Shown: piece after piece, positions 1-64,000 of the stretch
Layout of the letters: each line of letters begins with the position of its first letter
Numbering within the stretch: position 1 is the stretch's first letter
Source of the DNA: Thermoleophilia bacterium
GTDB taxonomy: Bacteria; Actinomycetota; Thermoleophilia; RBG-16-64-13
DNA length: 64,000 nucleotides
Assembly: GCA_026415615.1 (NCBI GenBank)
Contig: JAOAGT010000003.1
Location: 103,077-167,076 of the forward strand
Reading direction: 5' to 3'
Made by a program: the position numbers and the translations under genes
The notes under the pieces: model-generated
Database searches by the model: none
What the model was told of the DNA's origin: nothing
The model's input: the letters and a program-made list of their open reading frames with translations, nothing else

Positions 1-1160
1 CGCACGGTATCTGACATAAACGAAGGCTCCACTTCGATCTGGACCTCGATCTGGTCTAGAGCGCCTTCCCGGTAAAGGACAACCTGGTAGCGCGGTTCCA
101 TCCCTTCGATATCCGCTAAGACAGCGGCGATCGAAGAGGGGTAAACGTTCACACCGCGAATCACTACCATGTCATCAGTGCGGGCGTAGACCTTGCTATG
201 CCGAGCGAACACCCGGCCGCACACACAGGGTCGGTAGCTGATCGAGGCAAGATCGCCGCTCCTATAGCGGATCACCGGCACCGCTTCCTTGGTAAGCGAA
301 GTAAAAACCAACTCGCCTTCCTTGCCTTCTGGAACCGGTTCGCCGGTAATAGGGTCCACAACTTCAACCAAGAAATGGTCTTCGTTAATGTGGAGCCCGT
401 CTTTGTTCCAGCACTCGTAGGAAACACCAGGTCCAATAACTTCTGACAGTCCATATATATCGCAGGCAGACATACGGGTGCGCCGCTCGATCTCCTCGCG
501 CATCTTGTTAGTCCATGGCTCCGCACCCAGCAGCCCCACCCGGAGTTCAAGCCCAGAAAGATCCATGTTCATGTCCAGAGCCACATCGGTGAGGTGCAGT
601 ACGTAGGACGGCGTTCCTACCAAGACAGTCGTGCGAAAGTCACGCATAATCTGCAGCTGTCTTTGCGTACTTCCCACCGAGGCAGGTATGACACTGGCCC
701 CTATCCGCTCCAGTCCAGCATGCATCCCAAATGCACCCGTGGTCAGGCCATACTCAAAGGTGATCTGAGCAACATCGTGCGAACGCGCTCCTCCAGCCAC
801 CGCCACGCGAGCACACAACTCGGCCCAGGTACTTAGGTCGCCCCGACTGTAACCAACCACGGTAGGATTGGAGACCGTTCCCGAAGAGGCGTGAATGCGA
901 ATAACCTTCTCCAGAGGCAAAGCAAAGAGCTTGTAGGGATACGCAGACCGAAAATCCGCCTTAGTCATGAAAGGAAGCTTTGTGATGTCTTCCAGCGAGC
1001 GCACATCGCTAGGCCGCAGCTTCATGGCAGTCCAGCGTTCGCGATGAAAAGGCACATTGTCATATGCCCACCGCAATGTCATCTGTAGCCGCTTAAACTG
1101 CAGCTCGCGCAGTTCCTCTCGGCTCATGCACTCGTACTCTGGGTTCCAAATGTGATTCAT
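1..1160 (-). CDS. paaK: Phenylacetate-CoA ligase (PaaK family), truncated at its C-terminus by the window edge
   Basis: Hand translation of the minus strand from ATG at 1160 gives MNHIWNPEYECMSREELRELQFKRLQ...AYDNVPFHRERW...IHASSGTVSNPTVVGYSRGDL...TPSYVLHL...YGLSEVIGPGVSYEC, the PaaK/AMP-forming signature. The frame stays open to position 1. The start overlaps the livF stop in an ATGA arrangement. It is missing from the ORF track only because it runs off the edge. Confidence 0.8.
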   Translation of the reverse strand, partial: MNHIWNPEYECMSREELRELQFKRLQMTLRWAYDNVPFHRERWTAMKLRPSDVRSLEDITKLPFMTKADFRSAYPYKLFALPLEKVIRIHASSGTVSNPTVVGYSRGDLSTWAELCARVAVAGGARSHDVAQITFEYGLTTGAFGMHAGLERIGASVIPASVGSTQRQLQIMRDFRTTVLVGTPSYVLHLTDVALDMNMDLSGLELRVGLLGAEPWTNKMREEIERRTRMSACDIYGLSEVIGPGVSYECWNKDGLHINEDHFLVEVVDPITGEPVPEGKEGELVFTSLTKEAVPVIRYRSGDLASISYRPCVCGRVFARHSKVYARTDDMVVIRGVNVYPSSIAAVLADIEGMEPRYQVVLYREGALDQIEVQIEVEPSFMSDTV

Positions 1161-1900
1161 GGTTTGCGGGCGCCCCCTCCGAACTCGCCATTTCTGCGAC
1201 CAAAGTAAATAGCACGCACCTGCGGGTTCTCCACTAACGCATGCGCTGAATCTTCAAGTACGACACTCCCCCGTTCAATCACAAGTCCCTTCTTAGCCAC
1301 ACGCAGTGCCAGCCGAGCATCCTGCTCCACAAGTAGCATGGCAAGGCCTTGCCTGTTTAACTCTCTCAGGGTGGCAAAGATGTCACGCACAACCACAGGG
1401 GCCAATCCCATGGAGGGTTCATCGAGCAGCAACAGGCGGGGCTCAGCCATTAGAGCACGTCCGATAGCTAGCATCTGTTGCTCTCCTCCAGAGAGCGTCC
1501 CCGCCTGTTGCTTTAGGCGTTCTTTGAGTCGAGGGAATAACTGAAACACACGGTCCATCCGCTCGGCAAGACTGCGCGTTCCACGACGTCGTAAGTAGGC
1601 GCCCAGCTCCAGATTCTCCCTAACCGTGAGAGAGCCAAACAGACGTCGCCCCTCGGGAATCTGTACGATGCCGCGGCCAACTATCGCTTCTATCGAAAGA
1701 CCATCTACTCTTTCTCCCTCGAAGCGGATGGCCCCCGAAGAAATGCGTAGCACTCCCGAGATCGCCTTAATTAGCGTGCTCTTGCCGGCTCCGTTGGCGC
1801 CTATCATGGTGACAATTTCGCCCGGTTCTACGGTGAGGTTAATCCCATGCAGGACTTCAATGTCCCCATAGCCAGTGCGAACATTTACCAGCTCAAGCAC
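1157..1900 (-). CDS. livF: Branched-chain amino acid ABC transporter ATP-binding protein (LivF type)
   Basis: Walker A GANGAGKST; ABC signature LSGGEQQML; Walker B LLLLDEPSMGL; typical LivF length of 247 aa. Confidence 0.85.
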   Translation of the reverse strand: MLELVNVRTGYGDIEVLHGINLTVEPGEIVTMIGANGAGKSTLIKAISGVLRISSGAIRFEGERVDGLSIEAIVGRGIVQIPEGRRLFGSLTVRENLELGAYLRRRGTRSLAERMDRVFQLFPRLKERLKQQAGTLSGGEQQMLAIGRALMAEPRLLLLDEPSMGLAPVVVRDIFATLRELNRQGLAMLLVEQDARLALRVAKKGLVIERGSVVLEDSAHALVENPQVRAIYFGRRNGEFGGGARKP

Positions 1901-1970
1901 GCAACCCTTCCTCGCTCAAGTGAGTTTCGCCTCTAGCGCCTTGCATCCGGGAAAACTGGTTTCGCGCCGT

Positions 1971-3251
1971 CTATTCGACCAGCACCCACTTGCCGTTCTC
2001 AATCTTTACAATGATCATCTGGTCAGCCGTCAGGCCATCGTGGTCAGTCTCGGAATAATTGTAAATGCCATCTGGACCGACAAACCCTTTGGTAGAGTTA
2101 AGCGCCGCCTGAATTGCCGTGGCTTCTGTGCTTTTTGCTTTCTCTATGGCCGCCACTAACAAAGTGATGGCCTCAAACGCATACCCGGCAAACGTGTTTG
2201 GCATTTCGTTGTAGGTAGCCTTGTAAAGATCAATGAACTCTTGCGTTACCTTCTTTTGCTCCGGATTTGTAATTGAGTCGGGTACTAGCAGTCGCCCAGC
2301 TGGGAATACCACTCCCTCAACAGCGTCGCCCCCAAGTTCAATGAAGGTGCGGTTCGCAATGCCATGGCTACCCACGTAGGGAATCTTCATTCCAAGCTGC
2401 TTCATATTCTTGGCGGCCAAAGCCGGCCCCGGATTCGTCCCCCATACCACGATTACCTCCGGCCCGGCGGCCCGTATCTTGGTGAGCTGTGAAGTCAAGT
2501 CAGTGTCGTCGGTCTTGTAGGGTTCCACGGCGACAATCTCAAGTCCATAGCTACCCGCGGTCCGCTCGATCTCCTTGGCTCCTGAGGATCCAAAAGCATT
2601 TTCATCGTGAAGCACGGCAATCTTCTTGGCTCCAAGAGACTTCGATATATAGGTTAATGCCCTGGCCACAGCCATCGCATCTTTGTGCGGCGTCCGCCAA
2701 ATCCATTCCGTTGGCGGCGCATCGGTGATGTCGTTTGCCGCCGCCATGGCGATTTGAGGAACCTTCCTCTCGGCGGTGATCGGCTTGACCGCGAGTGTAG
2801 ACGCAGAACCGGTAGCGGCGATTATGGCCACTGCCTTCTTCTGGTCGAGCAACCGGTTGGCTGCCGTAACCGCCTCCTTTGCATCTGTCTTATCGTCCTC
2901 AACTATCACATCGAGCGGGCGGCCGAGCACGCCACCTTCCTGATTGATCTTGCTCTCCATCATTTCAAGTACGTTTCTTTCCTGGACTCCCAAGGCGGCA
3001 TTCGGACCAGTTGCGGAGACGATCGCACCGATGACCACGGGTTCGCCAGTCGGAGCTGCACCGCCCGAAGCACTGGTCGTAACCGAGGAGTTGCCCCCTT
3101 GAGCGTTCTGGGCCGACGAATCTTTCCCCCCGCAGCCCACGAGCGATAAGAGAAGGCTTGAGCCCAAAACTGCAATGCACAGCGACCAAGCCCAGCCATG
3201 GCGCCTTGGCATTTCCGATCTGCGCTGCTCAGCTTTCCTCACTTGCCTCAT
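1971..3251 (-). CDS. livJ: Branched-chain amino acid ABC transporter substrate-binding lipoprotein (LivJ/K-like, type I periplasmic binding fold)
   Basis: Signal peptide with a lipobox (LLLSLVGCGG) and a Ser/Gly-rich linker, followed by a Leu/Ile/Val-binding-protein-like domain (VVIGAIVSATGPNAALG...). A more likely start is the internal MPRRHGW at about 3212. Confidence 0.75.
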   Translation of the reverse strand: MRQVRKAEQRRSEMPRRHGWAWSLCIAVLGSSLLLSLVGCGGKDSSAQNAQGGNSSVTTSASGGAAPTGEPVVIGAIVSATGPNAALGVQERNVLEMMESKINQEGGVLGRPLDVIVEDDKTDAKEAVTAANRLLDQKKAVAIIAATGSASTLAVKPITAERKVPQIAMAAANDITDAPPTEWIWRTPHKDAMAVARALTYISKSLGAKKIAVLHDENAFGSSGAKEIERTAGSYGLEIVAVEPYKTDDTDLTSQLTKIRAAGPEVIVVWGTNPGPALAAKNMKQLGMKIPYVGSHGIANRTFIELGGDAVEGVVFPAGRLLVPDSITNPEQKKVTQEFIDLYKATYNEMPNTFAGYAFEAITLLVAAIEKAKSTEATAIQAALNSTKGFVGPDGIYNYSETDHDGLTADQMIIVKIENGKWVLVE

Positions 3252-4014
3252 CCTCTAACTCCTCCCCTAAGTAGGCTTTTATTACTTCCTCGTTTTCTTG
3301 GATCATGAAGGGCGGTCCTTCCGCAATCTTCCGCCCGTAATCCAACACCACCACTTCATCCGATAGATCCATGACAAAGCTCATGTCGTGTTCGACTAGG
3401 AGAACGGTGATCCCTTCGGCTCTAAGTCTTCTGACCACCTCAGCCAAGCGGGCAGTTTCGGCTTCGTTGAGGCCGGCCGCTGGTTCATCCAAGAGGAGAA
3501 GCTGCGGTTCTGTAGCCAAAGCCCGCGCAATCTCAAGCAGGTGTCGCTCACCCATCGCCAGATTGCCTGCTGGATCGTCCCCCCGGTGCTCAAGCCCAAC
3601 CCGCCGCAGTGCGTCTTCGGCAGCCTTCATAGTCTCACGTTCTTCACGGCGGTGAAGAGGGAGTGTAAGAAAAGCCGCTAGCAATCCGGCCTTGGTGCGC
3701 GAATACCTCCCTACGGCGACGTTTTCAAGCACAGTCATGTCTTCGAAAACCAGACTGTGTTGAAAAGTGCGGCCCAAACCCAAGCGACACATACGGTGTG
3801 GCGGATACCCAGTTACGTTCCTATCTGCAAAATACACTCTGCCGCTCGTGGGTAGCAGATATCCCGAAACAAGGTTAAAAAGGGTCGTCTTCCCAGCCCC
3901 GTTCGGCCCGATAAGCGCCTTAATCTGACCGCGATAAACCGCGAAAGTGACTTCGCGCAGAGCCTCAAGTCCACCAAACCGCTTTGTGACCTTGTCCACT
4001 CTAAGAAGCGCCAC
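3229..4014 (-). CDS. livG: Branched-chain amino acid ABC transporter ATP-binding protein (LivG type)
   Basis: Walker A GPNGAGKTT; LivG-like N-terminus LLRVDKVTKRFGGLEAL; ABC signature and Walker B LLLLDEPAAGL. Confidence 0.85.
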   Translation of the reverse strand: MALLRVDKVTKRFGGLEALREVTFAVYRGQIKALIGPNGAGKTTLFNLVSGYLLPTSGRVYFADRNVTGYPPHRMCRLGLGRTFQHSLVFEDMTVLENVAVGRYSRTKAGLLAAFLTLPLHRREERETMKAAEDALRRVGLEHRGDDPAGNLAMGERHLLEIARALATEPQLLLLDEPAAGLNEAETARLAEVVRRLRAEGITVLLVEHDMSFVMDLSDEVVVLDYGRKIAEGPPFMIQENEEVIKAYLGEELEDEASEES

Positions 4015-4996
4015 GCCGAATCCGATCCCCTACAAGTTTTCGCCACCTACCAAAAGTCGGCCCGACCCCTCGCCGCCGTCCTTGCCAAAAGATCATTATG
4101 GCAATCAGCAAAACGCCGAACACCAAATTTGTAAGATCGGAGTGGACCCGCTTGAGGAGCTCAGGAAGGATAACGATTGCGACCGTTCCCCAGACCGCCC
4201 CCCAGATGCTGCCCAATCCCCCAATGATTACTCCAGTAATGAGAATGATGGAAAAGGTCACTGTGTAACCTTCGGGGCTTACAAACCTCATGTAGTGAGC
4301 ATCAAAACTACCCGCGATGCTTGCAAACACTGCCGCGAGAACAAAGACCTGAACCTTGCGGTAAGAGACGTCGATTCCCAAGGACTGAGCTGCCGCCTCC
4401 GAGCGACTAAGAGCACGCAGCGCGCGCCCAACCCGGCTCGCCGACAAATTCAGGCTGAGACGCAGCATTATCAGGGCAACTCCCCAGGCCACCAGGTGAT
4501 AAACCTTGGGTCCACTCAAAACAAGGCCCCCCAGAGAAAGGCCCGGGATACCAGTGATGCCGTCTGTGCCATTGGTGAGACTCTTAAGGCGGACTAGCAA
4601 GAGATAAATGATTTCGTTGACACCCAGCGTGGCCATGGCGAGGTAGTAGCCCCTCAACCTCAGCGTCGGGATTCCCACTAATGCGGCGATACCGGCGGAC
4701 AAGAGAGCCGCGAGCAACATGGCAGCCCACGGGTCCAGGCCTAGGCGCGTAGTTAGAATAGCTGACCCGTAGGCTCCAATCCCCACAAAGCCTGCCTGAC
4801 CAAGAGATATCTGTCCTGCCTGTCCAAGAAGAAGACTTAGACCTAAGGCCATCATGAAGCGCGTAGCCATGAAGGCCAAAATGGACAAGTAGTAAGCGTC
4901 CCCCACGTATGCGGGAACGGTCATAACTGCAATGCCAAAAACCAGAAAGCCAGCGTGCCGGCGGAGGTATCTGCAGAAAGCTTTGATCTCTGCCAC
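4001..4996 (-). CDS. livM: Branched-chain amino acid ABC transporter permease (LivM type)
   Basis: Polytopic hydrophobic protein; LivM-like motifs LSLGQAGFVGIGAYGSAIL and NGTDGITGIP. Confidence 0.8.
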   Translation of the reverse strand: MAEIKAFCRYLRRHAGFLVFGIAVMTVPAYVGDAYYLSILAFMATRFMMALGLSLLLGQAGQISLGQAGFVGIGAYGSAILTTRLGLDPWAAMLLAALLSAGIAALVGIPTLRLRGYYLAMATLGVNEIIYLLLVRLKSLTNGTDGITGIPGLSLGGLVLSGPKVYHLVAWGVALIMLRLSLNLSASRVGRALRALSRSEAAAQSLGIDVSYRKVQVFVLAAVFASIAGSFDAHYMRFVSPEGYTVTFSIILITGVIIGGLGSIWGAVWGTVAIVILPELLKRVHSDLTNLVFGVLLIAIMIFWQGRRRGVGPTFGRWRKLVGDRIRRGAS

Positions 4997-5007
4997 GGCC
5001 CAGCTCC

Positions 5008-5886
5008 CTAGTGGCGTCCACTCAAGCGCGTCCCCAAGATGCCTGAGGGACGCGAGAACAACACAGCAAGCAAGATGGCAAACGCAATGACATCTTTGTA
5101 GCCAGCCGACACGACGCCCACTCCCAGGGCCTCCACCACCCCTAGTACGTAGCCGCCTATGACTGCACCCACCGGGCTACCGAGGCCGCCGAGAGTAGCC
5201 GCGGCAAAACCTTTTAGCCCCAGAAGCGATCCGGAGTGGTAACTCATAAAACTAATGGGGGTAATCATGACCCCAGCTGCCGCCGAGATAGCCCCTGTGA
5301 GAGCAAAGATAAGAGTCACCACACGGCCGTACGGGATCCCCTGGAGCCGGGCAGCAATGGGATCCACCGCGCACGCCCGCACCGCCTTGCCCACAAGAGT
5401 CACCCGAAAGAAGAGTTGAAGCATCACCACAATGGTTGCAGAAAGCCCCACTACCCAGAGAGTCTGGGGCACCACCGTCGCCCCGCCCACGAAGAGTGGC
5501 TGGTCTCCCGAGAAAGGCGGCAAACCGACTGCGTCTCTGCCCCAAATCAGCATCGCGGCGGTCTCAAACACAAAAGAAGCTCCGACGGTGGCAATGACCT
5601 GGGCAAGAACTCCTTTGTGCAGCAGAGGCCGAACCGCTATGCGCTCGAAGCCGGCTGCCACCACGGCTAGTGCTGCCACTGCTCCTATAAACGCGGCCCA
5701 GAGAGGTAGCCCGCTGTCATAAAGGGTCACTCCCAGCATGCCCCCGAGCATAACCAGCTGGCCCTGGGCAAAGTTGATTACCGAAGTGGCATTAAAGACA
5801 AGCGTGAAGCCGAGCGCGGTTAGAGCGTAGATGCTCCCGCTTGTGATGCCGCTGAAGAGATACTGAAGCAGCTCGGCTGAACTCAC
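5008..5886 (-). CDS. livH: Branched-chain amino acid ABC transporter permease (LivH type)
   Basis: LivH-like N-terminus (LLQYLFSGITSGSIYALTALGFTLVFNATSVINFAQG) and multiple TM segments. Confidence 0.8.
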   Translation of the reverse strand: MSSAELLQYLFSGITSGSIYALTALGFTLVFNATSVINFAQGQLVMLGGMLGVTLYDSGLPLWAAFIGAVAALAVVAAGFERIAVRPLLHKGVLAQVIATVGASFVFETAAMLIWGRDAVGLPPFSGDQPLFVGGATVVPQTLWVVGLSATIVVMLQLFFRVTLVGKAVRACAVDPIAARLQGIPYGRVVTLIFALTGAISAAAGVMITPISFMSYHSGSLLGLKGFAAATLGGLGSPVGAVIGGYVLGVVEALGVGVVSAGYKDVIAFAILLAVLFSRPSGILGTRLSGRH

Positions 5887-5892
5887 GGGCTA

Positions 5893-6327
5893 CTAATCGA
5901 AGGAAACGGTGGAGACAAGATCTTCGGGTGTGAGAATGCCGAAGCCGGCTTCTTGCAGCATCTTCTCCAGACGCTCAGGTTCCTCAGTGCGCAATATGAG
6001 CGAGTCCTGAGTGCCTAAGTAGATGTACTCGATATCCAAACCAGAGTCAGAGACCAGACGAGCCACCTTGGCCAATGTTCCGGGTCGATTCGGAAGAAGC
6101 GCCCCGACAACCTGATGTTCGACAACCGCGTAGCCCGCCGCCGAAAGAATCTCCTTGGCCTTTTCCACTTGGTCAACAACCAAGCGCAGCACCCCGTAGT
6201 CCTCGGTATCGGCAATTGTGAATGAGAGAACGTTGACCTGGCCCGCTGCCAAACACGCAAGTGTGTCGGCAAGATGGCCCGGCTTGTTCTCTACAAAAAC
6301 CGACAGCTGTGGAATACTCATGCCCAC
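5893..6327 (-). CDS. Stand-alone tandem ACT-domain protein
   Basis: 144 aa containing two ACT-like units (LSVFVENKPGHLADTL... and ...LLPNRPGTLAKVARLV...). It lies 6 nt upstream of livH in the same operon. Confidence 0.6.
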   Translation of the reverse strand: MGMSIPQLSVFVENKPGHLADTLACLAAGQVNVLSFTIADTEDYGVLRLVVDQVEKAKEILSAAGYAVVEHQVVGALLPNRPGTLAKVARLVSDSGLDIEYIYLGTQDSLILRTEEPERLEKMLQEAGFGILTPEDLVSTVSFD

Positions 6328-6362
6328 CCCTGCATATTCTATTACACCGCGCAGCTGGCCCC

Positions 6363-7613
6363 TTATCCGCCCTCCGGACGCAAGGCTCCTTCAGTATACT
6401 CAAGAGCGGGATCCCAAAGCAGCCATTCCGTAAACCCCTGTTCCTCAGCCGCTCTGATCTGAGCCTTTACTCTTTCCACTCCGTACTCCACCCCTCGGAG
6501 CGAGAAATCTTGAAGCCAAGGACGCCCCATGGCGCCTGTTCCTGCCAGTCTCTTAGCTGTCTCCTTCATCGCAGCAGAAACAGTCTCGTAGGGACTAGCA
6601 TTGGGGTTTTGAATCCCGTAAGAACCACTCTCATAGTGGGACGGGTACACCATCGGACACACTATGTCCACATTCTGAGCGATCTTCCAATAGCGCTGGC
6701 CGATCACGGCCGCATCACGGGTATCCATGATCGCAATGCCGAAGATATCCGCCGACACCCAAACCCCTAGCTTTTCCAGTCGTTGACGGGCATACGCCAA
6801 AAACCCAGCAATGGCGTCTTCTTTAGCGCAATACTCACCCGGATAGACAGCCTCCGAAATAGGACCGTCGCTCGGAAAACGCACGTAGTCAAACTGGATC
6901 TCTCTAAATCCATGCCGAGCGGCGTCTTCCGCTATTTGCACGAGATACTCCCACACCTCGTGCTTGTACGGGTTCGTGTAGTGAAGACCCTTCCAGTCGG
7001 CCCATTTACCTCCCTTGGAGCTGCGGACCGAGAGATCGGGCCTTGCTTCGGACAGGCGAGTATCCTTGAAACACACCACACGAGCAATTGGAACGATATT
7101 GTGCTTTGCCAAGGTCGCAAGCAAAGCATCAATGTCCTTTATGCGGTTCTCAATAAGCCCCAGCTTTTTTGCCATAGGCACATTCGCAGCGTACGTGATC
7201 TTGCCCCAGTCGTCCTTGACATCAATTACGAAAGCGTTGATTTCGGTCCTGTCAGCCAAGCCGAGCAATCTCGGCATCCATTCGTTGGACTGAACAGCGT
7301 AACTGCCAACGTAAATACCCTTCACTGGGGTATAGGAAAGGTCGCGAAAAGCGATCAGATCAACGAGAGGTTCTACCGAGTAGTCGGGCGCTGTGACTGC
7401 AGGCGTTGTGATCGACACGGCCTGCTCCGCAGAACGCCAAGGAAAGCCTGGTCCCCCAACCATCCAGCTTCCTAAAGACCAAAGCAGTACGAAGCCCGCA
7501 CCAAAAGCCGCCAGACCAGCAATAATGACGAATGTCATCCGAACCGCTATTCCTCGGCGACGCCGAGATGTTCGCAAGCGGGTGGTGGCTGTGTTAGCTT
7601 TTCTCGGCGGCAT
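6363..7613 (-). CDS. Membrane-anchored putative glycoside hydrolase (DUF4015-like TIM-barrel family)
   Basis: N-terminal Arg-rich segment and a TM helix; the motif NAFVIDVKDDWGKITY...IARVVCFKD...REIQFDYVRFP resembles the 'putative glycosyl hydrolase domain' family. Assigned from memory only. Confidence 0.45.
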   Translation of the reverse strand: MPPRKANTATTRLRTSRRRRGIAVRMTFVIIAGLAAFGAGFVLLWSLGSWMVGGPGFPWRSAEQAVSITTPAVTAPDYSVEPLVDLIAFRDLSYTPVKGIYVGSYAVQSNEWMPRLLGLADRTEINAFVIDVKDDWGKITYAANVPMAKKLGLIENRIKDIDALLATLAKHNIVPIARVVCFKDTRLSEARPDLSVRSSKGGKWADWKGLHYTNPYKHEVWEYLVQIAEDAARHGFREIQFDYVRFPSDGPISEAVYPGEYCAKEDAIAGFLAYARQRLEKLGVWVSADIFGIAIMDTRDAAVIGQRYWKIAQNVDIVCPMVYPSHYESGSYGIQNPNASPYETVSAAMKETAKRLAGTGAMGRPWLQDFSLRGVEYGVERVKAQIRAAEEQGFTEWLLWDPALEYTEGALRPEGG

Positions 7614-7658
7614 GGCGGAACTAGTGTATCAGAGGTATTTGATAAACTTCGTTACATT

Positions 7659-8765
7659 ATGCGAACAGGGAGAGTACTCCGTTTTCTGATTGGGGCCTTC
7701 GCAGCAGGCGCCTTCATCGGGCTGATCGCTGGTCTCGCCTTTGGAGGCTCGGAATCACAAACACAACCTGCTTCAGCTGAAGACAACAGCGCCAGCCCTT
7801 CCCGCACCGCCCTTGCCTCATCGAGCTCAACTGGCGAAGAAGCCGCGCTAGATGGACCCATGACCGCGGAACGCGCGAAAGCCATCGGTGCCAATGAAAT
7901 GGGTCTGATCCCCGTCTTTATGTACCACCTCATTGAGCCTGAAGAAAGCGAGTGGTCTCGCACTCCCGAAAACTTTCGCCGCGACCTGGCGCTGCTCGAA
8001 AAGGAGGGCTTTTGGCCAATCACGGTGCGCGACTTAGCCTCCGGCAACATTGACATACCAGCGGGTAAGTCGCCCGTGGTTCTTACCTTCGACGACTCAA
8101 GCATGGGCCAGTACCATATCTTGGAAGACGGGTCCCTCGATCCTGATTGCGCTGTCGGAATCATGCAGGCAGAGGTGGAGGCAAAGCGGTGGGCGCCGCG
8201 GGCTTCTTTCTTTCCCTTGATCGACGTCGACGTAAGCTCGCGAGAGATCTTTGGCCAGCCCGACTTGAAAAGGGAGAAACTTCGCAACCTGGTGGCCTGG
8301 GGCTACGAAGTCGGAAGCCACACCGTAACCCACCTCAATTTGGCCAAAGCCTCTCGGCAGGAGGCGGCGAAGCAGCTTGCACAATCGCAGCAGATTCTCG
8401 AAGACCTCATTGGTGGTGGTTACTCGGTGACAAGCTTGGCAGTGCCGTTCGGTGAGTACCCGGCGTCAGACCAAATATTGTCCCAAGGCAAGTACCAAGA
8501 CATCACCTATGCCTATAGTGCCGTGTTGTCCACAGTGGGAGAGCTTTGTACTTCGCCTTTTTCTGGGAAGTTCCAGCCTCTTCACATTCCCAGAATCCGT
8601 GGCAGCACCAAATACATAACTGCCGCCCTTGACACTCTTAAGAAGAACCCGGGGCTGCGATATATATCCGATGGCGACCCCACAACTGTGTCGGCTCCTC
8701 TAGACCTTGACCCGGCACTGGGCGAAATGCGGAGCGACCTTGGGCGGCCTGTGGTGCGCTATTGA
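7659..8765 (+). CDS. Polysaccharide deacetylase family protein (NodB homology domain) with N-terminal TM anchor
   Basis: TM helix followed by a Ser/Ala-rich linker; NodB motifs VFMYHLI, LTFDDSSMGQ and GSHTVTHLNL. Confidence 0.7.
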   Translation: MRTGRVLRFLIGAFAAGAFIGLIAGLAFGGSESQTQPASAEDNSASPSRTALASSSSTGEEAALDGPMTAERAKAIGANEMGLIPVFMYHLIEPEESEWSRTPENFRRDLALLEKEGFWPITVRDLASGNIDIPAGKSPVVLTFDDSSMGQYHILEDGSLDPDCAVGIMQAEVEAKRWAPRASFFPLIDVDVSSREIFGQPDLKREKLRNLVAWGYEVGSHTVTHLNLAKASRQEAAKQLAQSQQILEDLIGGGYSVTSLAVPFGEYPASDQILSQGKYQDITYAYSAVLSTVGELCTSPFSGKFQPLHIPRIRGSTKYITAALDTLKKNPGLRYISDGDPTTVSAPLDLDPALGEMRSDLGRPVVRY

Positions 8766-8816
8766 GCTGCCAGAACTCTGGCCCCCGGTCGAGGAGCAAA
8801 CTGCGCGAGTCTGAGA

Positions 8817-8896
8817 GGCTGTAGTTTTGAGCCCAGGGCTGTAGTTTCCAGCCCAAGGCTAGAGTTTCGATCCCAAGGCTAGAGTCTCTCTAGGCA
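8817..8896. repeat. Imperfect 20-nt tandem repeat x4 (GGCTGTAGTTTYSAGCCCAR-like), intergenic
   Basis: Units at 8817-8836, 8837-8856, 8857-8876 and 8877-8896. Identity between adjacent units falls from 17/20 to about 12/20. Units 2 and 4 each contain a perfect 6-bp inverted repeat (GGGCTG...CAGCCC; CTAGAG...CTCTAG). Confidence 0.6.
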
Positions 8897-9148
8897 CACG
8901 TCTCCGGCATTGCCTACTCTCACGACAAAGCGGCCGCCGCAAAGTCCACATTCAAAACTTGCGCCGTCTTGCAGAGAAAAATCTGCCTCCTGTCTGGGTG
9001 AGGAGCCTAGATGCACTACCACATGGCAGTGCGGGCAGGGAAAGTCAAAGTGTTGCTCTTGGTTCTGGAGAGCTCTTTTATCCCCAACGATTTCCCATAG
9101 CGGATCGTACTTCTTTTTGGCCACTGTACCTCCCGGGCATGTCCCCAT
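8879..9148 (-). CDS. Small hypothetical zinc-ribbon protein (CPHC...CGLC)
   Basis: 89-aa ORF in an otherwise empty 465-nt gap, divergent from lipB. Four Cys in a CxxC-N29-CxxC arrangement. No homology assignable by eye. Confidence 0.3.
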   Translation of the reverse strand: MGTCPGGTVAKKKYDPLWEIVGDKRALQNQEQHFDFPCPHCHVVVHLGSSPRQEADFSLQDGASFECGLCGGRFVVRVGNAGDVCLERL

Positions 9149-9230
9149 CCAACACGCGGTGACTTCGCAAGCGAAGCCCGCCAGTCAGGGTATTCTAACT
9201 CCCACAACAAACACGAACCAAGGAAACAAG

Positions 9231-9926
9231 ATGCTGCTGGCGAGGGCGACATCAATGCACTACCGCGTGTTCGATTTGGGCCTTGCCCCGTACTTACCTG
9301 TTCAAAAACTCCAACAAGGCTTTCGACAGGCCGTTACACAAGGCACGGTTCCGGGCGTCGTTCTCCTTTTAGAGCACCCTCCCACAGTCACTCTCGGCAA
9401 ACGAGCCGATCCGGCCGTGGACCTTCGCGACGCAGAAGAGCTGAGACGCCGCAAGGTGGCCGTGGTACGTTCGGAACGCGGAGGTCGCGCCACTGCACAT
9501 GCGCCCGGGCAGCTCGTTGTTTATCCCGTCGTGCCGATTCCTCGCCGAGATCTGCGAGCCTACGTATACGGGTTGGAGGAAATGGTCCGCCTGGTCCTCG
9601 AGAGACTCGGACTGCAAGCCCATAGGCGCCCGGGATTTCCTGGATTGTACGTACAAGAAAAGAAGATTGCTTCGGTGGGCCTGCGTTGCGAGAGATGGGT
9701 GGCAAGCCACGGCATTTCCCTAAACGTAAATGTGGAGCTTGACCTCTTTGACCTCATAGTGTCTTGCGGAGAGGCCGACCTCAGGCAGACAAGTCTTCAG
9801 GCGTTTACCGGAAACACCTACAGCATGGATGAGATCAAGACTTTATGCTGGAGTGAACTTCAAAGTGTGTTTGGCTGGAAACTTGACCCACCGGTCCGAA
9901 CAACTCTGCAAGAAGCGATGCCCTAA
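9231..9926 (+). CDS. lipB: Octanoyltransferase (lipoyl(octanoyl) transferase) LipB
   Basis: Motifs VVLLLEHPPTVTLG, RGGRATAHAPGQLVVYPV and the catalytic region EKKIASVGLR. ATG at 9231 is preceded by AAGGAAAC. The longer ORF-track start at 8910 has a non-protein-like N-terminus. Confidence 0.8.
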   Translation: MLLARATSMHYRVFDLGLAPYLPVQKLQQGFRQAVTQGTVPGVVLLLEHPPTVTLGKRADPAVDLRDAEELRRRKVAVVRSERGGRATAHAPGQLVVYPVVPIPRRDLRAYVYGLEEMVRLVLERLGLQAHRRPGFPGLYVQEKKIASVGLRCERWVASHGISLNVNVELDLFDLIVSCGEADLRQTSLQAFTGNTYSMDEIKTLCWSELQSVFGWKLDPPVRTTLQEAMP

Positions 9927-9937
9927 GAAAAGAGAAA

Positions 9938-10010
9938 TGCCCACGGCAGGATTCGAACCTGCGGCACCTGGCTCCGGAGGCCAGTGCTCTATCCCCTGAG
10001 CTACGTGGGC
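9938..10010 (-). tRNA. tRNA-Arg (anticodon CCG), 73 nt, no encoded 3' CCA
   Basis: The reverse complement folds as a canonical cloverleaf: acceptor GCCCACG/CGTGGGC; D-stem GCTC/GAGC; anticodon stem CTGGC/GCCAG with loop CUCCGGA (U33, anticodon CCG); 5-nt variable loop; T-arm GCAGG-TTCGAAT-CCTGC; discriminator A followed by TTT. Confidence 0.9.
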
Positions 10011-10023
10011 GTGCGGTAGCCCA

Positions 10024-10959
10024 TTATACCCGTTCCAGACGAGCTGGACCCTTTTCCGGGTATGGGACAACTAGCGTATCAAAGTCTTTCGGCAGGTAGC
10101 TGTCCGGGAAAACCTCCCGGGCTTCGTCACGAAGCTCACGCCAGCTGTGGCGGGAGCTTATGTGAGTAAGGATCAACGTCTTTACACCCGCAGCCGCAGC
10201 GACAAGAGCAGCCTCTCGGGCTGTTGAGTGCTTGGTCTCTAGCGCCCGCTCTAGTTCTGAGGAGCCAAAAGTGCTGTCGTGAACAAGCACTGTGGCAGAC
10301 CGTGCCAACTCAATCACGGAGGCGGCAGGCCGAGTATCGCCCGAGATTACAACCTTCCTTCCCTCGCGAGCTGCATCCATGACCTCCTCCGGCCTTATCA
10401 CCCGTCCGTTGGCAGCGGTGATTGTTTCCCCTCTTTGAAGCCGCCCGAAATCTGGACCAGGCGTGACTCCGAGCGCTATTGCCCTCTCGGGATGAAACCG
10501 GCCAGGACGAGGTTTCTCTTCGAGGGCCCATGCTAAGCCAGGAACTCCATGATCTGTAGCAGCTGTCCGCAACTGGTAATCACCCCGGTCGATTACGGCC
10601 CCCGGCTCTATCTCCTCTACAACAAAGGGGAAACGAGGCCGCCCCACTAGTCGCTCCGCATCTTTAAGTAACTCGTAGGTTCCAGGTGGGCCAAGCAAAA
10701 GTAGAGGCTCCTCTCGTCCCAGTAGACTGTAGGTTTTAAGCAGACCTGGCAGTCCCAAGTAATGGTCCCCGTGAAGATGGGTCACTAGAATCAAGTTGAT
10801 GCGCGCCAGACCCACAGAACGCATGAGCTGACGCTGCGTCCCCTCGCCACAATCAACGAGAATTCGTTCTGAGCCACGAGCAATAAGAATCGCTGGCGAA
10901 CCACGGTCCACCGTAGGTGTAGCACCAGCTGTTCCGAGAAAGACTAGGTGTAGGTCCAA
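10024..10959 (-). CDS. rnz: Ribonuclease Z (tRNA 3' endonuclease, metallo-beta-lactamase fold)
   Basis: FLGTAGATP, HLHGDHYLGLPGLL and a C-terminal HDSTF-type motif. Lies immediately upstream of a CCA-less tRNA. Confidence 0.85.
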   Translation of the reverse strand: MDLHLVFLGTAGATPTVDRGSPAILIARGSERILVDCGEGTQRQLMRSVGLARINLILVTHLHGDHYLGLPGLLKTYSLLGREEPLLLLGPPGTYELLKDAERLVGRPRFPFVVEEIEPGAVIDRGDYQLRTAATDHGVPGLAWALEEKPRPGRFHPERAIALGVTPGPDFGRLQRGETITAANGRVIRPEEVMDAAREGRKVVISGDTRPAASVIELARSATVLVHDSTFGSSELERALETKHSTAREAALVAAAAGVKTLILTHISSRHSWRELRDEAREVFPDSYLPKDFDTLVVPYPEKGPARLERV

Positions 10960-10965
10960 AGCGCG

Positions 10966-11568
10966 TTAACTGGGATTTTCTGCCTCAGGTTGGTTGGCGT
11001 CGGTATCCGTAGCCGCGCCCCTGTGGCCCCTGTTGGCTCTGCGGCTGCCGCGGACGATAAGCCTGATTCTGTCCGCCTCTGAGCCTCTGGGCCAGTGGAA
11101 GAACGTGGGGTTGCAGCAGCCAGAAGGAGCGTACAAAGACTCATAAGCCTGCACTACCGTAACCCGGCAATGAGGCAAAGGAGGTCGCCAGATCCGCAAA
11201 TATCCGTACGGATCACGCACACTCGAGGGCTCGACGCCATCTTTGAGAAAAACATCCAACACCAGCTCGGGTAGAAAAACCTTGTGCAGGCAGCCAAAGT
11301 ACGAAGTCTCGCCTTCCTGAAAGACATAGATACAACGACATCCAGAACGCAGACACTGCCAGGGTGATACCACCCTTTCGCAAATCACCTCGCACTCGCG
11401 GCATTCCAAGCGCAGTCGCTCACGCAGCCGCTGCGCGCGTGCACTCAACCATGTGGTGTCGTCCGCGTGTTTCATGCTTTTCAGTATACCCTGGATCCAC
11501 ACCTCCGTGCCCCAGTATGGACACACCTCACCCGCCGGTAGAACTTTCCCACCGCGAGCCCGGCACAA
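10966..11568 (-). CDS. Hypothetical Cys-rich protein (13 Cys; CRECEVICER...CLRSGCRC motif), function unknown
   Basis: It is the only long ORF filling the 570-nt space between rnz and the pilin-cluster genes. A more likely start is the internal ATG at 11475 (MKHADD...), which removes the overlap with the upstream gene. Confidence 0.35.
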   Translation of the reverse strand: MCRARGGKVLPAGEVCPYWGTEVWIQGILKSMKHADDTTWLSARAQRLRERLRLECRECEVICERVVSPWQCLRSGCRCIYVFQEGETSYFGCLHKVFLPELVLDVFLKDGVEPSSVRDPYGYLRIWRPPLPHCRVTVVQAYESLYAPSGCCNPTFFHWPRGSEADRIRLIVRGSRRANRGHRGAATDTDANQPEAENPS

Positions 11569-12664
11569 GTCTGGCCCGCCTCAGCGAGCAATCAGTGGCC
11601 CACCGCAAGACCGCAGGGCAAAAAACCACTGTTCCGCTTTCACCCACGTCAACCGTGCCCGTCGCCATGACGGCCCCACACACTGTTGTTCCGTCCAGCA
11701 GTATTGACCCCTCATCCACTACGACGACAGCCCGCACGAGCCCAAGACCCCGCGCGTCTAGATCAGCTCCGCCGGTCAGCACAACCAAGACAGGCTCCGA
11801 GTTGTTCCGCACATGCAGCGCCTTCTCGGGGAAAGACACGCGTCGCCCCGTGCGCGCTTGGATAAGAAACACCCCCTCTTCAGCAACCACCCCGACGCGG
11901 TCCCCTGTTTCAGAGAGAAATCCTGTGTCTTGAATCTCTGCCATCAACGACACTGCAGTGCGCCAGCCTCCATCTAATGACCATGGCTCTTCTAGAGGTA
12001 AGACCTGACAGTTCTCTGCTATTGGGGCCACAGTCTCAGGGCGAGTGAGGTAAGCAACCGCGGGCCGAGCAGGCCCTTTTTCCTCGTCTGCACTCGACGT
12101 GTCTAACTCGTCATCTGCACTCGAAGTGTCCAAATCACTTTGTAGCCACACCTGGCTTCGAGTGGGATCGGCCATGACCTCCGTCGCCACTACCGCAGCA
12201 AAGGGAAGGTCGAGCCCGTCTCGTCCTCGTTCCACCCACGCACTCGCAGCCAGAGCACAGATTTGGGGGTCGTGGCGAACCGTCGCTTCCAAGGCCCAAT
12301 TCTCGCAACCGGGAATCGCCTCAAGTGCGCCTTCGACCCGCCCCAAGCCCGAGAAACTCTCAGTCTCAACACGGCTCCAAGGAGTCGGCTGCCAGCTAAG
12401 TAGGGCGCTGTACCGAAGTAAGTCAAGCGCTTGATCTCTCGCCAGCATGAAGTCTCTCCCACGCCTCTCATCCGCTGCTGCCCTGTGTGCGCAGATAAGC
12501 ACCGTCGAAAGCACCTGAATAGAAACGGCTGTCATCAAGGAGGCCAACAGAACGAAAAGAAGAACGGACCCCTGCGCACCGAGAAGCAACGGGTGCCTGC
12601 TACCTCTGGGAATGTGCCCCTTCAGGGAAGCCACACTACCTCCCCACAGGAGCTTCTGTGGCAA
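11528..12664 (-). CDS. Hypothetical membrane-anchored protein with acidic 9-aa tandem repeat; possibly a GspK-like degenerate pseudopilin
   Basis: N-terminal hydrophobic helix (LLLGAQGSVLLFVLLASLMTAVSIQVL) but no Glu at +5. Contains the repeat LDTSSADDE / LDTSSADEE. It is the last gene of the minus-strand pilin operon. Confidence 0.4.
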   Translation of the reverse strand: MPQKLLWGGSVASLKGHIPRGSRHPLLLGAQGSVLLFVLLASLMTAVSIQVLSTVLICAHRAAADERRGRDFMLARDQALDLLRYSALLSWQPTPWSRVETESFSGLGRVEGALEAIPGCENWALEATVRHDPQICALAASAWVERGRDGLDLPFAAVVATEVMADPTRSQVWLQSDLDTSSADDELDTSSADEEKGPARPAVAYLTRPETVAPIAENCQVLPLEEPWSLDGGWRTAVSLMAEIQDTGFLSETGDRVGVVAEEGVFLIQARTGRRVSFPEKALHVRNNSEPVLVVLTGGADLDARGLGLVRAVVVVDEGSILLDGTTVCGAVMATGTVDVGESGTVVFCPAVLRWATDCSLRRARLVPGSRWESSTGG

Positions 12665-13253
12665 CCGACACGAGCGCGACTAGATCATTGTCTGTCATCC
12701 TCAGATGAAGTGTCACAGCTCTTATCAGGGACATAGCACTCTGAAGAACCTGCTCCCGCGTGGACCCATCCTCCAGGACATATGCGAGCCGAGATGGCTG
12801 GGCCACATCATGGAGCATTGTCTTGTTGTCACGGTAAAGGGAGTGAGCAAAAGTTTTCGGTCGGAAACTGGGACAAAGTCCCCAACGACGCATGAGACTC
12901 CCCGACGCAATCTCCCACTCAACAATGATGGGAGTCTCTGAATTTGCCTCGCGACGCAAAAATACGAGCTGGCTGGGACCCGCCTCCAAGATTGGGCCGG
13001 CAGTGGCAAAACGGCACCCGTGGGCTGTAGCCAGGCGGAGATCTCTTTCAAGCCGGGCAACGGCAACCCGCCCCTGGAGATAGCCGACCATAGCGTCGGA
13101 TTCAGCAGAGGCTCTCTTGGTTACCGCGAGAAACAGGAGTCCCGCAGCGCCAACCAGAACGACCGTAACAACTAGGCCGATCAAGAGCTCAATCAGTGTA
13201 AAACCGTTATTGCTCCTAAAAGTAGACATCGAGAGAACGCCCGATCTCCACAA
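12636..13253 (-). CDS. Prepilin-type N-terminal cleavage/methylation domain protein (minor pilin / pseudopilin)
   Basis: Class III signal MSTFRSNNG|FTLIELLIGLVVTVVLV with Glu at +5. A more likely start is ATG at 13229. Confidence 0.7.
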   Translation of the reverse strand: MWRSGVLSMSTFRSNNGFTLIELLIGLVVTVVLVGAAGLLFLAVTKRASAESDAMVGYLQGRVAVARLERDLRLATAHGCRFATAGPILEAGPSQLVFLRREANSETPIIVEWEIASGSLMRRWGLCPSFRPKTFAHSLYRDNKTMLHDVAQPSRLAYVLEDGSTREQVLQSAMSLIRAVTLHLRMTDNDLVALVSVATEAPVGR

Positions 13254-14055
13254 GCCATGACTGGCTCTGTCCTTCGAGTTCTACTGTGACCACTCCCTCC
13301 CCGGCGGGACTTATCGTCCGCAGCAATCCTTTGCACTCGTCGGCTACCGTGCAGGGCAAACCAGTGGTATGCAAACCAGCTGTGGACAAGAACGGGATGT
13401 GCACCACCGCGGCAGCCCAATCCGGTGACTGCCCAGCCGCGGGTTCCAGGTCGCCCCCAGAGGTCTCACTGCAACTTGCAAATGAAGCGCCCTGAGTTTC
13501 TCCGTCGGAGACTTCGCTAACAGTGATGCGCCACGGTGCCCCCCAAGACCCCGTCACCTTGTGGACCCGGAGAACCACCTCGTGTCCTGCACTAGCAATC
13601 TGGGGTAGTCCGCTTTTCCAGCATTCGGGCGGCAACGCGGCCTCGCCGTTGTTAACCAGAAACTCGCCCTTAAACCAGCCGTCAATCCACAGACCCACCT
13701 TCTTGTAGCAGCCGGAATCCGCGCCGCCCGCGGGCAAGTCCCAGTCGTCTGAAACCGCAACCTTGAGCTCGCCGCGTGCATTCCACGAAACTGACTGAAC
13801 TTGTTCTCCCCAACACCAAGCCTTCTTGCCGTTTGCTTCGGTAGACTCCTTCTCCGCAGAGTCTGTTGCAGTTGCGGGCTGCTGCTCGGTGCGAAGAGCG
13901 GCCGAAGCCGAAGCCAGCGAGGCCGCCATGCTCACGAGGAAAACTGCCATTAGAGACAACACGACTACCGCCGCCAGGACCTCAAAGAGGAGAAAGCCTT
14001 GTTCCATTTGGCAGCTGTGGCAGAGTGCGTCCAGGCTTGGCCGTTCTTTCGTCAT
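13216..14055 (-). CDS. Prepilin-type minor pilin / pseudopilin
   Basis: MEQG|FLLFEVLAAVVVLSLMAV (Glu at +5). A more likely start is at 14007. Confidence 0.6.
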   Translation of the reverse strand: MTKERPSLDALCHSCQMEQGFLLFEVLAAVVVLSLMAVFLVSMAASLASASAALRTEQQPATATDSAEKESTEANGKKAWCWGEQVQSVSWNARGELKVAVSDDWDLPAGGADSGCYKKVGLWIDGWFKGEFLVNNGEAALPPECWKSGLPQIASAGHEVVLRVHKVTGSWGAPWRITVSEVSDGETQGASFASCSETSGGDLEPAAGQSPDWAAAVVHIPFLSTAGLHTTGLPCTVADECKGLLRTISPAGEGVVTVELEGQSQSWLVEIGRSLDVYF

Positions 14056-14612
14056 TACTTATCTGCCTCGTAGTTTCGAACGGTGAATCCCGAGACTGGA
14101 CGAACCACCACTCTGTAGCCTGCATTGTGAGAGTGGAAATAGACTGACCCGCCCCCGGACGGCGCTGCAAACTCACCGCTAAAGCGGACTCTAACGCCGT
14201 CTGATGACTGCCAGGAAGCAGGGTTGGCTGAGATAGAACGGACCGTAGGAAACTCGCCGAGATCAGAGCGAGTGTCGCCACCGCTAGCAACCAGGCATAG
14301 GTCGGTAGGACCGGCAACTATGGTGCGAGAACCACCACGCCACATTACATCTATCTGGGCCCAAGCTGCCGCGGCCTGCCAGCACTGGGCAGCTCCTCGG
14401 GCGCTTTGCACCATGAAGCCAGCATGTGCAAATCTAACGGCGGCAACCACACAGATGGCCACAACGGCAAGCACCACAAGAAGCTCCACCGCACTGAACC
14501 CGTACGCAGGCACGATGGCGCCACTACTGTCAAACGACCTTTTCATGCTCGATAGAGTAAAGCCGGAGGGTTGAGTTGGTGAGACAACCTTAGTTGGAGA
14601 ATGGCGGAACAA
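14055..14612 (-). CDS. Prepilin-type minor pilin / pseudopilin
   Basis: MKRSFDSSGAIVPAYG|FSAVELLVVLAVVAI. The start codon of the ORF-track call at 14612 is TTG; a more likely ATG start is at 14546. Confidence 0.7.
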   Translation of the reverse strand: MFRHSPTKVVSPTQPSGFTLSSMKRSFDSSGAIVPAYGFSAVELLVVLAVVAICVVAAVRFAHAGFMVQSARGAAQCWQAAAAWAQIDVMWRGGSRTIVAGPTDLCLVASGGDTRSDLGEFPTVRSISANPASWQSSDGVRVRFSGEFAAPSGGGSVYFHSHNAGYRVVVRPVSGFTVRNYEADK

Positions 14613-14711
14613 GACGAATTCAGATCACCCAGCAGGCCGCCGAGGTAGTGCGGTTACCGCTTCCGTCTCCCGCGGCTCTAGAGGCGTGCACCCAGTCGGG
14701 CGAAGATCTAA

Positions 14712-15239
14712 TTACCAGCCGAGTTCGGCCTCTCCGTCAACCACTTTCACCTTGACATACCCGGTTTGCCTGAGGTCGACGGTGTTCACCTGGATGCCAA
14801 ACAGGTTTCCGGTAGCGCTGCGGGTAGCGATGTCCAACACGGTCTTGGACTCGGGATAGAACGCGACTTGGGATTGGGCCGCCTCCGCGGTCAGGTCTTC
14901 ACTTATTCGAGGGGGAGCAGTCGAGACCAGGTCGGAGTCGCTCTCTAGAAAGCTTACGCTCGGCTCTATCTTATTGAGCATGTCGGCCGTGATCTCGGCA
15001 TAGGACCCCGTCTCCACCAAAGCACTTTGCACGACAGTAAGAGCATTGCGCACGAGTGAGTAGGCAGCTGTGTCGGCTGCGCGCTCTCGCTGCCCCGCAT
15101 ACAGGGGAATGGCTATTACAACCAAGATCGCGATCACGATGATTACTACTAGCAGCTCGACGAGGGTGAAACCTGCTTGGGGCGCAAGTGCATGAGTGAA
15201 CCAGACTCTGGTCGGAGGAAAGTCTTTTTTGGCCGCCAT
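14712..15239 (-). CDS. Type IV pilin (major-pilin-like, PilA/ComGC class), paralog 1
   Basis: ...APQAG|FTLVELLVVIIVIAILVVIAIPLYAGQRERAADTAAYSLVRNALT. No Cys in the mature protein. An AGGAGAGG RBS precedes the start. Confidence 0.8.
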   Translation of the reverse strand: MAAKKDFPPTRVWFTHALAPQAGFTLVELLVVIIVIAILVVIAIPLYAGQRERAADTAAYSLVRNALTVVQSALVETGSYAEITADMLNKIEPSVSFLESDSDLVSTAPPRISEDLTAEAAQSQVAFYPESKTVLDIATRSATGNLFGIQVNTVDLRQTGYVKVKVVDGEAELGW

Positions 15240-15287
15240 GTGGTCGCCTCTCCTGCGTTTTCAGAGCGTCCGGTCTCACCACGCGCT

Positions 15288-15941
15288 TCAGCCAGCGGGT
15301 GTCTTCTTTAGAGTGATGCCCTGGGCGGCAGCCTGCTCGAGCAGCTGCTGTGCTTCATCAGCCCGCCCTTGGGAAGAGAGCAGTCGGTACAAGATCTCGT
15401 AAGAGCGAGCATAGCCAGGTTCACTCTCTATCGCCTTCCGCAGGACTGCTTCTGCCCTAGCTTCGTCGCCGCAAGCGATCAGCGCTTGAGCCCAGAAGGT
15501 GAGGTTCTTCGCGCTAGGCTCAAGCGACGCCGCCTCACCAAGCACTCTTGCGGCATCGGCCGGCCTTCCCTGATGATTAAGGTAGTTGAAGCCGAGCTCC
15601 ACGCGCACTTGGGCGTTGTCAGGAACAAGCGCAACCACCCGCTCTTGCATGACAAGCGCTTCGTCGTAGCGTCCTAGAAGTAGAAGACACACCGAGGCCT
15701 GTTCCAGCGCCTCCGTGTCCTCCGGATGTTCGCGCAGGATCTCCTTGTAGAGTGACAGGGCGTGTTCAATATGGCCCTGTTCTTGAAGCGCGCGGGCTTG
15801 TCCTGCGCGGTCGCTGCAGCCGGAGAAGGCAAGAATCACGGAAGCAAGCGCCACAGCCAGAACCAGGCCGAGGGCTGCCAGCGCTGCGGAACGAGCCCGC
15901 ATCCCAATGCCTAGATAATTTGTTGCTCTTCTGCCCTGCAT
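15288..15941 (-). CDS. TPR-repeat lipoprotein (PilF/Tgl-like position inside pilin operon)
   Basis: Signal peptide ending LAFSGC (putative lipobox), then at least four TPR-like helical repeats (ALSLYKEILREHPEDTEALEQ..., ARSYEILYRLLSSQGRADEAQQLLEQA). Confidence 0.65.
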   Translation of the reverse strand: MQGRRATNYLGIGMRARSAALAALGLVLAVALASVILAFSGCSDRAGQARALQEQGHIEHALSLYKEILREHPEDTEALEQASVCLLLLGRYDEALVMQERVVALVPDNAQVRVELGFNYLNHQGRPADAARVLGEAASLEPSAKNLTFWAQALIACGDEARAEAVLRKAIESEPGYARSYEILYRLLSSQGRADEAQQLLEQAAAQGITLKKTPAG

Positions 15942-15965
15942 GTCCGTGAACAGCCTACAGAGTAA

Positions 15966-15995
15966 GAGCGGGCGGCCCTTTGTGGTCGCCCGCTC
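15966..15995 (-). terminator. GC-rich hairpin (9-bp perfect stem GAGCGGGCG/CGCCCGCTC, 12-nt loop) about 90 nt downstream of pilin paralog 2
   Basis: Seen directly in the sequence. The flank is modestly U-rich on the minus strand (UUACUCUGU). It may act as an attenuator between the major pilin gene and downstream genes. Confidence 0.4.
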
Positions 15996-16086
15996 GTTAC
16001 TAGTCCGGTACCATGATCACCTTCGACTCAGCTACATGGCCACGAGCCTCTAGGCACACGGTACGTGCACATCAGCCGAACCTTTA

Positions 16087-16548
16087 TCACCAGGCCGCTT
16101 CCTCACCGTCGATGTAGAAGGTGTTGCCACCGTTGGCACCTTTATTTACCAAGACACCGAAGGTCTTGCCTGACTCAGACTTTGAACCGACCTGGTATGT
16201 GTCAGCCGTGCCGTCATAGTTCACTTGGTTCTGCGAGGCAAGTGCGGTCGGAGCTGTAGCGGCATTTGCTAGTGGCACGAACGTTATTGACGGCTCAATA
16301 GCTTTGAGTACGTCCGCGGTCATCTGGGTGGGGACAAAGGTTCTTAGGTCAACGTACGCCGATTCAATCGCGGTCATGGCGTTACGAACCAGAGACTTTG
16401 CCGCGGCATCCTGTGCTTTCTGAAGCTGCCCCAGGAACGTCGGGATGGCGATAGCCGCCAGGATGGCGATGATAATGATCACCACCAAGAGTTCGATGAG
16501 GGTAAAGCCCTTCTCGCCCCTCATCCTTTTACGGATCAGACTTAACAT
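16087..16548 (-). CDS. Type IV pilin (major-pilin-like), paralog 2
   Basis: MLSLIRKRMRGEKG|FTLIELLVVIIIIAILAAIAIPTFLGQLQKAQDAAAKSLVRNAMT. A strong RBS AAGGAGGAGG lies 6 nt upstream of ATG 16548. The N-terminal 60 aa are near-identical to paralog 1 and the C-terminal domain is divergent. Confidence 0.8.
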   Translation of the reverse strand: MLSLIRKRMRGEKGFTLIELLVVIIIIAILAAIAIPTFLGQLQKAQDAAAKSLVRNAMTAIESAYVDLRTFVPTQMTADVLKAIEPSITFVPLANAATAPTALASQNQVNYDGTADTYQVGSKSESGKTFGVLVNKGANGGNTFYIDGEEAAW

Positions 16549-16618
16549 TGTTTGCCTCCTCCTTGTAACGTACTACTTTGCTTGCCTTTTCTTGCGGCCT
16601 TTCCAGCCCGTCGCTACT

Positions 16619-16645
16619 TTGATCGGCATTTTGTGCTTGGACTTT
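16619..16645 (-). promoter_or_regulatory. Candidate sigma-28 (SigD/FliA)-type promoter, CTAAAG-N15-GCCGATCA, upstream of pilin paralog 2
   Basis: The reverse complement of 16619-16646 reads CTAAAG-(15 nt)-GCCGATCA. Against the consensus TAAA-N15-GCCGATAT this is 4/4 at -35 and 6/8 at -10. It lies about 70 nt upstream of the start codon. Confidence 0.25.
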
Positions 16646-16811
16646 AGCGGTCTTTTGGAGGCACACAACTGAGACTTTTGGCCGACTGCGGCCGATGACG
16701 CAGCGCTCGCCTAGCGCTTGCCTGCGGGGATAACGCCCATTCCTGACCGCCTGCTGCTACCCAGTCCTAACCCCCTGCCGCCGAATTGCCGTGGCTGGCT
16801 GGCGCTGAGTG

Positions 16812-16857
16812 GGTAAAACGACAATTAGGTAAAGCGACAGGTATATTTTGTCGATAT
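16812..16857 (+). promoter_or_regulatory. Direct repeat GGTAAARCGACA x2 (16812-16823, 16828-16839) overlapping a candidate sigma-28-type promoter TAAAG-N15-GTCGATAT (16830-16857)
   Basis: -35 TAAA at 16830-16833 and -10 GTCGATAT at 16850-16857 (7/8 to GCCGATAT). It lies about 85-130 nt upstream of the PilV-like gene. An AT-rich TATATT/TATATA stretch is adjacent. Confidence 0.25.
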
Positions 16858-16940
16858 ATACGAGATGAAAGAGGAAGCATGCCAAGCAACGAGGCTGAGC
16901 AACCCGATAAGCCTGAGCAATCGACTAGGCACACCTACCC

Positions 16941-18512
16941 ATGAAAAGCAAGATGCTGACACAAGCAACTAGGTACAGGGAACATATGCCGCGGCACAAA
17001 GCAAAGCACCGCGGAAGAGCGGGCCTGCGTGGCTTCACGCTCATTGAAGTGCTTATTGCCTCGATGCTCCTCCTGATTGTTATGGCTGGAATAGTCCCGT
17101 TCTTCGTGGGCGGATTGGCGCAGGCGTCTACTGTCCGCTACAAGAGCCTTGCCACCAATATCGCTCGCGAGCGTATGGAACAAATCCGCCAGCTTGATTA
17201 TCGCGAAATAACAGAGAATCCTGCAGAAGGTACTACGCTAAGCGCGCGTTTTGGCACTACCGCGGAGCGTCGCGGCATAAAGTTCAATATCTCGTATAAG
17301 GTAGAGTCCTCCACATACGACACTGGGTTGCTCAAGAAAGTTACGGTCACAGTTTCCTGGACTGCTCCGCCGCGGGTATCCCCAGCGTCGATAACCACCC
17401 TTATCCACCAACAGTTCCTGGGGCCGCGAGGTGCTTACCTTGAGCTGTCGCCAACCCAGTCAGATCCGTTGGGTACTCCGTTTCCACTGATAGCCGGGTC
17501 CAGCACGCGCATTCGCTACCACATAGCTGAAGCAGATTGGGGGCTAGTATTCCGAGACGTGACCAAACCCAGCACAACTGCGAGAGATGTATTTGCGCGC
17601 TTCTTCTTTGTGGGCAGCGATGGTAGGACTATCTTTCTAGGGGACCCCGATGACGAGAACCGCATCGACACCGCTTATTTGCGCTACTCTACCAGCGGAA
17701 GCCAACTAACCGACGTCTGGTTTGAGTACTCGTTCGACACACGGCTTATCCCAGACGGATATTGGGAGCTCCGGGCAGTCGCCTACAACGAATACGAGCA
17801 ACCGGGCAACGTCTGGCGCCTTAGAGTAAGAATCGAGAACGGCGCCCCGGCCGCTCCCACTCAATTCACGGCAGTTGCTCAGCCGGACAATCAAAGCGTA
17901 GTCCTATACTGGCTGGGAGGCCCAGAGTCCGACCGCGACCATTACGTGCTGGAGCGCTCGGTTTGGAATAGCCAAGCCCAACAGTGGACTTCCTGGCAGC
18001 CGGTGGCTCCAAACATCGCCCCTGACACTGTCACATACACCGACCAGGGAAGCGTCGCCTTAAAGGTTCATCCTTGGGGTAGTCAAGAGACAACAAACTG
18101 GTACCTGTATCGCATCTACGCCGTTGACAGGCAGCCTGGCAACATCGGACCCGCTGCCGCGCTAACCCAGCCAGTGGTAATACCTCCCATGACTACCACC
18201 ACGACCACGCAGACAACTACGACAGTCTCCACGACCAGTACCACGACCATCTCCACTACTACGACGACTCTCGCCACTTACTCGGTCAAGGTGCAGAACA
18301 ACGCAAAATCGCACTACCGGGTGGATGTGCGAAACGCTTCGAATGCCCTGGTCTACACTGGCACGGTGAAGAAAGGCCAGACCTTGACCATCTCCGGGCT
18401 ACCGGCAGGGCAGTACAAAATAGACGCCACACCAATCAGTGGCGGATCTATAGTCTCGGCCTCCTTCTCTTTGCCCGCACAGGCCGACCAGATTGTTCTT
18501 ACTTTGCTCTAG
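16941..18512 (+). CDS. PilV-like prepilin-type protein with FN3-like domain, Thr-rich linker and C-terminal beta-sandwich domain (putative pilus-associated adhesin)
   Basis: Class III signal ...RAGLRG|FTLIEVLIASMLLLIVMAGIV. An FN3-type pattern (PAAPTQFTAVAQPDNQSVVLYWLGGPESDRDHYVLERS...W...YTDQG). A T-rich linker (TTTTTQTTTTVSTTSTTTISTTTTT). A roughly 90-aa C-terminal domain. A more likely start is ATG 16986 (MPRHKAKHRG...). Confidence 0.7.
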   Translation: MKSKMLTQATRYREHMPRHKAKHRGRAGLRGFTLIEVLIASMLLLIVMAGIVPFFVGGLAQASTVRYKSLATNIARERMEQIRQLDYREITENPAEGTTLSARFGTTAERRGIKFNISYKVESSTYDTGLLKKVTVTVSWTAPPRVSPASITTLIHQQFLGPRGAYLELSPTQSDPLGTPFPLIAGSSTRIRYHIAEADWGLVFRDVTKPSTTARDVFARFFFVGSDGRTIFLGDPDDENRIDTAYLRYSTSGSQLTDVWFEYSFDTRLIPDGYWELRAVAYNEYEQPGNVWRLRVRIENGAPAAPTQFTAVAQPDNQSVVLYWLGGPESDRDHYVLERSVWNSQAQQWTSWQPVAPNIAPDTVTYTDQGSVALKVHPWGSQETTNWYLYRIYAVDRQPGNIGPAAALTQPVVIPPMTTTTTTQTTTTVSTTSTTTISTTTTTLATYSVKVQNNAKSHYRVDVRNASNALVYTGTVKKGQTLTISGLPAGQYKIDATPISGGSIVSASFSLPAQADQIVLTLL

Positions 18513-19197
18513 GAAAGAGTGGATGGTGGCAAGCGAGATGGCAACTCGGTCGACACGATTTCTAACAACTAGACGCGTTCGACCCGGGAGGGATGCCGCA
18601 GGCTTCACTCTTGTGGAAGCCTTGGTTACGGCCGTGCTGATTGCTGTCGTTTTGCTTGCAATTTTCACCATCTGGTTTGGGCTGCAGCGCACCTACGCTT
18701 TTACAGAAGAGGACATGAAGGCGCAGCAGGAGGCGAGAAATGCTCTCTCGGAGATGGTCGAGCTCATTCGCACAGCTCGACGGCCCAACCCAGCACCTTC
18801 AGAGAATCTGGACTTGGTCATTGTTACAGCAGACAGCAACTCGCTGGTGTTGTGGTCCGACGTGGATCGTGACCCGCAGCATGATCTCGAGTTAGTGCGC
18901 TTTCGCGTGGATTTCCAGTCGCGCACGCTCTACCGCGACGTGAGCCAGACCGGTGATATCACTTTTTCTTCGGGCACATCAGTTCGACTGGTGAGTAGTT
19001 GGGTGACCAACGACGAAACTCTGCCGCTTTTTACGTACATTGACTCGAAGGGGATCACATTGCCTACCCCGGTGCCGGATCCTGTAGCCATTCGGCAAGT
19101 AGTGATTGACCTGCGTATAGACGTGGAGGTCGGCAAATCGCCGATTGCACACGAGCTTCGCTCCACAGTACAACCCCGAAATCTGCGCCAGTACTAG
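18493..19197 (+). CDS. PilW-like prepilin-type minor pilin
   Basis: ...RDAAG|FTLVEALVTAVLIAVVLLAIFTIW with Glu at +5. It overlaps the end of the upstream gene by 20 nt, suggesting translational coupling. Confidence 0.65.
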   Translation: MFLLCSRKEWMVASEMATRSTRFLTTRRVRPGRDAAGFTLVEALVTAVLIAVVLLAIFTIWFGLQRTYAFTEEDMKAQQEARNALSEMVELIRTARRPNPAPSENLDLVIVTADSNSLVLWSDVDRDPQHDLELVRFRVDFQSRTLYRDVSQTGDITFSSGTSVRLVSSWVTNDETLPLFTYIDSKGITLPTPVPDPVAIRQVVIDLRIDVEVGKSPIAHELRSTVQPRNLRQY

Positions 19198-19218
19198 AAG
19201 CCGGAGGAGGGATGGCTC

Positions 19219-20436
19219 ATGACTGCCAGGAAGACCGTCCAAGCAGTGACCTGTATTCGGGAGAGATTAGCTAGAGAGTCCGGAGTGGTCCTCATAGTTG
19301 TGATGGCCTTTGTGGCGGTGTTCGCAGCTACGGGCGCCGGACTCTACTGGCTGGTGTCTTCGCAAACTAACGCCACTGAGCTTGAACGCACAGATGTCAA
19401 GGCTTTCAATGTCGCAGAAGCAGGCATAGATGCTGGCATGCTTGCCCTTAAGCTGAACTGGCCTGACGCTCCCGATAAGGTAGCCGCCGTTGACAATGAC
19501 ATTCTAAAGACTGTCATTCAGCAAAACAGCCCTGGCTTGTGGGACCCAAAACGGTCTAACCCGAGCGAGTTTATCCAGGTGGAGATATACGACAATGTCG
19601 ACGCCTCGGGCAATACCACAAGCGTTGCGAATCCAGACCCGTCCACACGCGTTTATTGGGATTCGAACAAGGACGGCCTGATGTTTGTCGACTCTACCGC
19701 TAACGTCGACGATGACCGGCACCGCATTCTGATCCTGGCCCAGCGACAGTACTGGGATCTTACCTTCCCCGTGGGTCTAGCCCTATGGTCAGGAGTTGTG
19801 GACAGCAACGGACAAGGCTTGTACGTAACTGTAGAGGATCCAAACCCTGCCCCATATGTTCCATATGCTTTTTACGATGTACACGACGCTCAAGGCAAGA
19901 AGATAAGTGCAGGGTACGCGGTTGCCCCAGCTCCTTCAGCATCTTCATTCAATGAGGTATTCCCGGAGTCACTGCGAGCCGCGCTGGAAGCCATCGCCCG
20001 AGAGCAGGGCACCTATTTCACTAGCGACACTCAGGCAAGTGCCTTCCTTGCCTCGGGCCAAGCTGGTGGAAAGGTCGTGTACATCAAGTCAAACTCAGCT
20101 GTAACCATAAGCGGCGACAAGCGGGTGGGAAGCAAAGATTCACCCGTGGTGGTAATAATTGACACGCCCGACAACTCAGAAAATGTCTGGGACTTTCGAG
20201 GAACAGCTGATTTCTACGGCGTCCTCGTTACGATCGGAAACAGCACCCTACGAGGAACTTCCGGCATACACGGAGCCCTCTACTGCTCGGGTACGTTGCT
20301 CAACAAGGGCACTGGCTCTAGCGGCGAGATTAATTACAACCAGACCTGCATCCAAAACATAAACAGGCAGTACACCATCAGCGTAAACATCGTTCCCAAC
20401 ACCTGGGAGGAGTATACGCTGCCCCGCTCGCAGTAG
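19219..20436 (+). CDS. PilX N-terminal-domain protein (putative pilus tip / minor pilin)
   Basis: The N-terminus ESGVVLIVVMAFVAVFAATGAGLYWL...KAFNVAEAGIDAGMLAL matches the PilX_N pattern (hydrophobic helix followed by AF..AEAG). 405 aa. Confidence 0.6.
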   Translation: MTARKTVQAVTCIRERLARESGVVLIVVMAFVAVFAATGAGLYWLVSSQTNATELERTDVKAFNVAEAGIDAGMLALKLNWPDAPDKVAAVDNDILKTVIQQNSPGLWDPKRSNPSEFIQVEIYDNVDASGNTTSVANPDPSTRVYWDSNKDGLMFVDSTANVDDDRHRILILAQRQYWDLTFPVGLALWSGVVDSNGQGLYVTVEDPNPAPYVPYAFYDVHDAQGKKISAGYAVAPAPSASSFNEVFPESLRAALEAIAREQGTYFTSDTQASAFLASGQAGGKVVYIKSNSAVTISGDKRVGSKDSPVVVIIDTPDNSENVWDFRGTADFYGVLVTIGNSTLRGTSGIHGALYCSGTLLNKGTGSSGEINYNQTCIQNINRQYTISVNIVPNTWEEYTLPRSQ

Positions 20437-20439
20437 GTT

Positions 20440-20868
20440 CTAAAGCCCGCTGCTCCCGAAACCCGCTTCTCCGCGGAGAGAACCAGGCAGGTCCTGCGCC
20501 GGCACGTACTCCGCTTCCGGCACCCGCTGGATCATAAGCTGAGCGATCCGGTCGCCTTTGTGTACCACGAAGGGCTCAGAGCCGGAGTTATACAGGATCA
20601 CCCTTACCTCGCCGCGGTAATTGCTGTCAATCAGCCCAGGGGAATTCACTAGCATTAGTCCGTGATGCAAAGCTAGACCGGACCGCGGCAATACCAGTCC
20701 TGCGTACCCATCGGGAATGGCAAGAGCAAGGCCCGTGCCCACATCGCGTCTTTCCCCAGGCTGTATCACTGCCTCTTCTACGGAGAACAAATCAGCCCCC
20801 GCATCTCCCGGGTGCGCCTGCCTCGGAAGTCGCGCCTCTGGGTGTAAGAACTTGACGGCTATTTGCAT
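20440..20868 (-). CDS. dut: dUTP diphosphatase
   Basis: Motifs AGADL, RSGLAL, GLIDSNYRGEV, and a C-terminal GFGSSG. Confidence 0.9.
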   Translation of the reverse strand: MQIAVKFLHPEARLPRQAHPGDAGADLFSVEEAVIQPGERRDVGTGLALAIPDGYAGLVLPRSGLALHHGLMLVNSPGLIDSNYRGEVRVILYNSGSEPFVVHKGDRIAQLMIQRVPEAEYVPAQDLPGSLRGEAGFGSSGL

Positions 20869-20941
20869 CTTGCCACTCCCGGAACTCAGTACCTATTTAC
20901 CGCGACAGCACCAACTGAGGTCGTTGGCCCTTCCAGCTGTT

Positions 20942-22105
20942 CTACAGCCGCAAAGATTCGCGGATGCGCCGCACCGCCTCAGAGATCAAATGATCTGGAG
21001 TGGTCAACGACAGGCGCACAAACCCCTCGCCTGCGGGTCCATACCCACGCCCAGGGGTTACGACCACTGCTGCTTGCTCCAAAACATGCTCGCTAAAACT
21101 AGCGGAGGTGTAGCCTTCGGGTACTGGCACCCACATGTAGACTGTGGCCTTTGGCTTTGGTACCCGCATGCCCACTGCTTCAAGGGCTTCCGCCAGAAGA
21201 TCACGGCGACGGCGGTAGATCGCGCACATCTCGTGCACAAAATCCCATGGACCATTGAGAATAAATGCCGCCGTACGCTGCAGCGCATCGAACATGCCGG
21301 AGTCCATGTTGGTCTTCAAACGCCAGAGATGTTCCAGGATCTCATGATTTCCCACCGCAAATCCGATACGCCAACCAGTCATGTTGAACGGTTTTGAAAA
21401 ACTGAAGAACTCGACACCAACATCTTTGGCACCTGGGGTAGCAAGAAAGCTTGGAGCTACATAGCCGTCAAACGTGAGTTCGGAGTACGCGTTGTCATGA
21501 ACCACGGCGATGTCGTACTTCTTCGCGAAAGCTACAACCTTCTCAAAGAATCCCTCTCGCACCACCGCTGTCGTAGGATTGTTCGGATAGCTGATAAACA
21601 GAACCTTGGCCCGTCGTGCCTCTTCTTCGGTAACTTCGTCAAGATCAGGGAGAAAGTCGTTTTCGGGGCGCAAGGTAAGATACTTGACTTGGGCGCCCGC
21701 TATCACCGAACCCGCAGCGTACACCGGGTAGCCAGGGTCAGGGACCAGAGCGAGATCTCCCGGGTCAAGCAGAGCTAGACATATGTGTGCCAGCCCTTCT
21801 TTAGCCCCTAGCAAGGGAAAGAACTCGCGCTCGGGGTCAATTTCCACTCCAAACCTGCGTTGATAGAAGGCCGCAGCCGCACGAGCAAACTCAGGTAGCC
21901 CAGCATTAGAGGGGTAGCGGTGATTCCGCGGATCAGCCACTTGCCGCTGCATCTCCTCGACTATGTAAGCTGGAGTGGGAAGGTCAGGGTCCCCAATGCC
22001 GAGACTTATTACCTCCACCCCAGCTTTGCGTTTCTCTTGAATCTTGCGCTCGATCTCAGCAAACAAGTAGGGAGCAACCCCGTCCATCCGGCGGGAAAAA
22101 CGCAC
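20942..22105 (-). CDS. dapL: LL-diaminopimelate aminotransferase-like class I aminotransferase (DapL family)
   Basis: The N-terminal APYLFAEIERK...ISLGIGDPDLPTP aligns with DapL (YLFPEIARR...IRLGIGDVTEPLP). The PLP-lysine region is SFSKPFNMTGWRIG. It is adjacent to dapF. Confidence 0.6.
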   Translation of the reverse strand: MRFSRRMDGVAPYLFAEIERKIQEKRKAGVEVISLGIGDPDLPTPAYIVEEMQRQVADPRNHRYPSNAGLPEFARAAAAFYQRRFGVEIDPEREFFPLLGAKEGLAHICLALLDPGDLALVPDPGYPVYAAGSVIAGAQVKYLTLRPENDFLPDLDEVTEEEARRAKVLFISYPNNPTTAVVREGFFEKVVAFAKKYDIAVVHDNAYSELTFDGYVAPSFLATPGAKDVGVEFFSFSKPFNMTGWRIGFAVGNHEILEHLWRLKTNMDSGMFDALQRTAAFILNGPWDFVHEMCAIYRRRRDLLAEALEAVGMRVPKPKATVYMWVPVPEGYTSASFSEHVLEQAAVVVTPGRGYGPAGEGFVRLSLTTPDHLISEAVRRIRESLRL

Positions 22106-22191
22106 GTTAACCTCCTTCCTCGTTTTCTTGGGGGCTGTTCCTCGTCTTTGGACTCGCTAGTTACCCCTCGAGCTGGCCGCCCCATAAGGCC

Positions 22192-23097
22192 CTAAATGTC
22201 AGCGCGCCCGTCAAGCCACCACCCCAAATTCGCAAGCAGCTCGGGGGACAATTCTGCTGTAAAGACCTCCTGAGCGGGCCCGGTCATGAACACGCGGTAA
22301 CTTGAGACGTCGCCACCGTCGTGCGAATCGGTCGGGTACACCTCAATGAGAAGATCTCCGCCCGGAAGACAGACAGTCATCGGGCTTTCTCCCACCCCGC
22401 GTCGTACACACGCAGCAGCTACTGCTGTCGCTCCTGTCCCGCAGGCCTGAGTCTCCCCTGCTCCGCGTTCCCAGACTCTCACGCGAGCAGTCGTAGTATC
22501 CTCTAGCTGGACAAACTCTACGTTTGTCCGGTTGGGAAAGAACTCGTGGTGCTCAATAGCAGGGCCCACCGCGCTGAGATCCACCTGGTTGGGGTCATCT
22601 ACAAAGATGACACAGTGCGGATTGCCCACATCCACGAAGGTAAACTGGTAACGCCTCGCCGGGATCTCAAGTAGTCGGTCAACTACGTCCCCGAATCCGT
22701 CCACTGCCACGTTGTCGCTCCGGAACCGCGCCCAGCCCATATCAACGCGCACCCCTCCGTCGGGCTTGATCTCGACTTCGATAGGGCCAGCGAGAGTCTC
22801 AATAGTAAATCGGGCCGTCTTCACCACGCTGCGGCGCTCGAGATACCGGGCAAACATCCGGACCCCGTTACCACACATCTCAGCTTCACTACCATCAGGG
22901 TTGAGCACACGCATCCGGGCAACTGCTTCAGAGACTGCTCCAGTTGGCGGGCAAAACACCAGAATTCCGTCTGAGCCTATGCCGCGGTGGCGGTCACAAA
23001 GGAGAGCGATAGCCTCAGCAGTCAAAGGGGCGGGAAGCTCGCTCTCCTCCACAATAATGTAGTCATTGCCTAGTCCCTGCCACTTGGCCACCCTCAC
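22192..23097 (-). CDS. dapF: Diaminopimelate epimerase
   Basis: KWQGLGNDYIIV, and the two catalytic Cys motifs (EAEMCGNG, ACGTGA). Confidence 0.85.
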   Translation of the reverse strand: MRVAKWQGLGNDYIIVEESELPAPLTAEAIALLCDRHRGIGSDGILVFCPPTGAVSEAVARMRVLNPDGSEAEMCGNGVRMFARYLERRSVVKTARFTIETLAGPIEVEIKPDGGVRVDMGWARFRSDNVAVDGFGDVVDRLLEIPARRYQFTFVDVGNPHCVIFVDDPNQVDLSAVGPAIEHHEFFPNRTNVEFVQLEDTTTARVRVWERGAGETQACGTGATAVAAACVRRGVGESPMTVCLPGGDLLIEVYPTDSHDGGDVSSYRVFMTGPAQEVFTAELSPELLANLGWWLDGRADI

Positions 23098-23100
23098 CTC

Positions 23101-24051
23101 TCAAGCTCCTTCCGCTGGACGCAAATCTGCGATCATCGCTGCCACTTCCGCCGGGGCCTTTCCCGTGACGTCAATGATAACAGCGCCCTTGACCTTCCGA
23201 AGCCATGTCCACTGGCGCCTAGCATACTTGCGGGTGGCAGAAGCGACGTTGGCGATTGTCTGGTCAAGAGTCTGAGACCCTTCAAGATAGCGGACGATGT
23301 CCTCGTAGCCGATGGCACTACAGATACCCGGCCTACCAGGCCTTGTATCGTTCTCGCCGTACTCTCTGCGAAATCGCGCCACCTCTTCCACACCGCCCTC
23401 AAGCACAATTCGCGCCGCTCGTGCGTTGATGCGCTCATAGAGCGCCCCTCTTTCGTGCACCAGACCCACGATCACCGAAGGGTAGTAGTAGTCAGGGGAC
23501 CAGAGATCCGAGCGTCCGGACCACTTTTGCCCCGTAAGGTAAATAGCCTCAAGAGCGCGGATTACACGCCTTAGATTGCGAGGGTCAATTCTTTCCGCAG
23601 CTTCCGGATCAAGAGCTGCGAGCTCTGCGTGAAGAACAGCCGGCCCCTCCACCGCGGCTCGCGCTTCGAGATGCTGACGCAGCGCGGGGTCCCCTTGGGT
23701 ATGTACGGCAAGCGGAGCCAGAGCAGCCCGCATGTATAGGCCTGTGCCCCCCACCACCAAAGCTCGTCCGCACCGGCTCAGATCCTCCCTGATCAGGGGT
23801 CGCGCCACTTCGGCATACTCAGCTGCCGAAAACGCGAGTCGGGGGTCAACAAACCCCACCAACTCATGCCGGGCAGCTGTACGCTCCTCAGCAGTGGGCT
23901 GGTTAGTGAGAACGGGAAAACCGCGGTAAACCTGCATAGAGTCGCAGGAAATAATGCGTACGCCCAGCAGACGGGCAAGTTCGATAGCCACAGATGTCTT
24001 GCCCACTCCTGTGGGGCCAAGAATGCCTATGACTAGCGGTGGTTTGGACAA
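23101..24051 (-). CDS. miaA: tRNA dimethylallyltransferase
   Basis: IGILGPTGVGKTSVAIELA; IISCDSMQVYRGFPVLTNQPT. Confidence 0.9.
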   Translation of the reverse strand: MSKPPLVIGILGPTGVGKTSVAIELARLLGVRIISCDSMQVYRGFPVLTNQPTAEERTAARHELVGFVDPRLAFSAAEYAEVARPLIREDLSRCGRALVVGGTGLYMRAALAPLAVHTQGDPALRQHLEARAAVEGPAVLHAELAALDPEAAERIDPRNLRRVIRALEAIYLTGQKWSGRSDLWSPDYYYPSVIVGLVHERGALYERINARAARIVLEGGVEEVARFRREYGENDTRPGRPGICSAIGYEDIVRYLEGSQTLDQTIANVASATRKYARRQWTWLRKVKGAVIIDVTGKAPAEVAAMIADLRPAEGA

Positions 24052-24098
24052 GTGAAGCTACGCACCTCGAAAACCTAACTGTTAATAGAAGGTCCTCG

Positions 24099-25517
24099 CT
24101 ACCTCTCTCCCTGCGGCCCCTCCCGACCCACAACCTCAACCTGTCGGCCTCGGAAGCTGGCAGAGGTCGCCTCGAGAAGCTCCACCATTACTAGATCGCC
24201 CGGCTGGGAATTAGAGGCAAAGTTCACCGGCTTATAAGTCCGCGTACGCCCCATTACCTCCCGGGAACACTGGCGGCTAGGCCCCTCTACCATCACCTCG
24301 ACCACCTGACCGACGAGAGCCTCGTTCCGCCGCCTGGCTGTACGCTGCACCAGCTCCACTAACCGCTGCATTCGTTCTTGCGCCACCACACGCGGGACAC
24401 GGTTGGGTAGGTTAGCGGCGGCCGTATGCGGTCTAGGAGAGTAGATAAAGGTGAACGCGCCGTCAAATTCACACTCCTCAACCAAAGTCAGGGTCTGGCC
24501 AAAATCCTCGTCGGTCTCTCCCGGGAAGCCCACTATCAGATCAGTCGTGATAGCTACTCCCGGAACTGCCGCTCGCACCTTTTTCACTAGCTCTATGTAG
24601 GATGCACGATCATAACCCCGGCGCATTGCTGCCAAAACGCTGTCGCTCCCCGATTGAGCAGGAAGGTGCAAGTGCTCACATACCTGGTTGGGTTCTGCCA
24701 TGACCGCAATGAGTTCGTCTGAAACATCTTTTGGATGAGAGGTCATGAAGCGGATGCGTTCAAGACCCGTAATCCGGCAGGCCTCGCGAAGAAGGTCAGC
24801 AAACGTGGCACTGCCGGCAAACCCTGGTTCTTTGCCATAAGCGTTCACGTTCTGGCCTAGGAACACGACTTCCTTTACCCCTTGCTTAACCAGATCCCTG
24901 ACCTCGGTCAGAATCTCCTCCAAAGGCCGAGACGCCTCCGGACCTCTCACGTAGGGCACGATACAGTACGAGCAGAAATTGGTACATCCAGCTGTTATCT
25001 GCACCCAAGCCGACGGCCCTTCTACCCTCGACCGCGGCAGATCAGCGCTCCACCGGGTTGTAAACTCCTGGAAGGCTCCTACAGGCCGTCCCTCCCGCTC
25101 GCGCCGCTCAAGAAGTGTAGGCAGTTCGTGCAGGCTCTGCGGTCCTACAAGAACATCGACAAAAGGAAAGTCCTCCAGGAGAAGCTCCCGACGACTTTGT
25201 GCAAGGCAACCCGCCACCACCACAAGCCGGCTGGGATCAATTGTCTTCAGGCGGCTGGCGGCCTCTAGGTGGGCCGCCAGCCGCCGGTCAGCTTTCTCCC
25301 GGATCGAGCAGGTGTTAAACACAATCACCGAGGCGTCCTCGGGCCGAGTTACTCGAACTAGTCCTTGCTGCTCAAGAACACCAGCGATGCGTTCCGAGTC
25401 GTGATCGTTCATCTGGCAGCCGAATGTGCGCAGGTAGTAGGTACGCGCTCCTGACTCTGCCAGGCCGCGGCCACGAGATTGAGAGGATGCAGAGGTGGAA
25501 ACACTGGCACGTCTCAT
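24099..25517 (-). CDS. miaB: tRNA-i6A37 methylthiotransferase
   Basis: YYLRTFGCQMNDHDSE (MTTase N-terminal domain), radical-SAM CTNFCSYC, and a C-terminal TRAM domain. It is adjacent to miaA. Confidence 0.9.
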   Translation of the reverse strand: MRRASVSTSASSQSRGRGLAESGARTYYLRTFGCQMNDHDSERIAGVLEQQGLVRVTRPEDASVIVFNTCSIREKADRRLAAHLEAASRLKTIDPSRLVVVAGCLAQSRRELLLEDFPFVDVLVGPQSLHELPTLLERREREGRPVGAFQEFTTRWSADLPRSRVEGPSAWVQITAGCTNFCSYCIVPYVRGPEASRPLEEILTEVRDLVKQGVKEVVFLGQNVNAYGKEPGFAGSATFADLLREACRITGLERIRFMTSHPKDVSDELIAVMAEPNQVCEHLHLPAQSGSDSVLAAMRRGYDRASYIELVKKVRAAVPGVAITTDLIVGFPGETDEDFGQTLTLVEECEFDGAFTFIYSPRPHTAAANLPNRVPRVVAQERMQRLVELVQRTARRRNEALVGQVVEVMVEGPSRQCSREVMGRTRTYKPVNFASNSQPGDLVMVELLEATSASFRGRQVEVVGREGPQGER

Positions 25518-25581
25518 GACCGATTTACTAGCCCACTGGACCTACAGGGCGCCAAGGCGAGCCTCGGCCGTCGCCGCAGTT

Positions 25582-27123
25582 CTACTTTGCGTATTCAACC
25601 GCCCGACTTTCCCGGATGACCGTAACTCGGATGGTGCCAGGATAATCCAATTCTCGCTCGATTTCTTTGGCGATCTCCCGGCACAGAAGAGCCGCCTCGT
25701 CGTCGTCAATTTCGTCCGGTTTTACAAGCACCCGAATCTCGCGGCCAGCCTGGATGGCGTACGCTTTTTCCACACCCGGCTTGCTGTCGGCAATGCGCTC
25801 CAGAGCTTCAAGCCGCTTGATGTAGGTCTCCAGGGTCTCCCGGCGTGCACCGGGTCTTGCACTGCTTACCGCATCTCCCGCCGCCACCAAGACAGCCTCG
25901 ACCGACCGCGGCTCGATCTCGTAATGGTGAGCCTCAATGATGTGCGCCACTGCCTCCGACTCACCATAGCGGCGTGCGAGGTTGCCGCCGATCATGGCAT
26001 GGGAGCCTTCCACCTCGTGGTCTACAGCTTTGCCGAGATCGTGCAGTAGACCAGCACGTTTGGCTACCTTCGCATTCACCCCAAGCTCGTGCGCTAGCAT
26101 CCCGGCCAGGTGCGCTACCTCAAGGGAATGTTGAAGCACGTTCTGCCCAAAGCTCGTGCGGAACTTGAGCCTTCCCAACAAGCGGACAAGCTCTGGAGCA
26201 AGCCCGTGCACATTGGCTTCAAGAACCGCTTGCTCTCCCGCCTCCTCGATTTCCTTCTCCACTTCCTCCCGAGCCTTGGTGTACATCTCCTCAATTTTGG
26301 CCGGGTGGATGCGTCCGTCCGCCACGAGCTTGCAAAGGGTCAAACGGGCTATCTCCCGCCGCACAGTGTCAAATCCAGACAGCACGACTGCCTCTGGAGT
26401 GTCATCGATGATGAAGTCCACCCCGGTGAGATTCTCCAGGGTGCGCACGTTTCGCCCTTCGCGGCCTATGATGCGCCCCTTCATATCATCGGAGGGGAGC
26501 GGAACTACCGACACTGTGGTATCCGCCACATGACTGGCGGCGGTCCGCTGAATGCATACAGACAGAATGTCCTTCGCCCGGCGTTCGCCCTCGTGACGCG
26601 CCTCTTCCTCCATGGCCCTCACCATCTTGGCCATGTCATGGCGCACCTCTTCCTCTGTCTTCTTGAGGAGAAGCTCAGCCGCCTGCTCCTTGGTCATCCC
26701 GGATATCTGCTCAAGCAGACGCTGCTGCTCAGCCAGCTTGGCTTCGACCTCCTCAAGCTTCCTACGATAATGAGCTTCGCGGTCGGAAACCGACTGCTCC
26801 CGCCGAGCAAGATCCTTCTGCAGCTCGTTTAGAGCCTCTTCTCGGCTTAGGAGACGGTTTTCAAGCTGACTAAGCTCCTGCCGACGCTCCTTGAGCTCCC
26901 TTTCGGCCTGCACCCGCATTTGGTGGAGCTCTTCCTTGAGCTCCACTCTGGCCTCGCGAGCAATGGCTTCCGCTTTGCGCTTAGCGTCGTCGATAATCCT
27001 AGATGCTGCTTCCTCCGCAGAGGCGATCCTGGCCTCGGCCAAATGCTTGCGGGCAAAGAACCCGGCGACACCACAGACAATAGCGGCCGCCAGGACCACC
27101 GCAATCCACAGTCCTGTACCCAT
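25582..27123 (-). CDS. rny: Ribonuclease Y
   Basis: N-terminal TM helix ([23 protein letters not shown]), a coiled-coil region, a KH domain ([15 protein letters not shown]) and an HD domain ([12 protein letters not shown]). The start at 27123 has a GGAG RBS. The ORF-track extension to 27276 looks non-coding. Confidence 0.85.
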
Positions 27124-27502
27124 ATTCTCACTGCTCCAATTACAGCTGCGACCCCGCGGCGCAGCCGTCTCCCAGTCTTGATCACTTCGCCTCGGTCTCT
27201 CTCGCTGTACACTAAAAAGCCGAGCCCAGAGCTCGGCCGTTACCCTCTTTCTCGCACCTTGCCCTTTGCGGGGCAAGACCCCCCGGCAGACAGCCTGCGT
27301 TCTATACAGGCTACCGCATCAAAAGTAGCTTCCCCTTATCTACAAGTCCTCAGCTAAGCGCTCCACCTAAAACACCTTTCTCACTGCGCGCTGAGCCAAG
27401 AACTGCAAAAACACAAGCGCAAGGTCGATCAAGAGATTGTTTCGACCGAAATACCGTGCCTCGATACTTTACTCTTTCGCGAAAGAAAGTGTCAAGCAAC
27501 AG

Positions 27503-28255
27503 CTAGCGCACGACGTGCTCTTCCGCGGGGCAATCGTCGAGGCCGACAGTGTTTTCCAGCAAGCGAATTACGCTATGCACCATGTCCCAGTCGTGCCCGC
27601 GACGCATTAGAAAGCCAGCGATGCGCCTACTCGTTTTCTCCTTGTCTTGGGCAAAGGCGCGGCCAAACCGGCGCCTCACTTCTTGTATCAGAGGCTCCGG
27701 ACACTCACCAGCAGATTCCTTCCCGGTACCACACTCCTCCGCCATGAGCTCATCCAGAATCTGGTCAGCCAGCTCGGAGCTAATCCCGCGGCGACCGAGC
27801 TCGCCGCGAATCCTTGAGATTCCATACCCTCTCTTGTATTTCTCGAGGGCATAGCGCCGCGCAAACCGTACGTCGTCTAGGTACCCGAGCGACCGGAGCC
27901 AGTCAAGAGTCTCCGCTATGACCGGTGGAGAAAACCCTGCTTGCTGCAGACGTGCTTGTAGTTCCCGGCAACTGCGTTCTCGCGTCTCAAGCAGCCTGAT
28001 AGCCCTCTCGCGCGCTCGCCTGCTTGCATCCTGGGCGATGATGGCGTCAAGCCGTGAGGCCGTAACCTTCTCCCCCACCACCAGCCCGCCTCGCGCCACC
28101 AACTCCGCGTCCAGCTCTGCCCAGATGGCCCCGTCGATGTACACCGCCACACGGCCCGCCCGTCCTTTAATGGGCTCAATGGCAGTAATGGCTCCCTCTT
28201 GTGCAGACATAATGACCCTCGCAGAGGTTGGGGATAGTCCTTCCAGGTCTGACAA
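27503..28255 (-). CDS. recX: Recombination regulator RecX
   Basis: RecX-like helical repeats (RARERAIRLLETRERSCRELQARLQQAGF...); immediately downstream of recA. The true start may be the internal MSAQEG. Confidence 0.75.
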   Translation of the reverse strand: MSDLEGLSPTSARVIMSAQEGAITAIEPIKGRAGRVAVYIDGAIWAELDAELVARGGLVVGEKVTASRLDAIIAQDASRRARERAIRLLETRERSCRELQARLQQAGFSPPVIAETLDWLRSLGYLDDVRFARRYALEKYKRGYGISRIRGELGRRGISSELADQILDELMAEECGTGKESAGECPEPLIQEVRRRFGRAFAQDKEKTSRRIAGFLMRRGHDWDMVHSVIRLLENTVGLDDCPAEEHVVR

Positions 28256-28348
28256 CCTTCCCTGGGATGAAACCTCCCCTGGGATGGGCGATAGCCAGCG
28301 TCTTGGCGCGCCTTGACGTCAGCCTTCACCGCTTAGGTGCAGGTAACC

Positions 28349-29473
28349 CTATGGACTCTCCTCGGCTCCTATCTCCTCTGCCCTACCAGTCGAAGCCCGG
28401 CCGGCAGTCGAAGGCGCCCCAGCGGCACCGCCCCCTGCAGAACTGGAGGCTGCCCCAGCCGACGCAGAAGCTTCCGCGCTGGAAAACCACTCGGGGTTAA
28501 CCACCCTTATAACCTCTTGCCTCAGTCGCTCCACCAGCTCGGGATTGTCTCTCAGAAACTGGCGCACGTTCTCGCGGCCTTGGCCCAAACGCAAATCCCC
28601 ATACGAAAACCAAGATCCACTCTTCTGCACGATCTTGTGTTCAACGGCCAGGTCGAGCACATCGCCTTCAGCGGAGATTCCCGTGCCGTACATAATGTCA
28701 AATTCAGCTTCTTTAAAGGGAGGCGCCACCTTGTTCTTGACCACCCGCACACGAACCCGGTTGCCTACCGCTTCGTTCCCTTCCTTAAGCGTCTCTAGGC
28801 GTCTTATATCAAGCCGCACCGAAGCATAGAACTTAAGTGCACGCCCACCCGGTGTGACCTCGGGGTTGCCAAACATCACCCCAACTTTCTCCCGCAGCTG
28901 GTTGATGAATACCGCTGCGGTCTGCGTCTTGCTGATTGTGCCCGCAAGCTTGCGAAGAGCCTGGCTCATCAGACGAGCCTGAAGTCCGACATGAGAGTCG
29001 CCCATCTCACCCTCAAGTTCGGCTCGGGGTGTAAGCGCAGCTACTGAGTCGATAACAACTATGTCCAGTGCGCCGCTTCTTATTAGCAGCTCCGTAATCT
29101 CAAGCGCCTGCTCTCCGTTATCCGGCTGTGAAACCAGAAGCTCATCAACATTTACCCCAATTTTGCGGGCGTACCCAGGGTCAAGAGCGTGTTCCGCGTC
29201 AATGAACGCCGCCCTTCCACCTGTCTTTTGCGCCTCGGCGATCATGTGAAGGGCCAACGTGGTCTTACCACTCGATTCGGGACCAAATATCTCGATCACC
29301 CGTCCACGCGGAATACCCCCTACGCCCAAAGCCAGGTCCAAACTGAGCGAACCAGTCGAGATGGTCGACACACGCACAGCGGCCGACTCATCCCCCAACC
29401 GCATAATCGAGCCCTTGCCATACTGCCGCTCAATCTGCAGAACAGCCATCTCTAGGGCCTTATCTTTTTCCAC
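28349..29473 (-). CDS. recA: Recombinase RecA
   Basis: Canonical RecA: [16 protein letters not shown] and the L1/L2 loop regions. Confidence 0.95.
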
Positions 29474-29486
29474 CGCTCCTCCTAAC

Positions 29487-30065
29487 TTACTGCGCCGCCC
29501 CCATCAAAGGCACCCGCTCAACTACCGTATACACAGCCCCGTCTCGGCGCAACTCGCTTCGAAACAGACATACTGACTGTACCGCAAATACTTGCTGGCC
29601 GGAGTCGGACTTTGGTTTGACCATACCAGGAACTTTAAGCCTGGCTATCGTCAAATGTGGCTTAAACGGCCTTTTCTCTCTCTTCATTACCCCGGCCTTT
29701 TCGAGGCCCGACATCACTCGCTCAAACAATTCTACAAAAATCTTGTGCGGGTCACTGATTCCCAAAGCTACTACACGCGCCCTAGCCGAGCTGGGAAAGT
29801 ACAGGAATCCCCCCAGGTCAGCAGTCCCTCCCATGTCCTGAGGCACACTGCGGACCACCTCCCGCGCTGCAAGCGCCTTTTGGGGACCAACCTCACCGAT
29901 AAAAGCCAAAGTTACGTGAAACTGATCCTCGCGCATGAGTCTAAGGCCACTCATCGGGGGAAGAAGAGCCTGCGCAGTCCGCACAAATGAGAACAGCTCC
30001 TCCGGCACAGGCACAGCCACAAATAAGCGCTCGAGCGCCACGCCTCCCAACTCGTCTGTTACCAC
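29487..30065 (-). CDS. thpR: RNA 2',3'-cyclic phosphodiesterase (2'-5' RNA ligase LigT/ThpR family)
   Basis: Two H-x-T/S-x motifs (HVTLAF; HLTIAR); about 190 aa. Confidence 0.7.
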
Positions 30066-30166
30066 CGCGCCCCTCCTGGTGCCTTCCTAACGGCTTTGAG
30101 ACCCTCCATCTTCGGCTGCCCGCTCGTCTGCCGACGTTCGGCGTGAGCAGTTCGTGGAGTAAAGTC

Positions 30167-30805
30167 TTACTTAAGTTTCTCTACCCGCACTGCCTCGGAA
30201 AAACGTCCACGAAGCTTGGGCCACGCTCTCACAAAATAGTCAACACCGCTCACTACAGTAAGCACTAACATGAGAAGCACCACATACCAACTAATGCGCT
30301 GCCCTCCGACTGTCCAGTCCGGCTTTAGCCAATGTGGCTCCACGATCAGACAAGCAATTGCCAGAATCTGACTTGCCGTCTTAGTCTTGCCCCAACGGCT
30401 TGCCGAAATCACTTGGTTCTGAGCGGCCGCTATCATCCTAAGCCCCGATACCGCCAACTCCCTCGCGATCACCACCATAGCAACCCACGCGGACAGCTTT
30501 CCCAACTGGACGAGGCTCACAAGAGCCGCTGTCACCAACAACTTGTCAGCCAATGGGTCAAGAAAAGCTCCCACCATACTCGTCTGCCGCCACCGCCGAG
30601 CCAAGAAGCCGTCCACAAAGTCGCTGGCCGCGGCAGCGAGAAAAACTACCAGGGCCACTACGTCGCTTCCTCTAATGTGCACGAGTAGAAAAACCATGAG
30701 CAGAGGCACCATCGCTACTCGAAACAAAGTGATGGCGTTGGGCAGGTTAGGATGCACTACACGTAGCCACCAGGTCATATCCTGCCACCTCCTCCACCCA
30801 GGCAT
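30167..30805 (-). CDS. pgsA: CDP-diacylglycerol--glycerol-3-phosphate 3-phosphatidyltransferase
   Basis: CDP-alcohol phosphatidyltransferase motif DFVDGFLAR...GAFLDPLADK. The start is likely internal (MTWWL/MVPL), given the overlap with rimO. Confidence 0.8.
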   Translation of the reverse strand: MPGWRRWQDMTWWLRVVHPNLPNAITLFRVAMVPLLMVFLLVHIRGSDVVALVVFLAAAASDFVDGFLARRWRQTSMVGAFLDPLADKLLVTAALVSLVQLGKLSAWVAMVVIARELAVSGLRMIAAAQNQVISASRWGKTKTASQILAIACLIVEPHWLKPDWTVGGQRISWYVVLLMLVLTVVSGVDYFVRAWPKLRGRFSEAVRVEKLK

Positions 30806-32102
30806 CTACAACATCCCCCACTTGCACGCCCCTCTTGGCAGCACCTTCAAGATAAGTCACTCCGTCAATCTCGGGAGCCTGCCCCATAGTACGACCAATA
30901 GCCCAAACCCCCTCCGGTAAGTCCGGGCCGGAAGTCACATCAAGCATGACCGACACTCGAGTGCCCACCAGCTGCAAACGGCGACGCAAGCTGCTTTCCT
31001 CCAAGACAGCTGTGAGCTGGTTGAGCCTTCTTATGGCTATGGTTCGTTTTACTCGTGGTCTAAGCTTGGCAGCTGCTGTGCCTTCTTCTGGACTGTAAAC
31101 AAACCCTCCCGCGTAATCAAATTGAGCCTGCGTCACGAATGCAAGCAGCTCTTCGAAATGCTCTTCGGTCTCTCCAGGGAACCCGACAATGAACGTAGAG
31201 CGAAAAACGGCATCCGGCGCTATCTTCTTTATCTCCTGGAGCAGTGCCAAGTTCTTCGCCCCGCTCCCCGGACGCCCCATTGCCTCGAGAATCTGGGGGT
31301 GAGAGTGCTGAAAAGGAAGATCAAAATAGCGACACCACTTCGGCTCTGCAACAAGACGCTCAACCAGCGAAAGACTCACCTGCTCCGGTTGTAGGTACAT
31401 CGTTCTTATCCAGGTTGTGCGCTCATCCCTCGCAAGCAAACGAACCAAGTCCGCCAAATCCAGGTTACCATCGCGCCATATAGCGGTGTTCTGGCCCACT
31501 AGTATGAGTTCACGCGCACCCTCGGCAAGACAAGCGTCTGCTTCAGCCAGTATCGCCTCTGCAGGCAGGGCCTTATATGGCCCCTTGATCAGAGGTATGG
31601 CGCAGAACGTGCAAGGTTCATCGCAACCGTCTGAGATCTTAAGATATGCGTATGACCGACCGAGTCGAAGATCGTGTCTCGCGGCAATATCCTCTGTAGC
31701 GCTCGGTTCTTCACCCTGTGTCAGCCCTTCTTCGCCTACACCTAGAGCGGCAAGCAATTCGGTCAAACTGACTTGATCAAGAAGACCAAACCAAGCAGAA
31801 ACCTCGGGAATCTCCTTTTCGAGTTCACTTCTGTAACGCTGCACCAAACACCCTGCCACAACAACCTTCTTCCCAGGGTAATCCATGGCAGCATCAAGGA
31901 TCGCAGCAATCGACTCTTCTTTGGCATCCCTGATGAACCCGCAGGTGTTAATGAAGATGTGAGTCGCGTTCTCCGGATCTTCTACTACCTGGACGCCTGC
32001 TCTCGCCAATGTCCGACGCAAACGCCACGAATCCGCTTCGTTCTTGGGACATCCCAAGGTACACATATAGACCCTGGAAACGGAGGTAGAAGGCACGATC
32101 AT
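30747..32102 (-). CDS. rimO: Ribosomal protein S12 methylthiotransferase
   Basis: MCTLGCPKNEADS...INTCGFI (MTTase N-terminal domain), radical-SAM CDEPCTFC, and a TRAM C-terminus. Confidence 0.85.
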   Translation of the reverse strand: MIVPSTSVSRVYMCTLGCPKNEADSWRLRRTLARAGVQVVEDPENATHIFINTCGFIRDAKEESIAAILDAAMDYPGKKVVVAGCLVQRYRSELEKEIPEVSAWFGLLDQVSLTELLAALGVGEEGLTQGEEPSATEDIAARHDLRLGRSYAYLKISDGCDEPCTFCAIPLIKGPYKALPAEAILAEADACLAEGARELILVGQNTAIWRDGNLDLADLVRLLARDERTTWIRTMYLQPEQVSLSLVERLVAEPKWCRYFDLPFQHSHPQILEAMGRPGSGAKNLALLQEIKKIAPDAVFRSTFIVGFPGETEEHFEELLAFVTQAQFDYAGGFVYSPEEGTAAAKLRPRVKRTIAIRRLNQLTAVLEESSLRRRLQLVGTRVSVMLDVTSGPDLPEGVWAIGRTMGQAPEIDGVTYLEGAAKRGVQVGDVVDAWVEEVAGYDLVATCSAS

Positions 32103-32103
32103 T

Positions 32104-32931
32104 CTACTTTGCCGGTTTTACCCCAGCTGCGGTAACAAGATAGAAATGTTCATTCTTGTCGAGCGAGAAGGGCGCACCGTTTACCATGAGCACAAGGACC
32201 GATGGCTCTCCCACATGCAGCCAGTAGCCTTTGGCGCTGTTGAAGGTCTGCTCGCCGCCAGCAGACAACGTTCCCGCGTAGAGCTCAGCCCCGTTCTCAT
32301 TGTCTTCCCGCACCACCATCCAGCAGCTCCCCTGGGTCACGTTCACGGTAAGGACCACGTTCTCACTGCTCGAGACAGGCCGCGACAGGAGTGTCGTTGT
32401 AGTTGCGGCAAGCGAAGAGCTAGTTGTCGTACCGGATCCAGGGGCAAGAGTAGTGGCCACCGTCGTGCCCGTAGCGTTCGGAAATGTGGCCTCCTCTAGG
32501 GTGGAACCCCCTTCCCTTCCTCTTCCGGAGCCCAGCCAGGCAAGGAGGACCACCGCTATCACTGCCAGCAGTCCCACCAGGAAATATCCGCGCTGGCGTT
32601 GCCTGCCAGCAGACCTAGCTTTGCGAGCCGCCGACCGAGAGGTCGGAGGTGGAACAACAGCAGCCCGCTTAGGTAGCCTGCTATCTTCTGCCTTCTCGGG
32701 CTCATAGCGCCGACGATATTCTTCTAGCAGGTCATCGGCGTTTAGTCTTAGAAAAGAAGCATATGTTCGCAAAAACGCCTTTGCGAATACCGGTCCAGGC
32801 AAGGCCTCGAAGTCTTCGTCCTCGAGTGCTTGCAAGTACCGCCCCCGAATCTTCGTGGCGTCCTCTACGTCGCGTATGGTGAGGCCCCTCTTGATGCGAG
32901 CCTCGCGGAGAGTGTCACCAATACCTGTCAC
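32104..32931 (-). CDS. rodZ: RodZ-like cytoskeleton protein (HTH_25 + DUF4115)
   Basis: N-terminal HTH (IGDTLREARIKRGLTIRDVEDATKIRGRYLQALE), then a TM segment, then a Ser/Thr-rich linker and a C-terminal beta domain. Confidence 0.55.
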   Translation of the reverse strand: MTGIGDTLREARIKRGLTIRDVEDATKIRGRYLQALEDEDFEALPGPVFAKAFLRTYASFLRLNADDLLEEYRRRYEPEKAEDSRLPKRAAVVPPPTSRSAARKARSAGRQRQRGYFLVGLLAVIAVVLLAWLGSGRGREGGSTLEEATFPNATGTTVATTLAPGSGTTTSSSLAATTTTLLSRPVSSSENVVLTVNVTQGSCWMVVREDNENGAELYAGTLSAGGEQTFNSAKGYWLHVGEPSVLVLMVNGAPFSLDKNEHFYLVTAAGVKPAK

Positions 32932-33112
32932 AAGACCGCTCTTGTCTAGCGAAAGCCCCCTGCTTGCGTGGTGCGGCTAAATCTATCACCCCTCACAACT
33001 ATAGCCAAGGAAAGCGTATGTAACCTTCTCTGCGTTCCGGGGGTATGCCGCTGTAGCCCCGTGCGATATAGCCAAGTGGATGTGGTTTTGGATCGTGGAA
33101 AACTTAATTGGC

Positions 33113-35881
33113 TTATTCGGGCTCTCTTCTTGCTGGCGACTTTTGTTCCGACTCCAGCCGAGCAACCACCTGATCCACTTCCTCAGGTAACACAAGAATC
33201 TGGCGCGGTTTACTTCCCTCCCAGGGACCAACAATACCCCGACGTTCAAGCATGTCGATCAACCGGCCTGCCCGTGTGTATCCCACACGCAAACGTCGCT
33301 GGAGCATGGAAACTGAGGCGTTGCCAGTCTCGATAACCAACCGAGCAGCTTCGGGAAGCAGATCGTCAGCGTCTGGATCGAAAAGATCCTCCTCGCGCCG
33401 CCGGTCTTCCTCTGGCCGGCGCAAAAGCTCTTCGCGGAACTCGGGTTCTGCTTGCCGCCGCCAATGCGCTACCAGAATAGCGATTTCTTCCTCAGTGATC
33501 AGCGCCCCTTGGACGCGCTGCATATGGGAAGAACCCAGGGGTTTGAAGAGCATGTCGCCTGCTCCAAGCAGGGTCTCCGCCCCGTTGGCGTCAAGAATAA
33601 CCCGCGAATCTACCTGGCTAGAAACAGCAAAAGCGATGCGCGAAGGAATATTAGCTTTGATCATGCCGGTAATCACATCGGCAGAAGGCCGCTGGGTGGC
33701 AACCACCAGATGAATGCCCACTGCTCGCGCCTTCTGGGCAATGCGAATAACATAGTCTTCCACCTCTTGAGGCGACGTCATCATCAGATCAGCAAGCTCA
33801 TCTATCACTATGAGAATGTACGGAAGCGGGCGCTCCCCTCGTCTTGCCCGGGCCTTGTTTAACTCAGGAAGACTACGTGCGTGGTCAAGCTCCATCAGCT
33901 CATAGCGGTCTTCCATTTCTTTTACCACGTTATGGAGCACCCCCGCCGCGTCTTTCATATTCGTAACCACTGGCACCAAAAGATGCGGGATGCGGTCGTA
34001 ATGGGACAGCTCCACCTTCTTGGGGTCGATCATGATCATGCGCACCTCGTCAGGTGTGGCCCGCAAGAGAATCGAGGAAACGATGCAGTTTACACACCCA
34101 CTCTTTCCCGATCCCGTGGTACCCGCGATAAGCAGGTGAGGCAGTCGGGTAAGGTCGGCGTACACCGGCTTCCCGGAGATGTCCTTACCCAACCAGAACA
34201 TGAGCGGCCCAGCCGAGCGAGGGAAGTCTTGGTAAATGTCGCCCAGGGTTACCCACCGGGCCTCCAAGTTCGGAATCTCCACCCCCACAGCAGATTTGCC
34301 TGGAATGGGGGTAAGGATCCTGATGTCCGTTGTAGCCAGAGCATAGGCCAGGTCGTCCTTTAGCGCCGAAACTTTAGCTACTTTGGTTCCTGGGGCTAGC
34401 TGAAGTTCGTAGCGAGTCACCCGCGGGCCCACAACCATGCCCACCACTCTAGCCTCCACCCCAAACTGGGCAAGCGCATTAACCAGCACGGCAGCGCGCT
34501 CGCGTTGACTGGCGCCGTCGTTGGCCGAGACCCCTGGACTCTTTTGCAGCATATATGGTTCTGGGAGCACCCATACCGGCCTGGCAGGCTTGTCCACCGC
34601 CTGAGTCAGGGTCTGTTCGAGCCCAGGTATGGCCTGTTGCTGATCCGCAACTTCCTGTGTGCTTGCTTCTTTTTCGGTGTGACCCGACAAGACACCCGCG
34701 CCATGTTCCGCTTCGACCTCGGGCTGGCCTGGGCCGCTGACACTCACGTCAGAGCCGCCGCCCGCCTCACCCGCATGCGCCAAACTCGCACCCGGTACAC
34801 CTGTGGCTAAGCTGGACTGACCCTTGCCGGCCGACAAAGAGCTCTGCCCAGAAGAAGCAAAGAGGTCCGCAAAAACCCGGGCTCCGTCTATGACTTGCGG
34901 CGCGCTTCGCAAAGCTCCCTGGGTAGATAGAGGTCGTGTCGTGCTTTCCCGAGTGCCTAACCAATCATCAAAGGCTTTAGCAGAGGGTACGTTCTCTTTG
35001 TTATCTTTGCTGCCTAACGAGAGAGCTTTTTCCTCTGCACCCCACAGTATCTCGGAGCTAGACGTATTCGCGAGGTCAAGGCCGCTCCCGGACACGTTTG
35101 TGGCCCAGGGCCAATCGTCGGGGGACTGCGCCCAAAGGTCAGCTTCGTTTGTCGGGGAAGTTCCCCGCCGAGCTGCCGCCCTGACCGTGGCAGCTGCTTG
35201 TCGAGCGCGCATGCTTATCCAAAGACCGGTGATCCCAGTAGAAAGAACAAACCCCGCTAGCAAGGCAATCCAGGATATTATCCCGACCCCGACTGTGCCC
35301 GTGAGCCCATGAACCGCGGCGTATAAAGCCTCACCCAGACCGCCGGCCCGCTTCTCAAAGAGATGCCTGACAAATAGAGCCTCCCCATGTTCTCCCACCG
35401 GCGGAGCCGCCCCCGCTACAAAGAGAAAAAGACCAAACAATAGCAAACACACTCCGGCGACACGGGAACGCCGCATCCGCACTCCAAAGACCAGCCGAGC
35501 ACTGAGAGCAAGTAGAGCTACGGGGACCAAGTAGGCCAGCCACCCGAACGCAAACACAAGTCCCGCCCTAACACCACGCCCCAGTATTCCCGCACTTTCG
35601 CTAGCGATAAGAGCAAAAAGCAGGAAGGCCGCAATCCCCAGCGAGACAAGCGCTCCTATCTCGCGGAAGTGCTGAGACCTGCCAGCTCGAACAGAGCGGG
35701 ACTTGGGGCGCGCGCCGGCGCGCTTCTTGTCCATCGGCGCCGGCGCGCGCCTGGTTCTTTCCAAACGAGCTACTTCACTCCCGCGCTCGCCAAGACTTGC
35801 CCCGCTTTGCTTTGTCGCCGCGCGGCTCTTGCTGGGTTTGGTCCGAGAAGGCATCGGCAGCCCCCTACTAGACTTCAACAA
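33113..35881 (-). CDS. ftsK: DNA translocase FtsK/SpoIIIE
   Basis: N-terminal TM domain and a long linker; motor domain with GTTGSGKSGCVNCIVSSIL and Walker B, plus a C-terminal winged helix. A more likely start is the internal MPSRTK at 35854. Confidence 0.9.
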   Translation of the reverse strand: MLKSSRGLPMPSRTKPSKSRAATKQSGASLGERGSEVARLERTRRAPAPMDKKRAGARPKSRSVRAGRSQHFREIGALVSLGIAAFLLFALIASESAGILGRGVRAGLVFAFGWLAYLVPVALLALSARLVFGVRMRRSRVAGVCLLLFGLFLFVAGAAPPVGEHGEALFVRHLFEKRAGGLGEALYAAVHGLTGTVGVGIISWIALLAGFVLSTGITGLWISMRARQAAATVRAAARRGTSPTNEADLWAQSPDDWPWATNVSGSGLDLANTSSSEILWGAEEKALSLGSKDNKENVPSAKAFDDWLGTRESTTRPLSTQGALRSAPQVIDGARVFADLFASSGQSSLSAGKGQSSLATGVPGASLAHAGEAGGGSDVSVSGPGQPEVEAEHGAGVLSGHTEKEASTQEVADQQQAIPGLEQTLTQAVDKPARPVWVLPEPYMLQKSPGVSANDGASQRERAAVLVNALAQFGVEARVVGMVVGPRVTRYELQLAPGTKVAKVSALKDDLAYALATTDIRILTPIPGKSAVGVEIPNLEARWVTLGDIYQDFPRSAGPLMFWLGKDISGKPVYADLTRLPHLLIAGTTGSGKSGCVNCIVSSILLRATPDEVRMIMIDPKKVELSHYDRIPHLLVPVVTNMKDAAGVLHNVVKEMEDRYELMELDHARSLPELNKARARRGERPLPYILIVIDELADLMMTSPQEVEDYVIRIAQKARAVGIHLVVATQRPSADVITGMIKANIPSRIAFAVSSQVDSRVILDANGAETLLGAGDMLFKPLGSSHMQRVQGALITEEEIAILVAHWRRQAEPEFREELLRRPEEDRRREEDLFDPDADDLLPEAARLVIETGNASVSMLQRRLRVGYTRAGRLIDMLERRGIVGPWEGSKPRQILVLPEEVDQVVARLESEQKSPARREPE

Positions 35882-37538
35882 TCACGGGCAGCACCATTGG
35901 TCGCCGGTTGGCCTCACGACGCAGGAACTTCTGCAGAACGTCATGGACGTGATTTTTCAGCAGCGCTACGTCCTCCACCTGACGCATTTCCTCGCTTTCC
36001 AAGGATTCAACGACTACCTCCCTAGCCCTGCGAGAGAGTTCGTCGATATCCCCCGGGTAGGCAAAACCGCGAAATACGACCTCTGGTTCTCCTAGAACCG
36101 TGCCTTCCTGAGCGCTTCGCACAACTACCACCATCACCAGTCCATCGGTGGCAAGATGCTGCCGGTCTCGCAACACAAGTTCCTGGGTATCTCCCATCGC
36201 AAAGCCGTCAACCAAGATCATGCCAGCCCGTACGCGGCCGCTAACCCAAGCACGGTCAGACCTAAGTTCAAGCACATCGCCGTTCTCGAGAAGAAAGATG
36301 TTCTCCTCAGGAATGCCCACCTCCTGGGCAATCTCGGAGTGGAAATAGAGATGACGATGCTCTCCGTGGATGGGCACGAAGTACTTAGGGCGCACCAGAT
36401 TAAGCATAACTTTTAGTTCCTCGGTAGCCGCGTGCCCGGAGACATGCACCCCGGCTTGCATACCGTATATCACTCGCGCGCCCGCGGCAAACAGGCGATC
36501 AATGGTCCTGTAGACGCTGCTCTCGTTTCCAGGAACAGGTCGAGCCGAGATGATTACCGTATCGCCTTTGATTATCTCCACTGTAGGATGATCACGTGCA
36601 GCAATACGGGCAAGAGCCGAGAGCGGTTCGCCTTGACTCCCTGTACACAGAACCACCACACGCTGCGGTGGGAGATAGTTGATTTCAGATGGGCGAACAA
36701 TGAGCCCGTCTGGAACCCGGAGATAGCCCAGGTTGGCAGCAATGTTCACGTTCTTGACCATACTCCGGCCCACAATGGCCACCGATCTTCCATGACGGGC
36801 AGCGGTGTCAAGAACTTGCTGGATTCGGTGAATGTGACTGGCAAAGGATGCGATGATTATCCTCCCGGGAGCTAGAGCAAAGATGCTGTTTAACTTCTCA
36901 CCCACACTCCGCTCCGGCCCCGTGAACCCAGGAGTGTCAGCGTTAGTACTGTCGGAAAGCAGGAGCAAGACGCCCTTTCTACCCAGCTCAGCAAAACGCT
37001 GGATAGCGGTGGGACGACCATCAATGGGAGCCTGGTCAAGCTTGAAGTCCCCAGAGTGTACGACAGTCCCTACCGGCGTATGGATACCTAAACCGACCCC
37101 GTCAGGAATGCTGTGCGAGACTTCTAGAAACTCCAGCCTAAATGGCCCCAGACGGAGATCCTTTTCGGTGGTGATCTCATTAAGAGACACCTTGCCCTGA
37201 AGTCCATGCTCCCCCAGCTTGGAGTTAATGAGACCGAGGGTCAGCCTCGTGCCGTATACAGGCACATTTACCTCGCGCAAAAGGTAGGGCAAAGCGCCCA
37301 CATGATCCTCGTGTCCATGGGTGACTACTATGCCTGCTACTCGCTCACGGTTCTCAACCACATAAGAGAAATCCGGCAACACAAGATCGATGCCGAGCAT
37401 CTCGTCGTCGGGGAACATCAGACCAGTGTCCACCACCAGCAAGGTATCACCGTATTCAAACACGGTCATGTTCTTGCCGATAGCTCCCAGACCACCCAGA
37501 GGTATAACTTTTAGAGATTTCTCCGACATAGATGACAC
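35868..37538 (-). CDS. rnj: Ribonuclease J
   Basis: LKVIPLGGLGAIGKNM, the VTHGHEDHVGALPYL beta-lactamase motif, and beta-CASP with a C-terminal domain. Confidence 0.9.
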   Translation of the reverse strand: MSSMSEKSLKVIPLGGLGAIGKNMTVFEYGDTLLVVDTGLMFPDDEMLGIDLVLPDFSYVVENRERVAGIVVTHGHEDHVGALPYLLREVNVPVYGTRLTLGLINSKLGEHGLQGKVSLNEITTEKDLRLGPFRLEFLEVSHSIPDGVGLGIHTPVGTVVHSGDFKLDQAPIDGRPTAIQRFAELGRKGVLLLLSDSTNADTPGFTGPERSVGEKLNSIFALAPGRIIIASFASHIHRIQQVLDTAARHGRSVAIVGRSMVKNVNIAANLGYLRVPDGLIVRPSEINYLPPQRVVVLCTGSQGEPLSALARIAARDHPTVEIIKGDTVIISARPVPGNESSVYRTIDRLFAAGARVIYGMQAGVHVSGHAATEELKVMLNLVRPKYFVPIHGEHRHLYFHSEIAQEVGIPEENIFLLENGDVLELRSDRAWVSGRVRAGMILVDGFAMGDTQELVLRDRQHLATDGLVMVVVVRSAQEGTVLGEPEVVFRGFAYPGDIDELSRRAREVVVESLESEEMRQVEDVALLKNHVHDVLQKFLRREANRRPMVLPVIVEV

Positions 37539-37603
37539 AACAAGAGGAAGTCCCGGTCTTTGGTCCGCGACTCCCTATCGGATCTAGAAGTCGTTGGATT
37601 CCT

Positions 37604-38353
37604 TTATAGGATGTTCTCCAAACCCACTACGAGTCCTTGTATCTGCCGGACTCGCTTGATAGCCAAAATCACCCCGGGCATGAAGGACTCTCGCGACAGA
37701 GAATCATGCCTTATGGTCAGGATTTCGCCCAAGCCTCCGAAAATGACCTCCTGATGTGCAACCAGCCCGGGAAGTCGCACGGAATGGATCGGGAGTTCCT
37801 TATCTGCCCCTTTTTGTCGCCACACTTCTTGAATGCGACTCCGGGTCAGGCGGGAAGTCCCAGAGGGAGCATCAAGCTTAGCCTGATGGTGCAGCTCTAT
37901 GATCTCGCAGGCATCGAAGAATTTGGCCGCCTGTTGCGCAAACTGCATCATAAGCACTGCACCCATCGCGAAATTCGGCGCCACCAGGACTGACGTCTTA
38001 GCTTTTCGCGCGGCCTCATCGATTTCGGCGAGATCGTCTGGACCCAGACCTGTCGTCCCTACCACTACAGGCACACCAAGACTGATACACGTGAGCACGT
38101 TCTCAAGAACGGCAGCAGGAGTGGTGAAATCTACCACTACGTCGGGCCTAGTATTAATTATCGCCTCCCGCAGGTCGCGGAAACGCTCACCCCGCCCTTT
38201 TGTTCCCAGCTCCTCCTGGGTATAGGCGGGGTCTACGGCAGCCACCAACTGGAGTTCTTTGTCGGCAACCACCGCCTCACAAGTCAGCGCTCCCATCCTG
38301 CCGCGGGCTCCAGCTACGGCTACACGCAACTGACCAGATTCCACGTCCATGTC
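37604..38353 (-). CDS. dapB: 4-hydroxy-tetrahydrodipicolinate reductase
   Basis: LRVAVAGARGRMG NAD(P)-binding N-terminus and a DapB C-terminal domain. The start is chosen at the internal MDVESGQ, because the upstream peptidase gene ends at 38371. Confidence 0.85.
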   Translation of the reverse strand, partial: DMDVESGQLRVAVAGARGRMGALTCEAVVADKELQLVAAVDPAYTQEELGTKGRGERFRDLREAIINTRPDVVVDFTTPAAVLENVLTCISLGVPVVVGTTGLGPDDLAEIDEAARKAKTSVLVAPNFAMGAVLMMQFAQQAAKFFDACEIIELHHQAKLDAPSGTSRLTRSRIQEVWRQKGADKELPIHSVRLPGLVAHQEVIFGGLGEILTIRHDSLSRESFMPGVILAIKRVRQIQGLVVGLENIL

Positions 38354-38370
38354 GACGGCTCCCTTCTCAC

Positions 38371-39648
38371 CTACATCAAGCTGGAGAGACAATCTTCGGG
38401 CACCACCTTGGCAAAGGTATCTTCGTCGCAACCAATACCTACAACCGAGAGAGACGATGGCCGGTACACCTCGTTGGCCAAAGCCAGCAGCTGTTCGCTT
38501 GTAACCGCCTCTATACGCCGCTCAAGTTCATCTACCGACAATATCTCGGTGCCGGTTACCACTCCTTTGCCAAGTCTGGTCATCCGACTTGAAGTGCTCT
38601 CCATGCCAAGAATCAGTCTTCCCTTAAGATGCTCCTTGGCTCTTCTTAGCTCCTCTTCAGGGACAGGTTCGGTTACCAGACGCACAACTTCTTTCCCCAC
38701 CACTTCCATCACAGCGTCAAGCCGCTCAGGCCTGCAGCCGAAGTAGAGACCGGTAAGGCCAGTCTCTTGGTAGAGGGCGGAAAACGAATAGATGCTGTAG
38801 ACAAGTCCGCGCTTCTCCCTCACCTCCTGGAACAAACGCGAGCTCAAACATCCACCAAACAGGCTGTCAAGAACCGACAGCTGAAAACGACGCTCATCAT
38901 CGCGGGCAAGACCCAACCCTCCCACACAGACGTGCATCTGCTCGGTGTCCTTCGTCAGAAAGTAACGCCGCGGTTTTGCCACCGGAGCCAGAGTCGGGCG
39001 TCCCACCTCGCCACTTCCCGGACGGTCATGTAGTTTGAGTAACAGCTCTCGCAGCTGGTCATGGTCAAGGCTCCCGGCTGCAGCCACCACCATATCTCCA
39101 AACTGAAAACGCCTCCGGTGATATGAGCGAATATCCTCTTCGCTTACCCCGGAAATGGTGTCCTTGGTGCCCAGGATGGGGTGCGCCAACGGATGGCCGT
39201 CTAGCACCACCTCGGCCAGCACGTCGTGAATTAGGTCCTGGGGCGAATCTTCCACCATGGCAATCTCCTCCAGGACAACCTCCCGCTCTTGCTCAAAATC
39301 GGCAAAGGTGGGAGTAAGCAGCATGTCGGTCATCACGTCCAAGGCCGGCTCCAAGTGCTCGTCTAAGAAGCGACCGTAAACCACCACATACTCGCGGGAG
39401 GTGCTGGCGTTAAGTTCGCCGCCGAGGGAATCAAAAACCTGGGCTATCTCTTCTGCCGTGTAACGCGAGGAGCCCTTGAATAGGAGATGTTCGATGAAAT
39501 GGGTGGCTCCAGCCAGCCCTGGAGGCTCGTCTCGCGAGCCTGTCGGGATCCAGAAGCCAAGAGAGATCGATCGAACGTGATCGATTCTCTCTGTGATTAG
39601 CTGCTGGCCAGTAGGAAGTTGTTCAAGGCGGTATTCTTCAGCGCCCAC
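38371..39648 (-). CDS. M16 family zinc peptidase (insulinase-like; MlpA/YmxG-like)
   Basis: Inverted zinc-binding motif HFIEHLLFKG...E. Confidence 0.75.
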   Translation of the reverse strand: MGAEEYRLEQLPTGQQLITERIDHVRSISLGFWIPTGSRDEPPGLAGATHFIEHLLFKGSSRYTAEEIAQVFDSLGGELNASTSREYVVVYGRFLDEHLEPALDVMTDMLLTPTFADFEQEREVVLEEIAMVEDSPQDLIHDVLAEVVLDGHPLAHPILGTKDTISGVSEEDIRSYHRRRFQFGDMVVAAAGSLDHDQLRELLLKLHDRPGSGEVGRPTLAPVAKPRRYFLTKDTEQMHVCVGGLGLARDDERRFQLSVLDSLFGGCLSSRLFQEVREKRGLVYSIYSFSALYQETGLTGLYFGCRPERLDAVMEVVGKEVVRLVTEPVPEEELRRAKEHLKGRLILGMESTSSRMTRLGKGVVTGTEILSVDELERRIEAVTSEQLLALANEVYRPSSLSVVGIGCDEDTFAKVVPEDCLSSLM

Positions 39649-41782
39649 TGCGCCCCTTCGTAGACTCGTTGTCTTTTGCCGACAAGTTGCTGATAAGGCG
39701 CAGGCTTATCTTTTCTTTTCCGCCCTGCTGCTGGACATCGAGAACTTCTACCTTGACAAGGTCTCCACGGCTAACAACGTCTTCCACGTTGGTCACCCGC
39801 CGATCCGAAAGTCGTGAGATGTGAATGAGGCCATCAGTGCCTGGCTTAAGGGTGACAAACGCACCAAAAGACGTGGTCGCCGCCACGCGGCCCTCTATGA
39901 TATCGCCGGCTTGTACGTCTCGGGTGAGTAGCTCGATGCGTTTCATACAGGCGTCGCCCATTGACCCGTTGGTGGCAAATATCTTGATCAGGCCGTCCTC
40001 GCCTACGTCAATCGTGCAATCAAATTCGCTTTCCAAACCACGAATTGTCTCCCCGCCTTTACCGATGACCGCCCCGATCTTGTCAGGGTCGATACGCATG
40101 GTGGTGATGCGAGGAGCATACTCTGAAAGGTGAGGCCGCGGCTCAGCAATAACTTCGGTAATCTTCTTCAAGATAAACATTCTTGCTTCCCGCGCCCTTT
40201 GGAGCGCTTCCCGCATAATGGCAAAAGTCACTCCCTGGATCTTGATGTCCATTTGCAGCGCGGTAACGCCCACCTCAGTGCCAGCGACCTTGAAGTCCAT
40301 GTCACCAAGATGGTCCTCCACACCAGCGATGTCTGTGAGGATGACGTAGTCATCGCCTTCCTTGATCAAACCCATCGCGATGCCGGCAACAGGCCTCTTG
40401 ATTGGGACCCCGGCATCCATGAGAGCTAGTGTAGAGGCACACACACTGGCCATAGAGCTGGAGCCATTAGACTCTAGTGTCTCCGATACCAGACGTATGG
40501 TGTACGGGAAAACCTCCTCGTCCGGTATTACTGGGGCCAAAGCCCGTTCCGCCAGAGCACCGTGGCCGATCTCCCGACGGCTTGGTCCGCGCATAAAGCC
40601 AGCCTCTCCCACACAGAAGGGTGGGAACTTATAGTGATGCATGAACCGCTTTGATTCTTCGACATCCAGGCCGTCAATACGCTGCTCGTCACGCTCGGCG
40701 CCCAAGGTAAGCAAGGTGAGAACCTGGGTTTGACCCCTGGTGAAAAGTCCCGAGCCATGCGTACGCGGGGCCACGCCTACCTCACACGTAATGGGTCTTA
40801 TCTCATCCAGGGCTCGCCCATCTGGCCGTTTCTTCTCAACAGCAATGGTCCGGCGTACGATCTCTTTCTCAACGGCGTCAAATGCACGAGAGAGCTCAGC
40901 TATCTCAGCAGCCGGGTCCTCGGAATCTTCGGCCGGGGGCCAGGTGGCAAGTACCTCCTGCTTAACAGCCGCAACAGCATTGGCTCGCTCATGCTTGTCA
41001 AAGACGTTTGAGGCTTCGCGAATCTCGCCGCCAAAACGGGCCTTGATCTTGTCCATCAGAAGCCGGTCGGGCAACCGCTCGATAAACTCCATCTTGGGTT
41101 TGCCCACTTCGGCAGCCCAGGCCCGGATGACCTCGGCCTGTTTCTTAATCGCTTCGTGTGCGACCTCAAGCCCAGCAAGGATTTCCTCTTCTTCCACTTC
41201 GTGACAGCCGGCTTCCACCATGGTAATAGCATCGACAGTGCCAGCCACTACCAGGTTTATGGGGCTCTTTTCGATTTCAGAATACGTTGGGTTGATCACC
41301 CATGACCCATCCACCTTGGCCACTCTCACCGCTCCCACAGGCCCCAAGAACGGAGCTTCGGACAGACTAAGCGCCGCTGAAGCTCCCGCGACAGCAAGCA
41401 CGTCGTAAGGATTGGCCTTATCGACAGAAAGAACTGTCGCCACAATGTGTGTCTCGCGATTGAAGCCTTTAGGCCACAGGGGCCGAATGGGTCGGTCGAT
41501 GAGCCTTGCGTTTAGAATTGCCTGATCGCTGGGCCTGCCTTCTTTCTTAATAAAGCCGCCGGGTATTTTGCCGGCGGCGTACATCCCCTCTTCAACGTCA
41601 ACCGTAAGCGGGAAAAAGTCCACGTTCCTCTCGGCACTTGATACCACCGCGGTGACAAGCACCATTGTATCCCCGCTCCGGACCACAACGGCTCCACTGG
41701 CCTGCTTGGCCAGTCTGCCGGTCTCGAAGGTGATTCTCCGATCACCCAACACAACTTCTATCGTACTTACTCCACTGCCCAC
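39638..41782 (-). CDS. pnp: Polyribonucleotide nucleotidyltransferase (PNPase)
   Basis: Two RNase PH domains plus KH and S1 domains; canonical motifs throughout. Confidence 0.95.
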   Translation of the reverse strand: MGSGVSTIEVVLGDRRITFETGRLAKQASGAVVVRSGDTMVLVTAVVSSAERNVDFFPLTVDVEEGMYAAGKIPGGFIKKEGRPSDQAILNARLIDRPIRPLWPKGFNRETHIVATVLSVDKANPYDVLAVAGASAALSLSEAPFLGPVGAVRVAKVDGSWVINPTYSEIEKSPINLVVAGTVDAITMVEAGCHEVEEEEILAGLEVAHEAIKKQAEVIRAWAAEVGKPKMEFIERLPDRLLMDKIKARFGGEIREASNVFDKHERANAVAAVKQEVLATWPPAEDSEDPAAEIAELSRAFDAVEKEIVRRTIAVEKKRPDGRALDEIRPITCEVGVAPRTHGSGLFTRGQTQVLTLLTLGAERDEQRIDGLDVEESKRFMHHYKFPPFCVGEAGFMRGPSRREIGHGALAERALAPVIPDEEVFPYTIRLVSETLESNGSSSMASVCASTLALMDAGVPIKRPVAGIAMGLIKEGDDYVILTDIAGVEDHLGDMDFKVAGTEVGVTALQMDIKIQGVTFAIMREALQRAREARMFILKKITEVIAEPRPHLSEYAPRITTMRIDPDKIGAVIGKGGETIRGLESEFDCTIDVGEDGLIKIFATNGSMGDACMKRIELLTRDVQAGDIIEGRVAATTSFGAFVTLKPGTDGLIHISRLSDRRVTNVEDVVSRGDLVKVEVLDVQQQGGKEKISLRLISNLSAKDNESTKGRSGR

Positions 41783-41884
41783 TTCTTGTAATCTCCCGTC
41801 TGAGGGCTCCCGGCCCTCCGCTAAAGTAAATATCTTCTTTCTCCCCTGCCACCAAGAACCTAAACCGCTTTGGCTCTGCTGCAG

Positions 41885-42151
41885 TTACCGCCGCAGACCG
41901 AGCTCCTGGATCACCTGACGGTAGCGCTCCATATCCTGAGTCTGAAGATAGTTTAGTAAACGCCGCCGCTGACCTACCATCATCAGAAGACCGCGTCTTG
42001 AATGATGGTCCTTCTTGTGAACCTTCAAGTGCTCTGTCAGATTGTTTATCCTCTCGGTCAAAATGGCGATCTGCACCTCCGGTGACCCGGTATCGGCCGG
42101 ATGTTTTTGAAACTTTGCGATGATTTCCTGCTTGCGCTCCTTAGTTAGCAT
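41885..42151 (-). CDS. rpsO: 30S ribosomal protein S15
   Basis: [15 protein letters not shown]...[12 protein letters not shown].... Confidence 0.9.
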
Positions 42152-42358
42152 CAAGACCTCCAATTTTTCCGTGCTCCCAGCGAGAACTCCTTGGTTCAGG
42201 CCGAGATGCAGGTTCCACTACTCGCGGTCATCATCCCTCCGCAAACAGCGTCAGGTTTGTGATCCGCGTCTTACTCCAGAACAAACATCTGGAGCAGTGG
42301 AGTAGGTTACCACAGGGAGAGCCAAAGCGAGCTTTCCCGGGCTAAAGCAGAGTCTCTA

Positions 42359-43444
42359 TCACTGACCGCCCACCAGACGGGCGAATGTGGCAAGGGATAA
42401 ACCCGCCTGGATCCTAGCCCGCTTGATCTCAAAGATAGTTTGCGGGGCTGGCTTCCCACCCTTATCGGTAGACACCGCAAGTGAATATCCCGCTTCCTTG
42501 GCAGCGAGGATCACTTGCGAGTTGTAGGCTCCCGCTGGATAGGCAAGAGCGTACACTGGCGCGCCGACTTCTTGTTCAATCACAGCCCGGGAGTCGGCCA
42601 GCTCTCGGGCTAGCTTGCTTGATGAGATCTTAGTGAGGTCGGGATGAGAAACCGTGTGTGACTGAACCGCCATGCCCGCCTGAGCCATTTCTCGAAGTTG
42701 TTCCCATGTCATTTGACCTTCTTTTCCTACGCGCGAGGTAATCACAAAGAAGGTAGCCGTAAAGCCGTAACGCTGCAGTAGAGAAAATGCCACTTCGTAG
42801 TTATCCAATCCTCCATCATCGAAGGTAAGCACCACGGCCTTGCTTGGAAGAGCAAGTGCCCCGGCCATTGCCAGGTACACGTCTGCCAAACTCACCGTGG
42901 AGAACCCATTCGAACGCAGATACTCCAGTTGCCGTACAAAATCCGGGGTCCGTACTGTAAGGGAGTCTGCGTATGGACCCGCCGGAGGCGGTGTCTCATC
43001 AACGTAGTGGTACATAAGCACTGGCACACTGACCGCTTTGGCACTCGACGGCAAAGGAGCAAAAAGCACGGCAAGCTCTTCCGGCGTGTAGGTTTCAGAC
43101 GAAGACGGGGTAGACTGCGTGGTATCGGAGGGCGAAGTACTTTCCGTGTCCCCCGATGAAATCCCACCAAACGGCGAAGTTTCTGAGGAAGAAGCCTGCG
43201 TGGTCGACGAAGCGCTTTGGTTAACCGTCTGGGAAGATTGTCCGGATGACGCGGCTTTAAGCTCAGAAGCAAATGTCCAGGGCATCTCCCGAGCACCAGG
43301 ACCAGACCGCACAAGGGCCCCCACCATCGCCACCACAACAACAGCCCCCAAGAGCACCGCAACCCCGAGCCAGCGCTCGCGGCCGACCGAGCGGCGGCGC
43401 CGCTGCGCTGATATTATCGTGCCTGGTTCTTGTCGAGCTCTCAC
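42359..43444 (-). CDS. Polysaccharide deacetylase family protein with TM anchor and Ser/Thr-rich linker
   Basis: TM helix; a linker of about 60 aa rich in S/T (SSTTQASSSETSPFGG...); NodB motifs VLMYHYV, LTFDDGGLDN and QSHTVSHPDL. Confidence 0.7.
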   Translation of the reverse strand: MRARQEPGTIISAQRRRRSVGRERWLGVAVLLGAVVVVAMVGALVRSGPGAREMPWTFASELKAASSGQSSQTVNQSASSTTQASSSETSPFGGISSGDTESTSPSDTTQSTPSSSETYTPEELAVLFAPLPSSAKAVSVPVLMYHYVDETPPPAGPYADSLTVRTPDFVRQLEYLRSNGFSTVSLADVYLAMAGALALPSKAVVLTFDDGGLDNYEVAFSLLQRYGFTATFFVITSRVGKEGQMTWEQLREMAQAGMAVQSHTVSHPDLTKISSSKLARELADSRAVIEQEVGAPVYALAYPAGAYNSQVILAAKEAGYSLAVSTDKGGKPAPQTIFEIKRARIQAGLSLATFARLVGGQ

Positions 43445-43462
43445 ATCAATCTATTGCCCGGC

Positions 43463-44431
43463 TCAAGCAGGCCCGTGGTCCTCACGCGACTGACCGCGAA
43501 GGCGCGCATGTGCCTGCCGAGCCACCTCAATATCCCGTCTTATGGCCTTCGCCAGTTCATTCGCGTCCGAAAAAGCAGCCTGCTCCCGAATTCGTTCCAA
43601 GAAGTCAACGGCAAGCCAGCGGCGGTACAGATTTCCCGAGAAATCAAGCAGAAGAGTCTCCACCGTCAGCTCTTGGCCGCCGAAAGTAGGATTGGTGCCA
43701 ACACTGGTGATCGAGTCGGCCTCAAATTTTCCGTCGACGGTTGACCGACTTACATACACGCCAGGTCGAGGAAGTGCAACTTCCCCGTCCACTCTTACAT
43801 TCGCGGTGGGGGCGCTTAGCGTCCTTCCTCGCCCGGCTCCAGGCACCACCAGGCCTTCCACTCGATGTGGACGGCCGAGAAGTCTCGCCGCCTCCTCCAC
43901 CTGTCCTTCGTTCAGAAGCTGGCGAATCCGCGTGCTGGATATAACGTCGCCATCGTCTCTCGCCAGCTCTATGGCATAGACCGCAAAACCGTGCACTGCG
44001 CCAAAGACCTCAAGGTGCTCGGCCGTACCCTCACCCCTATGACCAAACCGGAAGTTCTCTCCCACGTACACCGCCCGCACCCCAAGTCGCGAAGAAAGCA
44101 CCCGCTCGCAGAAGGCCTGTGGCGAGAGCTGCGAGAACTCGGCGTCAAAGGTGACAACGACCATCTCATCCAGGCCCAGCTCTGCGAGCAGAAAAGCCTT
44201 TCGCTCTAGCGTGGTAAGCAGAGGAGGAGCTCCCTCCTTACGGAGAACTGCATCGGGGTGAGGGTGAAAGGTGACTGCGGTAACTGTTGCGCCGATTGCG
44301 CGGCCGTGCTCGACCGCTCGCTGTAGGATCCTTTGATGGCCGCGGTGCACCCCGTCAAATACCCCGATGGCGGCCACCCTTCCCCGCGCTGGAGCACCGC
44401 CAACCTCTTCCAAAGAACGATATACCCGCAT
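43463..44431 (-). CDS. ribF: Bifunctional riboflavin kinase / FMN adenylyltransferase
   Basis: GVFDGVHRGHQ; a C-terminal riboflavin kinase domain. Confidence 0.9.
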   Translation of the reverse strand: MRVYRSLEEVGGAPARGRVAAIGVFDGVHRGHQRILQRAVEHGRAIGATVTAVTFHPHPDAVLRKEGAPPLLTTLERKAFLLAELGLDEMVVVTFDAEFSQLSPQAFCERVLSSRLGVRAVYVGENFRFGHRGEGTAEHLEVFGAVHGFAVYAIELARDDGDVISSTRIRQLLNEGQVEEAARLLGRPHRVEGLVVPGAGRGRTLSAPTANVRVDGEVALPRPGVYVSRSTVDGKFEADSITSVGTNPTFGGQELTVETLLLDFSGNLYRRWLAVDFLERIREQAAFSDANELAKAIRRDIEVARQAHARLRGQSREDHGPA

Positions 44432-44440
44432 TCCCTGTCT

Positions 44441-45310
44441 CTATCCTCTTGGCATCACAACGACCGGCCGCGCTATGTCTTGCTCGCCCTCGTACACAGC
44501 AATTAAGCCGCGCGGCCCATGAACACGGAACTTCCCCTTGCGGTACGCAGGCAGATCGTTTCCGTTCTCAGCCATGCGAGCAAGATTGTCTGCGACATAA
44601 TAAGCCGGCAAAAAACGGAGGGCCTCGTCCACCGAGAGAACTCCTTGCCCGCCTTGTAAATACAGTTGATACGAAAGGTCCTCTGGCTTGAGCGCCTCGC
44701 AAACACAGAAGCCTCCCACTCGAGTGCGTCTAAGGGCAAGCGCATATCCCCCGGTTCCTACAGCTGCCCCAAGGTCAGCAGCAAGAACACGAATGTAGGT
44801 ACCGCTTGAAACCAGTGCTACAAAGCTCCCTTGCTGCTTTTCTTCGTCAAACTCGATCAGACTAAGATCGTAGATCGTGACCTCACGCTCGGGAGTTTCT
44901 ACGGACTCTCCCCGGTGAGCCCGCTGGTACAAGGGCTTGCCGTTGACTTTGACCGCCGAGGTCATGGGCACTCGCTGTCGCACGCGTCCCAAGAACTGCC
45001 CTAGCACTTCTACCACCTGACGAGCAGTTGTCTGCTTGCCTGTAGGGTTTATGTCACCAGTTGGGTCGCCAGTAGCAGAAACCGCTCCAAACTGCACTAT
45101 GAACTCATATTCCTTGGGCAGACCCATAAGAAGACTTGAAACTCGTGTGGCAGATCCCACGAGGAGCAAGAGAAGCCCGCTGGCAAACGGATCTAGGGTG
45201 CCAGCGTGCCCCAGTTTAACCGACAACCCTCGCTTGGCCACTCTGACAATGTCGTAACTGGTCGGCCCGACCGGTTTGTCCACAAGCACCACACAGGAGG
45301 GGGAAGCCAT
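44441..45310 (-). CDS. truB: tRNA pseudouridine(55) synthase
   Basis: VLVDKPVGPTSYDIV...GHAGTLDP catalytic Asp motif. Confidence 0.9.
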   Translation of the reverse strand: MASPSCVVLVDKPVGPTSYDIVRVAKRGLSVKLGHAGTLDPFASGLLLLLVGSATRVSSLLMGLPKEYEFIVQFGAVSATGDPTGDINPTGKQTTARQVVEVLGQFLGRVRQRVPMTSAVKVNGKPLYQRAHRGESVETPEREVTIYDLSLIEFDEEKQQGSFVALVSSGTYIRVLAADLGAAVGTGGYALALRRTRVGGFCVCEALKPEDLSYQLYLQGGQGVLSVDEALRFLPAYYVADNLARMAENGNDLPAYRKGKFRVHGPRGLIAVYEGEQDIARPVVVMPRG

Positions 45311-45313
45311 TTC

Positions 45314-46321
45314 TCACTCCGGCTGCAAGAGCTCTCTCAGTCGAGTTTCAAGCCACCTGACAACCTGATCTGCGTCAGCCTGAACGGTGAAGCCGGCAGC
45401 CCTAACATGTCCTCCTCCCCCCACCTCATGAGCAAGCGCAGCCACATCCACGCTCCCGTCAGTGGAACGAAGACTAGCTTTGGTCTCCACCCCTTGTTTC
45501 CCGATCCTCTCCCTTAGTAACACCGCCACTCGGACGCCCCGAAGCAGCCGTATGGTGTCGATGATGCCTTCGGCTTGCCCCTCATCTGCACCAAACTCAG
45601 CGAAGTCACCATTTAGAAGCCTCGATATGGCCAAGGCTCCGTCTAGACGGACTTCCAGGCGACTGAGGGCCCTCCCAAGAAGCTGCAACTTTGACAACGG
45701 CAGACTCTCGTACACAAGTCGACAAACCGCACTAGCGTCAACCCCGCGTTCAAGCAACTCTGCCGCCAGCCGGTGCGCTTGCGGTGTCGTGTTGGAAAAC
45801 TGGAATTTGCCCGTATCCGTGACAAGACCAACATACAACGCAGTAGCCACCTGAGCGTCGATAGGCAAGTCGCCCGCACAAAAGATCTCGTAAAGCAAAG
45901 CAGTGCTAGAAGGAGCCGTGGGCGCCACAAGGTTTATATCACCAAACAAGGGGTTGTCTTGGTGATGGTCAATATTGACGCGCACCGCCCCAGAAGGAAT
46001 CTCCCCCGAAGTGGAGCGCGCTAGAGACGCGCAGTCAAGAAAATAGAAAGTGGCCTCCGGAATATCAGGCAGGTGGTCGCCTCGGACAATTTCTTCGAGC
46101 CGCGGGAGAAAAGCATACTCCTGGGGAAAGCTCGCTCCACCGGGGACAAAACCGACACATCTTATCCCCAACCTTTCGCACATCAATAGAACAGCGGAAA
46201 GACATCCCAGCGCGTCACCATCGGGCGCCTCATGAGAAACGGCAATAACGGCCTTCTCGGTCTTGAAGCGCTCGGCGATGACAACTGCAACTGAACGCTC
46301 CGGCTCTGCCAGAATGCTCAT
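45314..46321 (-). CDS. nrnA: DHH/DHHA1 phosphoesterase (NrnA-like nanoRNase / pAp phosphatase)
   Basis: DHH motifs (HEAPDGDALG, IDHHQDN) and a DHHA1 GGGH motif. Confidence 0.75.
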   Translation of the reverse strand: MSILAEPERSVAVVIAERFKTEKAVIAVSHEAPDGDALGCLSAVLLMCERLGIRCVGFVPGGASFPQEYAFLPRLEEIVRGDHLPDIPEATFYFLDCASLARSTSGEIPSGAVRVNIDHHQDNPLFGDINLVAPTAPSSTALLYEIFCAGDLPIDAQVATALYVGLVTDTGKFQFSNTTPQAHRLAAELLERGVDASAVCRLVYESLPLSKLQLLGRALSRLEVRLDGALAISRLLNGDFAEFGADEGQAEGIIDTIRLLRGVRVAVLLRERIGKQGVETKASLRSTDGSVDVAALAHEVGGGGHVRAAGFTVQADADQVVRWLETRLRELLQPE

Positions 46322-46707
46322 GGCTCGCTCTCCGCAGAGCCCTCCTCGTCTTCCTCATGCTTCTCGCTTGACCTGAGTAAGGCATCAATCCGCATGCCCT
46401 GGTCAATACTCGAATCATAGACAAACTCGAGGAAAGGCACGCGTTTGAGCGGTAACTCATCTCCTATGCGCCGCCGCAAGTAAGCACCGGCCGCCCGCAG
46501 ACCGACAAGCGTGGCCTCCTTATCTGCTTTCTTGCCATAGACAGAAACAAAGACTTTGGCATGCGACAGGTCAGGAGAAGTCTCGACTGCGGTAAGGGTA
46601 ACAAAGCCTATCCGCGGATCCTTTATGTCTTCGGCCAGAGCAGTGCCGATGATTTCACGAATCGCTTCGTTTACTCGCCGCATGCGATATGAGGGAGCGC
46701 TACCCAT
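46318..46707 (-). CDS. rbfA: Ribosome-binding factor A
   Basis: RVNEAIREII...VTLTAVETSPDLSHAKVFVSV. Confidence 0.85.
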   Translation of the reverse strand: MGSAPSYRMRRVNEAIREIIGTALAEDIKDPRIGFVTLTAVETSPDLSHAKVFVSVYGKKADKEATLVGLRAAGAYLRRRIGDELPLKRVPFLEFVYDSSIDQGMRIDALLRSSEKHEEDEEGSAESEP

Positions 46708-47017
46708 CTACATCCACCACCTCTGTAGAGCACGTGGTTAGCATCCACTCCTGTGAGTCAAGATATATCCTTAGACGGTCTAAGTTGTCCTCCAATACTT
46801 GAAGGTCAGACGACGCCAAGGCCACCACTACTCGGGAACGCTGCCACAGCTCTTGGAATCCCACTTCGGCAAATGAAGCCCCGTACTTACGGTTGACCTG
46901 CTCCCGAATCCGGCGCAAGTACATGCGCTTACCCTTAAGCGAGCCGTTGTCCGGAAAGTACAGCTCAGCCGTAAGAATTCCTACAAAACCCTTGTTGCTT
47001 CGACTAGGTACGGGCAA
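46700..47017 (-). CDS. DUF503 family protein (YlxP-like)
   Basis: About 100 aa, in the conserved position between infB and rbfA. Confidence 0.55.
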   Translation of the reverse strand: MPVPSRSNKGFVGILTAELYFPDNGSLKGKRMYLRRIREQVNRKYGASFAEVGFQELWQRSRVVVALASSDLQVLEDNLDRLRIYLDSQEWMLTTCSTEVVDVDG

Positions 47018-49784
47018 CTTCTTTGATCTCGTAGGCCTCTATGATGTCGCCCTCACGGATATCGTCAAAACCATCGAGATGCAGACCGCACTCGTAGCCC
47101 GCAGCCACCTCGCGCACATCGTCGGCAAAGCGCTTGAGGGAATCAATGCCGCCCTCCCAAATGATGTTGCCATCTCGCACCACCCGCACCTTGGCAGAGC
47201 GAGCAATCTTGCCAGTTTGCACATAACATCCGGCGATAGTGCCCACCTTTGATGCGTGGAACACCTTGCGCACTTCTGCGGTTCCGATTTCTTCTTCCAC
47301 CTGCTCTGGCCCCAGAAGTCCCAGCAGCGCCGCCTCCACGTCCTCAATAGCCTTGTAGATCACGCGATACGTGCGGACATCAACGCGCTCTTGCTCAGCC
47401 AAAGCCTTGGCCGCCGCCGACGGCCTGACATTAAACCCAATAACCACCGCCTTGGAGGCGGAAGCCAGCATGATGTCGGACTCGTTAATCCCGCCTACAC
47501 CCGCATGCACAATTTCAACCTTGGCCTCTGGATGCGTGATGTTTCGCAACGCCTCTTCTAGAGCCTCCACTGAGCCGACCACGTCGGCCTTGATAATGAT
47601 CGGAAGCTCTTTCACCCGGCCTTCCTTCAAACGGCGGTAGAACTCCTCGAGTGTGGTGGCTCCGCTGCGGCTTTTAGCCAGTTGCTCCTGCCTTATCCTG
47701 GCAGCACGCCGTTCAGCCCTCTGCCGCGCCTCGCGCTCGTCTTTGACCACCATCACGAAATCACCGGCTTGAGGCACTGTGTTAAAGCCCAACACTTGCA
47801 CCGGCATAGAGGGGGTGGCTTCACGCACAGCGTTACCCATGAAGTCGAACATTGCTTTTACTTTGCCGTAGGCCTCCCCGCAGACCATGGCGTCGCCAAT
47901 ACGAAGTGTTCCTCGCTGAACAAGAACTGTCGCCACTGGCCCACGCCCTACATCCAGCTGCGCCTCAATTACTACCCCGCTTGCCGGAGCATGGGGGTTG
48001 GCTTTCAGCTCCTGCATCTCAGCCACAAGGAGAATCATCTCCATGAGCTCATCCAGATTCAGACGCTGCTTGGCGGAAACCTCCACCACGACGGTATCGC
48101 CGCCCCATTCTTCAGGCACAAGACCTTGATCGGCCAACTGTTTCTTTACCCGATCAGGATTGGCGTCCGGCAAATCGATCTTGTTGATCGCCACCACGAT
48201 GGGTACTTCTGCCGCGCGTGCATGACTAATCGCCTCTAAGGTTTGCGGCATGACCCCGTCATTGGCAGCCACAACAATCACAGCGATATCAGTGACCTTA
48301 GCACCGCGAGCACGCATAGCGGTGAACGCTTCGTGGCCTGGAGTGTCCAGGAACGTCACCTTCCTATCGTTGTGAGTAACCTGGTATGCTCCGATGTGCT
48401 GCGTAATGCCGCCGGCTTCATTCTTGGCGACTTCTGTTTCACGAATAGCGTCAAGCAACGAGGTTTTGCCGTGGTCTACGTGCCCCATGATAGTGACCAC
48501 GGGAGGCCGAGGAACCAAATCAGCCGGATCATCCACAAACATGTCCGGCCCTTCGTGCTCCTCCTCTGCGTGCTCGATCTGCACTTGACGCCCGAACTCT
48601 TCGGCCAGTACCAAAATGGCTTCGTCAGACAACGACTGTGTAATGGTGACCATCTCACCTAGCTTGATGAGCGTCTTGATCAGCTCGCCAGCGCTGATCT
48701 GCAAAGCCTCGCTTAGGTCCTTGACACTAGCCCCACTCTTGACGGTTACAGGAGACTCCACTCCGGGAGGCGCCTTTTTCTTGGCTTGGGGCTTCTCGGC
48801 CTCGACAGTCGCTCCCGCTCGGCCGGCAGCCGTCTTGCCGCTCTTGCGCCCGGCCTGCGAATCAATGATCACCCGGCGTTTGGAAGACTTTTCCTCTCCC
48901 CGTCTTGCTCTGTATCCCCCTGAGGGACGCACAGGGCTAACGAGACCCGTGGCTTCCGCAGCCTCCGCCCAGATCTCGGGAATCGGGATCGACGCAACCC
49001 TAGGTCGAGGCGGCCGCCTCTCGGGAACGTCGCGGGTGACTGCTGCCCCACGAGTACGCTCCTTTGGCCCTCCGGCTCCCTTGGGAGGGGTGGGTACCGT
49101 CTGCGTGTCGCGCGCTGCTGCGGGAGCCGCGGGACGCTCTGGACCAGTTACCTTCTCAGCCGCGGCCGCCTTTTCCGCTGCAGCCTTTTCCGCCGCCGCC
49201 TTCTTTGCTGCTTCCGCCTGAGCTGCCTTCTCTGCCTGCATCCGAGCCAACTCTTCCTTGGTCACGACGTTTGACGAGGGGGTAGCTCCTTTACGCATCG
49301 GAACTCCGGGACCCACTACCGTGGGAAGATCCTCCAAGCGAACACCGCGGTTCTTACCGCGCTGTCCTTTGCGCGCAGCCGGGCGCTGCCCGGCTGCGCG
49401 CCCCTCCTTGGGACGCGCCCCTGATGGTGAACTTTCTTGCGCGCTCGCCTGTGGCGCGCGCGCCTCTTGGCTTCGAGAGTCCGAGACCGGACCGCGCTTG
49501 GAGGTAGCGCCAGAAGTCTCCGGAGCCTTGGTTGCCTCGACCGTTGCCGAATGCTGGGCTGGAGGCTCTTCCGGTAACTCTCGGCCTTGCGCCTCTACAG
49601 ACACCGCCTCGCCAGCCTCCGAAGGACCCCTAGAGACCTGGGCCAGTACCCGCTCTACTTCTTCTTCCTCCACCCCCGAAACACTGCTTTTTACGTCCAG
49701 GCCGGCCTGGTGGAGACGCTCCAGCAGCTCGTGGCTGGTAAGCCCTTTCTCTCTTGCAATTTCATATACTCTCTTTTTTGCCAC
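47004..49784 (-). CDS. infB: Translation initiation factor IF-2
   Basis: Low-complexity N-terminus; G domain with [20 protein letters not shown] and NKID. Confidence 0.95.
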
Positions 49785-49813
49785 GCCCCACCTGTCTCTC
49801 CGGCCCGCTTATC

Positions 49814-50101
49814 TCAACCCTCGGTTGGAGCCTCTATAGCCTCCAGAATCTCGTCCACTGAAACCTCGACGCTCATGCGAAATGCTCGTTGAAATGCCTT
49901 TCGCTGAAGAGCACGGTCCAAACATACTCTGCGCTTACAAAGATACGCCCCTCTGCCTTTTCTGTCTCGGGTGTTCTTGACTACTACAACCCGCGGGGGC
50001 ATAACCTCCTTGTCGACTCTGAGCCATACGAACTCGCTCTGCGGACCGCGCAACCCGCAGCCGATACACTGCCGCTCAGGTTCTTTCTTTTGCTTTTTCA
50101 T
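49814..50101 (-). CDS. ylxR: YlxR/DUF448 family RNA-binding protein
   Basis: MKKQKKEPERQCIGCG...GRGAYLC motif. It lies between nusA and infB and overlaps the nusA 3' end by about 26 nt. Confidence 0.7.
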   Translation of the reverse strand: MKKQKKEPERQCIGCGLRGPQSEFVWLRVDKEVMPPRVVVVKNTRDRKGRGAYLCKRRVCLDRALQRKAFQRAFRMSVEVSVDEILEAIEAPTEG

Positions 50102-51263
50102 TCGCCAGCGCCTGATGAGAAGGAATGCCACAGTATAGACTGCCGGGCAACGCCGCGTTTGGACAGCGCTTGCCTCCGGAAGTCAGAGCGTGGCACCTGC
50201 CATCAACCACCAGCGGCTCAACCTCGGCTGGCGCGTACGTTCCGGCCTCTTCTTCGCTCATCTCCGATTCTGATTTTATGTCAATCTTCCATCCGGTTAG
50301 CCGATTGGCGAGACGCGCATTTTGTCCATCTTTGCCTATGGCCAGCGACAGCTGATCATCCGGCACAACCACCACCGCCTCGCGCCTAGCGTCGTCGAGA
50401 ATCACCTCGCGCACACGAGCAGGAGAAAGCGCTTTGGCTACAAACCGCGCCGGCTCATCGTCATATGGGATGATGTCGATCTTCTCGCCCCTTAGCTCCG
50501 ACACCACCATGCGCACACGCGAGCCCCGTGGCCCGACGCACGCACCGACAGGGTCTACACCATCGGCATGAGACACCACCGCGATCTTGGAGCGATAGCC
50601 TGGCTCGCGAGCCACCGCCACTATTTCCACCAGGCCGTCAGCGATCTCGGGAACTTCCAATTCAAAGAGACGCTTTACCAACTCCTCGCTGCGCCGAGAC
50701 AGTATGATGGGCGGCTCTTTGGGATTATGTATAACCTCTTTGATAATGGCCTTCAGGCGCATCCCGTGCTCGTATCTCTCGGTAGGCACCTGCTCGCTCT
50801 TAGGCAGACGGGCTTCGACTCGCCCCAAGTCAACGAGCGTGTAGCGGCTGTCCGACTGCTGAACAATTCCTGTCACTATCTCGCCGATACGTCGTGAGTA
50901 CTCCCGGTAGACGATGTCTTGTTCGGCCTCCCTGATTCTTTGATAAATCACTTGCTTGGCAGTCTGCGCTGCTATGCGGCCAAAATCTTCGGGGGTCACC
51001 TCTCTGCGCTCGGCAAGAGATGCGTCCAGTCGGCCTTCGTGACGCGCATCAGCTGTGGGCTCATGCCCGGGAGGAAACACAAGCTCGTAAACATGAATCT
51101 CGCCAGTATCTCGGTCGATCTTTACCTCCGAGTACGGCACGGCGCGAGGTGTTTTCTGGTAGGCAGAGTGAAGCGCGTCCTCCAAGGCCTCGATGAGCAG
51201 GTCAAAGGGAATGCCCTTTTCTTTCTCTATCTGCCGGAGAGCTTCTATTGTCTCCCTGTTCAT
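50076..51263 (-). CDS. nusA: Transcription termination/antitermination factor NusA
   Basis: N-terminal domain, S1 and two KH domains (...GSRVRMVVSELRGEKIDIIPY...). Confidence 0.9.
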   Translation of the reverse strand: MNRETIEALRQIEKEKGIPFDLLIEALEDALHSAYQKTPRAVPYSEVKIDRDTGEIHVYELVFPPGHEPTADARHEGRLDASLAERREVTPEDFGRIAAQTAKQVIYQRIREAEQDIVYREYSRRIGEIVTGIVQQSDSRYTLVDLGRVEARLPKSEQVPTERYEHGMRLKAIIKEVIHNPKEPPIILSRRSEELVKRLFELEVPEIADGLVEIVAVAREPGYRSKIAVVSHADGVDPVGACVGPRGSRVRMVVSELRGEKIDIIPYDDEPARFVAKALSPARVREVILDDARREAVVVVPDDQLSLAIGKDGQNARLANRLTGWKIDIKSESEMSEEEAGTYAPAEVEPLVVDGRCHALTSGGKRCPNAALPGSLYCGIPSHQALANEKAKERT

Positions 51264-51407
51264 CCCCTTCCCCCTAGTTCAAGTAAGTAGCGCGCACGAC
51301 CAAACCAAGCCCTGCGCTCCACATCATGATTCTGCCGCCCAGGACCAGCTTCCTTTTTTCCACACAGACCTTCTTCCTCAAGCGGTCGCAAGACCGTCAA
51401 ATAGTCC

Positions 51408-51447
51408 TCCAAAAGTAAAACAAAAGTGGGCCCCCCAACCCACTTTT
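51408..51447 (-). terminator. Rho-independent terminator downstream of proS
   Basis: On the minus strand: AAAAGUGGG-uuGGGGGG-CCCACUUUU (9-bp stem) followed by GUUUUACUUUU. Lies 55-90 nt after the proS stop. Confidence 0.5.
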
Positions 51448-51499
51448 CCGTGACCTACTCGCCTTTCGTTTGCGGAAGAATTATAGCACTGATGCCGAG

Positions 51500-53263
51500 C
51501 TAGTCTGCCTGCTCCCACATGTTTCGCACCCGAATTGCGCACTCGCCCACTGACACTTCTGTCTGTTCGCCAGTGGCGCGCAACTGAACCTCCACCATGC
51601 CTTGACTCACTTTCCTACCCACCGTCACCCTCACTGGACACCCGATCAGTTCGGCGTCCGCAAACTTGAAACCCGGCCTCTCATCCCTTTCGTCCCAGAG
51701 CACCTCTAGCCCCGCAGCCTGCAGATCATCATATAGCTTGACCGCCACTTCCGTTTGCCCTGGATCATCCCTTTGTACTTGAACCAGATACACGTCAAAA
51801 GGCGCAATTGCCTTGGGCCACACAATCCCCTTGTCGTCGCTCCGCTGCTCCACAGCCGCCGCCGCGACACGGGCTGGGCCAATCCCGTAAGAGCCCATTA
51901 CCAGTGGGCGCTCCTGGCCGCGCTCGTCAAGTACAGTTGCCCCCAGCGGCAGCGAGTACTTCGTGCCCAGCTTGAAGATGTTCCCCACCTCAATTCCCGT
52001 CTCTATGGACAACGGCTGACCGCAGCGAGGACACCCTTCGCCCTGTTGCGCTTGGCGCAGATCAGCGTATTCCGCGTGGAAGTCTCTCTCGGGCACCACC
52101 CCAACGATGTGGGTGTGAGGCTTATTGGCCCCGGTAACAAAGCCTGCGAACGAATTCTGGTCGCCGGAGTGGCTGCGCGGCGAAAGAACCTCGTCGGCCA
52201 CAATGCGCATTCCCTGCGTCCCAGGCAGACCCACAGGCCCTACAAACCCAGGCTCCACGCCTACGGCTGCCTTGACCTCGTCCGCGCTCGCGGGCCGAAC
52301 TTCGCACCTCAAGTAGCGCGCCAGTTTATTTTCCTGCAGTTCGTGGTCCCCCCGCAGGAGAGCCATGACAGGATTCCCGCCGGCCATGTACACGAGAGCC
52401 TTAATCACGGAGCTTGGAGAAACTCCCAGAAATGCACACACCTCCGCGATAGTGCGCACGCCGGGAGTGGGCACTTCATTCGGGCTCTGCTTCTCGTCCG
52501 CTTGCTTCGCGCCGACGGCTCCGGGCGAAGTTTCCGGCGAGAAGGCCACCGAGCGCGCCATCTCCACATTAGCCGCATATCCGCAGGATTTGCACAGAGC
52601 AATGCGGTCCTCTCCTGCTTCGGACGGGGCAATGTACTCGTGCGCCTGAGCTCCGCCCATGAAGCCTGTGTCGCTTTCCACCCGGTAAAAGCGCAGACCG
52701 CATCTGGAAAAGATCCGATCATACGCCTGGATGTGCTTTTGATAGCTCAGTTCAAGACCCGCCTCGTCCAAATCAAAAGAGTACGAGTCTTTCATCAGAA
52801 ATTCGCGCACCCGTAAGATGCCCCCCTTGGGACGCGGCTCGTCTCTAAACTTTAACTGAAGCTGATACCAGATCTGTGGCAGGTCACGATAAGAGCGGAG
52901 CTCACGCGCAGCAAGCCAGGCGAAAACTTCTTCGTGGGTCATCGCCAAGACCATGTCCCGGCCGCCCCGGTCTTTAAGCCGGAACATTTCATCACCGATG
53001 GCGTCGTATCTCCCTGTGGCCTGCCACACCTCGGCAGGATGTAGCGTGGGCATAGAAAGTTCTATTGCGCCAATGGAATCCATTTCTTCCCGAATAATTT
53101 GGCAGATCCGTTGCATCACCCGCCAACCCAGCGGAAGCATGATGTAAATCCCAGACGCCAATTGACGCACAAATCCACCCCTTACAAGAAGCTTATGGCT
53201 TCTCGCTTCGGCATCAGCGGGATCTTCTTTTAAAGTGGGCATAAAAAGGGCGCTTGCCCGCAT
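51500..53263 (-). CDS. proS: Proline--tRNA ligase (bacterial type with editing domain)
   Basis: Class II aaRS motifs, an INS editing domain and an anticodon-binding domain; 587 aa. Confidence 0.9.
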   Translation of the reverse strand: MRASALFMPTLKEDPADAEARSHKLLVRGGFVRQLASGIYIMLPLGWRVMQRICQIIREEMDSIGAIELSMPTLHPAEVWQATGRYDAIGDEMFRLKDRGGRDMVLAMTHEEVFAWLAARELRSYRDLPQIWYQLQLKFRDEPRPKGGILRVREFLMKDSYSFDLDEAGLELSYQKHIQAYDRIFSRCGLRFYRVESDTGFMGGAQAHEYIAPSEAGEDRIALCKSCGYAANVEMARSVAFSPETSPGAVGAKQADEKQSPNEVPTPGVRTIAEVCAFLGVSPSSVIKALVYMAGGNPVMALLRGDHELQENKLARYLRCEVRPASADEVKAAVGVEPGFVGPVGLPGTQGMRIVADEVLSPRSHSGDQNSFAGFVTGANKPHTHIVGVVPERDFHAEYADLRQAQQGEGCPRCGQPLSIETGIEVGNIFKLGTKYSLPLGATVLDERGQERPLVMGSYGIGPARVAAAAVEQRSDDKGIVWPKAIAPFDVYLVQVQRDDPGQTEVAVKLYDDLQAAGLEVLWDERDERPGFKFADAELIGCPVRVTVGRKVSQGMVEVQLRATGEQTEVSVGECAIRVRNMWEQAD

Positions 53264-53306
53264 GTCTCCCTCCTGCTCTTAGTTACAAATGTGCCCGGTG
53301 GGCGCG

Positions 53307-54371
53307 TCACGAAAGCTGCTCGCCTTCAGTCCTACGAGCAATTTCTGCAAAAAGGGCTTCCACAAGCTCGCTCTCGGGCACCTTTCGTACTGGCCGCCCT
53401 TTGGCGAATACGACGCCCTCTTTCTTGCCGCAGGCTATTCCAAAGTCAGCTTTTCGCGCTTCCCCTGGGCCGTTAACTATACAGCCCATCACAGCAACCT
53501 CAATGTCTAGCCCCAACCTGACCAGACGGTCCTCCACTTCTCGGGCAAGCGGTTCAAGGTCCACTTCGGTGCGGCCGCAAGTGGGACACGAGATAACGCG
53601 CGGGCCCCGAGGAATCAGCTCCAAGGTGCGGAGTATTTCGAGCCCTACCCGCACTTCCTCAAGGGGATCACCAGTGAGCGAAACTCGTATAGTGTCCCCT
53701 ATACCCCGGGAGAGCAAAGCCCCAAGCACAACAGCGCTTCGCAGGGATCCAGCCCATGGCGTTCCCGCTTCAGTAAGACCGAGATGTAACGGATAGGGGA
53801 GCTCCTCCGCCAGACGCTGGTAGGCGGCGATGGTGACGGGGCCCGAAGACGATTTGGCCGAGACTTTGATCAGCCGAAAATCAAGATCCTCCAAGAAGGA
53901 AACGTGCCGCCTGACAGACTCAACCAGCGCCGCAGCTGGGTCCCGTTGTTCAAGTGAGCGCAAATCCCGCTCTAGTGACCCCGAATTGACTCCCACTCGG
54001 ATCACCGTGCCATGCTCTCGGGCAGCCCTAACTACCTCCTTGACTTTTTCCCGGCCGCCGATATTGCCCGGGTTTATCCGCACTCCGGCCACGCCTGCGT
54101 TGATGGCCGCCAACGCAAGTCGGTGGTCAAAGTGAACATCAGCTACAAGAGCCACCGGACTCTCGGCGACCAAAATTCCAAGGACTTGAGCAGCTCGCTC
54201 GTCAGGGACCGCCACTCGCACTATCCGGGCACCAGCCGTGGCTAAGGCGCGAATCTGCTGCAAAGTCGCTTCGACATCGTGAGTCGGCGTCTTGGTCATG
54301 GACTGCACAACTACGGGTGCGCCTCCCCCCACAGGAACGCCACCGACCGAGATCTGCACCGGGCTTGCCAA
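53307..54371 (-). CDS. ispG: 4-hydroxy-3-methylbut-2-enyl diphosphate synthase (flavodoxin)
   Basis: TIM-barrel N-terminus and C-terminal 4Fe-4S Cys ligands (CPTCGR...CIVNGPGE). Confidence 0.9.
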   Translation of the reverse strand: MASPVQISVGGVPVGGGAPVVVQSMTKTPTHDVEATLQQIRALATAGARIVRVAVPDERAAQVLGILVAESPVALVADVHFDHRLALAAINAGVAGVRINPGNIGGREKVKEVVRAAREHGTVIRVGVNSGSLERDLRSLEQRDPAAALVESVRRHVSFLEDLDFRLIKVSAKSSSGPVTIAAYQRLAEELPYPLHLGLTEAGTPWAGSLRSAVVLGALLSRGIGDTIRVSLTGDPLEEVRVGLEILRTLELIPRGPRVISCPTCGRTEVDLEPLAREVEDRLVRLGLDIEVAVMGCIVNGPGEARKADFGIACGKKEGVVFAKGRPVRKVPESELVEALFAEIARRTEGEQLS

Positions 54372-54409
54372 CGAAGAAACCTCCGAAACAGCGGCTCCCG
54401 GGGGTCTGT

Positions 54410-55579
54410 CTACCAGCCGCCAAAGAGGCGTCCCAGGTCGTTGGACGTAGCCAGCAGGAAAAGAGCCACAAATAGCCCAATCCCCACCATGGAAATGCGC
54501 TCAAAAACGCGCAGCGGAATCGCACGCCCACGGACCCGTTCAACAATGCTCAAGAGCACATGACCCCCATCTAGAGGCAGAAGAGGCAGCATGTTGAGAA
54601 TGGCCAGGTTTACGCTGATAAGAGCAAGAAGCATCAGATAGTACCCGCCCACAAAGGCCTCAGTGGAAAGCTGAATGATGCCCACCGGGCCGGCCAGACC
54701 TTGAGAGCCTAAGACAGGCACTTCGCCGGTGAACATCATCCAAAGCCCCTTGAAAACAAGGAGCGCCATACTCCCTGTAACCCGGCCTGCGTAAGCAAGA
54801 GCAGCGGCAGGTCCCAGATCTTTTTGCTTTACTGCCGGCTCAACTCCCAGATAACCCGTGCCGTCTTCCCGCTCCGCCAGGAGCACAGATATCTGCTTGG
54901 TCTCACCAGCTCGCTCCACTGTTATCGTGATAGTCTCCCCCGGCTTCGTGAGCACCTGGGTTCGGACGTCTTGCCAATCGGATATTGGCGAGCCATTGAT
55001 GGCGACAATACGGTCGCCAGACTCAAGCCCTGCAAGAGCAGCCGGGGTTCCCGGAGCCACAGCCGAAATGCTAGTGGTGGTAACCGTCTCTCCTTGCTGA
55101 ACACCTACCACCCAAACCAGGAAGAACGCCACCACCACGTTCATTACAACACCGGCGATGATGAACAAGAACTTATGCCAAAAAGGATGAGCGTAGTACC
55201 GGCGTTCGAGCGGCGTAGAAGCAATTTCCTGCGCACTAAGGACCCGGCGTCCAGCCAGGCGATCCTCGGGATCGCGGGCCGCGCGGTACGAACCGCGGGA
55301 TAATTCGCCCCTTTTCTCCGCCTCTGCTTCGGCCACCCAGGCTTCAAACTCCTCTTTGTGCATTCCCGTCACGCGAACGTAGCCGCCCAGAGGTATAGCC
55401 GAAATACCGTAGACAGTCTCCCCAATGCGTCGGCTTATCAGATACGGGCCGAAACCAAGGCTAAACTCCTCTACTCGCATGCCTGTCGCTTTGGCCACAA
55501 TGAAGTGGCCAAACTCATGGGCGAGAATCAAGAAGCCGAGCCCAACTATGGCCACTATGACACCAAGAAACCCCATCAC
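54410..55579 (-). CDS. rseP: Site-2 protease RseP (zinc metalloprotease)
   Basis: HEFGHFIVAK zinc motif, a PDZ domain and a C-terminal LDGG motif. Confidence 0.85.
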   Translation of the reverse strand: MMGFLGVIVAIVGLGFLILAHEFGHFIVAKATGMRVEEFSLGFGPYLISRRIGETVYGISAIPLGGYVRVTGMHKEEFEAWVAEAEAEKRGELSRGSYRAARDPEDRLAGRRVLSAQEIASTPLERRYYAHPFWHKFLFIIAGVVMNVVVAFFLVWVVGVQQGETVTTTSISAVAPGTPAALAGLESGDRIVAINGSPISDWQDVRTQVLTKPGETITITVERAGETKQISVLLAEREDGTGYLGVEPAVKQKDLGPAAALAYAGRVTGSMALLVFKGLWMMFTGEVPVLGSQGLAGPVGIIQLSTEAFVGGYYLMLLALISVNLAILNMLPLLPLDGGHVLLSIVERVRGRAIPLRVFERISMVGIGLFVALFLLATSNDLGRLFGGW

Positions 55580-56739
55580 GTCTTCCTCAGCCGCTGCTCA
55601 TTTACAGCCTGTCTAGCTACCTCCCGGGCCCACTCGTCAACCCAACGAGCCTCCTCGTAAGTGCCAAACGACCCGCCCGGGCTCTCGCTGATCACTTTTT
55701 GCACTACCTCCCATATACCCAAAAATGTCAGCTCCCCGCCCAAAAACGCCTCCACTGCCACCTCATTGGCTGCATTAAGAGCGCAGGTGGCAACGTCACC
55801 CTTACGTCCAGCTTCGCGGGCTAAGCTAAGGGAAGGAAAAGTGTCCTCATCAGGAGAGAAAAATTCAAGAGCCACTCCCGCAGCTAGATCGAGCGACGCC
55901 GCCTGCACCGAGGTTCTGTTGGGATAGTTAAGCGCATACGCAATGGGAATGCGCATGTCTGTCGCTCCCAGGTGAGCCACAAATGCCCCATCCTTCAAGC
56001 GGACAAGGCCGTGAACAATGGATTGAGGATGCACCAAGACTTCGATCTGCTCGTAAGAAAGGCCGAACAAGTGATGGGCTTCTATGATTTCGAGAGCTTT
56101 GTTCATGAGTGTGGCTGAATCAATAGTGATTTTTGGCCCCATCGACCAAGTGGGATGGGCAAGAGCCTCCTCGGGTGTGACAGCCCGCAGTTGGTCGCGC
56201 TTGCGGCCTCTGAACGGCCCCCCTGAGGCTGTCAGCACGACTGTCTCCACTTCATCGGGGCTAATCCCGGCAAGCAGTTGATATATTGCCGAGTGCTCAG
56301 AATCCACGGGAATGATTGCGGCGCCTGCAGAAGCAGCCAACCCCATCACTAGAGAGCCAGCACACACCAAGCTTTCCTTGTTGGCTAAAGCAAGTACCGT
56401 CCCCCTGGACAACGCCGCCAAGGTAGCCTGCAGCCCGGCAAAACCCACAATGGCGTTCAGCACCACGTCGGCATCTACCTCGTCCACTAGACGAGCAGAC
56501 GCGTCGGCGCCGCTGCGCACTCGCAGCTCCGGATAAAGAGTAGGTGATACGGTGCGTGCCGCCTCTTCGTCGGCAATGGCCAATTCGTTCACTCCCAGCG
56601 AAACCGCCTGCTCGAGAAGCAGAGCTACATTTTTGGCGCAAGAAAGGCCAACTACCTTGAGATCTCGGCTGCACGCAATAACTCTTAATGCTTGCACCCC
56701 GACAGATCCTGTGGCGCCCAGAACAATAACTCGCCGCAT
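55576..56739 (-). CDS. dxr: 1-deoxy-D-xylulose 5-phosphate reductoisomerase
   Basis: VIVLGATGSVG; LANKESLV; and others. Confidence 0.9.
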   Translation of the reverse strand: MRRVIVLGATGSVGVQALRVIACSRDLKVVGLSCAKNVALLLEQAVSLGVNELAIADEEAARTVSPTLYPELRVRSGADASARLVDEVDADVVLNAIVGFAGLQATLAALSRGTVLALANKESLVCAGSLVMGLAASAGAAIIPVDSEHSAIYQLLAGISPDEVETVVLTASGGPFRGRKRDQLRAVTPEEALAHPTWSMGPKITIDSATLMNKALEIIEAHHLFGLSYEQIEVLVHPQSIVHGLVRLKDGAFVAHLGATDMRIPIAYALNYPNRTSVQAASLDLAAGVALEFFSPDEDTFPSLSLAREAGRKGDVATCALNAANEVAVEAFLGGELTFLGIWEVVQKVISESPGGSFGTYEEARWVDEWAREVARQAVNEQRLRKT

Positions 56740-56752
56740 TTTTCCTCAGATC

Positions 56753-57535
56753 CTAAAGTAGCAGCACAACTGCCCAGTAACCCGCCACACCTGCAAACAG
56801 CAGAGAGTCAAAACGATCTAAGATCCCGCCATGGCCCGGAAGAAGCCCGCCTGAGTCTTTAAGGCGAAAGTCCCGCTTAAAGGCAGACTCAAAGAGGTCG
56901 CCCCATTGACCTACTATCCCTACCACCAACCCCAGAATGATTGCCTGTTTTACGGAGAGCCAAGGAGAGTAGATCTTCACCACTAATGCGGCAACCACCG
57001 CTCCAACAAGCCCACCAACAGCCCCTTCAATAGACTTCTGTGGCGAAATTTGAGGGGCAAGCTTGTGACGCCCGATAGCTTTTCCCACAAAAAAAGCAAA
57101 AGTATCGTTGAGGACGGTGCAGGCCAAAACCAGAAGAGTAAGAGCAAGACCATGCTCCAGAGCCCGCACAAGCAGCACGTACGCAAAACCAACTGCGATC
57201 CACACTACCCCAAAGGCGGTGATAGATATTCGCCCCACCAAATGCGCGCCCAGTTCCCCAAAGAGCGACCAGAAGAAAGAAAGAACAAGCAGCGCCCCGA
57301 GCCCCAGCAAGATACCGTAGGGACCCAAGAAAAAAGCCCCCACGATCACTCCCAGCCCACTCAAGTATCCTACGAGTAGATTGGGACGATACGGACGAAG
57401 GATTGTGTAGTACTCGTGGAGCCCAAGAAAGGTTAGGACTAGGGCTAACCCAAGAAGGTAGTAGCTCCCCAGGATGGCTGCGGCAAGCCCAATCGGAAGA
57501 GCGATCAGAGCTACAAGCACTCGCTGCTTAAGCAT
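56753..57535 (-). CDS. cdsA: Phosphatidate cytidylyltransferase
   Basis: Polytopic protein with a C-terminal CTP-transferase motif (SAFKRDFRLKDSGGLLPGHGGILDRFDS). Confidence 0.8.
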   Translation of the reverse strand: MLKQRVLVALIALPIGLAAAILGSYYLLGLALVLTFLGLHEYYTILRPYRPNLLVGYLSGLGVIVGAFFLGPYGILLGLGALLVLSFFWSLFGELGAHLVGRISITAFGVVWIAVGFAYVLLVRALEHGLALTLLVLACTVLNDTFAFFVGKAIGRHKLAPQISPQKSIEGAVGGLVGAVVAALVVKIYSPWLSVKQAIILGLVVGIVGQWGDLFESAFKRDFRLKDSGGLLPGHGGILDRFDSLLFAGVAGYWAVVLLL

Positions 57536-58325
57536 CTGGTTCCCCGCTGGCGGCTACACTGCTGGTGCGCGCTCCAAACCGGCGCTCACGTTTGGCATAG
57601 TCGGCCAAAGCTTTGTCAAACTCATCTCCGTCGAAGTCCGGCCATAGACAAGAGGCAAAATAAAGCTCAGAGTAGGCCGACTGCCACAGCAAGAAGTTAG
57701 ACAAACGCTTCTCGCCAGAGGTTCGGATGACCAGATCCGGATCGCGCATAAGCGGCGAGTAAAGGTTTCTCGCTATGTCCTCCTCTGTAATAAGGTGAGG
57801 ATCAACACCTTCCTCGGCCGCACGTCTGACAGCGTCAACAATCTCTCGCCGACCCCCATAATTGAAAGCTATGAAGAGAAACAGAGCGGAGTTGTGAGAG
57901 GTCAGATCCTCGGCCCACTTCATCTTCTGAAGCAGGCCCTCTGAAAGACCCTCTTTGCTCCCAATGAAGATGACCCGACACCCGTTTTCGTTGAGAGCAG
58001 GGGTCTCCTTTTCAATCATCTCCTCATGCAGCCGCATGAGCGCTTCGACCTCTTCCTGCGGCCGCTTCCAATTCTCAAGCGAAAAAGAGTAGAGAGTGAG
58101 CTGCTTAACTCCTCTCTCCCGAGCAACCCGCACCACCCGGCGGACAGCTTCCGCCCCCGCCCTGTGACCAGCCGCGACCGGAAGTCCCCGCCGCCGGGCC
58201 CAGCGCCCGTTGCCGTCCATGATAATGGCAACATGATGGGGCAGGGCCGCCCCAGGCTGGGAACTTCGGAGGCGCCGTCCCTTCCCGCGGCCAAAAAAGT
58301 CACGTAGCCACTTCTGGGGGCTCAC
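57528..58325 (-). CDS. uppS: Isoprenyl transferase (undecaprenyl diphosphate synthase)
   Basis: HVAIIMDGNGRWA. Confidence 0.9.
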   Translation of the reverse strand: MSPQKWLRDFFGRGKGRRLRSSQPGAALPHHVAIIMDGNGRWARRRGLPVAAGHRAGAEAVRRVVRVARERGVKQLTLYSFSLENWKRPQEEVEALMRLHEEMIEKETPALNENGCRVIFIGSKEGLSEGLLQKMKWAEDLTSHNSALFLFIAFNYGGRREIVDAVRRAAEEGVDPHLITEEDIARNLYSPLMRDPDLVIRTSGEKRLSNFLLWQSAYSELYFASCLWPDFDGDEFDKALADYAKRERRFGARTSSVAASGEPDA

Positions 58326-58326
58326 A

Positions 58327-58896
58327 TCAGATCTCGAGAATCTCCGCTTCTTTGTGCTTGAGCAGCTCGTCGATCTTCTCGATAAAGCTATCAGTGAGCT
58401 TCTGGACTTCCTCTTCAGCGCGACGTTCTTCGTCCTCTGAGATCTTGCTGTCTTTCTTTAGATTCTTTAGATGCTGAATGATGTCCCTTCTTACATTGCG
58501 GACCGCTACGCGAGTATCTTCGGCCATCCCTTTGACCAATTTCACAAGCTCTTTGCGACGCTCCGCGGTGAGGGGAGGAATATTTAGCCTGATCACAACC
58601 CCGTCGGTATTGGGCGTAAGACCGAGGTCTGACTCCTGGATAGCCCGCACAACAGCGTTTACCGCATTCTTGTCGTAAACAGTGATTGAGATTGTACGGG
58701 CGTCTGGGGTGGCTAGACTAGCCAGCTGCTTAAGAGGAGTCTTTGTGCCGTAATAGTCCACATGAATGCGGTCGAGAATTCCGGTAGACGCTCGACCAGT
58801 CCGAATAACGCTAAACTCACTGCGAAGAGTGTCTACTGCGGTTTGCATACGTCGCTTGCCGTCAGCAAGTTGCTCGTCGATCTCCTCGCGAGTCAT
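58327..58896 (-). CDS. frr: Ribosome recycling factor
   Basis: Canonical length and motifs. Confidence 0.9.
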   Translation of the reverse strand: MTREEIDEQLADGKRRMQTAVDTLRSEFSVIRTGRASTGILDRIHVDYYGTKTPLKQLASLATPDARTISITVYDKNAVNAVVRAIQESDLGLTPNTDGVVIRLNIPPLTAERRKELVKLVKGMAEDTRVAVRNVRRDIIQHLKNLKKDSKISEDEERRAEEEVQKLTDSFIEKIDELLKHKEAEILEI

Positions 58897-58918
58897 ACTT
58901 CCCCCTTCTGGTCGTAGG

Positions 58919-59659
58919 TCAACTGTTTTGCGGTGGACCAGAGGTCACAAGAGTCCCCACACGCTCGCCCCGCAGCACGCGGCGAATGTTTTCCGCCACG
59001 CTCATATTAAAGACCACGATGGGCAATCCGTTGTCCATACACAGGGACAAAGCCGTGGAGTCCATTACCCGCAGCCCTCTTTCTAGAGCCTCGCGATGGG
59101 TAATTTCGGTAATCAGCTTTGCAGAAGGATTTATTTCTGGGTCGTCATCATAGACGCCGTCGTACTTCTTTTTGGCCATGAGCAAGCACTCCGCCCCGAT
59201 CTCAAGAGCGCGAAGGGCCGCAGCGGTATCAGTACTGAAATACGGGTTCCCAGTCCCCGCAGCAAAAATCACCACTCGCCCCTTCTCTAGATGACGAATG
59301 GCTCGGCCGCGGATGTATGGCTCGCAGATTTCTTGCATATGAATCGCGGACTGCACCCGCGAGTCAACAGCAAGCTTGCGCAGAACGTCCTGCAGAGCCA
59401 TGGCATTCATAACCGTGGCCAGCATGCCCATATAATCTGCCGTGGCACGATCGATGCCCTGAGCCGCTCCTGACACTCCGCGGAAGATATTGCCGCCCCC
59501 CACCACGATGGCCACCTGCACCCCCCAGGCCACCGCGTTGCTTACCTCCGCCGCAATTGCCCTGAGACGGTCAGGGTCAATGCCGAAAGCCACCTCCCCC
59601 ATAAGGGCTTCGCCGCTTAACTTAAGAAGAACCCGCGAATAGATTGGCCCTTCCTTCAT
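58919..59659 (-). CDS. pyrH: UMP kinase
   Basis: [11 protein letters not shown]; GGGNIFRG. Confidence 0.9.
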
Positions 59660-59745
59660 CCTGCCTCACTTCGGCTCGGACCCGTCATGAAATTTATAAC
59701 TCACGCCAAGCCTCGGCCGCGAAGAATGCGTGGCTGCAACAGCTG

Positions 59746-60348
59746 CTAGCTAACTTCTTCACCTACCCTGAAGCGGGCAAACCGCTTAATCTCGATGTTC
59801 TCGCCCACCTTGGCCACCATCTCGCGGCGCAAATCCTCGATGGTTTTCTCCGGATCTTTTACAAACTCCTGCTCGAGTAAGACTACGCTCTGGAACCACT
59901 TATTCAGCTTACCCTCGGCGATCTTCTGGACCACCTGCTCCGGCTTGCCAGACTGTCTGGCTTGGGCCATATAAACCTCAAGCTCTGAGTTTTTGACCTC
60001 TTCGGGCACATCCTCTCGCTTCACCCAACGCGGGCTCGCCGCAGCAATGTGCATGGCCAAATCATGTACAAACGCCCTGAACTCCTCGTTGCGCGCTACG
60101 AAGTCGGTTTCGCAATCCACTTCTACCAGCACGCCAATCTTGGAGCCCGGGTGAATGTAGGCGTCCACAACTCCTTCGTTCGTGGCCCGGGCCGCCTTTT
60201 TCTCTGCGGTAGCCATCCCTTTCTTGCGCAAGATCTTAAGAGCTTCGTCCATGTCGCCCTGGGCCTCTTGGAGAGCCATCTTGCAATCCATCACCCCGGC
60301 CCCGCACATTTCTCTTAGTTTCTTTACTAAAGCAGCGTCTATCTCCAT
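59746..60348 (-). CDS. tsf: Elongation factor Ts (short form)
   Basis: UBA-like N-terminus VKKLREMCGAGVMDCKMAL. Confidence 0.9.
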   Translation of the reverse strand: MEIDAALVKKLREMCGAGVMDCKMALQEAQGDMDEALKILRKKGMATAEKKAARATNEGVVDAYIHPGSKIGVLVEVDCETDFVARNEEFRAFVHDLAMHIAAASPRWVKREDVPEEVKNSELEVYMAQARQSGKPEQVVQKIAEGKLNKWFQSVVLLEQEFVKDPEKTIEDLRREMVAKVGENIEIKRFARFRVGEEVS

Positions 60349-60445
60349 CGCCGACCTCCATCAACACGCATTCTTCCACATCTAGATTCACAAGAAAATG
60401 GGCCGCTGCGCGGCCCGCCGGGCTCCGTACCACCCTCGCCAAGGT

Positions 60446-61480
60446 CTATCCGACAACTTCCCCCTGGTCGGATGCGCTAGCCCCATTCGGCTCCTCGGAG
60501 ACCGCCTGAGTCTGGAGTTCCTCTTCGACCCGAGTCTGCTCCCCCGTGTCTTCTCCGACACTAGCCTGACCGCGCTGCCTGGCAGCCTCTCTTGCGGAGC
60601 CGCTGCGCGGCAGCTGCCGTCCTCCGAGTGTAGTCTGCGCTCCTGCGCCCCGGCCAGCGCCGCCACCTCTCGAGCCGCGGCCGCCGCGGAACGAGCGCTC
60701 ATCGGTAGGTTCCTCACCTAGATCGTAAAACGTCCGTGTGCGCTCGCTAGAACGGACAGACGCGGCCGATTGAGCAGCCAGGAACTCTGAGACCTGCATC
60801 TTGGCCCGCCCCTCTTCTACCGCGCGTGCCAGCGTACGGATAATGAGGCCGCATGAGCGGATGGCGTCATCATTGCCGGGGATGACATAGTCCACGTCGT
60901 CGGGGTCACAGTTAGTGTCGCACAGGGCGATCAAGGGGATGCCTAGTTTGGCCACCTCTTTAGCTGCTATTGCCTCACGCTTGGGGTCAGCGATAAAAAC
61001 CGCATCGGGCAGCCGAGTCATGTTGCAAACGCCGCCCAGGTTGATCTCGAGCTTCTCAAGCTCACGCTCCATGGACATACGCTCTTTTGTAGGAAGCAGA
61101 TTGAGCTGCCCCTCCTCCTTGAGACGACGCAACTCGTGCAACCGACGGATTCTCGTCTCAATGGTTGAGAAGTTGGTAAGTAGTCCACCCAGCCACCTGT
61201 GAGAGACATACGGCATACCTACGCGCTCGGCCTCTTCTTTGATGATGTCTTGGCACTGCTTCTTAGTGCCAACGAACAAAATCACGCCCCCCCGACTAGC
61301 CACGTTGCGAACAAAGTCGTACGCTCGGTCTAGAAGTTCGCTGGTCTGCTGAAGGTCGATTATGTGGATCCCGCCCCTCTCGGTGAAGATGTAGGGCTTC
61401 ATCTTGGGATTCCAACGACGTGTTTGGTGGCCGAAGTGGACTCCTGACTCCAGGAGCTCCTTCATAGAAACAACGGGCAT
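60446..61480 (-). CDS. rpsB: 30S ribosomal protein S2 with about 90-aa Gly/Arg-rich acidic C-terminal extension
   Basis: [27 protein letters not shown]. Confidence 0.9.
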
Positions 61481-61651
61481 TCTTACCTCTCCTGCGGTTT
61501 TGTTTTTCTACACTACCCCTGGAGGTCGCACCAAGAACCGAGGCGCTCGGCACCGCCGATGCGATTGTCTCCAGGATCGCTTTACACAGCCGCGCCAGTC
61601 TACCACAAGAAGCCCAAACTCATCAGAGCTTGGCGCCATTCCCCGGAACAT

Positions 61652-62461
61652 CTACTCATCTAGAGCGTCAGAATCCAGAACCTCGCGAAGTCGACCGCGC
61701 AGACGCAATATAGCCTTTGTATGTAATTGGGACACCCGCGACTCGGTGACCCCTAGGATCTCTCCAATTTCTCGTAGAGTCAGACCCTCATAGTAGTAGA
61801 GGCTGATCACTACCCTTTCGCGCTCCGGCAAGCGTTCAATGGCTGCGGCTAGGGTTTCCTTCACCGCCTGGATCCGGTAGGTCTTCCATGGGTCCGGGGC
61901 CTCAGCGTCTTCTAAGGTCTCAAGCAGATTAGGCTTGTCGTTCGCGGATCCGGTCGAATCCCAGAGCTCATCAAGAGCAACCACTGAGGTCGAGCTAAGG
62001 TCGCTAAGAATGCACTCGAACTCCTCAGGAGTAACACCTAGCTCGCACGCGATTTCCTCGTCGCTAGGAGCTCTTCCAAGACGGTTCTCGAGTGCAGTGA
62101 CCGCAGCCTCTACCTTGCGTCCCCAACTTCGCACCGAGCGAGGCACCCAGTCGAGAGCGCGCAACTCGTCAATGATGGACCCCCTTATTCGGGCGATGGC
62201 GTAGGTCTCAAACTTGATGTTTCGCGACGGATCAAAACGCTCCAGTGCGCCTATAAGTCCTAAGAGCCCGTACGAGACTAAATCCTCTTCATCAACGTGC
62301 GCTGGGAGTCCGCTGCTCATCCGCCCGGCCACATACTTGACTAAGGGCGAGTAGGCGAGGATCAGTTGATCGCGCGCCCGCAGGTCGCCCTCCTGTTTGT
62401 ATAGCCGCCAGGCTTCTTGTAGGTCCATCTGCTTGGCCGAGTCGGTCCGCATCATCTGCAC
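61652..62461 (-). CDS. sigD: RNA polymerase sigma-28 factor (FliA/SigD/WhiG family)
   Basis: Region 2.x GLIGALERFDPSRNIKFETYAIARIRGSIIDELR and region 4 LPERERVVISLYYYEGLTLREIGEILGVTESRVSQLH align closely with B. subtilis SigD. The ORF-track start at 62461 is GTG; the first ATG is at 62455. Confidence 0.8.
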   Translation of the reverse strand: MQMMRTDSAKQMDLQEAWRLYKQEGDLRARDQLILAYSPLVKYVAGRMSSGLPAHVDEEDLVSYGLLGLIGALERFDPSRNIKFETYAIARIRGSIIDELRALDWVPRSVRSWGRKVEAAVTALENRLGRAPSDEEIACELGVTPEEFECILSDLSSTSVVALDELWDSTGSANDKPNLLETLEDAEAPDPWKTYRIQAVKETLAAAIERLPERERVVISLYYYEGLTLREIGEILGVTESRVSQLHTKAILRLRGRLREVLDSDALDE

Positions 62462-62509
62462 ACTTCAAGCAACTCTTTACTCATCTGCACACTTCAAGCA
62501 AGTCTTTAC
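62452..62509. repeat. 29-bp tandem direct repeat x2 (one mismatch) spanning the sigma-28 start codon and upstream region
   Basis: TCATCTGCACACTTCAAGCAACTCTTTAC at 62452-62480 and TCATCTGCACACTTCAAGCAAGTCTTTAC at 62481-62509. Each copy contains GTGCAGATGA on the coding strand. Confidence 0.6.
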
Positions 62510-62534
62510 GTTTATTTTCCCTCAGAATCAGTTT

Positions 62535-63590
62535 CTATGCCCTGGGATGCGCGCGGCGGTAGACTTTGCGCAGATGAGCAGCCGAAACATGAGCGTACAC
62601 CTGCGTTGTGCGCAGAGAGGAATGCCCGAGCAGCTCCTGAATCACCCTGAGATCAGCGCCTCCCTCGAGCAAATGGGTAGCAAAAGAGTGCCTTAAAGTA
62701 TGCGGAGATGCGCCCACCGACGCCCCGCAACGGTGCAAGTGACGTATCAGGCGCCGGTAAACATCTGAAGAAGATAGCGGCTTTCCTCTGCGGCTGAGAA
62801 AAAGATGATCCTCTTCTAGTTGCGTCACGAGCCTGGGACGACCTTGCTCCAAATACGTCCTTAGGGCGGCAAGCGCTTCGTCCCCAACGGGAACCACTCT
62901 CATCTTGCGCCCTTTCCCCGTGACGCGAATTTCTCGCGACGCAAAACTCACGTCATTTAGCCTTAGGCTCACTGCTTCCTGGCATCGCAAACCGGACGAG
63001 TATATTAGCTCAAACAGAGCACGGTCCCTGAGGTCAAGAGGTTCGGGGCCGCCGATTCCCTCAAGAAGGGCAGCCGCTTGTTCGGGAGTAAGCACGTGGG
63101 GTAACCGCTTGGGCAACTTTGGGGTTCTTACCCCTTCTGCAGGGTTGGTGTTCACCAAACCATCGTCTTCGCAAAAACGCAGGAAGCTGCGCACTACGGA
63201 CAACTTGCGCGCAATAGTGCTGCGAGCGTATGGCCGGCTCGCTTTCGCGATCGGGCCCGCTCCCGTCTTGCGGGTGACCCAAGAAGCCGACGTTGCGCCG
63301 ACTTCTGCCAAAGTTGAGACGTAATCGCCTATGTCGCCAGGGCTGACGTCCCGCAAACAGTAGAGGCCACGAGAACTTAGGAATGCGCTGAATTGATTGA
63401 GATCACTTTGGGCGGCTGCTACAGTCCGAGGACTATAGCCAGCGGCGATCAAACCGCGAAGAAACGCCGCAATTGCTACTTCGATGTGGTTGCCACCAGC
63501 CTGCTGGTCGTGAATTGGGGTTATGCTCTCTTCCTTCCGGCCGTTTCGCATTCGCGGTCCCGCCATATAACAGTTGCCTTGCCTAGTCAC
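62535..63590 (-). CDS. xerC: Tyrosine recombinase XerC/XerD family
   Basis: N-terminal SAM-like domain and catalytic R...HxxR...Y (HTLRHSFATHLLEGGADLRVIQELLGHSSLRTTQVYAHV). Confidence 0.85.
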   Translation of the reverse strand: MTRQGNCYMAGPRMRNGRKEESITPIHDQQAGGNHIEVAIAAFLRGLIAAGYSPRTVAAAQSDLNQFSAFLSSRGLYCLRDVSPGDIGDYVSTLAEVGATSASWVTRKTGAGPIAKASRPYARSTIARKLSVVRSFLRFCEDDGLVNTNPAEGVRTPKLPKRLPHVLTPEQAAALLEGIGGPEPLDLRDRALFELIYSSGLRCQEAVSLRLNDVSFASREIRVTGKGRKMRVVPVGDEALAALRTYLEQGRPRLVTQLEEDHLFLSRRGKPLSSSDVYRRLIRHLHRCGASVGASPHTLRHSFATHLLEGGADLRVIQELLGHSSLRTTQVYAHVSAAHLRKVYRRAHPRA

Positions 63591-64000
63591 TAACCTCGAA
63601 CGTATTGCCCCGGTCCAGCCCGCACCACCAGTCCCTCAATTTCCAGCCGGCCCAGTATCGCTGTAACCTCGCGGAGAGGCAACCCCGTCTCCTGCGCCAA
63701 AGCATCTGCCGAGTATTCTCCCGTAGCAAGCGCGTCTAGGATCCGGGTTTCAGCAGCACCTAGCGCATCCGAGCGGCGCAACCGTGAACCAGCGCTCACT
63801 TGCGCCCTCTCTCCGGCCCTACTCCACAACTCCAAGGGGGTAGAGCAATCAACCGGCCCCCTCCCTCCTCTTTCCATTCTTGAGGCAAGAAGAAAATCCT
63901 CCACCGCCTCTTCAGGTCGCAGTGCTACGTGAGCACCTTCGTAGAGCAGCCGGTTGCAGCCTGAATGACTGTCCCCTATTACCGAGCCTGGCACCGCCAG
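63590..64000 (-). CDS. dprA: DNA processing protein DprA (C-terminal part; gene continues beyond window end)
   Basis: End of the Rossmann domain (GCNRLLYEGAHVALRPEEAVEDFL) and a DprA-type winged-helix tail (ILDALATGEYSADALAQETGLPLREVTAILGRLEIEGLV). Confidence 0.6.
   Translation of the reverse strand: MAVPGSVIGDSHSGCNRLLYEGAHVALRPEEAVEDFLLASRMERGGRGPVDCSTPLELWSRAGERAQVSAGSRLRRSDALGAAETRILDALATGEYSADALAQETGLPLREVTAILGRLEIEGLVVRAGPGQYVRG

Follow-up and report, generated by a model that had tools for sequence, protein, structure and literature searches.

Gene content of the locus

Within a 64-kb window of DNA from an uncultured Thermoleophilia bacterium, eleven ORFs fill positions 10966-20436 between rnz (RNase Z; 10024-10959, TIGR02651 302 bits) and dut (dUTPase; 20440-20868), as the original prediction stated. 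One of the encoded proteins is 100% identical to N3B14_05920 of a Thermoleophilia MAG. Seven of them, encoding the 153-, 175-, 185-, 205-, 279-, 523- and 234-aa proteins, carry a canonical class-III signal (G|F-x-x-x-E, then about 20 hydrophobic residues). The TIGR02532 cut-off is passed by six of these seven proteins, and the PF07963 cut-off also by five of those six. The 405-aa and 378-aa proteins have a PilX/GspK-type N terminus that lacks the glutamate at position 5 (E5). Eight class-III signals had been predicted; the canonical motifs number seven, and the pilin-type N termini come to nine rather than eight because the 378-aa protein is itself a PilX-like pseudopilin. Cys is absent from both small pilins, as predicted, and also from the 523-aa protein. 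The motifs and domain matches thus uphold the reading of a type IV pilin/minor-pilin cluster in two divergent operons, with a gene set of two pilins, two sets of tip/priming subunits and one lipoprotein.

The genes are under purifying selection. Relative to the closest related locus (L044), dN/dS lies at 0.08-0.38 for nine of ten genes, with the TPR gene too diverged to score and x405 left out of the comparison because L044 ends within it.

Major pilins and a hypervariable allele cassette

The major type IV pilin gene, pil153 (16087-16548, minus strand), has an AAGGAGG ribosome-binding site ahead of its ATG and encodes a protein with a 14-aa leader and a G|FTLIE signal (PF07963 36.8 bits, TIGR02532 34.7 bits). 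Its sequence matches in the PDB include Geobacter PilA-N, Thermus PilA4 and other T4a pilins, and it is presumably the main exposed subunit of the filament. A second pilin, pil175 (14712-15239, minus strand; G|FTLVE, PF07963 29.5 bits), is a paralogue of the first, with 45% identity over 134 aa (E 6e-31) and an hhalign probability of 100%. Between the two lies the gene for a TPR lipoprotein (15288-15941, minus strand; TPR_19 E 3e-18; Wzy_C_2 33.2 bits, cut-off 28.5), which has a signal peptide and a lipobox (...GC) whose Cys is kept in orthologues.

A 1.2-kb hypervariable cassette (15146-16345) runs from the 5′ end of pil175 across the TPR gene into the part of pil153 that encodes the globular domain. 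Nucleotide identity to the closest relative is 38-60% within the cassette, whereas it is 72-96% in the flanks, and the blastn alignment between the two gaps at this position. The C-terminal domain of pil153 is 49% identical in this closest relative, as against 77% and 70% in distant relatives, and its identity shows no correlation with the divergence of the backbone (Spearman -0.14). The TPR gene co-varies with the pil153 allele, and its product is a probable pilin-specific accessory factor. The C-terminal domain of pil175 is conserved among relatives (84% identical in L044; dN/dS 0.08). The cassette alone behaves as mobile, being exchanged or diverging independently of the genome backbone. 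In Pseudomonas aeruginosa, the pilA groups combine a pilin allele with linked accessory genes (tfpO/tfpW-Z). There, as here, a variable pilin globular domain and an adjoining accessory gene vary apart from conserved flanks; unlike in P. aeruginosa, the accessory gene here encodes a TPR lipoprotein and no known glycosyltransferase or chaperone.

Two sets of minor pilins

The remaining pilin-type genes form set A (p185, p279, p205, m378) and set B (v523, w234, x405), and the internal order of both follows gspH-I-J-K/fimU-pilV-W-X. Set A lies on the minus strand. The GspH/FimU-like p185 (14055-14612; G|FSAVE), whose real start is probably M23, passes TIGR02532 (20.2 bits) but falls below the PF07963 cut-off (20.3 bits; cut-off 21.2), and it weakly matches XpsH near full length (NF047827, E 1e-3, residues 38-175). 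In the GspI/PilV position, p279 (13216-14055; G|FLLFE, eight Cys) matches neither PF07963 nor TIGR02532 and is called as a minor pilin from its motif alone; its NCBIfam matches, ComGE and ComGF, are N-terminal only, its N-terminal helix is the sole part that aligns with the other pilins, and it is conserved in relatives at 24-37% identity. The GspJ/PilW-like p205 (12636-13253; G|FTLIE) scores 28.4 bits against PF07963. The last member, m378 (11528-12664), is a PilX/GspK-like tip subunit with an E5-less hydrophobic N terminus (G|SVLLF). This segment is conserved in the family alignment; the NCBI call for the gene (N3B14_05875) is 306 aa, with the N-terminal helix cut off.

Set B lies on the plus strand. 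The PilV/GspI-like v523 (16941-18512; NCBI call from M16, 508 aa) is modular: its structure model (pLDDT 89.2) comprises, in order, an α1 helix with the pilin sheet, two β-sandwich/Fn3-like modules, a linker rich in Thr and a final β-sandwich at the C terminus. It is a probable tip adhesin. The GspJ/PilW-like w234 (18493-19197; G|FTLVE, PF07963 25.5 bits) has a dN/dS of 0.18 against the closest relative. The PilX/GspK-like tip subunit x405 (19219-20436) has an E5-less G|VVLIV N terminus and matches NF037980 (E 1.3e-5). A PilX_N protein had been predicted in this operon; the PilX/GspK-like N terminus is there, but x405 as encoded in this window falls short of Pfam PilX_N. In its model (pLDDT 89.3), a pilin module is joined to an ice-binding-protein-like β-solenoid in a ComZ-like architecture, and the model matches ice-binding-protein solenoids, ComZ, GspK and XcpX.

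The J- and K-type members of the two sets are paralogous. The p205 protein aligns with the w234 family at an hhalign probability of 98% (E 1.7e-13, 177 columns), and m378, which had been taken for a membrane protein, aligns with the x405 family over its full length, including a common C-terminal domain (96.8-97.8%, E 3e-10 to 1e-12). The alignment of p279 with v523 is limited to the N-terminal helix, so two complete paralogous sets are shown only for the J- and K-type members.

Relation to known minor-pilin systems

In gene order and number, the locus matches the core priming complexes FimU-PilV-PilW-PilX of type IVa pili and GspH-I-J-K of type II secretion systems, with an H-I-J-K complement in set A and I-J-K in set B. 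As in those systems, canonical prepilin signals are found on every member of types H, I and J, and E5 is missing from type K. The locus differs from them in its presumably monoderm actinobacterial host, in family-model cut-offs that are unmet here and in the absence of a PilY1-like gene. In addition, the K-type subunit bears a β-solenoid in place of the α-domain of GspK, and the I-type subunit of set B, at 523 aa with Fn3-like modules, is unlike the usual one.

A β-solenoid in PilX-type proteins is already known from Thermus and from cyanobacteria. Thermus thermophilus ComZ (PDB 6qvi) is a tip-associated competence pilin with a β-solenoid in a pilin framework (PMC6561018); x405 shares 8% sequence identity with it and no sequence-level match. 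In cyanobacteria, PilX_Com/PilV_Com and PilX_EPS/PilV_EPS, with PilX solenoids, prime two distinct filaments (bioRxiv 10.64898/2026.02.12.705559). Both there and here, the genome has two core minor-pilin sets, PilY1 is absent and second-messenger control is suggested. Unlike the cyanobacterial sets, those described here belong to another phylum and envelope type, share a single locus, back to back, with two paralogous major pilins, and appear to be controlled by WhiG instead of CRP-type regulators. New here are the two paralogous minor-pilin sets, the x405 solenoid model, the modular v523, the divergent WhiG-type promoters and the hypervariable cassette.

Predicted divergent WhiG-type promoters

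The 392-bp intergenic region between the operons holds two divergent predicted promoters of the sigma-28/WhiG type. P_M (16620-16646, minus strand; TAAA-N15-GCCGATCA) lies 72 bp upstream of the pil153 start codon and, with one mismatch, outscores every other match in the window; an equivalent precedes the pilin gene in 22 of 24 related loci, and also in L044 and L042. P_P (16830-16857, plus strand; TAAA-N16-GTCGATAT) lies 84 bp upstream of the v523 ORF start and has two mismatches in the window, both in the -10 element. Equivalents of P_P occur in 20 of 28 related loci, frequently with 0-1 mismatch, and where the operon has been relocated (L009), the motif goes with it. Allowing at most one mismatch, the two promoter windows contain 29 matches, compared with 5 elsewhere in 624 kb.

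The window also encodes a FliA/WhiG-family sigma factor with Sigma70 regions r2, r3 and r4 (61652-62461, minus strand), 41 kb away beside rpsB, which scores 351.4 bits against the WhiG equivalog model NF004935 (cut-off 343) and 275.9 bits against TIGR02479. From the promoter motifs and this gene, we infer that WhiG regulates both operons, and the pilus locus is apparently switched on by it. WhiG is already known to control pilus genes in Rubrobacter, where WhiG target promoters occur in a type IV pilus cluster under WhiG-(c-di-GMP)-RsiG control; Thermoleophilia, the sister class, is reported to have WhiG and a single-motif RsiG (PMC8325347). As in Rubrobacter, the pilus genes here are preceded by the same consensus (TAAA-N15/16-GCCGATAA) and a WhiG equivalog is present. 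In Rubrobacter, however, the promoters lie within a nine- to thirteen-gene pil cluster, whereas here they are predicted promoters in a locus of structural subunits only, and no ORF with an RsiG motif, the counterpart of the Rubrobacter protein, was found in the 64-kb window. FliA-family control of the zoospore pili of Actinoplanes is a further related control system.

Assembly machinery and inheritance of the locus

As predicted, no machinery is encoded in cis. PilB, PilT, PilC, PilD, PilM, PilN, PilO and secretin were undetected in the 64-kb window by tblastn (with E. coli HofB/C/M/N/O, GspE/F/O/L/D and YggR as probes) and Pfam/NCBIfam scans of 30 flanking ORFs, a result that is less secure for PilM, PilN and PilO because the E. 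coli probes are weak for these three. The 30 flanking ORFs scanned are all housekeeping genes; among the other large ORFs, the stretch 20942-30805 was assigned through its synteny with L001. Nor was an assembly ATPase, a platform protein or a prepilin peptidase seen in the 10-kb flanks of ~30 related actinobacterial loci. Pseudomonas likewise keeps its fimU-pilVWXY1E operon apart from the motor genes.

The missing machinery, the merely "hypothetical" annotation of most cluster genes and the independent behaviour of the 1.2-kb pilin/TPR cassette could point to a self-contained island that was acquired horizontally and specifies a new subtype of pilus, possibly with a non-canonical assembly machine. 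The original prediction leaned this way, describing a cluster of lower GC than its flanks inserted beside a tRNA gene. We find a GC content of 0.568 in the cluster versus 0.569 in the rest of the window, with overlapping GC3. The rnz gene separates tRNA-Arg (9938-10010) from the cluster, and the borders lack integrase or repeats. The same gene order between rnz and dut recurs in MAGs of ~20 species of the Thermoleophilia/Gaiellales/RBG_16_64_13 clade, where the lipB-rnz-...-dut-aminotransferase arrangement is kept down to ~40% protein identity, and the identities of most genes drop along with the backbone. Of the paired observations that had been named as counting against the prediction, the shared rnz-dut genes are thus seen in ~20 relatives, and adjoining T4P or T2SS machinery is absent from the 10-kb flanks. 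Mobile behaviour is confined to the small allele cassette, and every part has a recognisable T4P/T2SS counterpart. An island is therefore already contradicted by synteny and composition, and we regard it as the least probable account of the locus. An uncharacterised pilus subtype is not needed either, because the parts map to the usual scheme of a major pilin with H-I-J-K core minor pilins, and the PilX solenoid and WhiG control have been described before.

Proposed function

We consider it likely that positions 11528-20436 are a chromosomal locus of structural genes for type IV pili, inherited vertically within the Thermoleophilia/Gaiellales/RBG_16_64_13 clade; the evidence is drawn entirely from MAGs, and the pili are known here from genes alone. 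A prepilin peptidase, presumably encoded elsewhere in the genome, would cut each precursor after Gly. Each I-J-K-type trimer would then assemble in the membrane, prime a filament on a PilB/PilC-type motor and platform likewise encoded in trans, and finish at the filament tip. There the E5-less K-type subunits x405 and m378 may cap the tip with a bulky β-solenoid, and v523, a probable adhesin, may contribute Fn3-like modules on a Thr-rich stalk. A single machine would probably carry two kinds of filament or tip with different functions, one primed by set A and the other by set B. Transcription of both operons by WhiG from the back-to-back promoters would place pilus production under a WhiG switch, possibly with RsiG/c-di-GMP, as in Rubrobacter.

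Instead of adhesive or motility pili, the locus, or one minor-pilin set with pil175, might build a short Com-type competence pseudopilus for DNA uptake, with the solenoid-bearing PilX-like subunit as the tip DNA receptor, as proposed for ComZ. ComZ does bind DNA (PMC6561018), one of the two cyanobacterial minor-pilin sets is dedicated to competence (bioRxiv 10.64898/2026.02.12.705559), and ComGC, ComGD, ComGE and ComGF are among the NCBIfam matches of several proteins. These matches, however, are all far under their cut-offs and cover the N-terminal helix only, the fold gives no inference of DNA binding, and comEA, comEC and dprA were not seen in the window. A dedicated competence apparatus is therefore unlikely, although it overlaps our preferred explanation in that one set could be Com-like. 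We think it highly improbable that the genes encode a T2SS-like pseudopilus for protein secretion or Hps-like exopolysaccharide export, with no surface pili. The gene order is similar to gspH-I-J-K, a Wzy_C/TPR gene lies inside the cluster in some relatives, and the weak NCBIfam matches include GspG, GspH, GspI, GspJ, GspK, HpsB and HpsC; all of these are under cut-offs, though, and pil153 matches T4a pilins in the PDB. GspC/L/M/D-type partners were not found, and Actinobacteria are generally regarded as monoderm. The hypervariable globular domain of the major subunit favours a surface-exposed filament over a periplasm-like piston.

A Cys-rich ORF linked to rnz

The ORF nearest rnz (10966-11568, minus strand) encodes a conserved Cys-rich cytoplasmic protein with no hydrophobic segment and zero Pfam or NCBIfam matches. 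Its real start is probably M32, giving ~169 aa, and its conserved positions include an ECRxC motif and other, isolated Cys residues. It had been counted as a member of the pilus operon but travels with rnz instead: the gap between the two is 4-6 bp, even in L043, where another gene splits it from the pilus operon. This linkage suggests that it is probably no pilus component.

Pilin genes between rnz and dut

Eleven ORFs in two divergent groups lie between the genes for RNase Z (rnz, 10024–10959; TIGR02651, 302 bits) and dUTPase (dut, 20440–20868). We looked for class-III signals, taken as a short basic leader ending in Gly, Phe or Met at +1, Glu at +5 and a hydrophobic helix some 20 residues long. 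The motif G|F-x-x-x-E, with some 20 hydrophobic residues after it, is present in seven proteins, of 153, 175, 185, 205 and 279 aa on the minus strand and 523 and 234 aa on the plus strand, with a mean hydropathy of 2.3–3.3 over positions +1 to +21. Six of the seven also pass the TIGR02532 cut-off. The seventh, the 279-aa protein, matches neither PF07963 nor TIGR02532 and was assigned from the motif alone. The two small pilins (153 and 175 aa) and the 523-aa protein contain no cysteine. A 217-aa TPR protein, encoded between the two small pilins, has a signal peptide with a lipobox cysteine that is kept in its orthologues. On these findings, the descriptive core of the original prediction, a group of prepilin-signal genes between rnz and dut, is correct.

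A search for the ComG equivalogs (ComGC, ComGD, ComGE, ComGF and ComGG) gave no match at cut-off; the best score was 35.6 bits to ComGC against a cut-off of 75, and the remaining matches were N-terminal and below cut-off. Because no protein reaches an equivalog cut-off, we file the cluster proteins, by their motifs, folds and matches at family level, as pilins or PilX-like, and place none of them in the GspK, ComG or PilV equivalogs. Some ten genes, most of them deposited as "hypothetical", are now coherently annotated, and the annotation applies to widespread uncultured Thermoleophilia and Gaiellales from soil, sediment and hot springs.

Minor-pilin sets and predicted tip subunits

The 378-aa product of the minus-strand group, originally described as a membrane protein, proves to have a conserved pilin-like N terminus lacking Glu5 (G|SVLLF) and to be a homologue of the 405-aa family encoded on the plus strand. 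In two independent alignments, hhalign relates these families over their full length with a probability of 96.8–97.8% (E 3e-10 to 1e-12). Homology over the full length also joins the 205-aa family to the 234-aa family (98%, E 1.7e-13), the two small pilins share 45% identity, and the 185-aa protein bears a weak resemblance to XpsH/GspH over almost its entire length. These family homologies, together with the XpsH/GspH resemblance, indicate that the locus encodes a pair of pilins and, in the canonical H-I-J-K order, two sets of minor pilins: set A on the minus strand (185, 279, 205 and 378 aa) and set B on the plus strand (523, 234 and 405 aa). Since the 279- and 523-aa proteins align in the helix only, duplication is established just for the J- and K-type members.

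In the deposited annotation, the 378-aa protein (N3B14_05875, called at 306 aa; window 11528–12664, minus strand) begins at Met73 and so leaves out the hydrophobic pilin-like helix, which we find in 38 homologues. This call, which drops a pilin helix, is now corrected.

The N terminus of the 405-aa protein (x405), G|VVLIV, starts a helix without Glu5, as in GspK and PilX, and matches the GspK N terminus weakly (E 1.3e-5). The protein itself has no Pfam match at E ≤ 0.01, but PilX_N is matched by 40 of 67 aligned family members (best E 3.4e-8); against the GspK model NF037980 it scores 24.9 bits, with a cut-off of 130. The predicted structure combines the Glu5-less pilin-like helix with a pilin fold that superposes on GspK, joined to a β-solenoid in a ComZ-like arrangement. 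Among 1.84 billion representatives, a profile search returned 1337 relatives at E ≤ 1e-3, 81 of them at E ≤ 1e-30. The predicted solenoid-capped PilX architecture and the duplicated minor-pilin sets occur outside cyanobacteria and Thermus.

Residues 407–437 of the 523-aa protein (v523; window 18159–18251) form a Thr-rich run, PPMTTTTTTQTTTTVSTTSTTTISTTTTTLA, that is predicted to be disordered, with a pLDDT below 50. The run connects the Fn3-like modules with the C-terminal β-sandwich and is likely an extended or O-glycosylated stalk.

Search for assembly machinery

Using tblastn with Escherichia coli probes (HofB/C/M/N/O, GspE/F/O/L/D and YggR), we detected no PilB, PilT, PilC, PilD, PilM, PilN, PilO or secretin in the 64-kb window, nor in the 10-kb flanks of the locus in any actinobacterial relative (about 30 loci), which bears out the claim that no assembly machinery is encoded in cis. 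Neither the window nor the related loci gave an A24 prepilin peptidase match to the GspO probe. The lone positive of these searches was a secretin in L037, an unrelated, non-actinobacterial locus. The combination of PilB, PilC, PilD and PilM/N/O encoded with or near the pilins, as in a complete type IVa pilus system, is not found at the locus. As machinery was not detected near the locus in any of the relatives, its absence in cis is a constant feature of the clade; literature searches on trans-encoded machinery yielded nothing specific.

The window ORFs that were scanned are housekeeping genes. Among them, the large ORFs considered as possible machinery (587, 564, 556, 426, 416, 395, 389, 387, 361, 354, 351 and 344 aa) were all rejected as such, with identities that include ProS, RNase Y, RNase J, NusA, RseP, Dxr, IspG, a XerC-like protein, RpsB, an ABC transporter and others.

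Synteny and inheritance

A genomic island, inserted beside a tRNA gene and lower in GC than its flanks, had been proposed for the cluster. Its composition contradicts this reading, with a GC content of 0.568 versus 0.569 in the remaining window and similar, overlapping GC3 ranges. The single tRNA gene in the window (Arg-CCG, 9938–10010) sits on the far side of rnz, and the sole integrase-family gene is XerC-like (62535–63590). Synteny also argues against insertion, as the same locus occupies the same site between rnz and dut in about 20 species. The window itself derives from a Thermoleophilia MAG, in which a 100% identical protein bears the locus tag N3B14_05920 on a 183-kb contig. Looking up genomic context and scanning a single genome for each species, we gathered 32 loci that encode a relative of x405; for 29 of these, the MAG label is Actinomycetota, Thermoleophilia, Gaiellales or RBG_16_64_13. 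The conserved order runs lipB, rnz, Cys-rich ORF, 378, 205, 279, 185, 175, TPR and 153, followed on the divergent arm by 523, 234 and 405, then dut and an aminotransferase gene, and in about 20 of these loci it is complete from lipB to the aminotransferase, down to about 40% protein identity in a tblastn matrix. Compared with the nearest relative (L044, about 85% nucleotide identity), dN/dS is 0.08–0.38 in nine of the ten genes compared, the TPR gene being too diverged to score; x405 was left out of the comparison because L044 ends inside it. The locus is old, vertically inherited and under selection, and is no island.

A conserved pair of WhiG-type promoters

Schumacher et al. (2021; PMC8325347) described WhiG target promoters of the form TAAA / GCCGATAA within the type IV pilus cluster of Rubrobacter, and noted that Thermoleophilia have WhiG and a single-motif RsiG. 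Scanning for the consensus TAAA-N15/16-GCCGATAA, we find TAAA-N15-GCCGATCA (P_M; one mismatch) at 16646–16620 on the minus strand, 72 bp upstream of the gene for the 153-aa pilin, and TAAA-N16-GTCGATAT (P_P; two mismatches) at 16830–16857 on the plus strand, 84 bp upstream of v523. P_M is the top consensus match of the entire window. Across the window, the motif occurs as often as shuffling predicts; one match by itself means little, and the case for these promoters rests on their conservation. Among related loci, an equivalent motif with the extended consensus CTAAAG-N14/15-(T)GCCGATA precedes the pilin gene in 22 of 24 and the orthologue of v523 in 20 of 28. Matches with at most one mismatch number 29 inside the two short promoter windows versus 5 elsewhere in 624 kb, and where the plus operon has relocated (L002/L009), the WhiG-type motif has relocated along with it.

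The window also carries the gene for the probable cognate sigma factor: whiG (61652–62461), which adjoins rpsB, scores 351.4 bits against the WhiG equivalog NF004935 (cut-off 343). The locus presents a clean, conserved and testable pair of WhiG-type promoters, and this supports the view that making pili is the ancestral target of WhiG in basal Actinobacteria. The RsiG motif E-x3-S-x2-R-x3-Q-x3-D occurs in no window ORF in six-frame translation. Riboswitches, including c-di-GMP types, were found neither window-wide at gathering score nor in 14500–17100 at E ≤ 1, and scans of terminators and sigma-70 promoters gave results at chance level.

Immediately upstream of whiG (window 62452–62508, minus strand) are two tandem 29-bp repeats, TAAAGA(G/C)TTGCTTGAAGTGTGCAGATGA, each of which is a WhiG consensus match with two mismatches; they may be duplicated autoregulatory whiG promoters. 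The downstream repeat overlaps the annotated GTG start of whiG, so that the real start may be later. Upstream of the pnp region (window 42090–42117, minus strand), CAAA-N16-GCCGATAC matches the consensus with two mismatches, probably by chance. In sample ERZ25039527, the plus-strand operon (L002/L009 7619–11236) lies at an unrelated site with its WhiG-type promoter kept. On a second contig of this sample, which could derive from the same genome or from another, the rnz–dut locus (L042 2420–6100) holds three other genes, encoding proteins of 444 aa (with PEGA/CarboxypepD_reg matches), 200 aa and 502 aa, and these replacement genes are likewise preceded by a WhiG-type motif with one mismatch.

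A hypervariable pilin cassette

The locus is 72–96% identical to L044 at the nucleotide level except in the segment 15146–16345, where identity is 38–60%. This segment spans the entire TPR gene and reaches into both neighbouring pilin genes, taking in the 5′ end of the one for the 175-aa pilin and the globular-domain sequence of the one for the 153-aa pilin; the conserved N-terminal helix of the 153-aa pilin lies outside it. In L044, whose backbone is 83% identical, the identity of the globular domain is 49%, and in two distant genomes, with 43% and 40% backbone identity, it is 77% and 70%; overall it is uncorrelated with backbone divergence (Spearman −0.14). A major pilin that is exposed, and whose accessory gene is linked and allele-specific, would be expected to behave in this way.

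In some relatives, a Wzy_C/TPR gene sits between the minor-pilin and pilin genes; the window has none. Two such loci (L003 2924–4675 and L043 1351–3147) encode 583–598-aa Wzy_C (O-antigen-ligase-like) proteins with C-terminal TPRs, to which the TPR protein of the window shows generic TPR similarity only. The Wzy_C/TPR protein is a candidate pilin O-glycosyltransferase.

Proposed function and relation to known systems

We propose that the locus is a source of type IV pilus filament and tip subunits. A prepilin peptidase would cut the precursors after Gly, and each I-J-K-type trimer would nucleate assembly on a PilB/PilC-type machine encoded elsewhere. The trimer would stay at the tip, where the Glu5-less, solenoid-bearing K-type subunit would cap the fibre and the 523-aa subunit would display its Fn3-like modules, with WhiG co-activating both operons. 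These functional steps are all inferences; what the analysis itself establishes is sequence, fold prediction, conservation and motif placement.

There is no need to invoke an uncharacterised pilus subtype, as every element has a described counterpart: the core minor pilins in GspH-K and FimU-PilVWX, the predicted solenoid architecture of x405 in solenoid PilX/ComZ (PMC6561018; bioRxiv 10.64898/2026.02.12.705559), the promoter pair in the WhiG-controlled pili of Rubrobacter, a member of a sister class (PMC8325347), and the 15146–16345 segment in pilin allele cassettes. The locus reveals no new kind of machine. Its specifics are the duplicated sets, the conserved divergent pair of WhiG promoters, the TPR-linked variable cassette and the constant separation from machinery.

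The presence of two minor-pilin sets and two pilins suggests that one machine serves two types of filament or tip, as has been argued for cyanobacteria (bioRxiv 10.64898/2026.02.12.705559) and for Thermus. In its full form, this reading would have one trans-encoded motor of a monoderm lineage serve set A with the conserved 175-aa pilin and set B with the hypervariable 153-aa pilin, each filament having its own solenoid-capped tip complex and the WhiG-RsiG-c-di-GMP module acting as the switch; a more extreme version posits genomes without canonical PilB/PilC/PilD that use another assembly system. We consider it unlikely that basal Actinobacteria have either such a two-filament system under a WhiG switch or no canonical machinery. 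If true, the model of two specialised filaments would extend from cyanobacteria and Thermus to basal Actinobacteria, and a two-filament programme would be the ancestral output of the WhiG switch.

The Cys-rich ORF upstream of rnz

The Cys-rich ORF (10966–11568, minus strand), which probably starts at M32, is conserved and lacks any hydrophobic segment. It shows the pattern ECRxCxVICERVV...C...FGC...C...CxNPxF and has no family match. The ORF is always directly upstream of rnz, at a distance of 4–6 bp, even when a gene intervenes before the pilus operon (L043), and on the basis of this linkage we assign it to rnz and away from the pilus locus. Its product may be a cytoplasmic zinc-binding partner or regulator of RNase Z.

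Follow-up and report, generated by a model that had tools for sequence, protein, structure and literature searches.

Comparative sequence analysis supports the conclusion that two divergently oriented pilin operons of an uncultured actinobacterium carry genuine, evolutionarily conserved promoters of the sigma-28 class. A sigma factor of the same family, WhiG, is encoded in the window (the whole stretch of 64,000 nucleotides, or 64 kb, that was analysed), and we consider it likely that this WhiG drives both operons through the divergent promoters, with a probable RsiG/c-di-GMP gate.

Two sigma-28-type sites lie between divergent pilin operons

The pilin gene clusters and the two sites between them are as follows:

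11528-14612, minus strand: four ORFs (14055-14612, 13216-14055, 12636-13253 and 11528-12664)
14712-15239, minus strand: second prepilin, 175 aa (N_methyl / IV_pilin_GFxxxE)
15288-15941, minus strand: TPR-repeat protein, encoded between the pilin genes (Pfam TPR families)
16087-16548, minus strand: major prepilin, 153 aa, leader MLSLIRKRMRGEKG/FTLIELL (TIGR02532; PF07963 N-terminal methylation motif; weak PilA4 match)
16620-16646, minus strand: predicted WhiG/sigma-28-type promoter for the major pilin operon (TAAA at 16646-16643 as -35, N15, GCCGATCA at 16627-16620 as -10)
16830-16857, plus strand: predicted WhiG/sigma-28-type promoter for the PilV-like minor-pilin operon (TAAA at 16830-16833 as -35, N16, GTCGATAT at 16850-16857 as -10)
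16941-18512, plus strand: large PilV-like minor pilin, 523 aa (508 aa if translation starts at ATG 16986; N_methyl; weak PilV/GspI matches)
18493-19197, plus strand: PilW/PilV-like minor pilin (N_methyl; weak TIGR02523 match)
19219-20436, plus strand: PilX/GspK-like minor pilin, 405 aa (weak NF037980 GspK match, residues 21-91)

The TPR gene, which is also present in the related loci L002 and L003, lies on the pilin strand and therefore probably forms one transcription unit with the pilins. Among the four ORFs at 11528-14612, PF07963 was detected on 14055-14612 and 12636-13253, while the other two (13216-14055 and 11528-12664) had no family; since two of the four possess prepilin N-termini, the group is regarded as minor-pilin-like. 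The N-terminus of the major prepilin is kept in all related loci. On the opposite strand, the PilV-like protein combines a Thr-rich linker with a C-terminal domain, possibly serving as an adhesin or a tip subunit; its orthologues were identified in L001-L019, and in L002 PilX/GspK-like orthologues sit after the PilV-like gene. The visible pilus genes are these pilin and minor-pilin operons, and no pilB, pilC, pilT or pilM was found in the window.

Both sites are intergenic and face a start codon less than 200 bp away, as is characteristic of sigma-28 promoters, and their spacers, N15 before the pilin and N16 before the PilV-like gene, fall within the 15-16 nt that sigma-28 requires. Relative to the consensus TAAA/GCCGATAA, the minus-strand site has one mismatch, its -10 element carrying C for A at position 7, and the plus-strand site has two, with T for C at position 2 of its -10 element; both keep an intact CGA core. 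An earlier note on this DNA had reported sigma-28-type matches in both divergent pilin promoters, and both motifs are indeed present. Its spacing holds on the plus strand (TAAAG-N15), whereas its CTAAAG-N15 on the minus strand is off by one and should read CTAAAG-N14, which equals TAAA-N15.

The pilin ATG (16548) is located 71 nt past the end of the minus-strand -10 element. The pilin transcription start site (TSS) is predicted at approximately 16613-16611 on the minus strand, and the predicted 5' UTR of the major pilin spans approximately 63 nt and includes the putative Shine-Dalgarno sequence GGAGGAGG. On the plus strand, 84 nt (ATG 16941) or 129 nt (ATG 16986) separate the -10 element from the PilV-like start, and the TSS of this operon is predicted at approximately 16864-16866. 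Within the pilin leader of the window, no riboswitch or other known RNA was found, and the fold of the 68-nt leader was not unusual (z = -0.3).

The sites are rare by chance and conserved in related loci

The window was scanned with a published rule (TAAA/GCCGATAA with at most two mismatches, N15/16) and with a stricter 2026 rule (T[AC]AA-N15/16-GCCGA, CGA core fixed). The published rule identified two sites in the 437-nt spacer, and at least two were obtained in just 8 of 5000 dinucleotide shuffles; in all intergenic DNA of the window it identified three, a count matched in 3 of 1000 shuffles. Across the whole 64-kb window, seven sites were found versus 4.7 expected, and coding DNA is therefore not enriched. 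The stricter rule returned 14 sites in 64 kb, of which the two in the pilin spacer were the only intergenic ones.

Two further candidates were rejected. A potential autoregulatory promoter of whiG (TAAA-N16-GCAGATGA, 62481-62508) has a broken CGA core; the site owes its existence to a 29-bp tandem duplication not shared by the 97%-identical relative L023, and in other relatives the xerC-whiG gap is 4-12 nt, with no such site. The other candidate, at 7601-7628 on the minus strand (TACA/GCCGAGAA, two mismatches), lies across the beginning of a DUF4015 gene and cannot be told from background.

The comparison with loci of other uncultured Actinomycetota, whose PilV-like proteins are 43-77% identical, revealed the same motif in the same orientation in 15 orthologous loci on the PilV-like side and in 11 on the pilin side. 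In the 15 PilV-side loci, which are non-redundant, the N16 site is located 44-208 nt 5' of the PilV-like match, and it is a perfect consensus in L001 and L017. An N15 site in the same orientation precedes the pilin gene in L001, L004, L005, L007-L010, L017 and L019, while the pilin-side spacer of L002 is N16; the published T(A/C)AA variant TCAA is used by four loci. Overall, 16 of the 17 loci with upstream DNA carry a WhiG-type promoter at their pilin operons. In L003, the pilin-side site is degenerate (N14, three mismatches) and none was found at the PilV-like gene. Conservation is confined to the blocks cTAAAG and GCCGATA, with an information content of approximately 2 bits solely at TAAAG and GCCGATA and approximately 0 in the spacer and flanks, so that the DNA between and around the blocks is unconserved. 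In the 19 related loci, 27 sites fall in 8.5 kb of divergent zones versus 4 in 124 kb elsewhere.

The sigma factor of the window is a WhiG

The sigma factor gene and its neighbours are as follows:

60446-61480, minus strand: rpsB, downstream neighbour of whiG (context)
61652-62461, minus strand: whiG, sigma-28 family, RsiG-associated WhiG2 type, probable start ATG 62455
62535-63590, minus strand: xerC, upstream neighbour of whiG (TIGR02224/NF001399)

The direct flanking of the gene by xerC and rpsB, as described in the earlier note, is confirmed. The gene is not a Firmicute SigD: the protein passed the NCBIfam WhiG equivalog NF004935 (351.4 bits, cut-off 343) and failed the FliA/SigD equivalogs NF005809 (238.8 versus 326), NF004572 (213.4 versus 378) and NF009091 (133.2 versus 339), which identifies it as the actinobacterial WhiG. 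It aligns without gaps over 249 residues with Streptomyces venezuelae WhiG (6PFV; 62% identity, E=4e-87), and a 267-aa homologue with 97% identity is known. The same note had pointed to the missing fla/che operon upstream; the operon is absent, xerC and dprA being located there, but xerC-whiG-rpsB is the normal conserved actinobacterial arrangement, and the order dprA-xerC-whiG-rpsB-tsf is conserved in L020, L022 and L023. The distance from whiG to the pilin cluster is approximately 45 kb in both genomes where it is visible, namely the window and the relative represented by L008 and L020, in which whiG and the pilin cluster share one 459-kb contig.

The residues that contact c-di-GMP and RsiG in WhiG, as listed in PMC12871210, are largely retained. 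K57, G61 and R62 (S. venezuelae numbering), which contact c-di-GMP, are identical, and the stretch PLVKYVAGR is unchanged relative to 6PFV; among the RsiG-contacting sigma-4 residues, L236, Y239, E240 and L242 are identical and T235S is conservative. Since WhiG retains these binding residues, its activity is probably gated as in Rubrobacter, a reading that draws on residue conservation and analogy. A strict and a relaxed search of the window in six frames, and a strict one of the fetched loci L001-L023 in six frames, found no RsiG motif ExxxSxxRxxxQxxxD; rsiG can lie apart from whiG. No GGDEF or EAL genes were found among the ORFs of the 64-kb window scanned with Pfam, nor were WhiG-type promoters at DGC/PDE genes, as in the Rubrobacter feedback, found within the window.

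In the scheme that we propose, a pair of promoters belonging to the sigma-28 (FliA/SigD/WhiG) class points outward from within the spacer at 16549-16940, and WhiG-RNA polymerase would recognise their -35 TAAA and -10 GCCGAT(C/A)A. The leftward transcript would cover the major pilin, the TPR protein, the second pilin and the minor pilins, and the rightward transcript the PilV-like, PilW-like and PilX-like genes. With both operons read by WhiG-RNA polymerase, pilus subunit production would thus be placed under one alternative sigma factor. RsiG, encoded elsewhere, would sequester WhiG together with c-di-GMP, and pilin transcription would rise as c-di-GMP falls.

In the sister loci L002 and L003, a c-di-GMP-I riboswitch is located between the WhiG-type promoter and the major pilin gene. 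Only tentatively, and with the odds somewhat against it, we suggest that WhiG control of the clade's pilin operons is ancestral and near-universal and that the major pilin of L002 and L003 is controlled twice by c-di-GMP. If true, an anti-sigma factor acting at initiation and a riboswitch acting at elongation, both responding to c-di-GMP, would converge on one gene; a two-tier c-di-GMP arrangement of this kind for actinobacterial pili was not found described in the literature.

Alternative explanations

The promoters could be real sigma-28 promoters that are read mainly by another paralogue encoded elsewhere, a flagellum-linked WhiG1/FliA, in which case the pili would be controlled together with an intact flagellar/chemotaxis regulon, as happens in Actinoplanes, and the loss of the flagellar regulon supposed in the earlier note would not have occurred. 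The target motifs of WhiG1 and WhiG2 overlap and are bioinformatically inseparable (PMC12871210), pilus and flagellar genes of Actinoplanes are both transcribed with WhiG-like sigma factors (PMC8325347), and the visible portion of the genome is 64 kb. However, the sole sigma-28-family gene seen is of the WhiG2 type and is linked to the pil genes at an equal distance in two genomes, and no flagellar genes were seen among the window ORFs or the fetched loci that were inspected. We consider this explanation unlikely, and WhiG of the window the preferred candidate.

A considerably less probable reading is that housekeeping sigma promoters drive the operons and that a different DNA-binding regulator occupies the conserved bipartite element. 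A sigma-70-like ACGACA-18-TATATT (16818-16847) overlaps the plus-strand site, but sigma-70-type matches in the spacer are at chance level (1 versus 0.6 expected). The elements match the sigma-28 consensus exactly in their conserved bases, their 15/16-nt spacing and their orientation toward each gene, with unconserved DNA between the blocks, and they are asymmetric, whereas the sites of dimeric regulators typically are not. That both matches arose by chance in an AT-richer spacer has hardly any probability left: the sites were picked post hoc in the earlier note and the window count does not exceed expectation, yet the pair was rarely reproduced in shuffled spacers, and chance is effectively refuted by the retention of the sites, but not of the DNA between their two blocks, in 15 and 11 divergent loci.

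Comparison with known systems

The idea put forward in the earlier note, that a flagellar-type sigma factor drives type IV pilins, is essentially right in kind, with conserved promoters and a cognate sigma factor in the window, although the factor is not a Firmicute SigD; it is also not new (PMC8325347; PMC12871210). By itself, the finding opens no new question. It extends a published rewiring, in which a flagellar-family sigma factor controls type IV pili, probably under c-di-GMP, to a broad group of uncultured Actinomycetota, with comparative evidence that is unusually clean: two promoters, each of fixed spacing, across at least 15 divergent loci. Such conservation speaks for pilus control being a long-standing function of WhiG in basal Actinobacteria, and the loci supply promoter/sigma pairs ready for testing.

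The closest parallel is Rubrobacter, in which Schumacher et al. (PNAS 2021; PMC8325347) showed that WhiG controls type IV pili: three of the 12 TSS-validated WhiG promoters of R. radiotolerans sit in the pil cluster, and the switch of R. radiotolerans and R. xylanophilus is (RsiG)2-(c-di-GMP)2-WhiG. The window likewise combines WhiG of a basal actinobacterium, with its c-di-GMP and RsiG contact residues kept, with TAAA/GCCGATAA-type promoters inside the pilus gene cluster that would serve several pil transcription units; there are two, one at the pilin and one at the minor-pilin operon, both conserved in relatives. It differs in lineage, which is another, uncultured one (GC ~57%; among named relatives, MAGs labelled Thermoleophilia or Actinomycetota are closest), in that its promoters are read from sequence whereas those of Rubrobacter are TSS-validated, and in having no DGC/PDE targets in the window.

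In a survey of 673 reference genomes, Denis et al. (bioRxiv 2026; PMC12871210) described the WhiG2 clade and its predicted regulons, in which type IV pilus genes recur as a class of predicted targets. A flagellar-type sigma factor acting on type IV pili is reported there for Actinoplanes, with predictions for five further families. The taxa listed are Rubrobacteraceae, Cellulomonadaceae, Jonesiaceae, Sanguibacteraceae, Cryptosporangiaceae and Actinoplanes, and the clade of the window, an uncultured one, is not among these names. Their motif T(A/C)AA-N16-GCCGA with its fixed CGA core fits both sites as well as the TCAA variants of the relatives.

B. subtilis SigD and E. coli FliA share the sigma family and the promoter consensus with the window WhiG, and the position of whiG is partly syntenic with B. 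subtilis, as noted by Chater & Chandra 2013 (PMC4255298). In contrast to these systems, no fla/che operon lies upstream of the window gene, no FlgM is expected, and the apparent targets are pilins instead of flagellar genes. Streptomyces WhiG, which is regulated by RsiG and c-di-GMP, shares 62% identity (6PFV) and the conserved chromosomal neighbourhood with the protein described here but targets the sporulation genes whiH and whiI, whereas the predicted targets in the window are the pilin operons.

Two outward-facing sigma-28-type sites between divergent pilin genes

Inspection of the divergent spacer between a pilin gene (16087-16548, minus strand) and a PilV-like gene (plus strand, ATG at 16941 or 16986) revealed two sigma-28-type sites, and the genes that flank the spacer on both sides are type IV pilin genes.

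TAAA 16646-16643, N15, GCCGATCA 16627-16620, minus strand: site facing the major pilin
TAAA 16830-16833, N16, GTCGATAT 16850-16857, plus strand: site facing the PilV-like gene
Leftward genes, minus strand: 153-aa prepilin, TPR protein, 175-aa prepilin and four further ORFs (two of the four with prepilin N-termini)
Rightward genes, plus strand: 523-aa PilV-like, PilW/PilV-like and GspK/PilX-like proteins

Both motifs claimed in the earlier note were found in the spacer sequence. The plus-strand spacing is exactly as written there, while the minus-strand motif, written as CTAAAG-N15, is off by one in its spacing and reads CTAAAG-N14 (i.e. TAAA-N15).

A 21-codon upstream ORF (MPSNEAEQPDKPEQSTRHTYP, 16879-16944), preceded by a good Shine-Dalgarno sequence (AGAGGAAG), begins about 15 nt past the predicted plus-strand start site, and its TGA overlaps the PilV-like ATG at 16941 (ATGA). 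Its peptide is not conserved in the related pilin loci L001 or L004, the latter having a 3-codon ORF in the corresponding position. Elsewhere in the window, a tRNA gene (9938-10010, minus strand; Rfam tRNA, 69.9 bits) is located between lipoate-ligase-like and RNase Z-like genes.

Enrichment and conservation of the sites

With the search rule taken over from the Rubrobacter study (TAAA / GCCGATAA, at most two mismatches, N15-16), the whole window contains 7 distinct sites against 4.7 expected, and coding DNA is thus without enrichment. The same rule gave two sites in the 437-nt spacer, a count matched by 8 of 5000 dinucleotide-preserving shuffles, and three in all intergenic DNA (3.4 kb), matched by 3 of 1000 shuffles. 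Applied to the window, the stricter criterion from the 2026 survey (T[AC]AA-N15/16-GCCGA, one mismatch allowed, CGA fixed) identified 14 sites, of which only the two in the spacer lie outside coding sequence. A sigma-70-type promoter scan of the spacer yielded matches at chance level.

Genome and metagenome scans with the PilV-like protein as query gathered 19 loci (proteins 43-77% identical), all from uncultured Actinomycetota, those with names being 'Actinobacteria bacterium RBG_16_64_13', 'Actinomycetes bacterium SKS1.bin6' and 'Actinomycetota bacterium Soudan_30'. Of the 19, 17 extend upstream of the PilV-like gene, and in 16 of these 17 an oriented TAAA/TCAA-N16-GCCGATNN site precedes the PilV-like match by 44-208 nt; the motif is perfect in L001 and L017. 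Eleven sequences (window counted) reach the divergent major pilin or the DNA upstream of it, and an oriented site precedes it in every one. Locus L003 is the exception: its pilin is preceded by a degenerate site (N14), and its PilV-like gene lacks a convincing one. Across the loci, the divergent zones hold 27 sites in 8.5 kb, and the remaining 124 kb hold 4. Columns at cTAAAG and GCCGATA carry about 2 bits of information each, and those of the spacer and flanks almost none, so residual similarity does not explain the conservation.

The one-nucleotide spacer difference is itself kept: pilin promoters have TAAA-N15 in 10 of 11 sequences (N16 in L002), and PilV-like promoters have TAAA-N16 in all 15 of a non-redundant set (window counted, two near-duplicate loci dropped). 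The pilin promoters also have in common a conserved GCGA, located about 6-9 nt past the -10 element.

The sigma factor gene and its neighbourhood

The ORF at 61652-62461 scores above the NCBI WhiG equivalog cut-off (351.4 vs 343 bits) and fails the equivalog-level FliA/sigma-28 models NF005809, NF004572 and NF009091; the sigma-28 family named in the earlier note holds, and the SigD assignment gives way to WhiG. Metagenomes contain many homologues at 70-79% identity, the named ones being WhiG of Thermoleophilia or Actinomycetota MAGs. The protein aligns without gaps to Streptomyces venezuelae WhiG (PDB 6PFV/6PFJ; E = 4e-87). Relative to the latter, and using the contact list of PMC12871210, all three c-di-GMP-touching residues (K57, G61, R62) and four of five RsiG-touching residues are identical, the fifth being T235S. 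Such a set of kept residues is characteristic of WhiG2, the RsiG-associated clade.

Nor is the gene the 'orphan' of the earlier note. It occupies its conserved actinobacterial position, and the order UPF0102-comM-dprA-xerC-whiG-rpsB-tsf-pyrH-frr is identical in three relatives, so that whiG is not an odd orphan. In one relative, whiG and the pilin cluster share a 459-kb contig and lie about 45 kb apart, as in the window. Partial synteny of the whiG position with Bacillus subtilis was noted before by Chater & Chandra 2013 (PMC4255298). The surrounding housekeeping synteny block is long and conserved:

38371-63994: dprA-xerC-whiG-rpsB-tsf-pyrH-frr-uppS-cdsA-dxr-rseP-ispG-proS-nusA-infB-rbfA-truB-ribF-rpsO-pnp-M16 peptidase

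This block mirrors a stretch of the B. subtilis chromosome where the fla/che operon, with sigD as its last gene, is located between codV/codY and rpsB. The whiG translation start is spanned by a 29-bp tandem duplication (one mismatch, 62452-62509), which is single-copy in L023, the 97%-identical relative. The duplication gives rise to an upstream ORF of 10 codons and, 20 nt ahead of whiG, to a weak TAAA-N16-GCAGATGA match; this match lacks conservation and probably has no meaning.

The best-supported reading is that of two outward-facing WhiG-dependent promoters, through which a single alternative sigma factor would control both pilin operons. RNA polymerase carrying WhiG would read both spacer promoters; the transcription starts, the dependence on WhiG and the reach of each operon are predictions. 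That the sites instead belong to a complete motility regulon served by a different sigma-28 paralogue appears improbable to us. For the WhiG-dependent promoters, c-di-GMP-loaded RsiG would probably keep the sigma factor inactive, as suggested by Rubrobacter and Streptomyces and by the conserved contact residues. An RsiG motif was found neither in the window nor in any fetched locus, and the window ORFs scanned included no GGDEF/EAL genes.

A c-di-GMP riboswitch in two sister loci

Two of the pilin loci, L002 and L003, carry a c-di-GMP-I-clan aptamer (Rfam RF03167, gathering score 59) between the sigma-28-type promoter and the major-pilin ORF; it is absent from the window, L001 and L004-L019.

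L002:4685-4759, minus strand: c-di-GMP-I-clan aptamer, 59.0 bits
L003:4822-4896, minus strand: c-di-GMP-I-clan aptamer, 61.7 bits

Both have A at the position where the GGC-variant consensus has G, and they therefore resemble canonical c-di-GMP-I aptamers. The L003 aptamer is followed by a terminator-like hairpin (GGGUUCGUGG...CCCACGAACC) and UUUUU. In both loci, inserted genes split the divergent spacer (L002:4967-5903, L003:5092-5754), namely a NUDIX-like ORF in each and an additional 112-aa ORF in L002, and the two pilin promoters there have lost their back-to-back arrangement. Our literature search found no paper tying a c-di-GMP riboswitch to actinobacterial pilins.

Comparison with known WhiG systems

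Using the identical consensus, Schumacher et al. 2021 (PMC8325347) scanned Rubrobacter genomes and confirmed 12 promoters by capturing 5' ends, three of them inside the type IV pilus cluster; they also note that in Actinoplanes, pilus and flagellar genes are transcribed with WhiG-like sigmas. Denis et al. 2026 (PMC12871210) separated a flagellum-linked WhiG1 clade from an RsiG-linked WhiG2 clade and predicted type IV pilus genes as targets in five additional families. Given this published work, the earlier proposal of a flagellar-type sigma factor driving pilins is right in kind and not new. What the present case adds is a clade of uncultured bacteria and a clean footprint from the comparison of loci.

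Follow-up and report, generated by a model that had tools for sequence, protein, structure and literature searches.

The locus described here lies in a window of 64,000 nucleotides (64 kb, the whole stretch of DNA analyzed) from a Thermoleophilia contig, and it comprises a three-gene pilin cassette on the + strand together with a divergent pilin operon on the - strand (Table 1). The first cassette gene is genuine and conserved, and its product, here called the large pilin, is a type IV pilus subunit of unusual size. A sequence-only reading of this DNA had placed a 523-aa ORF at 16941..18512 (+); these coordinates proved exact and the frame is intact, with an opposite strand full of stops. Translation probably starts at M16 (nt 16986), where the NCBI record also begins, for a product of 508 aa and a mature protein of ~492 aa.

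Our homolog search returned 144 homologs, ~120 of them near full length (~500 aa each, 41–85% identity), an exhaustive search returned 831 cluster representatives (E ≤ 1e-3), and every module of the protein is conserved in an alignment of 54 sequences. Homologs with the same architecture, which the sequence-only reading had proposed to look for, therefore exist in number, and they rule out the fusion of two genes by a sequencing-error frameshift, which that reading had named as the finding that would undo it. That the long ORF is an artefact, whether two genes joined by a frameshift that arose in sequencing or assembly or a chance reading frame in GC-rich DNA, has a negligible probability: although some MAG homologs seem to carry frameshifts within or close to the Thr tract (e.g., L017, L007, L010), the same continuous architecture and length recur in ~120 independent homologs drawn from many assemblies, NCBI lists an identical protein as MCX8032906.1 (Thermoleophilia MAG), and the AlphaFold2 (AF2) model is confident over every module boundary except the linker.

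Table 1. Positions of the cassette genes, the modules of the large pilin, and neighboring features in the 64-kb window.
Feature	Position (nt)	Strand	Basis or description
Divergent pilin operon	11528..16548	-	Two major-pilin-like genes (153, 175 aa), a TPR protein, four (pseudo)pilin-like genes
WhiG/FliA-type promoter-like motif TAAA-N15-GCCGATCA	16620..16646	-	1 mismatch; faces the divergent major-pilin gene
WhiG/FliA-type promoter-like motif TAAA-N16-GTCGATAT	16830..16857	+	111 bp upstream of ATG 16941
Large modular minor pilin ORF	16941..18512	+	523 aa including the upstream Met; no internal stops
Class III (prepilin) leader peptide, ending at Gly(-1) = aa 31	16941..17033	+	Motif RG/FTLIE; profile scores
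Pilin module (aa 32-161)	17034..17423	+	AF2 models; α1 helix aa 34-83 and 4-stranded antiparallel sheet aa 107-156
D2, predicted Ig-like (E-set) β-sandwich, ~140 aa, without Pfam family	17424..17843	+	AF2; conservation
D3, predicted divergent fibronectin type III (FN3) domain, 7 strands	17844..18191	+	AF2; Foldseek; profile hits; transitive homology
Thr-rich linker (aa 418-445)	18192..18275	+	71% Thr, 11% Ser, 0% Pro; pLDDT <50
C-terminal domain (CTD), predicted 7-stranded β-sandwich, ~78 aa	18276..18509	+	AF2; weak family matches
Second cassette gene, 234-aa prepilin (G/FTLVE)	18493..19197	+	J-class by position and size
Third cassette gene, 405-aa PilX/GspK-class protein	19219..20436	+	GspK match; family PilX_N matches; orthology

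Cassette and neighborhood

The cassette order, namely the large pilin, a ~230-aa prepilin, and a ~410-aa PilX/GspK-like protein without Glu5, was found in 27/27 related loci (distinct loci having downstream DNA) and is the same as that of pilV-pilW-pilX and gspI-J-K. Between the window and locus L001, all three cassette proteins are orthologous, at 51, 59, and 53% identity, respectively. The V-W-X cassette also occurs on the contig of a distant homolog, with unrelated flanks. The longest ORF of the second gene overlaps the upstream stop codon by 20 nt, and no specific J-class signal was found in its product, the J identity coming from position alone. The third protein has an NCBIfam GspK match (E 1.3e-5), with PilX_N matches in 6 of the 14 members of its family, a hydrophobic N-terminus lacking Glu5 as read from the sequence, and an extremely conserved C-terminus (...SVNIVPNTWEEYT). 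Profiles of these two downstream proteins yielded nothing useful against the PDB. The gene content is thus that of an I-J-K tip complex, with three co-encoded minor pilins of which the K-class member is without Glu5.

The four (pseudo)pilin-like genes of the divergent operon encode products of 185, 279, 205, and 378 aa, and in 23 of the 27 related loci at least the two major-pilin-like genes of this operon accompany the cassette. Paralogy of the + strand cassette with the minor pilins of the minus strand was considered and rejected (best pair, E 0.018). No pilus motor, platform, or peptidase genes occur in the 64-kb window, the rest of which carries housekeeping genes, including recA, ftsK, pnp, infB, nusA, proS, ispG, and dxr.

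The promoter-like motif upstream of the large pilin has two mismatches to the consensus TAAA/GCCGATAA, and 21 of 27 related loci have an equivalent + strand motif no more than 600 bp ahead of the homologous gene, with four perfect matches among them and a spacer of 16 in most. The minus-strand motif is the sole 1-mismatch match in the entire window and has equivalents in 13/27 related loci. This consensus is the one used for type IV pilus (T4P) genes in Rubrobacter (PMC8325347), so that WhiG-type motifs both before the cassette and facing the major-pilin gene form a parallel to the Rubrobacter T4P regulon and would extend its WhiG-T4P regulatory link to a sister class.

Prepilin leader and pilin module

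By AF2 model (pLDDT 87.7) and domain profiles, the large pilin consists of five parts: leader plus pilin module, D2, D3, Thr-rich linker, and CTD. The prepilin motif RG/FTLIEVL (slash, cleavage site) can be read at aa 30–37, and the sequence around the site, RG/FTLIEVLIASMLLLIVMAGIVPFF, has Phe at +1, Glu at +5, and a hydrophobic α1N helix. Both general prepilin models exceed their curated cutoffs (PF07963, 24.2 bits against 21.2; TIGR02532, 20.7 bits against 16.3), so that the protein has the leader, Glu+5, and profile scores of a type IV prepilin, and the prepilin N-terminus claimed from the letters alone is borne out. The G, T, L, and E of the motif are nearly invariant in the 54-sequence alignment, and Pro22 of the mature protein is invariant.

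Downstream of the leader, AF2 predicts a long helix (residues 19–68 in the 508-aa numbering) packed on four strands (92–141), with block pLDDT of 80–94, which is the "lollipop" fold of pilins, a long α1 on an antiparallel β-sheet. Foldseek returned no pilins among the top 50 for the model of pilin module plus D2, only marginal Ig-like matches, and the profile of the same segment matched PDB sequences in α1 only. What had been described as a globular region of roughly 250 aa is present, but consists of two units, the pilin module (aa 32–161) and the Ig-like D2 (aa 162–301).

Searches of the whole protein against Pfam and NCBIfam identified the prepilin motif only. Of 23 family members, 21 match the PilV model, 20 the ComGE model, and 13 the GspI model, in each case over the α1 part and below cutoff, and the commonest NCBIfam match is PilV (21/23 at E ≤ 0.01, best E 9.9e-10). 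The PilV equivalog TIGR02523 scores 20.7 bits on the full protein and 23.1 on the fragment of pilin module and D2 against a cutoff of 52.2, in a match confined to model positions 2–57, the α1 helix; likewise, the GspI equivalog TIGR01707 scores 21.8–23.1 bits against 44.35. The label "PilV-like" in the sequence-only reading consequently stands at the level of pilin class, but not as membership of the PilV family.

Ig-like and FN3 domains

D2 is the most conserved of the extra modules, with 27/140 columns at ≥90% and the motifs HQQFLGPRG, DPLGTPF, AEADW, and PDGYWELRAVAYNEYxQPGN. Its profile found no relatives in Pfam or among PDB sequences, and Foldseek gave marginal matches only, to NPC2/ML-type and other Ig-like domains.

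D3 is supported as a divergent FN3 domain by predicted fold, profile hits, and transitive homology. AF2 places its seven strands at 292–399 (508-aa numbering); P2, W23, Y87, and Y89 of the domain, which include the hallmark FN3 Trp and Tyr, are invariant in the family, as are the family-specific motifs ERDR and DPWG. In the model, D3 thus has the 7-stranded sandwich of ~100 aa, N-terminal Pro motif, strand-B Trp, strand-F Tyr, and fold likeness of FN3. With the whole model as query, the best Foldseek hits are tandem FN3 arrays (E 6.5e-10 to ~1e-7), led by titin (8bxr, E 6.5e-10) and followed by CNTN3, PTPδ, LAR, and fibronectin. The top five PDB hits of the D3 profile are all FN3 domains, none significant singly (E 0.06–0.6), and the FN3 hits of the whole-family profile against PDB sequences are likewise consistent in direction and singly non-significant. 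Pfam fn3 (PF00041/IPR003961; gathering score 25 bits) has no match in the window protein even at E ≤ 1, and matches 1 of 28 D3 segments from the family (E 0.03). In the distant homolog P0199, the domain that aligns to D3 reaches 26.3 bits and passes the fn3 gathering cutoff. The FN3 pattern first recognized in the sequence is therefore upheld by fold, strand number, PDB hits, and homology through P0199, but not by the Pfam model on the window protein itself. Structure prediction, which had been suggested as a check, gives confident β-sandwiches for both the FN3 and the C-terminal module, with block pLDDT mostly >90.

Thr-rich linker

The Thr tract holds 20 Thr in the 26 residues of aa 418–443. 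As the sequence-only reading supposed, a Thr-rich linker separates the folded modules: it is predicted by AF2 to be disordered, and 53 of 54 relatives keep its composition (46–74% Thr), with Pro content across the family ranging from 0 to 16%. A slippage-prone repeat in the tract was rejected on account of mixed Thr codons and weak tandem-repeat scores (41–52). The spacer ahead of the CTD varies among relatives, being a Thr tract, a PASTA domain, a second FN3 domain, or a Thr tract with a ~170-aa insert, and the terminal domain is kept in every relative despite this exchange. An interchangeable spacer before a constant terminal domain is what a stalk-plus-distal-module design predicts.

From its composition, the linker is possibly O-glycosylated, a more cautious statement than the likely site named in the sequence-only reading. 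In Actinobacteria, the cognate glycosyltransferase for O-linked glycans is the GT39 PMT. The linkers of Cellulomonas fimi Celf_3184 are similar in being disordered, Thr-dominated segments between folded extracellular modules of an exported actinobacterial protein (PMC12757957). However, the linkers known to be O-mannosylated in Actinobacteria, such as those of the secreted enzyme Celf_3184, are Pro-Thr rich repeats (PMC12757957), whereas the linker of the large pilin has no Pro.

C-terminal domain

The C-terminal β-sandwich anticipated from the sequence is recovered by AF2 as a 7-stranded sandwich with pLDDT of 90–96, in which the last strand is integral. It has an "L-P-x-G-x-Y" hairpin and a C-terminal SFSLPxQAGxxVLTI motif, and it is the least conserved folded module (5/78 columns at ≥90%), with the C-terminal motif among its better conserved parts.

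By sequence, the CTD weakly resembles the CarboxypepD_reg/carbohydrate-binding-like fold class. Weak CarboxypepD_reg matches occur in 25 of 47 family CTDs (E ≤ 0.1, best E 1.8e-5), and the window CTD, at 15.7 bits (E 0.019), stays below the PF13620 gathering cutoff of 32.3, a resemblance to the fold class short of established membership. Por_Secre_tail (PF18962) matches are similarly weak, in 21/47 family CTDs (best E 2.8e-6), and two homologs carry a precomputed PF18962 match. The type IX secretion system (T9SS), with a C-terminal sorting domain of ~80 aa, is a secretion system of Bacteroidota and related diderms. Given that it is not expected in an actinobacterial host, we read the Por_Secre_tail matches as shared fold and not as shared function. 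Against the PDB, the CTD profile found the surface protein 9uvr, the endonuclease I chain 8glk_D, the SdrD chain 10ps_A, and the collagen-binding surface-adherence protein 8bdw_A. Comparison with characterized lectin and adhesin domains (PDB and family profiles) yielded no significant similarity from which a binding site could be named.

A profile search of limited sensitivity for the CTD in other protein contexts recovered fragments of the same family only and so lent no support to a general sorting or anchoring domain. A sortase LPXTG signal in "SLPAQAD" was also considered and was rejected on sequence and AF2 model: the C-terminus of the large pilin (...SFSLPAQADQIVLTLL) is without LPXTG, has 6–7 hydrophobic residues only and no basic tail, and its residues sit in β-strands of the CTD in the model.

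Comparison with known systems

Modular pilins, including those bearing FN3 and PF13620-type modules, are already described (PMC8179133), and the large pilin, which joins a pilin motif to Ig-like, FN3, and β-sandwich modules, is a new example under the definition of Raynaud et al. 2021 (PMC8179133). Such pilins are accommodated solely at the pilus tip, where they mediate adhesion, and the 15 modules most often grafted include FN3 (IPR003961) and PF13620-type folds (PMC8179133). The closest parallels in design are Streptococcus sanguinis PilB (vWA module) and PilC (lectin module), which share the class III signal, pilin module, and C-terminal grafts (PMC8179133), as well as a monoderm host and predicted tip display. 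In contrast to these, the large pilin carries three extra folded modules and a long disordered Thr tether instead of one module on a short loop, has no vWA or lectin signature, includes a D2 without database family, and is the first gene of an I-J-K-like cassette.

The type IVb proteins CofB (ETEC) and TcpB (Vibrio cholerae), which are tip-located initiators, likewise have a pilin module, a flexible linker, and β-rich domains ending in a β-sandwich (PMC8179133). They were absent from the Foldseek top 50, with no match in sequence or fold, and they act as homotrimers in T4b systems without I-J-K partners, whereas the large pilin heads an I-J-K-like cassette, has a Thr tract as linker, and has Ig-like and FN3 intermediate domains. 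With PilV, GspI, and ComGE it shares the α1 signature, a small 4-stranded head, and first place in a three-gene order with a K-class protein without Glu5; however, canonical I-class subunits are ~100–140 aa without extra domains, and the large pilin has ~360 extra residues.

Thermoleophilia and Gaiellales are abundant, almost entirely uncultured Actinobacteria of soils and sediments, and to our knowledge their type IV pili are essentially unstudied. The large-pilin family is a concrete and conserved candidate for how these cells touch their surroundings, and it adds to the modular pilin catalogue a multi-module architecture that includes an Ig-like domain absent from Pfam. Given that the design principle is already established, the large pilin leaves the understanding of pili unchanged.

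Proposed role and alternatives

We regard it as somewhat probable that the large pilin is an I-class (PilV/GspI/ComGE-like) tip-initiation subunit displaying a stalk and a tethered end module. A prepilin peptidase would cut after Gly31, with the α1 helix as membrane anchor, and the subunit would join the co-transcribed J-like prepilin and the PilX/GspK-like subunit without Glu5 in an initiation complex from which the pilus would grow and which would finally occupy the tip; PilI-J-K trimers are known to license pilus assembly (PMC13533445). The C-terminal extension would then project from the tip, with the Ig-like D2 and FN3 as a fairly stiff stalk, the Thr-rich and possibly O-glycosylated segment as a flexible tether, and the small terminal β-sandwich as the distal contact element. 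By extending and retracting, the pilus would move this end module toward a surface or a polymer ligand and back again, as in other modular pilins. The adhesin role, stated more firmly in the sequence-only reading, is putative. The fall in conservation from base to tip is as expected for an exposed distal element, and D2 and D3, with the most conserved surfaces, may be the functional core instead of the CTD.

The same gradient, strongest in D2 and D3 and weakest in the terminal domain, would also suit an extension that is structural or assembly-related and has no external ligand, stabilizing or licensing the tip complex, for instance through contacts with the J-like and K-like partners, or helping the nascent pilus to cross the thick monoderm wall, which we consider possible yet unlikely. 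The three cassette proteins always occur together, partner-supplied β-strands license tip complexes (PMC13533445), and within the CTD the extreme C-terminal motif is comparatively well conserved; however, the last CTD strand is an integral part of its own confidently predicted sandwich, and the extremely conserved C-terminus of the K-like protein fits licensing supplied in cis, as in GspK. Moreover, it would be strange to place an intramolecular assembly element on a disordered tether of 28 aa, or behind the entire spacer domain found in relatives, and interchangeable spacers fit a function in reach better.

Even less probably, the cassette primes a type IV filament of another sort, for instance a competence (Com-like) pilus or a pseudopilus for secretion, instead of an adhesive or motility pilus, and the extension binds DNA or a secreted substrate. 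ComGE is matched in 20/23 members, nearly as often as PilV, and GspI, GspK, and other pseudopilin models match weakly, but all of these matches are below cutoff and restricted to α1. Com pili are common in monoderm hosts such as this one, whereas com or T2SS machinery genes are absent from the window and no module resembles a known DNA-binding pilin module. The second, non-paralogous minor-pilin set at the locus makes two filament types or tips conceivable; on the other hand, the cassette lies back-to-back with two major-pilin-like genes under a common WhiG-type promoter class, and WhiG-type promoters control T4P genes in Rubrobacter (PMC8325347).

A more speculative and rather improbable extension of the tip-subunit reading is that, in this uncultured actinobacterial lineage, the job of the separate PilC/PilY1 tip adhesin has moved onto the I-class pilin itself, in a WhiG-controlled "adhesin-in-pilin" cassette with D2-FN3 as a sensing or docking unit and a swinging CTD. 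PilC/PilY1 tip adhesins and the Myxococcus xanthus sets likewise place a large variable tip part on a core minor-pilin complex, and in M. xanthus several minor-pilin/PilY1 sets are encoded together (PMC7541494, PMC13533445). PilY1, however, is a Sec-exported non-pilin with a C-terminal β-propeller, whereas the extra modules of the large pilin are fused directly to the pilin; no PilC/PilY1-type protein was detected among the neighbors scanned with Pfam and NCBIfam. Under this proposal, the conserved Ig-like and FN3 pair bearing the invariant motifs ERDR, DPWG, and PDGYW may be a new ligand-sensing or partner-docking unit, and the CTD may capture an environmental polymer or dock on the PilX-like subunit to gate pilus initiation. 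If true, this would be a self-contained tip cassette of a previously undescribed kind. The V-W-X cassette also occurs on the contig of a distant homolog, with unrelated flanks.

Domain architecture of the large pilin

The large pilin qualifies as a modular pilin. AlphaFold2, run from the family alignment (mean pLDDT 87.7), resolved its 523 aa, which include no Cys, into the parts listed in the table, among them an Ig-like domain (D2), a divergent fibronectin type III (FN3) domain (D3) and a terminal β-sandwich (CTD). The class III signal is canonical (RG↓FTLIEVL), and PF07963 (24.2 bits, cutoff 21.2) and TIGR02532 (20.7 bits, cutoff 16.3) both scored above their cutoffs, bearing out the prepilin N-terminus of the sequence-only reading. 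The FN3 pattern, Thr linker and C-terminal module also lie where that reading had placed them, while its globular region of 250 aa is present but not as a single unit: AlphaFold2 divides it into a pilin head and a separate domain.

Features of the large pilin and its surroundings (nucleotide positions refer to the window, residues to the 523-aa numbering)
Feature	Position	Strand	Description
Divergent pilin operon	11528-16548	-	two major-pilin-like genes, TPR protein, four further pilin-like genes
WhiG/FliA-type motif	16620-16646	-	TAAA-N15-GCCGATCA, faces divergent pilin operon
WhiG/FliA-type motif	16830-16857	+	TAAA-N16-GTCGATAT, 111 bp upstream of large pilin ORF
Leader	residues to G31		class III signal peptide
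Pilin module	α1 34-83, sheet 107-156		long helix and four-stranded sheet (AlphaFold2)
D2	164-298		eight-stranded β-sandwich (AlphaFold2)
D3	307-414		seven-stranded β-sandwich (AlphaFold2)
Linker	about 420-443		disordered, pLDDT below 50 (AlphaFold2)
CTD	447-522		seven-stranded β-sandwich, block pLDDT 90-96 (AlphaFold2)

D2 had no sequence relative in Pfam or PDB. When the pilin module and D2 were modelled separately (pLDDT 87.0), Foldseek returned marginal Ig-like matches only, to NPC2/ML domains (E 6e-4, target-normalised TM 0.64), glycoside-hydrolase accessory domains, RbmA and S-layer domains. Among the extra modules D2 shows the strongest conservation (at least 90% in 27 of 140 columns), with the motifs HQQFLGPRG, DPLGTPF, AEADW and PDGYWELRAVAYNEYxQPGN.

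Pfam FN3 gave no match to the large pilin at E≤1 and matched one of 28 family D3 segments (E 0.03). Four lines nevertheless agree on a divergent FN3, namely fold, profile, distant homolog and hallmark residues. The best Foldseek matches of the whole model were tandem FN3 arrays (titin 8bxr, 6.5e-10), followed by contactins, PTPδ, CD45, LAR and fibronectin. All top five PDB matches of the D3 profile were FN3 domains with the PxxP...W start aligned, at E 0.06-0.6, none individually significant. The segment of the distant homolog P0199 that aligns to D3 by BLASTP scored 26.3 bits against a Pfam gathering score of 25, and the N-terminal Pro, strand-B Trp and strand-F Tyr, hallmarks of FN3, are invariant in the family. 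Beyond this generic signature, D3 (window 17844-18191) has the family-specific invariant motifs GG-ERDR-x-YVLER and DPWG, charged and aromatic, in an extended E-F loop (family alignment A3), possibly at a binding site or interface.

The Thr tract (aa 418-443) holds 20 Thr in 26 residues, with mixed codons and only weak tandem-repeat scores. In 53 of 54 relatives Thr makes up 46-74% of the segment, which spans 18-45 aa and is little conserved in sequence. Since other relatives hold a PASTA domain (one subgroup: P0124, 1.4e-11; P0116; L020:5989-7746; L023:1372-3345), a second, Pfam-significant FN3 (P0192, 28.3 bits) or a ~170-aa insert with a Thr tract on each side (P0025) at this position, the element between FN3 and end domain behaves as an exchangeable spacer. 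The second FN3 occurs in a distant tier of ~575-600 aa (P0192, P0199). O-glycosylation, also proposed earlier, is plausible for an exported actinobacterial Thr-rich linker but speculative; the tract lacks Pro, unlike known PMT substrates, which are Pro-Thr repeats.

The CTD is a generic small β-sandwich with an 'LPxGxY' hairpin, kept at the extreme C-terminus by all intact homologs and the least conserved folded module (at least 90% in 5 of 78 columns). Among 47 family CTDs, 25 matched CarboxypepD_reg (best 1.8e-5) and 21 Por_Secre_tail (best 2.8e-6), and members also matched DUF3244, Big_3_5 and FlgD_ig; the window CTD fell under every cutoff for these families. PDB entries weakly matched by the CTD profile were 9uvr (a putative surface protein, 1.4e-3), 8glk_D (an endonuclease I chain, 4e-3), 10ps_A (an SdrD chain) and 8bdw_A (a collagen-binding surface-adherence protein). 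A profile search for the CTD in other protein contexts found none.

A conserved three-gene cassette and its promoter motifs

Directly after the large pilin follows a 234-aa prepilin (G↓FTLVE) with generic prepilin matches only. Its longest ORF (TTG start) overlaps the large pilin stop codon by 20 nt (18493-18512), which hints at translational coupling, and translation may actually begin further downstream, at an ATG at about nt 18523 or 18538. The third gene (19219-20436, +) encodes 405 aa with a prepilin-like hydrophobic N-terminus without Glu5 (…G↓VVLIV…), as is classical for the K-class subunit at the very tip, GspK. This protein matched GspK at 1.3e-5, six of 14 family members matched PilX_N, and its C-terminus is extremely conserved (…SVNIVPNTWEEYT), which fits a K-class tip subunit supplying its own terminal strand. 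The best NCBIfam matches of the large pilin were PilV (21 of 23 members), ComGE (20) and GspI (13), all sub-cutoff and confined to α1. Given these signals and a gene order like that of pilV-pilW-pilX and gspI-J-K, the most fitting interpretation of the cassette is an I-J-K-type core set whose I member is enlarged; as the PilV and GspI equivalog cutoffs were failed, we call the large pilin I-class-like rather than PilV.

Every one of the 27 distinct related loci with downstream DNA carries the trio, as does the contig of P0199, where the flanks differ; cassette proteins 1-3 of locus L001 share 51, 59 and 53% identity with those of the window. In 23 of 27 loci, as in the window, the trio adjoins, in back-to-back orientation, an operon that carries two major-pilin-like genes and further minor pilins, counting loci with at least the two major-pilin-like genes. 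In the window these two encode paralogs of 153 and 175 aa (45% identity, E 3e-20) separated by the TPR protein, and the further pilin-like genes encode 185, 279, 205 and 378 aa. The minus-strand pilins were rejected as cassette paralogs and form a second, non-paralogous minor-pilin set. The minor pilins of this set are rich in Cys (8 residues in the 279-aa protein, 13216-14055; 7 in the 378-aa protein, 11528-12664), and since the large pilin has none, the two sets may differ in disulfide dependence. No motor, platform or peptidase genes were found within the 64-kb window. In L001, a family-2 glycosyltransferase lies directly upstream of the cassette (L001:8826-9737) and a sortase 6 kb off (L001:2558-3658); as neither has a conserved counterpart in the window or at other loci, we claim no link.

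Rubrobacter T4P genes, with reported WhiG control, share the consensus -35 TAAA and -10 GCCGATAA (PMC8325347). Scanning with TAAA / GCCGATAA gave 13 matches at ≤2 mismatches in the whole window. Two, both correctly oriented, fall in the 437-bp divergent intergenic region, the minus-strand one being the sole one-mismatch match in 64 kb. In 21 of 27 related loci the plus-strand motif recurs no more than 600 bp before the large pilin gene (four perfect, most with spacer 16), and the minus-strand motif recurs in 13 of 27, against a chance expectation of roughly two loci (overall rate, 68 matches in 337 kb). Because the motifs face both divergent pilin operons and are conserved, they suggest that WhiG control of T4P genes extends from Rubrobacter to Thermoleophilia.

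Proposed role

Gene, modules, cassette and promoter motif are shown by the present analysis. The tip of the filament is the only place that accommodates modular pilins, which can act as adhesins, FN3 and PF13620 ranking among the commonest grafted modules (PMC8179133), and PilI-J-K trimers license and cap the fibre (PMC13533445). From these published systems we infer tip location and function: the large pilin would be the I-class member of a tip-initiation complex, with the Ig-FN3 stalk, flexible Thr tether and distal β-sandwich projecting from the pilus tip, where they might contact a surface or polymer. Conservation falling from base to tip and a swappable spacer before a constant end module are supporting features. 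The layout resembles that of CofB and TcpB (pilin, linker, β domains, β-sandwich), and the logic that of PilY1 systems.

Two observations argue against simply calling the protein an 'adhesin': neither a binding site nor lectin homology could be identified, and D2 and D3 are more strongly conserved than the CTD. The extension could instead have an assembly or licensing role, which we consider unlikely given that the last CTD strand belongs to the CTD's own sandwich in the AlphaFold2 model and that the K-like protein has its own highly conserved C-terminus. That the cassette serves a Com-like or secretion filament, for which the sub-threshold α1 matches are the sole basis, seems rather improbable.

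Gene integrity and distribution

The ORF proved uninterrupted over 523 codons at 16941..18512 (+), as first described, with the opposite strand rich in stops. NCBI MCX8032906.1 from a Thermoleophilia MAG ('prepilin-type N-terminal cleavage/methylation domain-containing protein') is identical from Met16 on, and the start is therefore likely nt 16986. A word-indexed search found 144 homologs, ~120 near full length (roughly 470-550 aa, 41-85% identity), those with an organism name all from Thermoleophilia or other Actinobacteria MAGs, and exhaustive searching yielded 831 cluster representatives with E≤1e-3, 35 of them at ≤1e-30. With these ~120 homologs sharing the architecture and all modules in register across a 54-sequence alignment, two genes joined by a frameshift are ruled out, and an artefactual ORF is refuted to the point of being negligible. 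As seen by our searches, the family is limited to uncultured Actinomycetota MAGs (Thermoleophilia, Gaiellales), and a literature search turned up no publication about it. In a small number of MAGs the gene copy is interrupted within or close to the Thr tract, which probably reflects assembly errors in a low-complexity stretch rather than real pseudogenes. Frameshifted or truncated-looking copies occur in L007, L010, L025, L027-L029 and L017:5902-7527, and in L017 the Thr tract reads as a Pro/Arg-rich tail.
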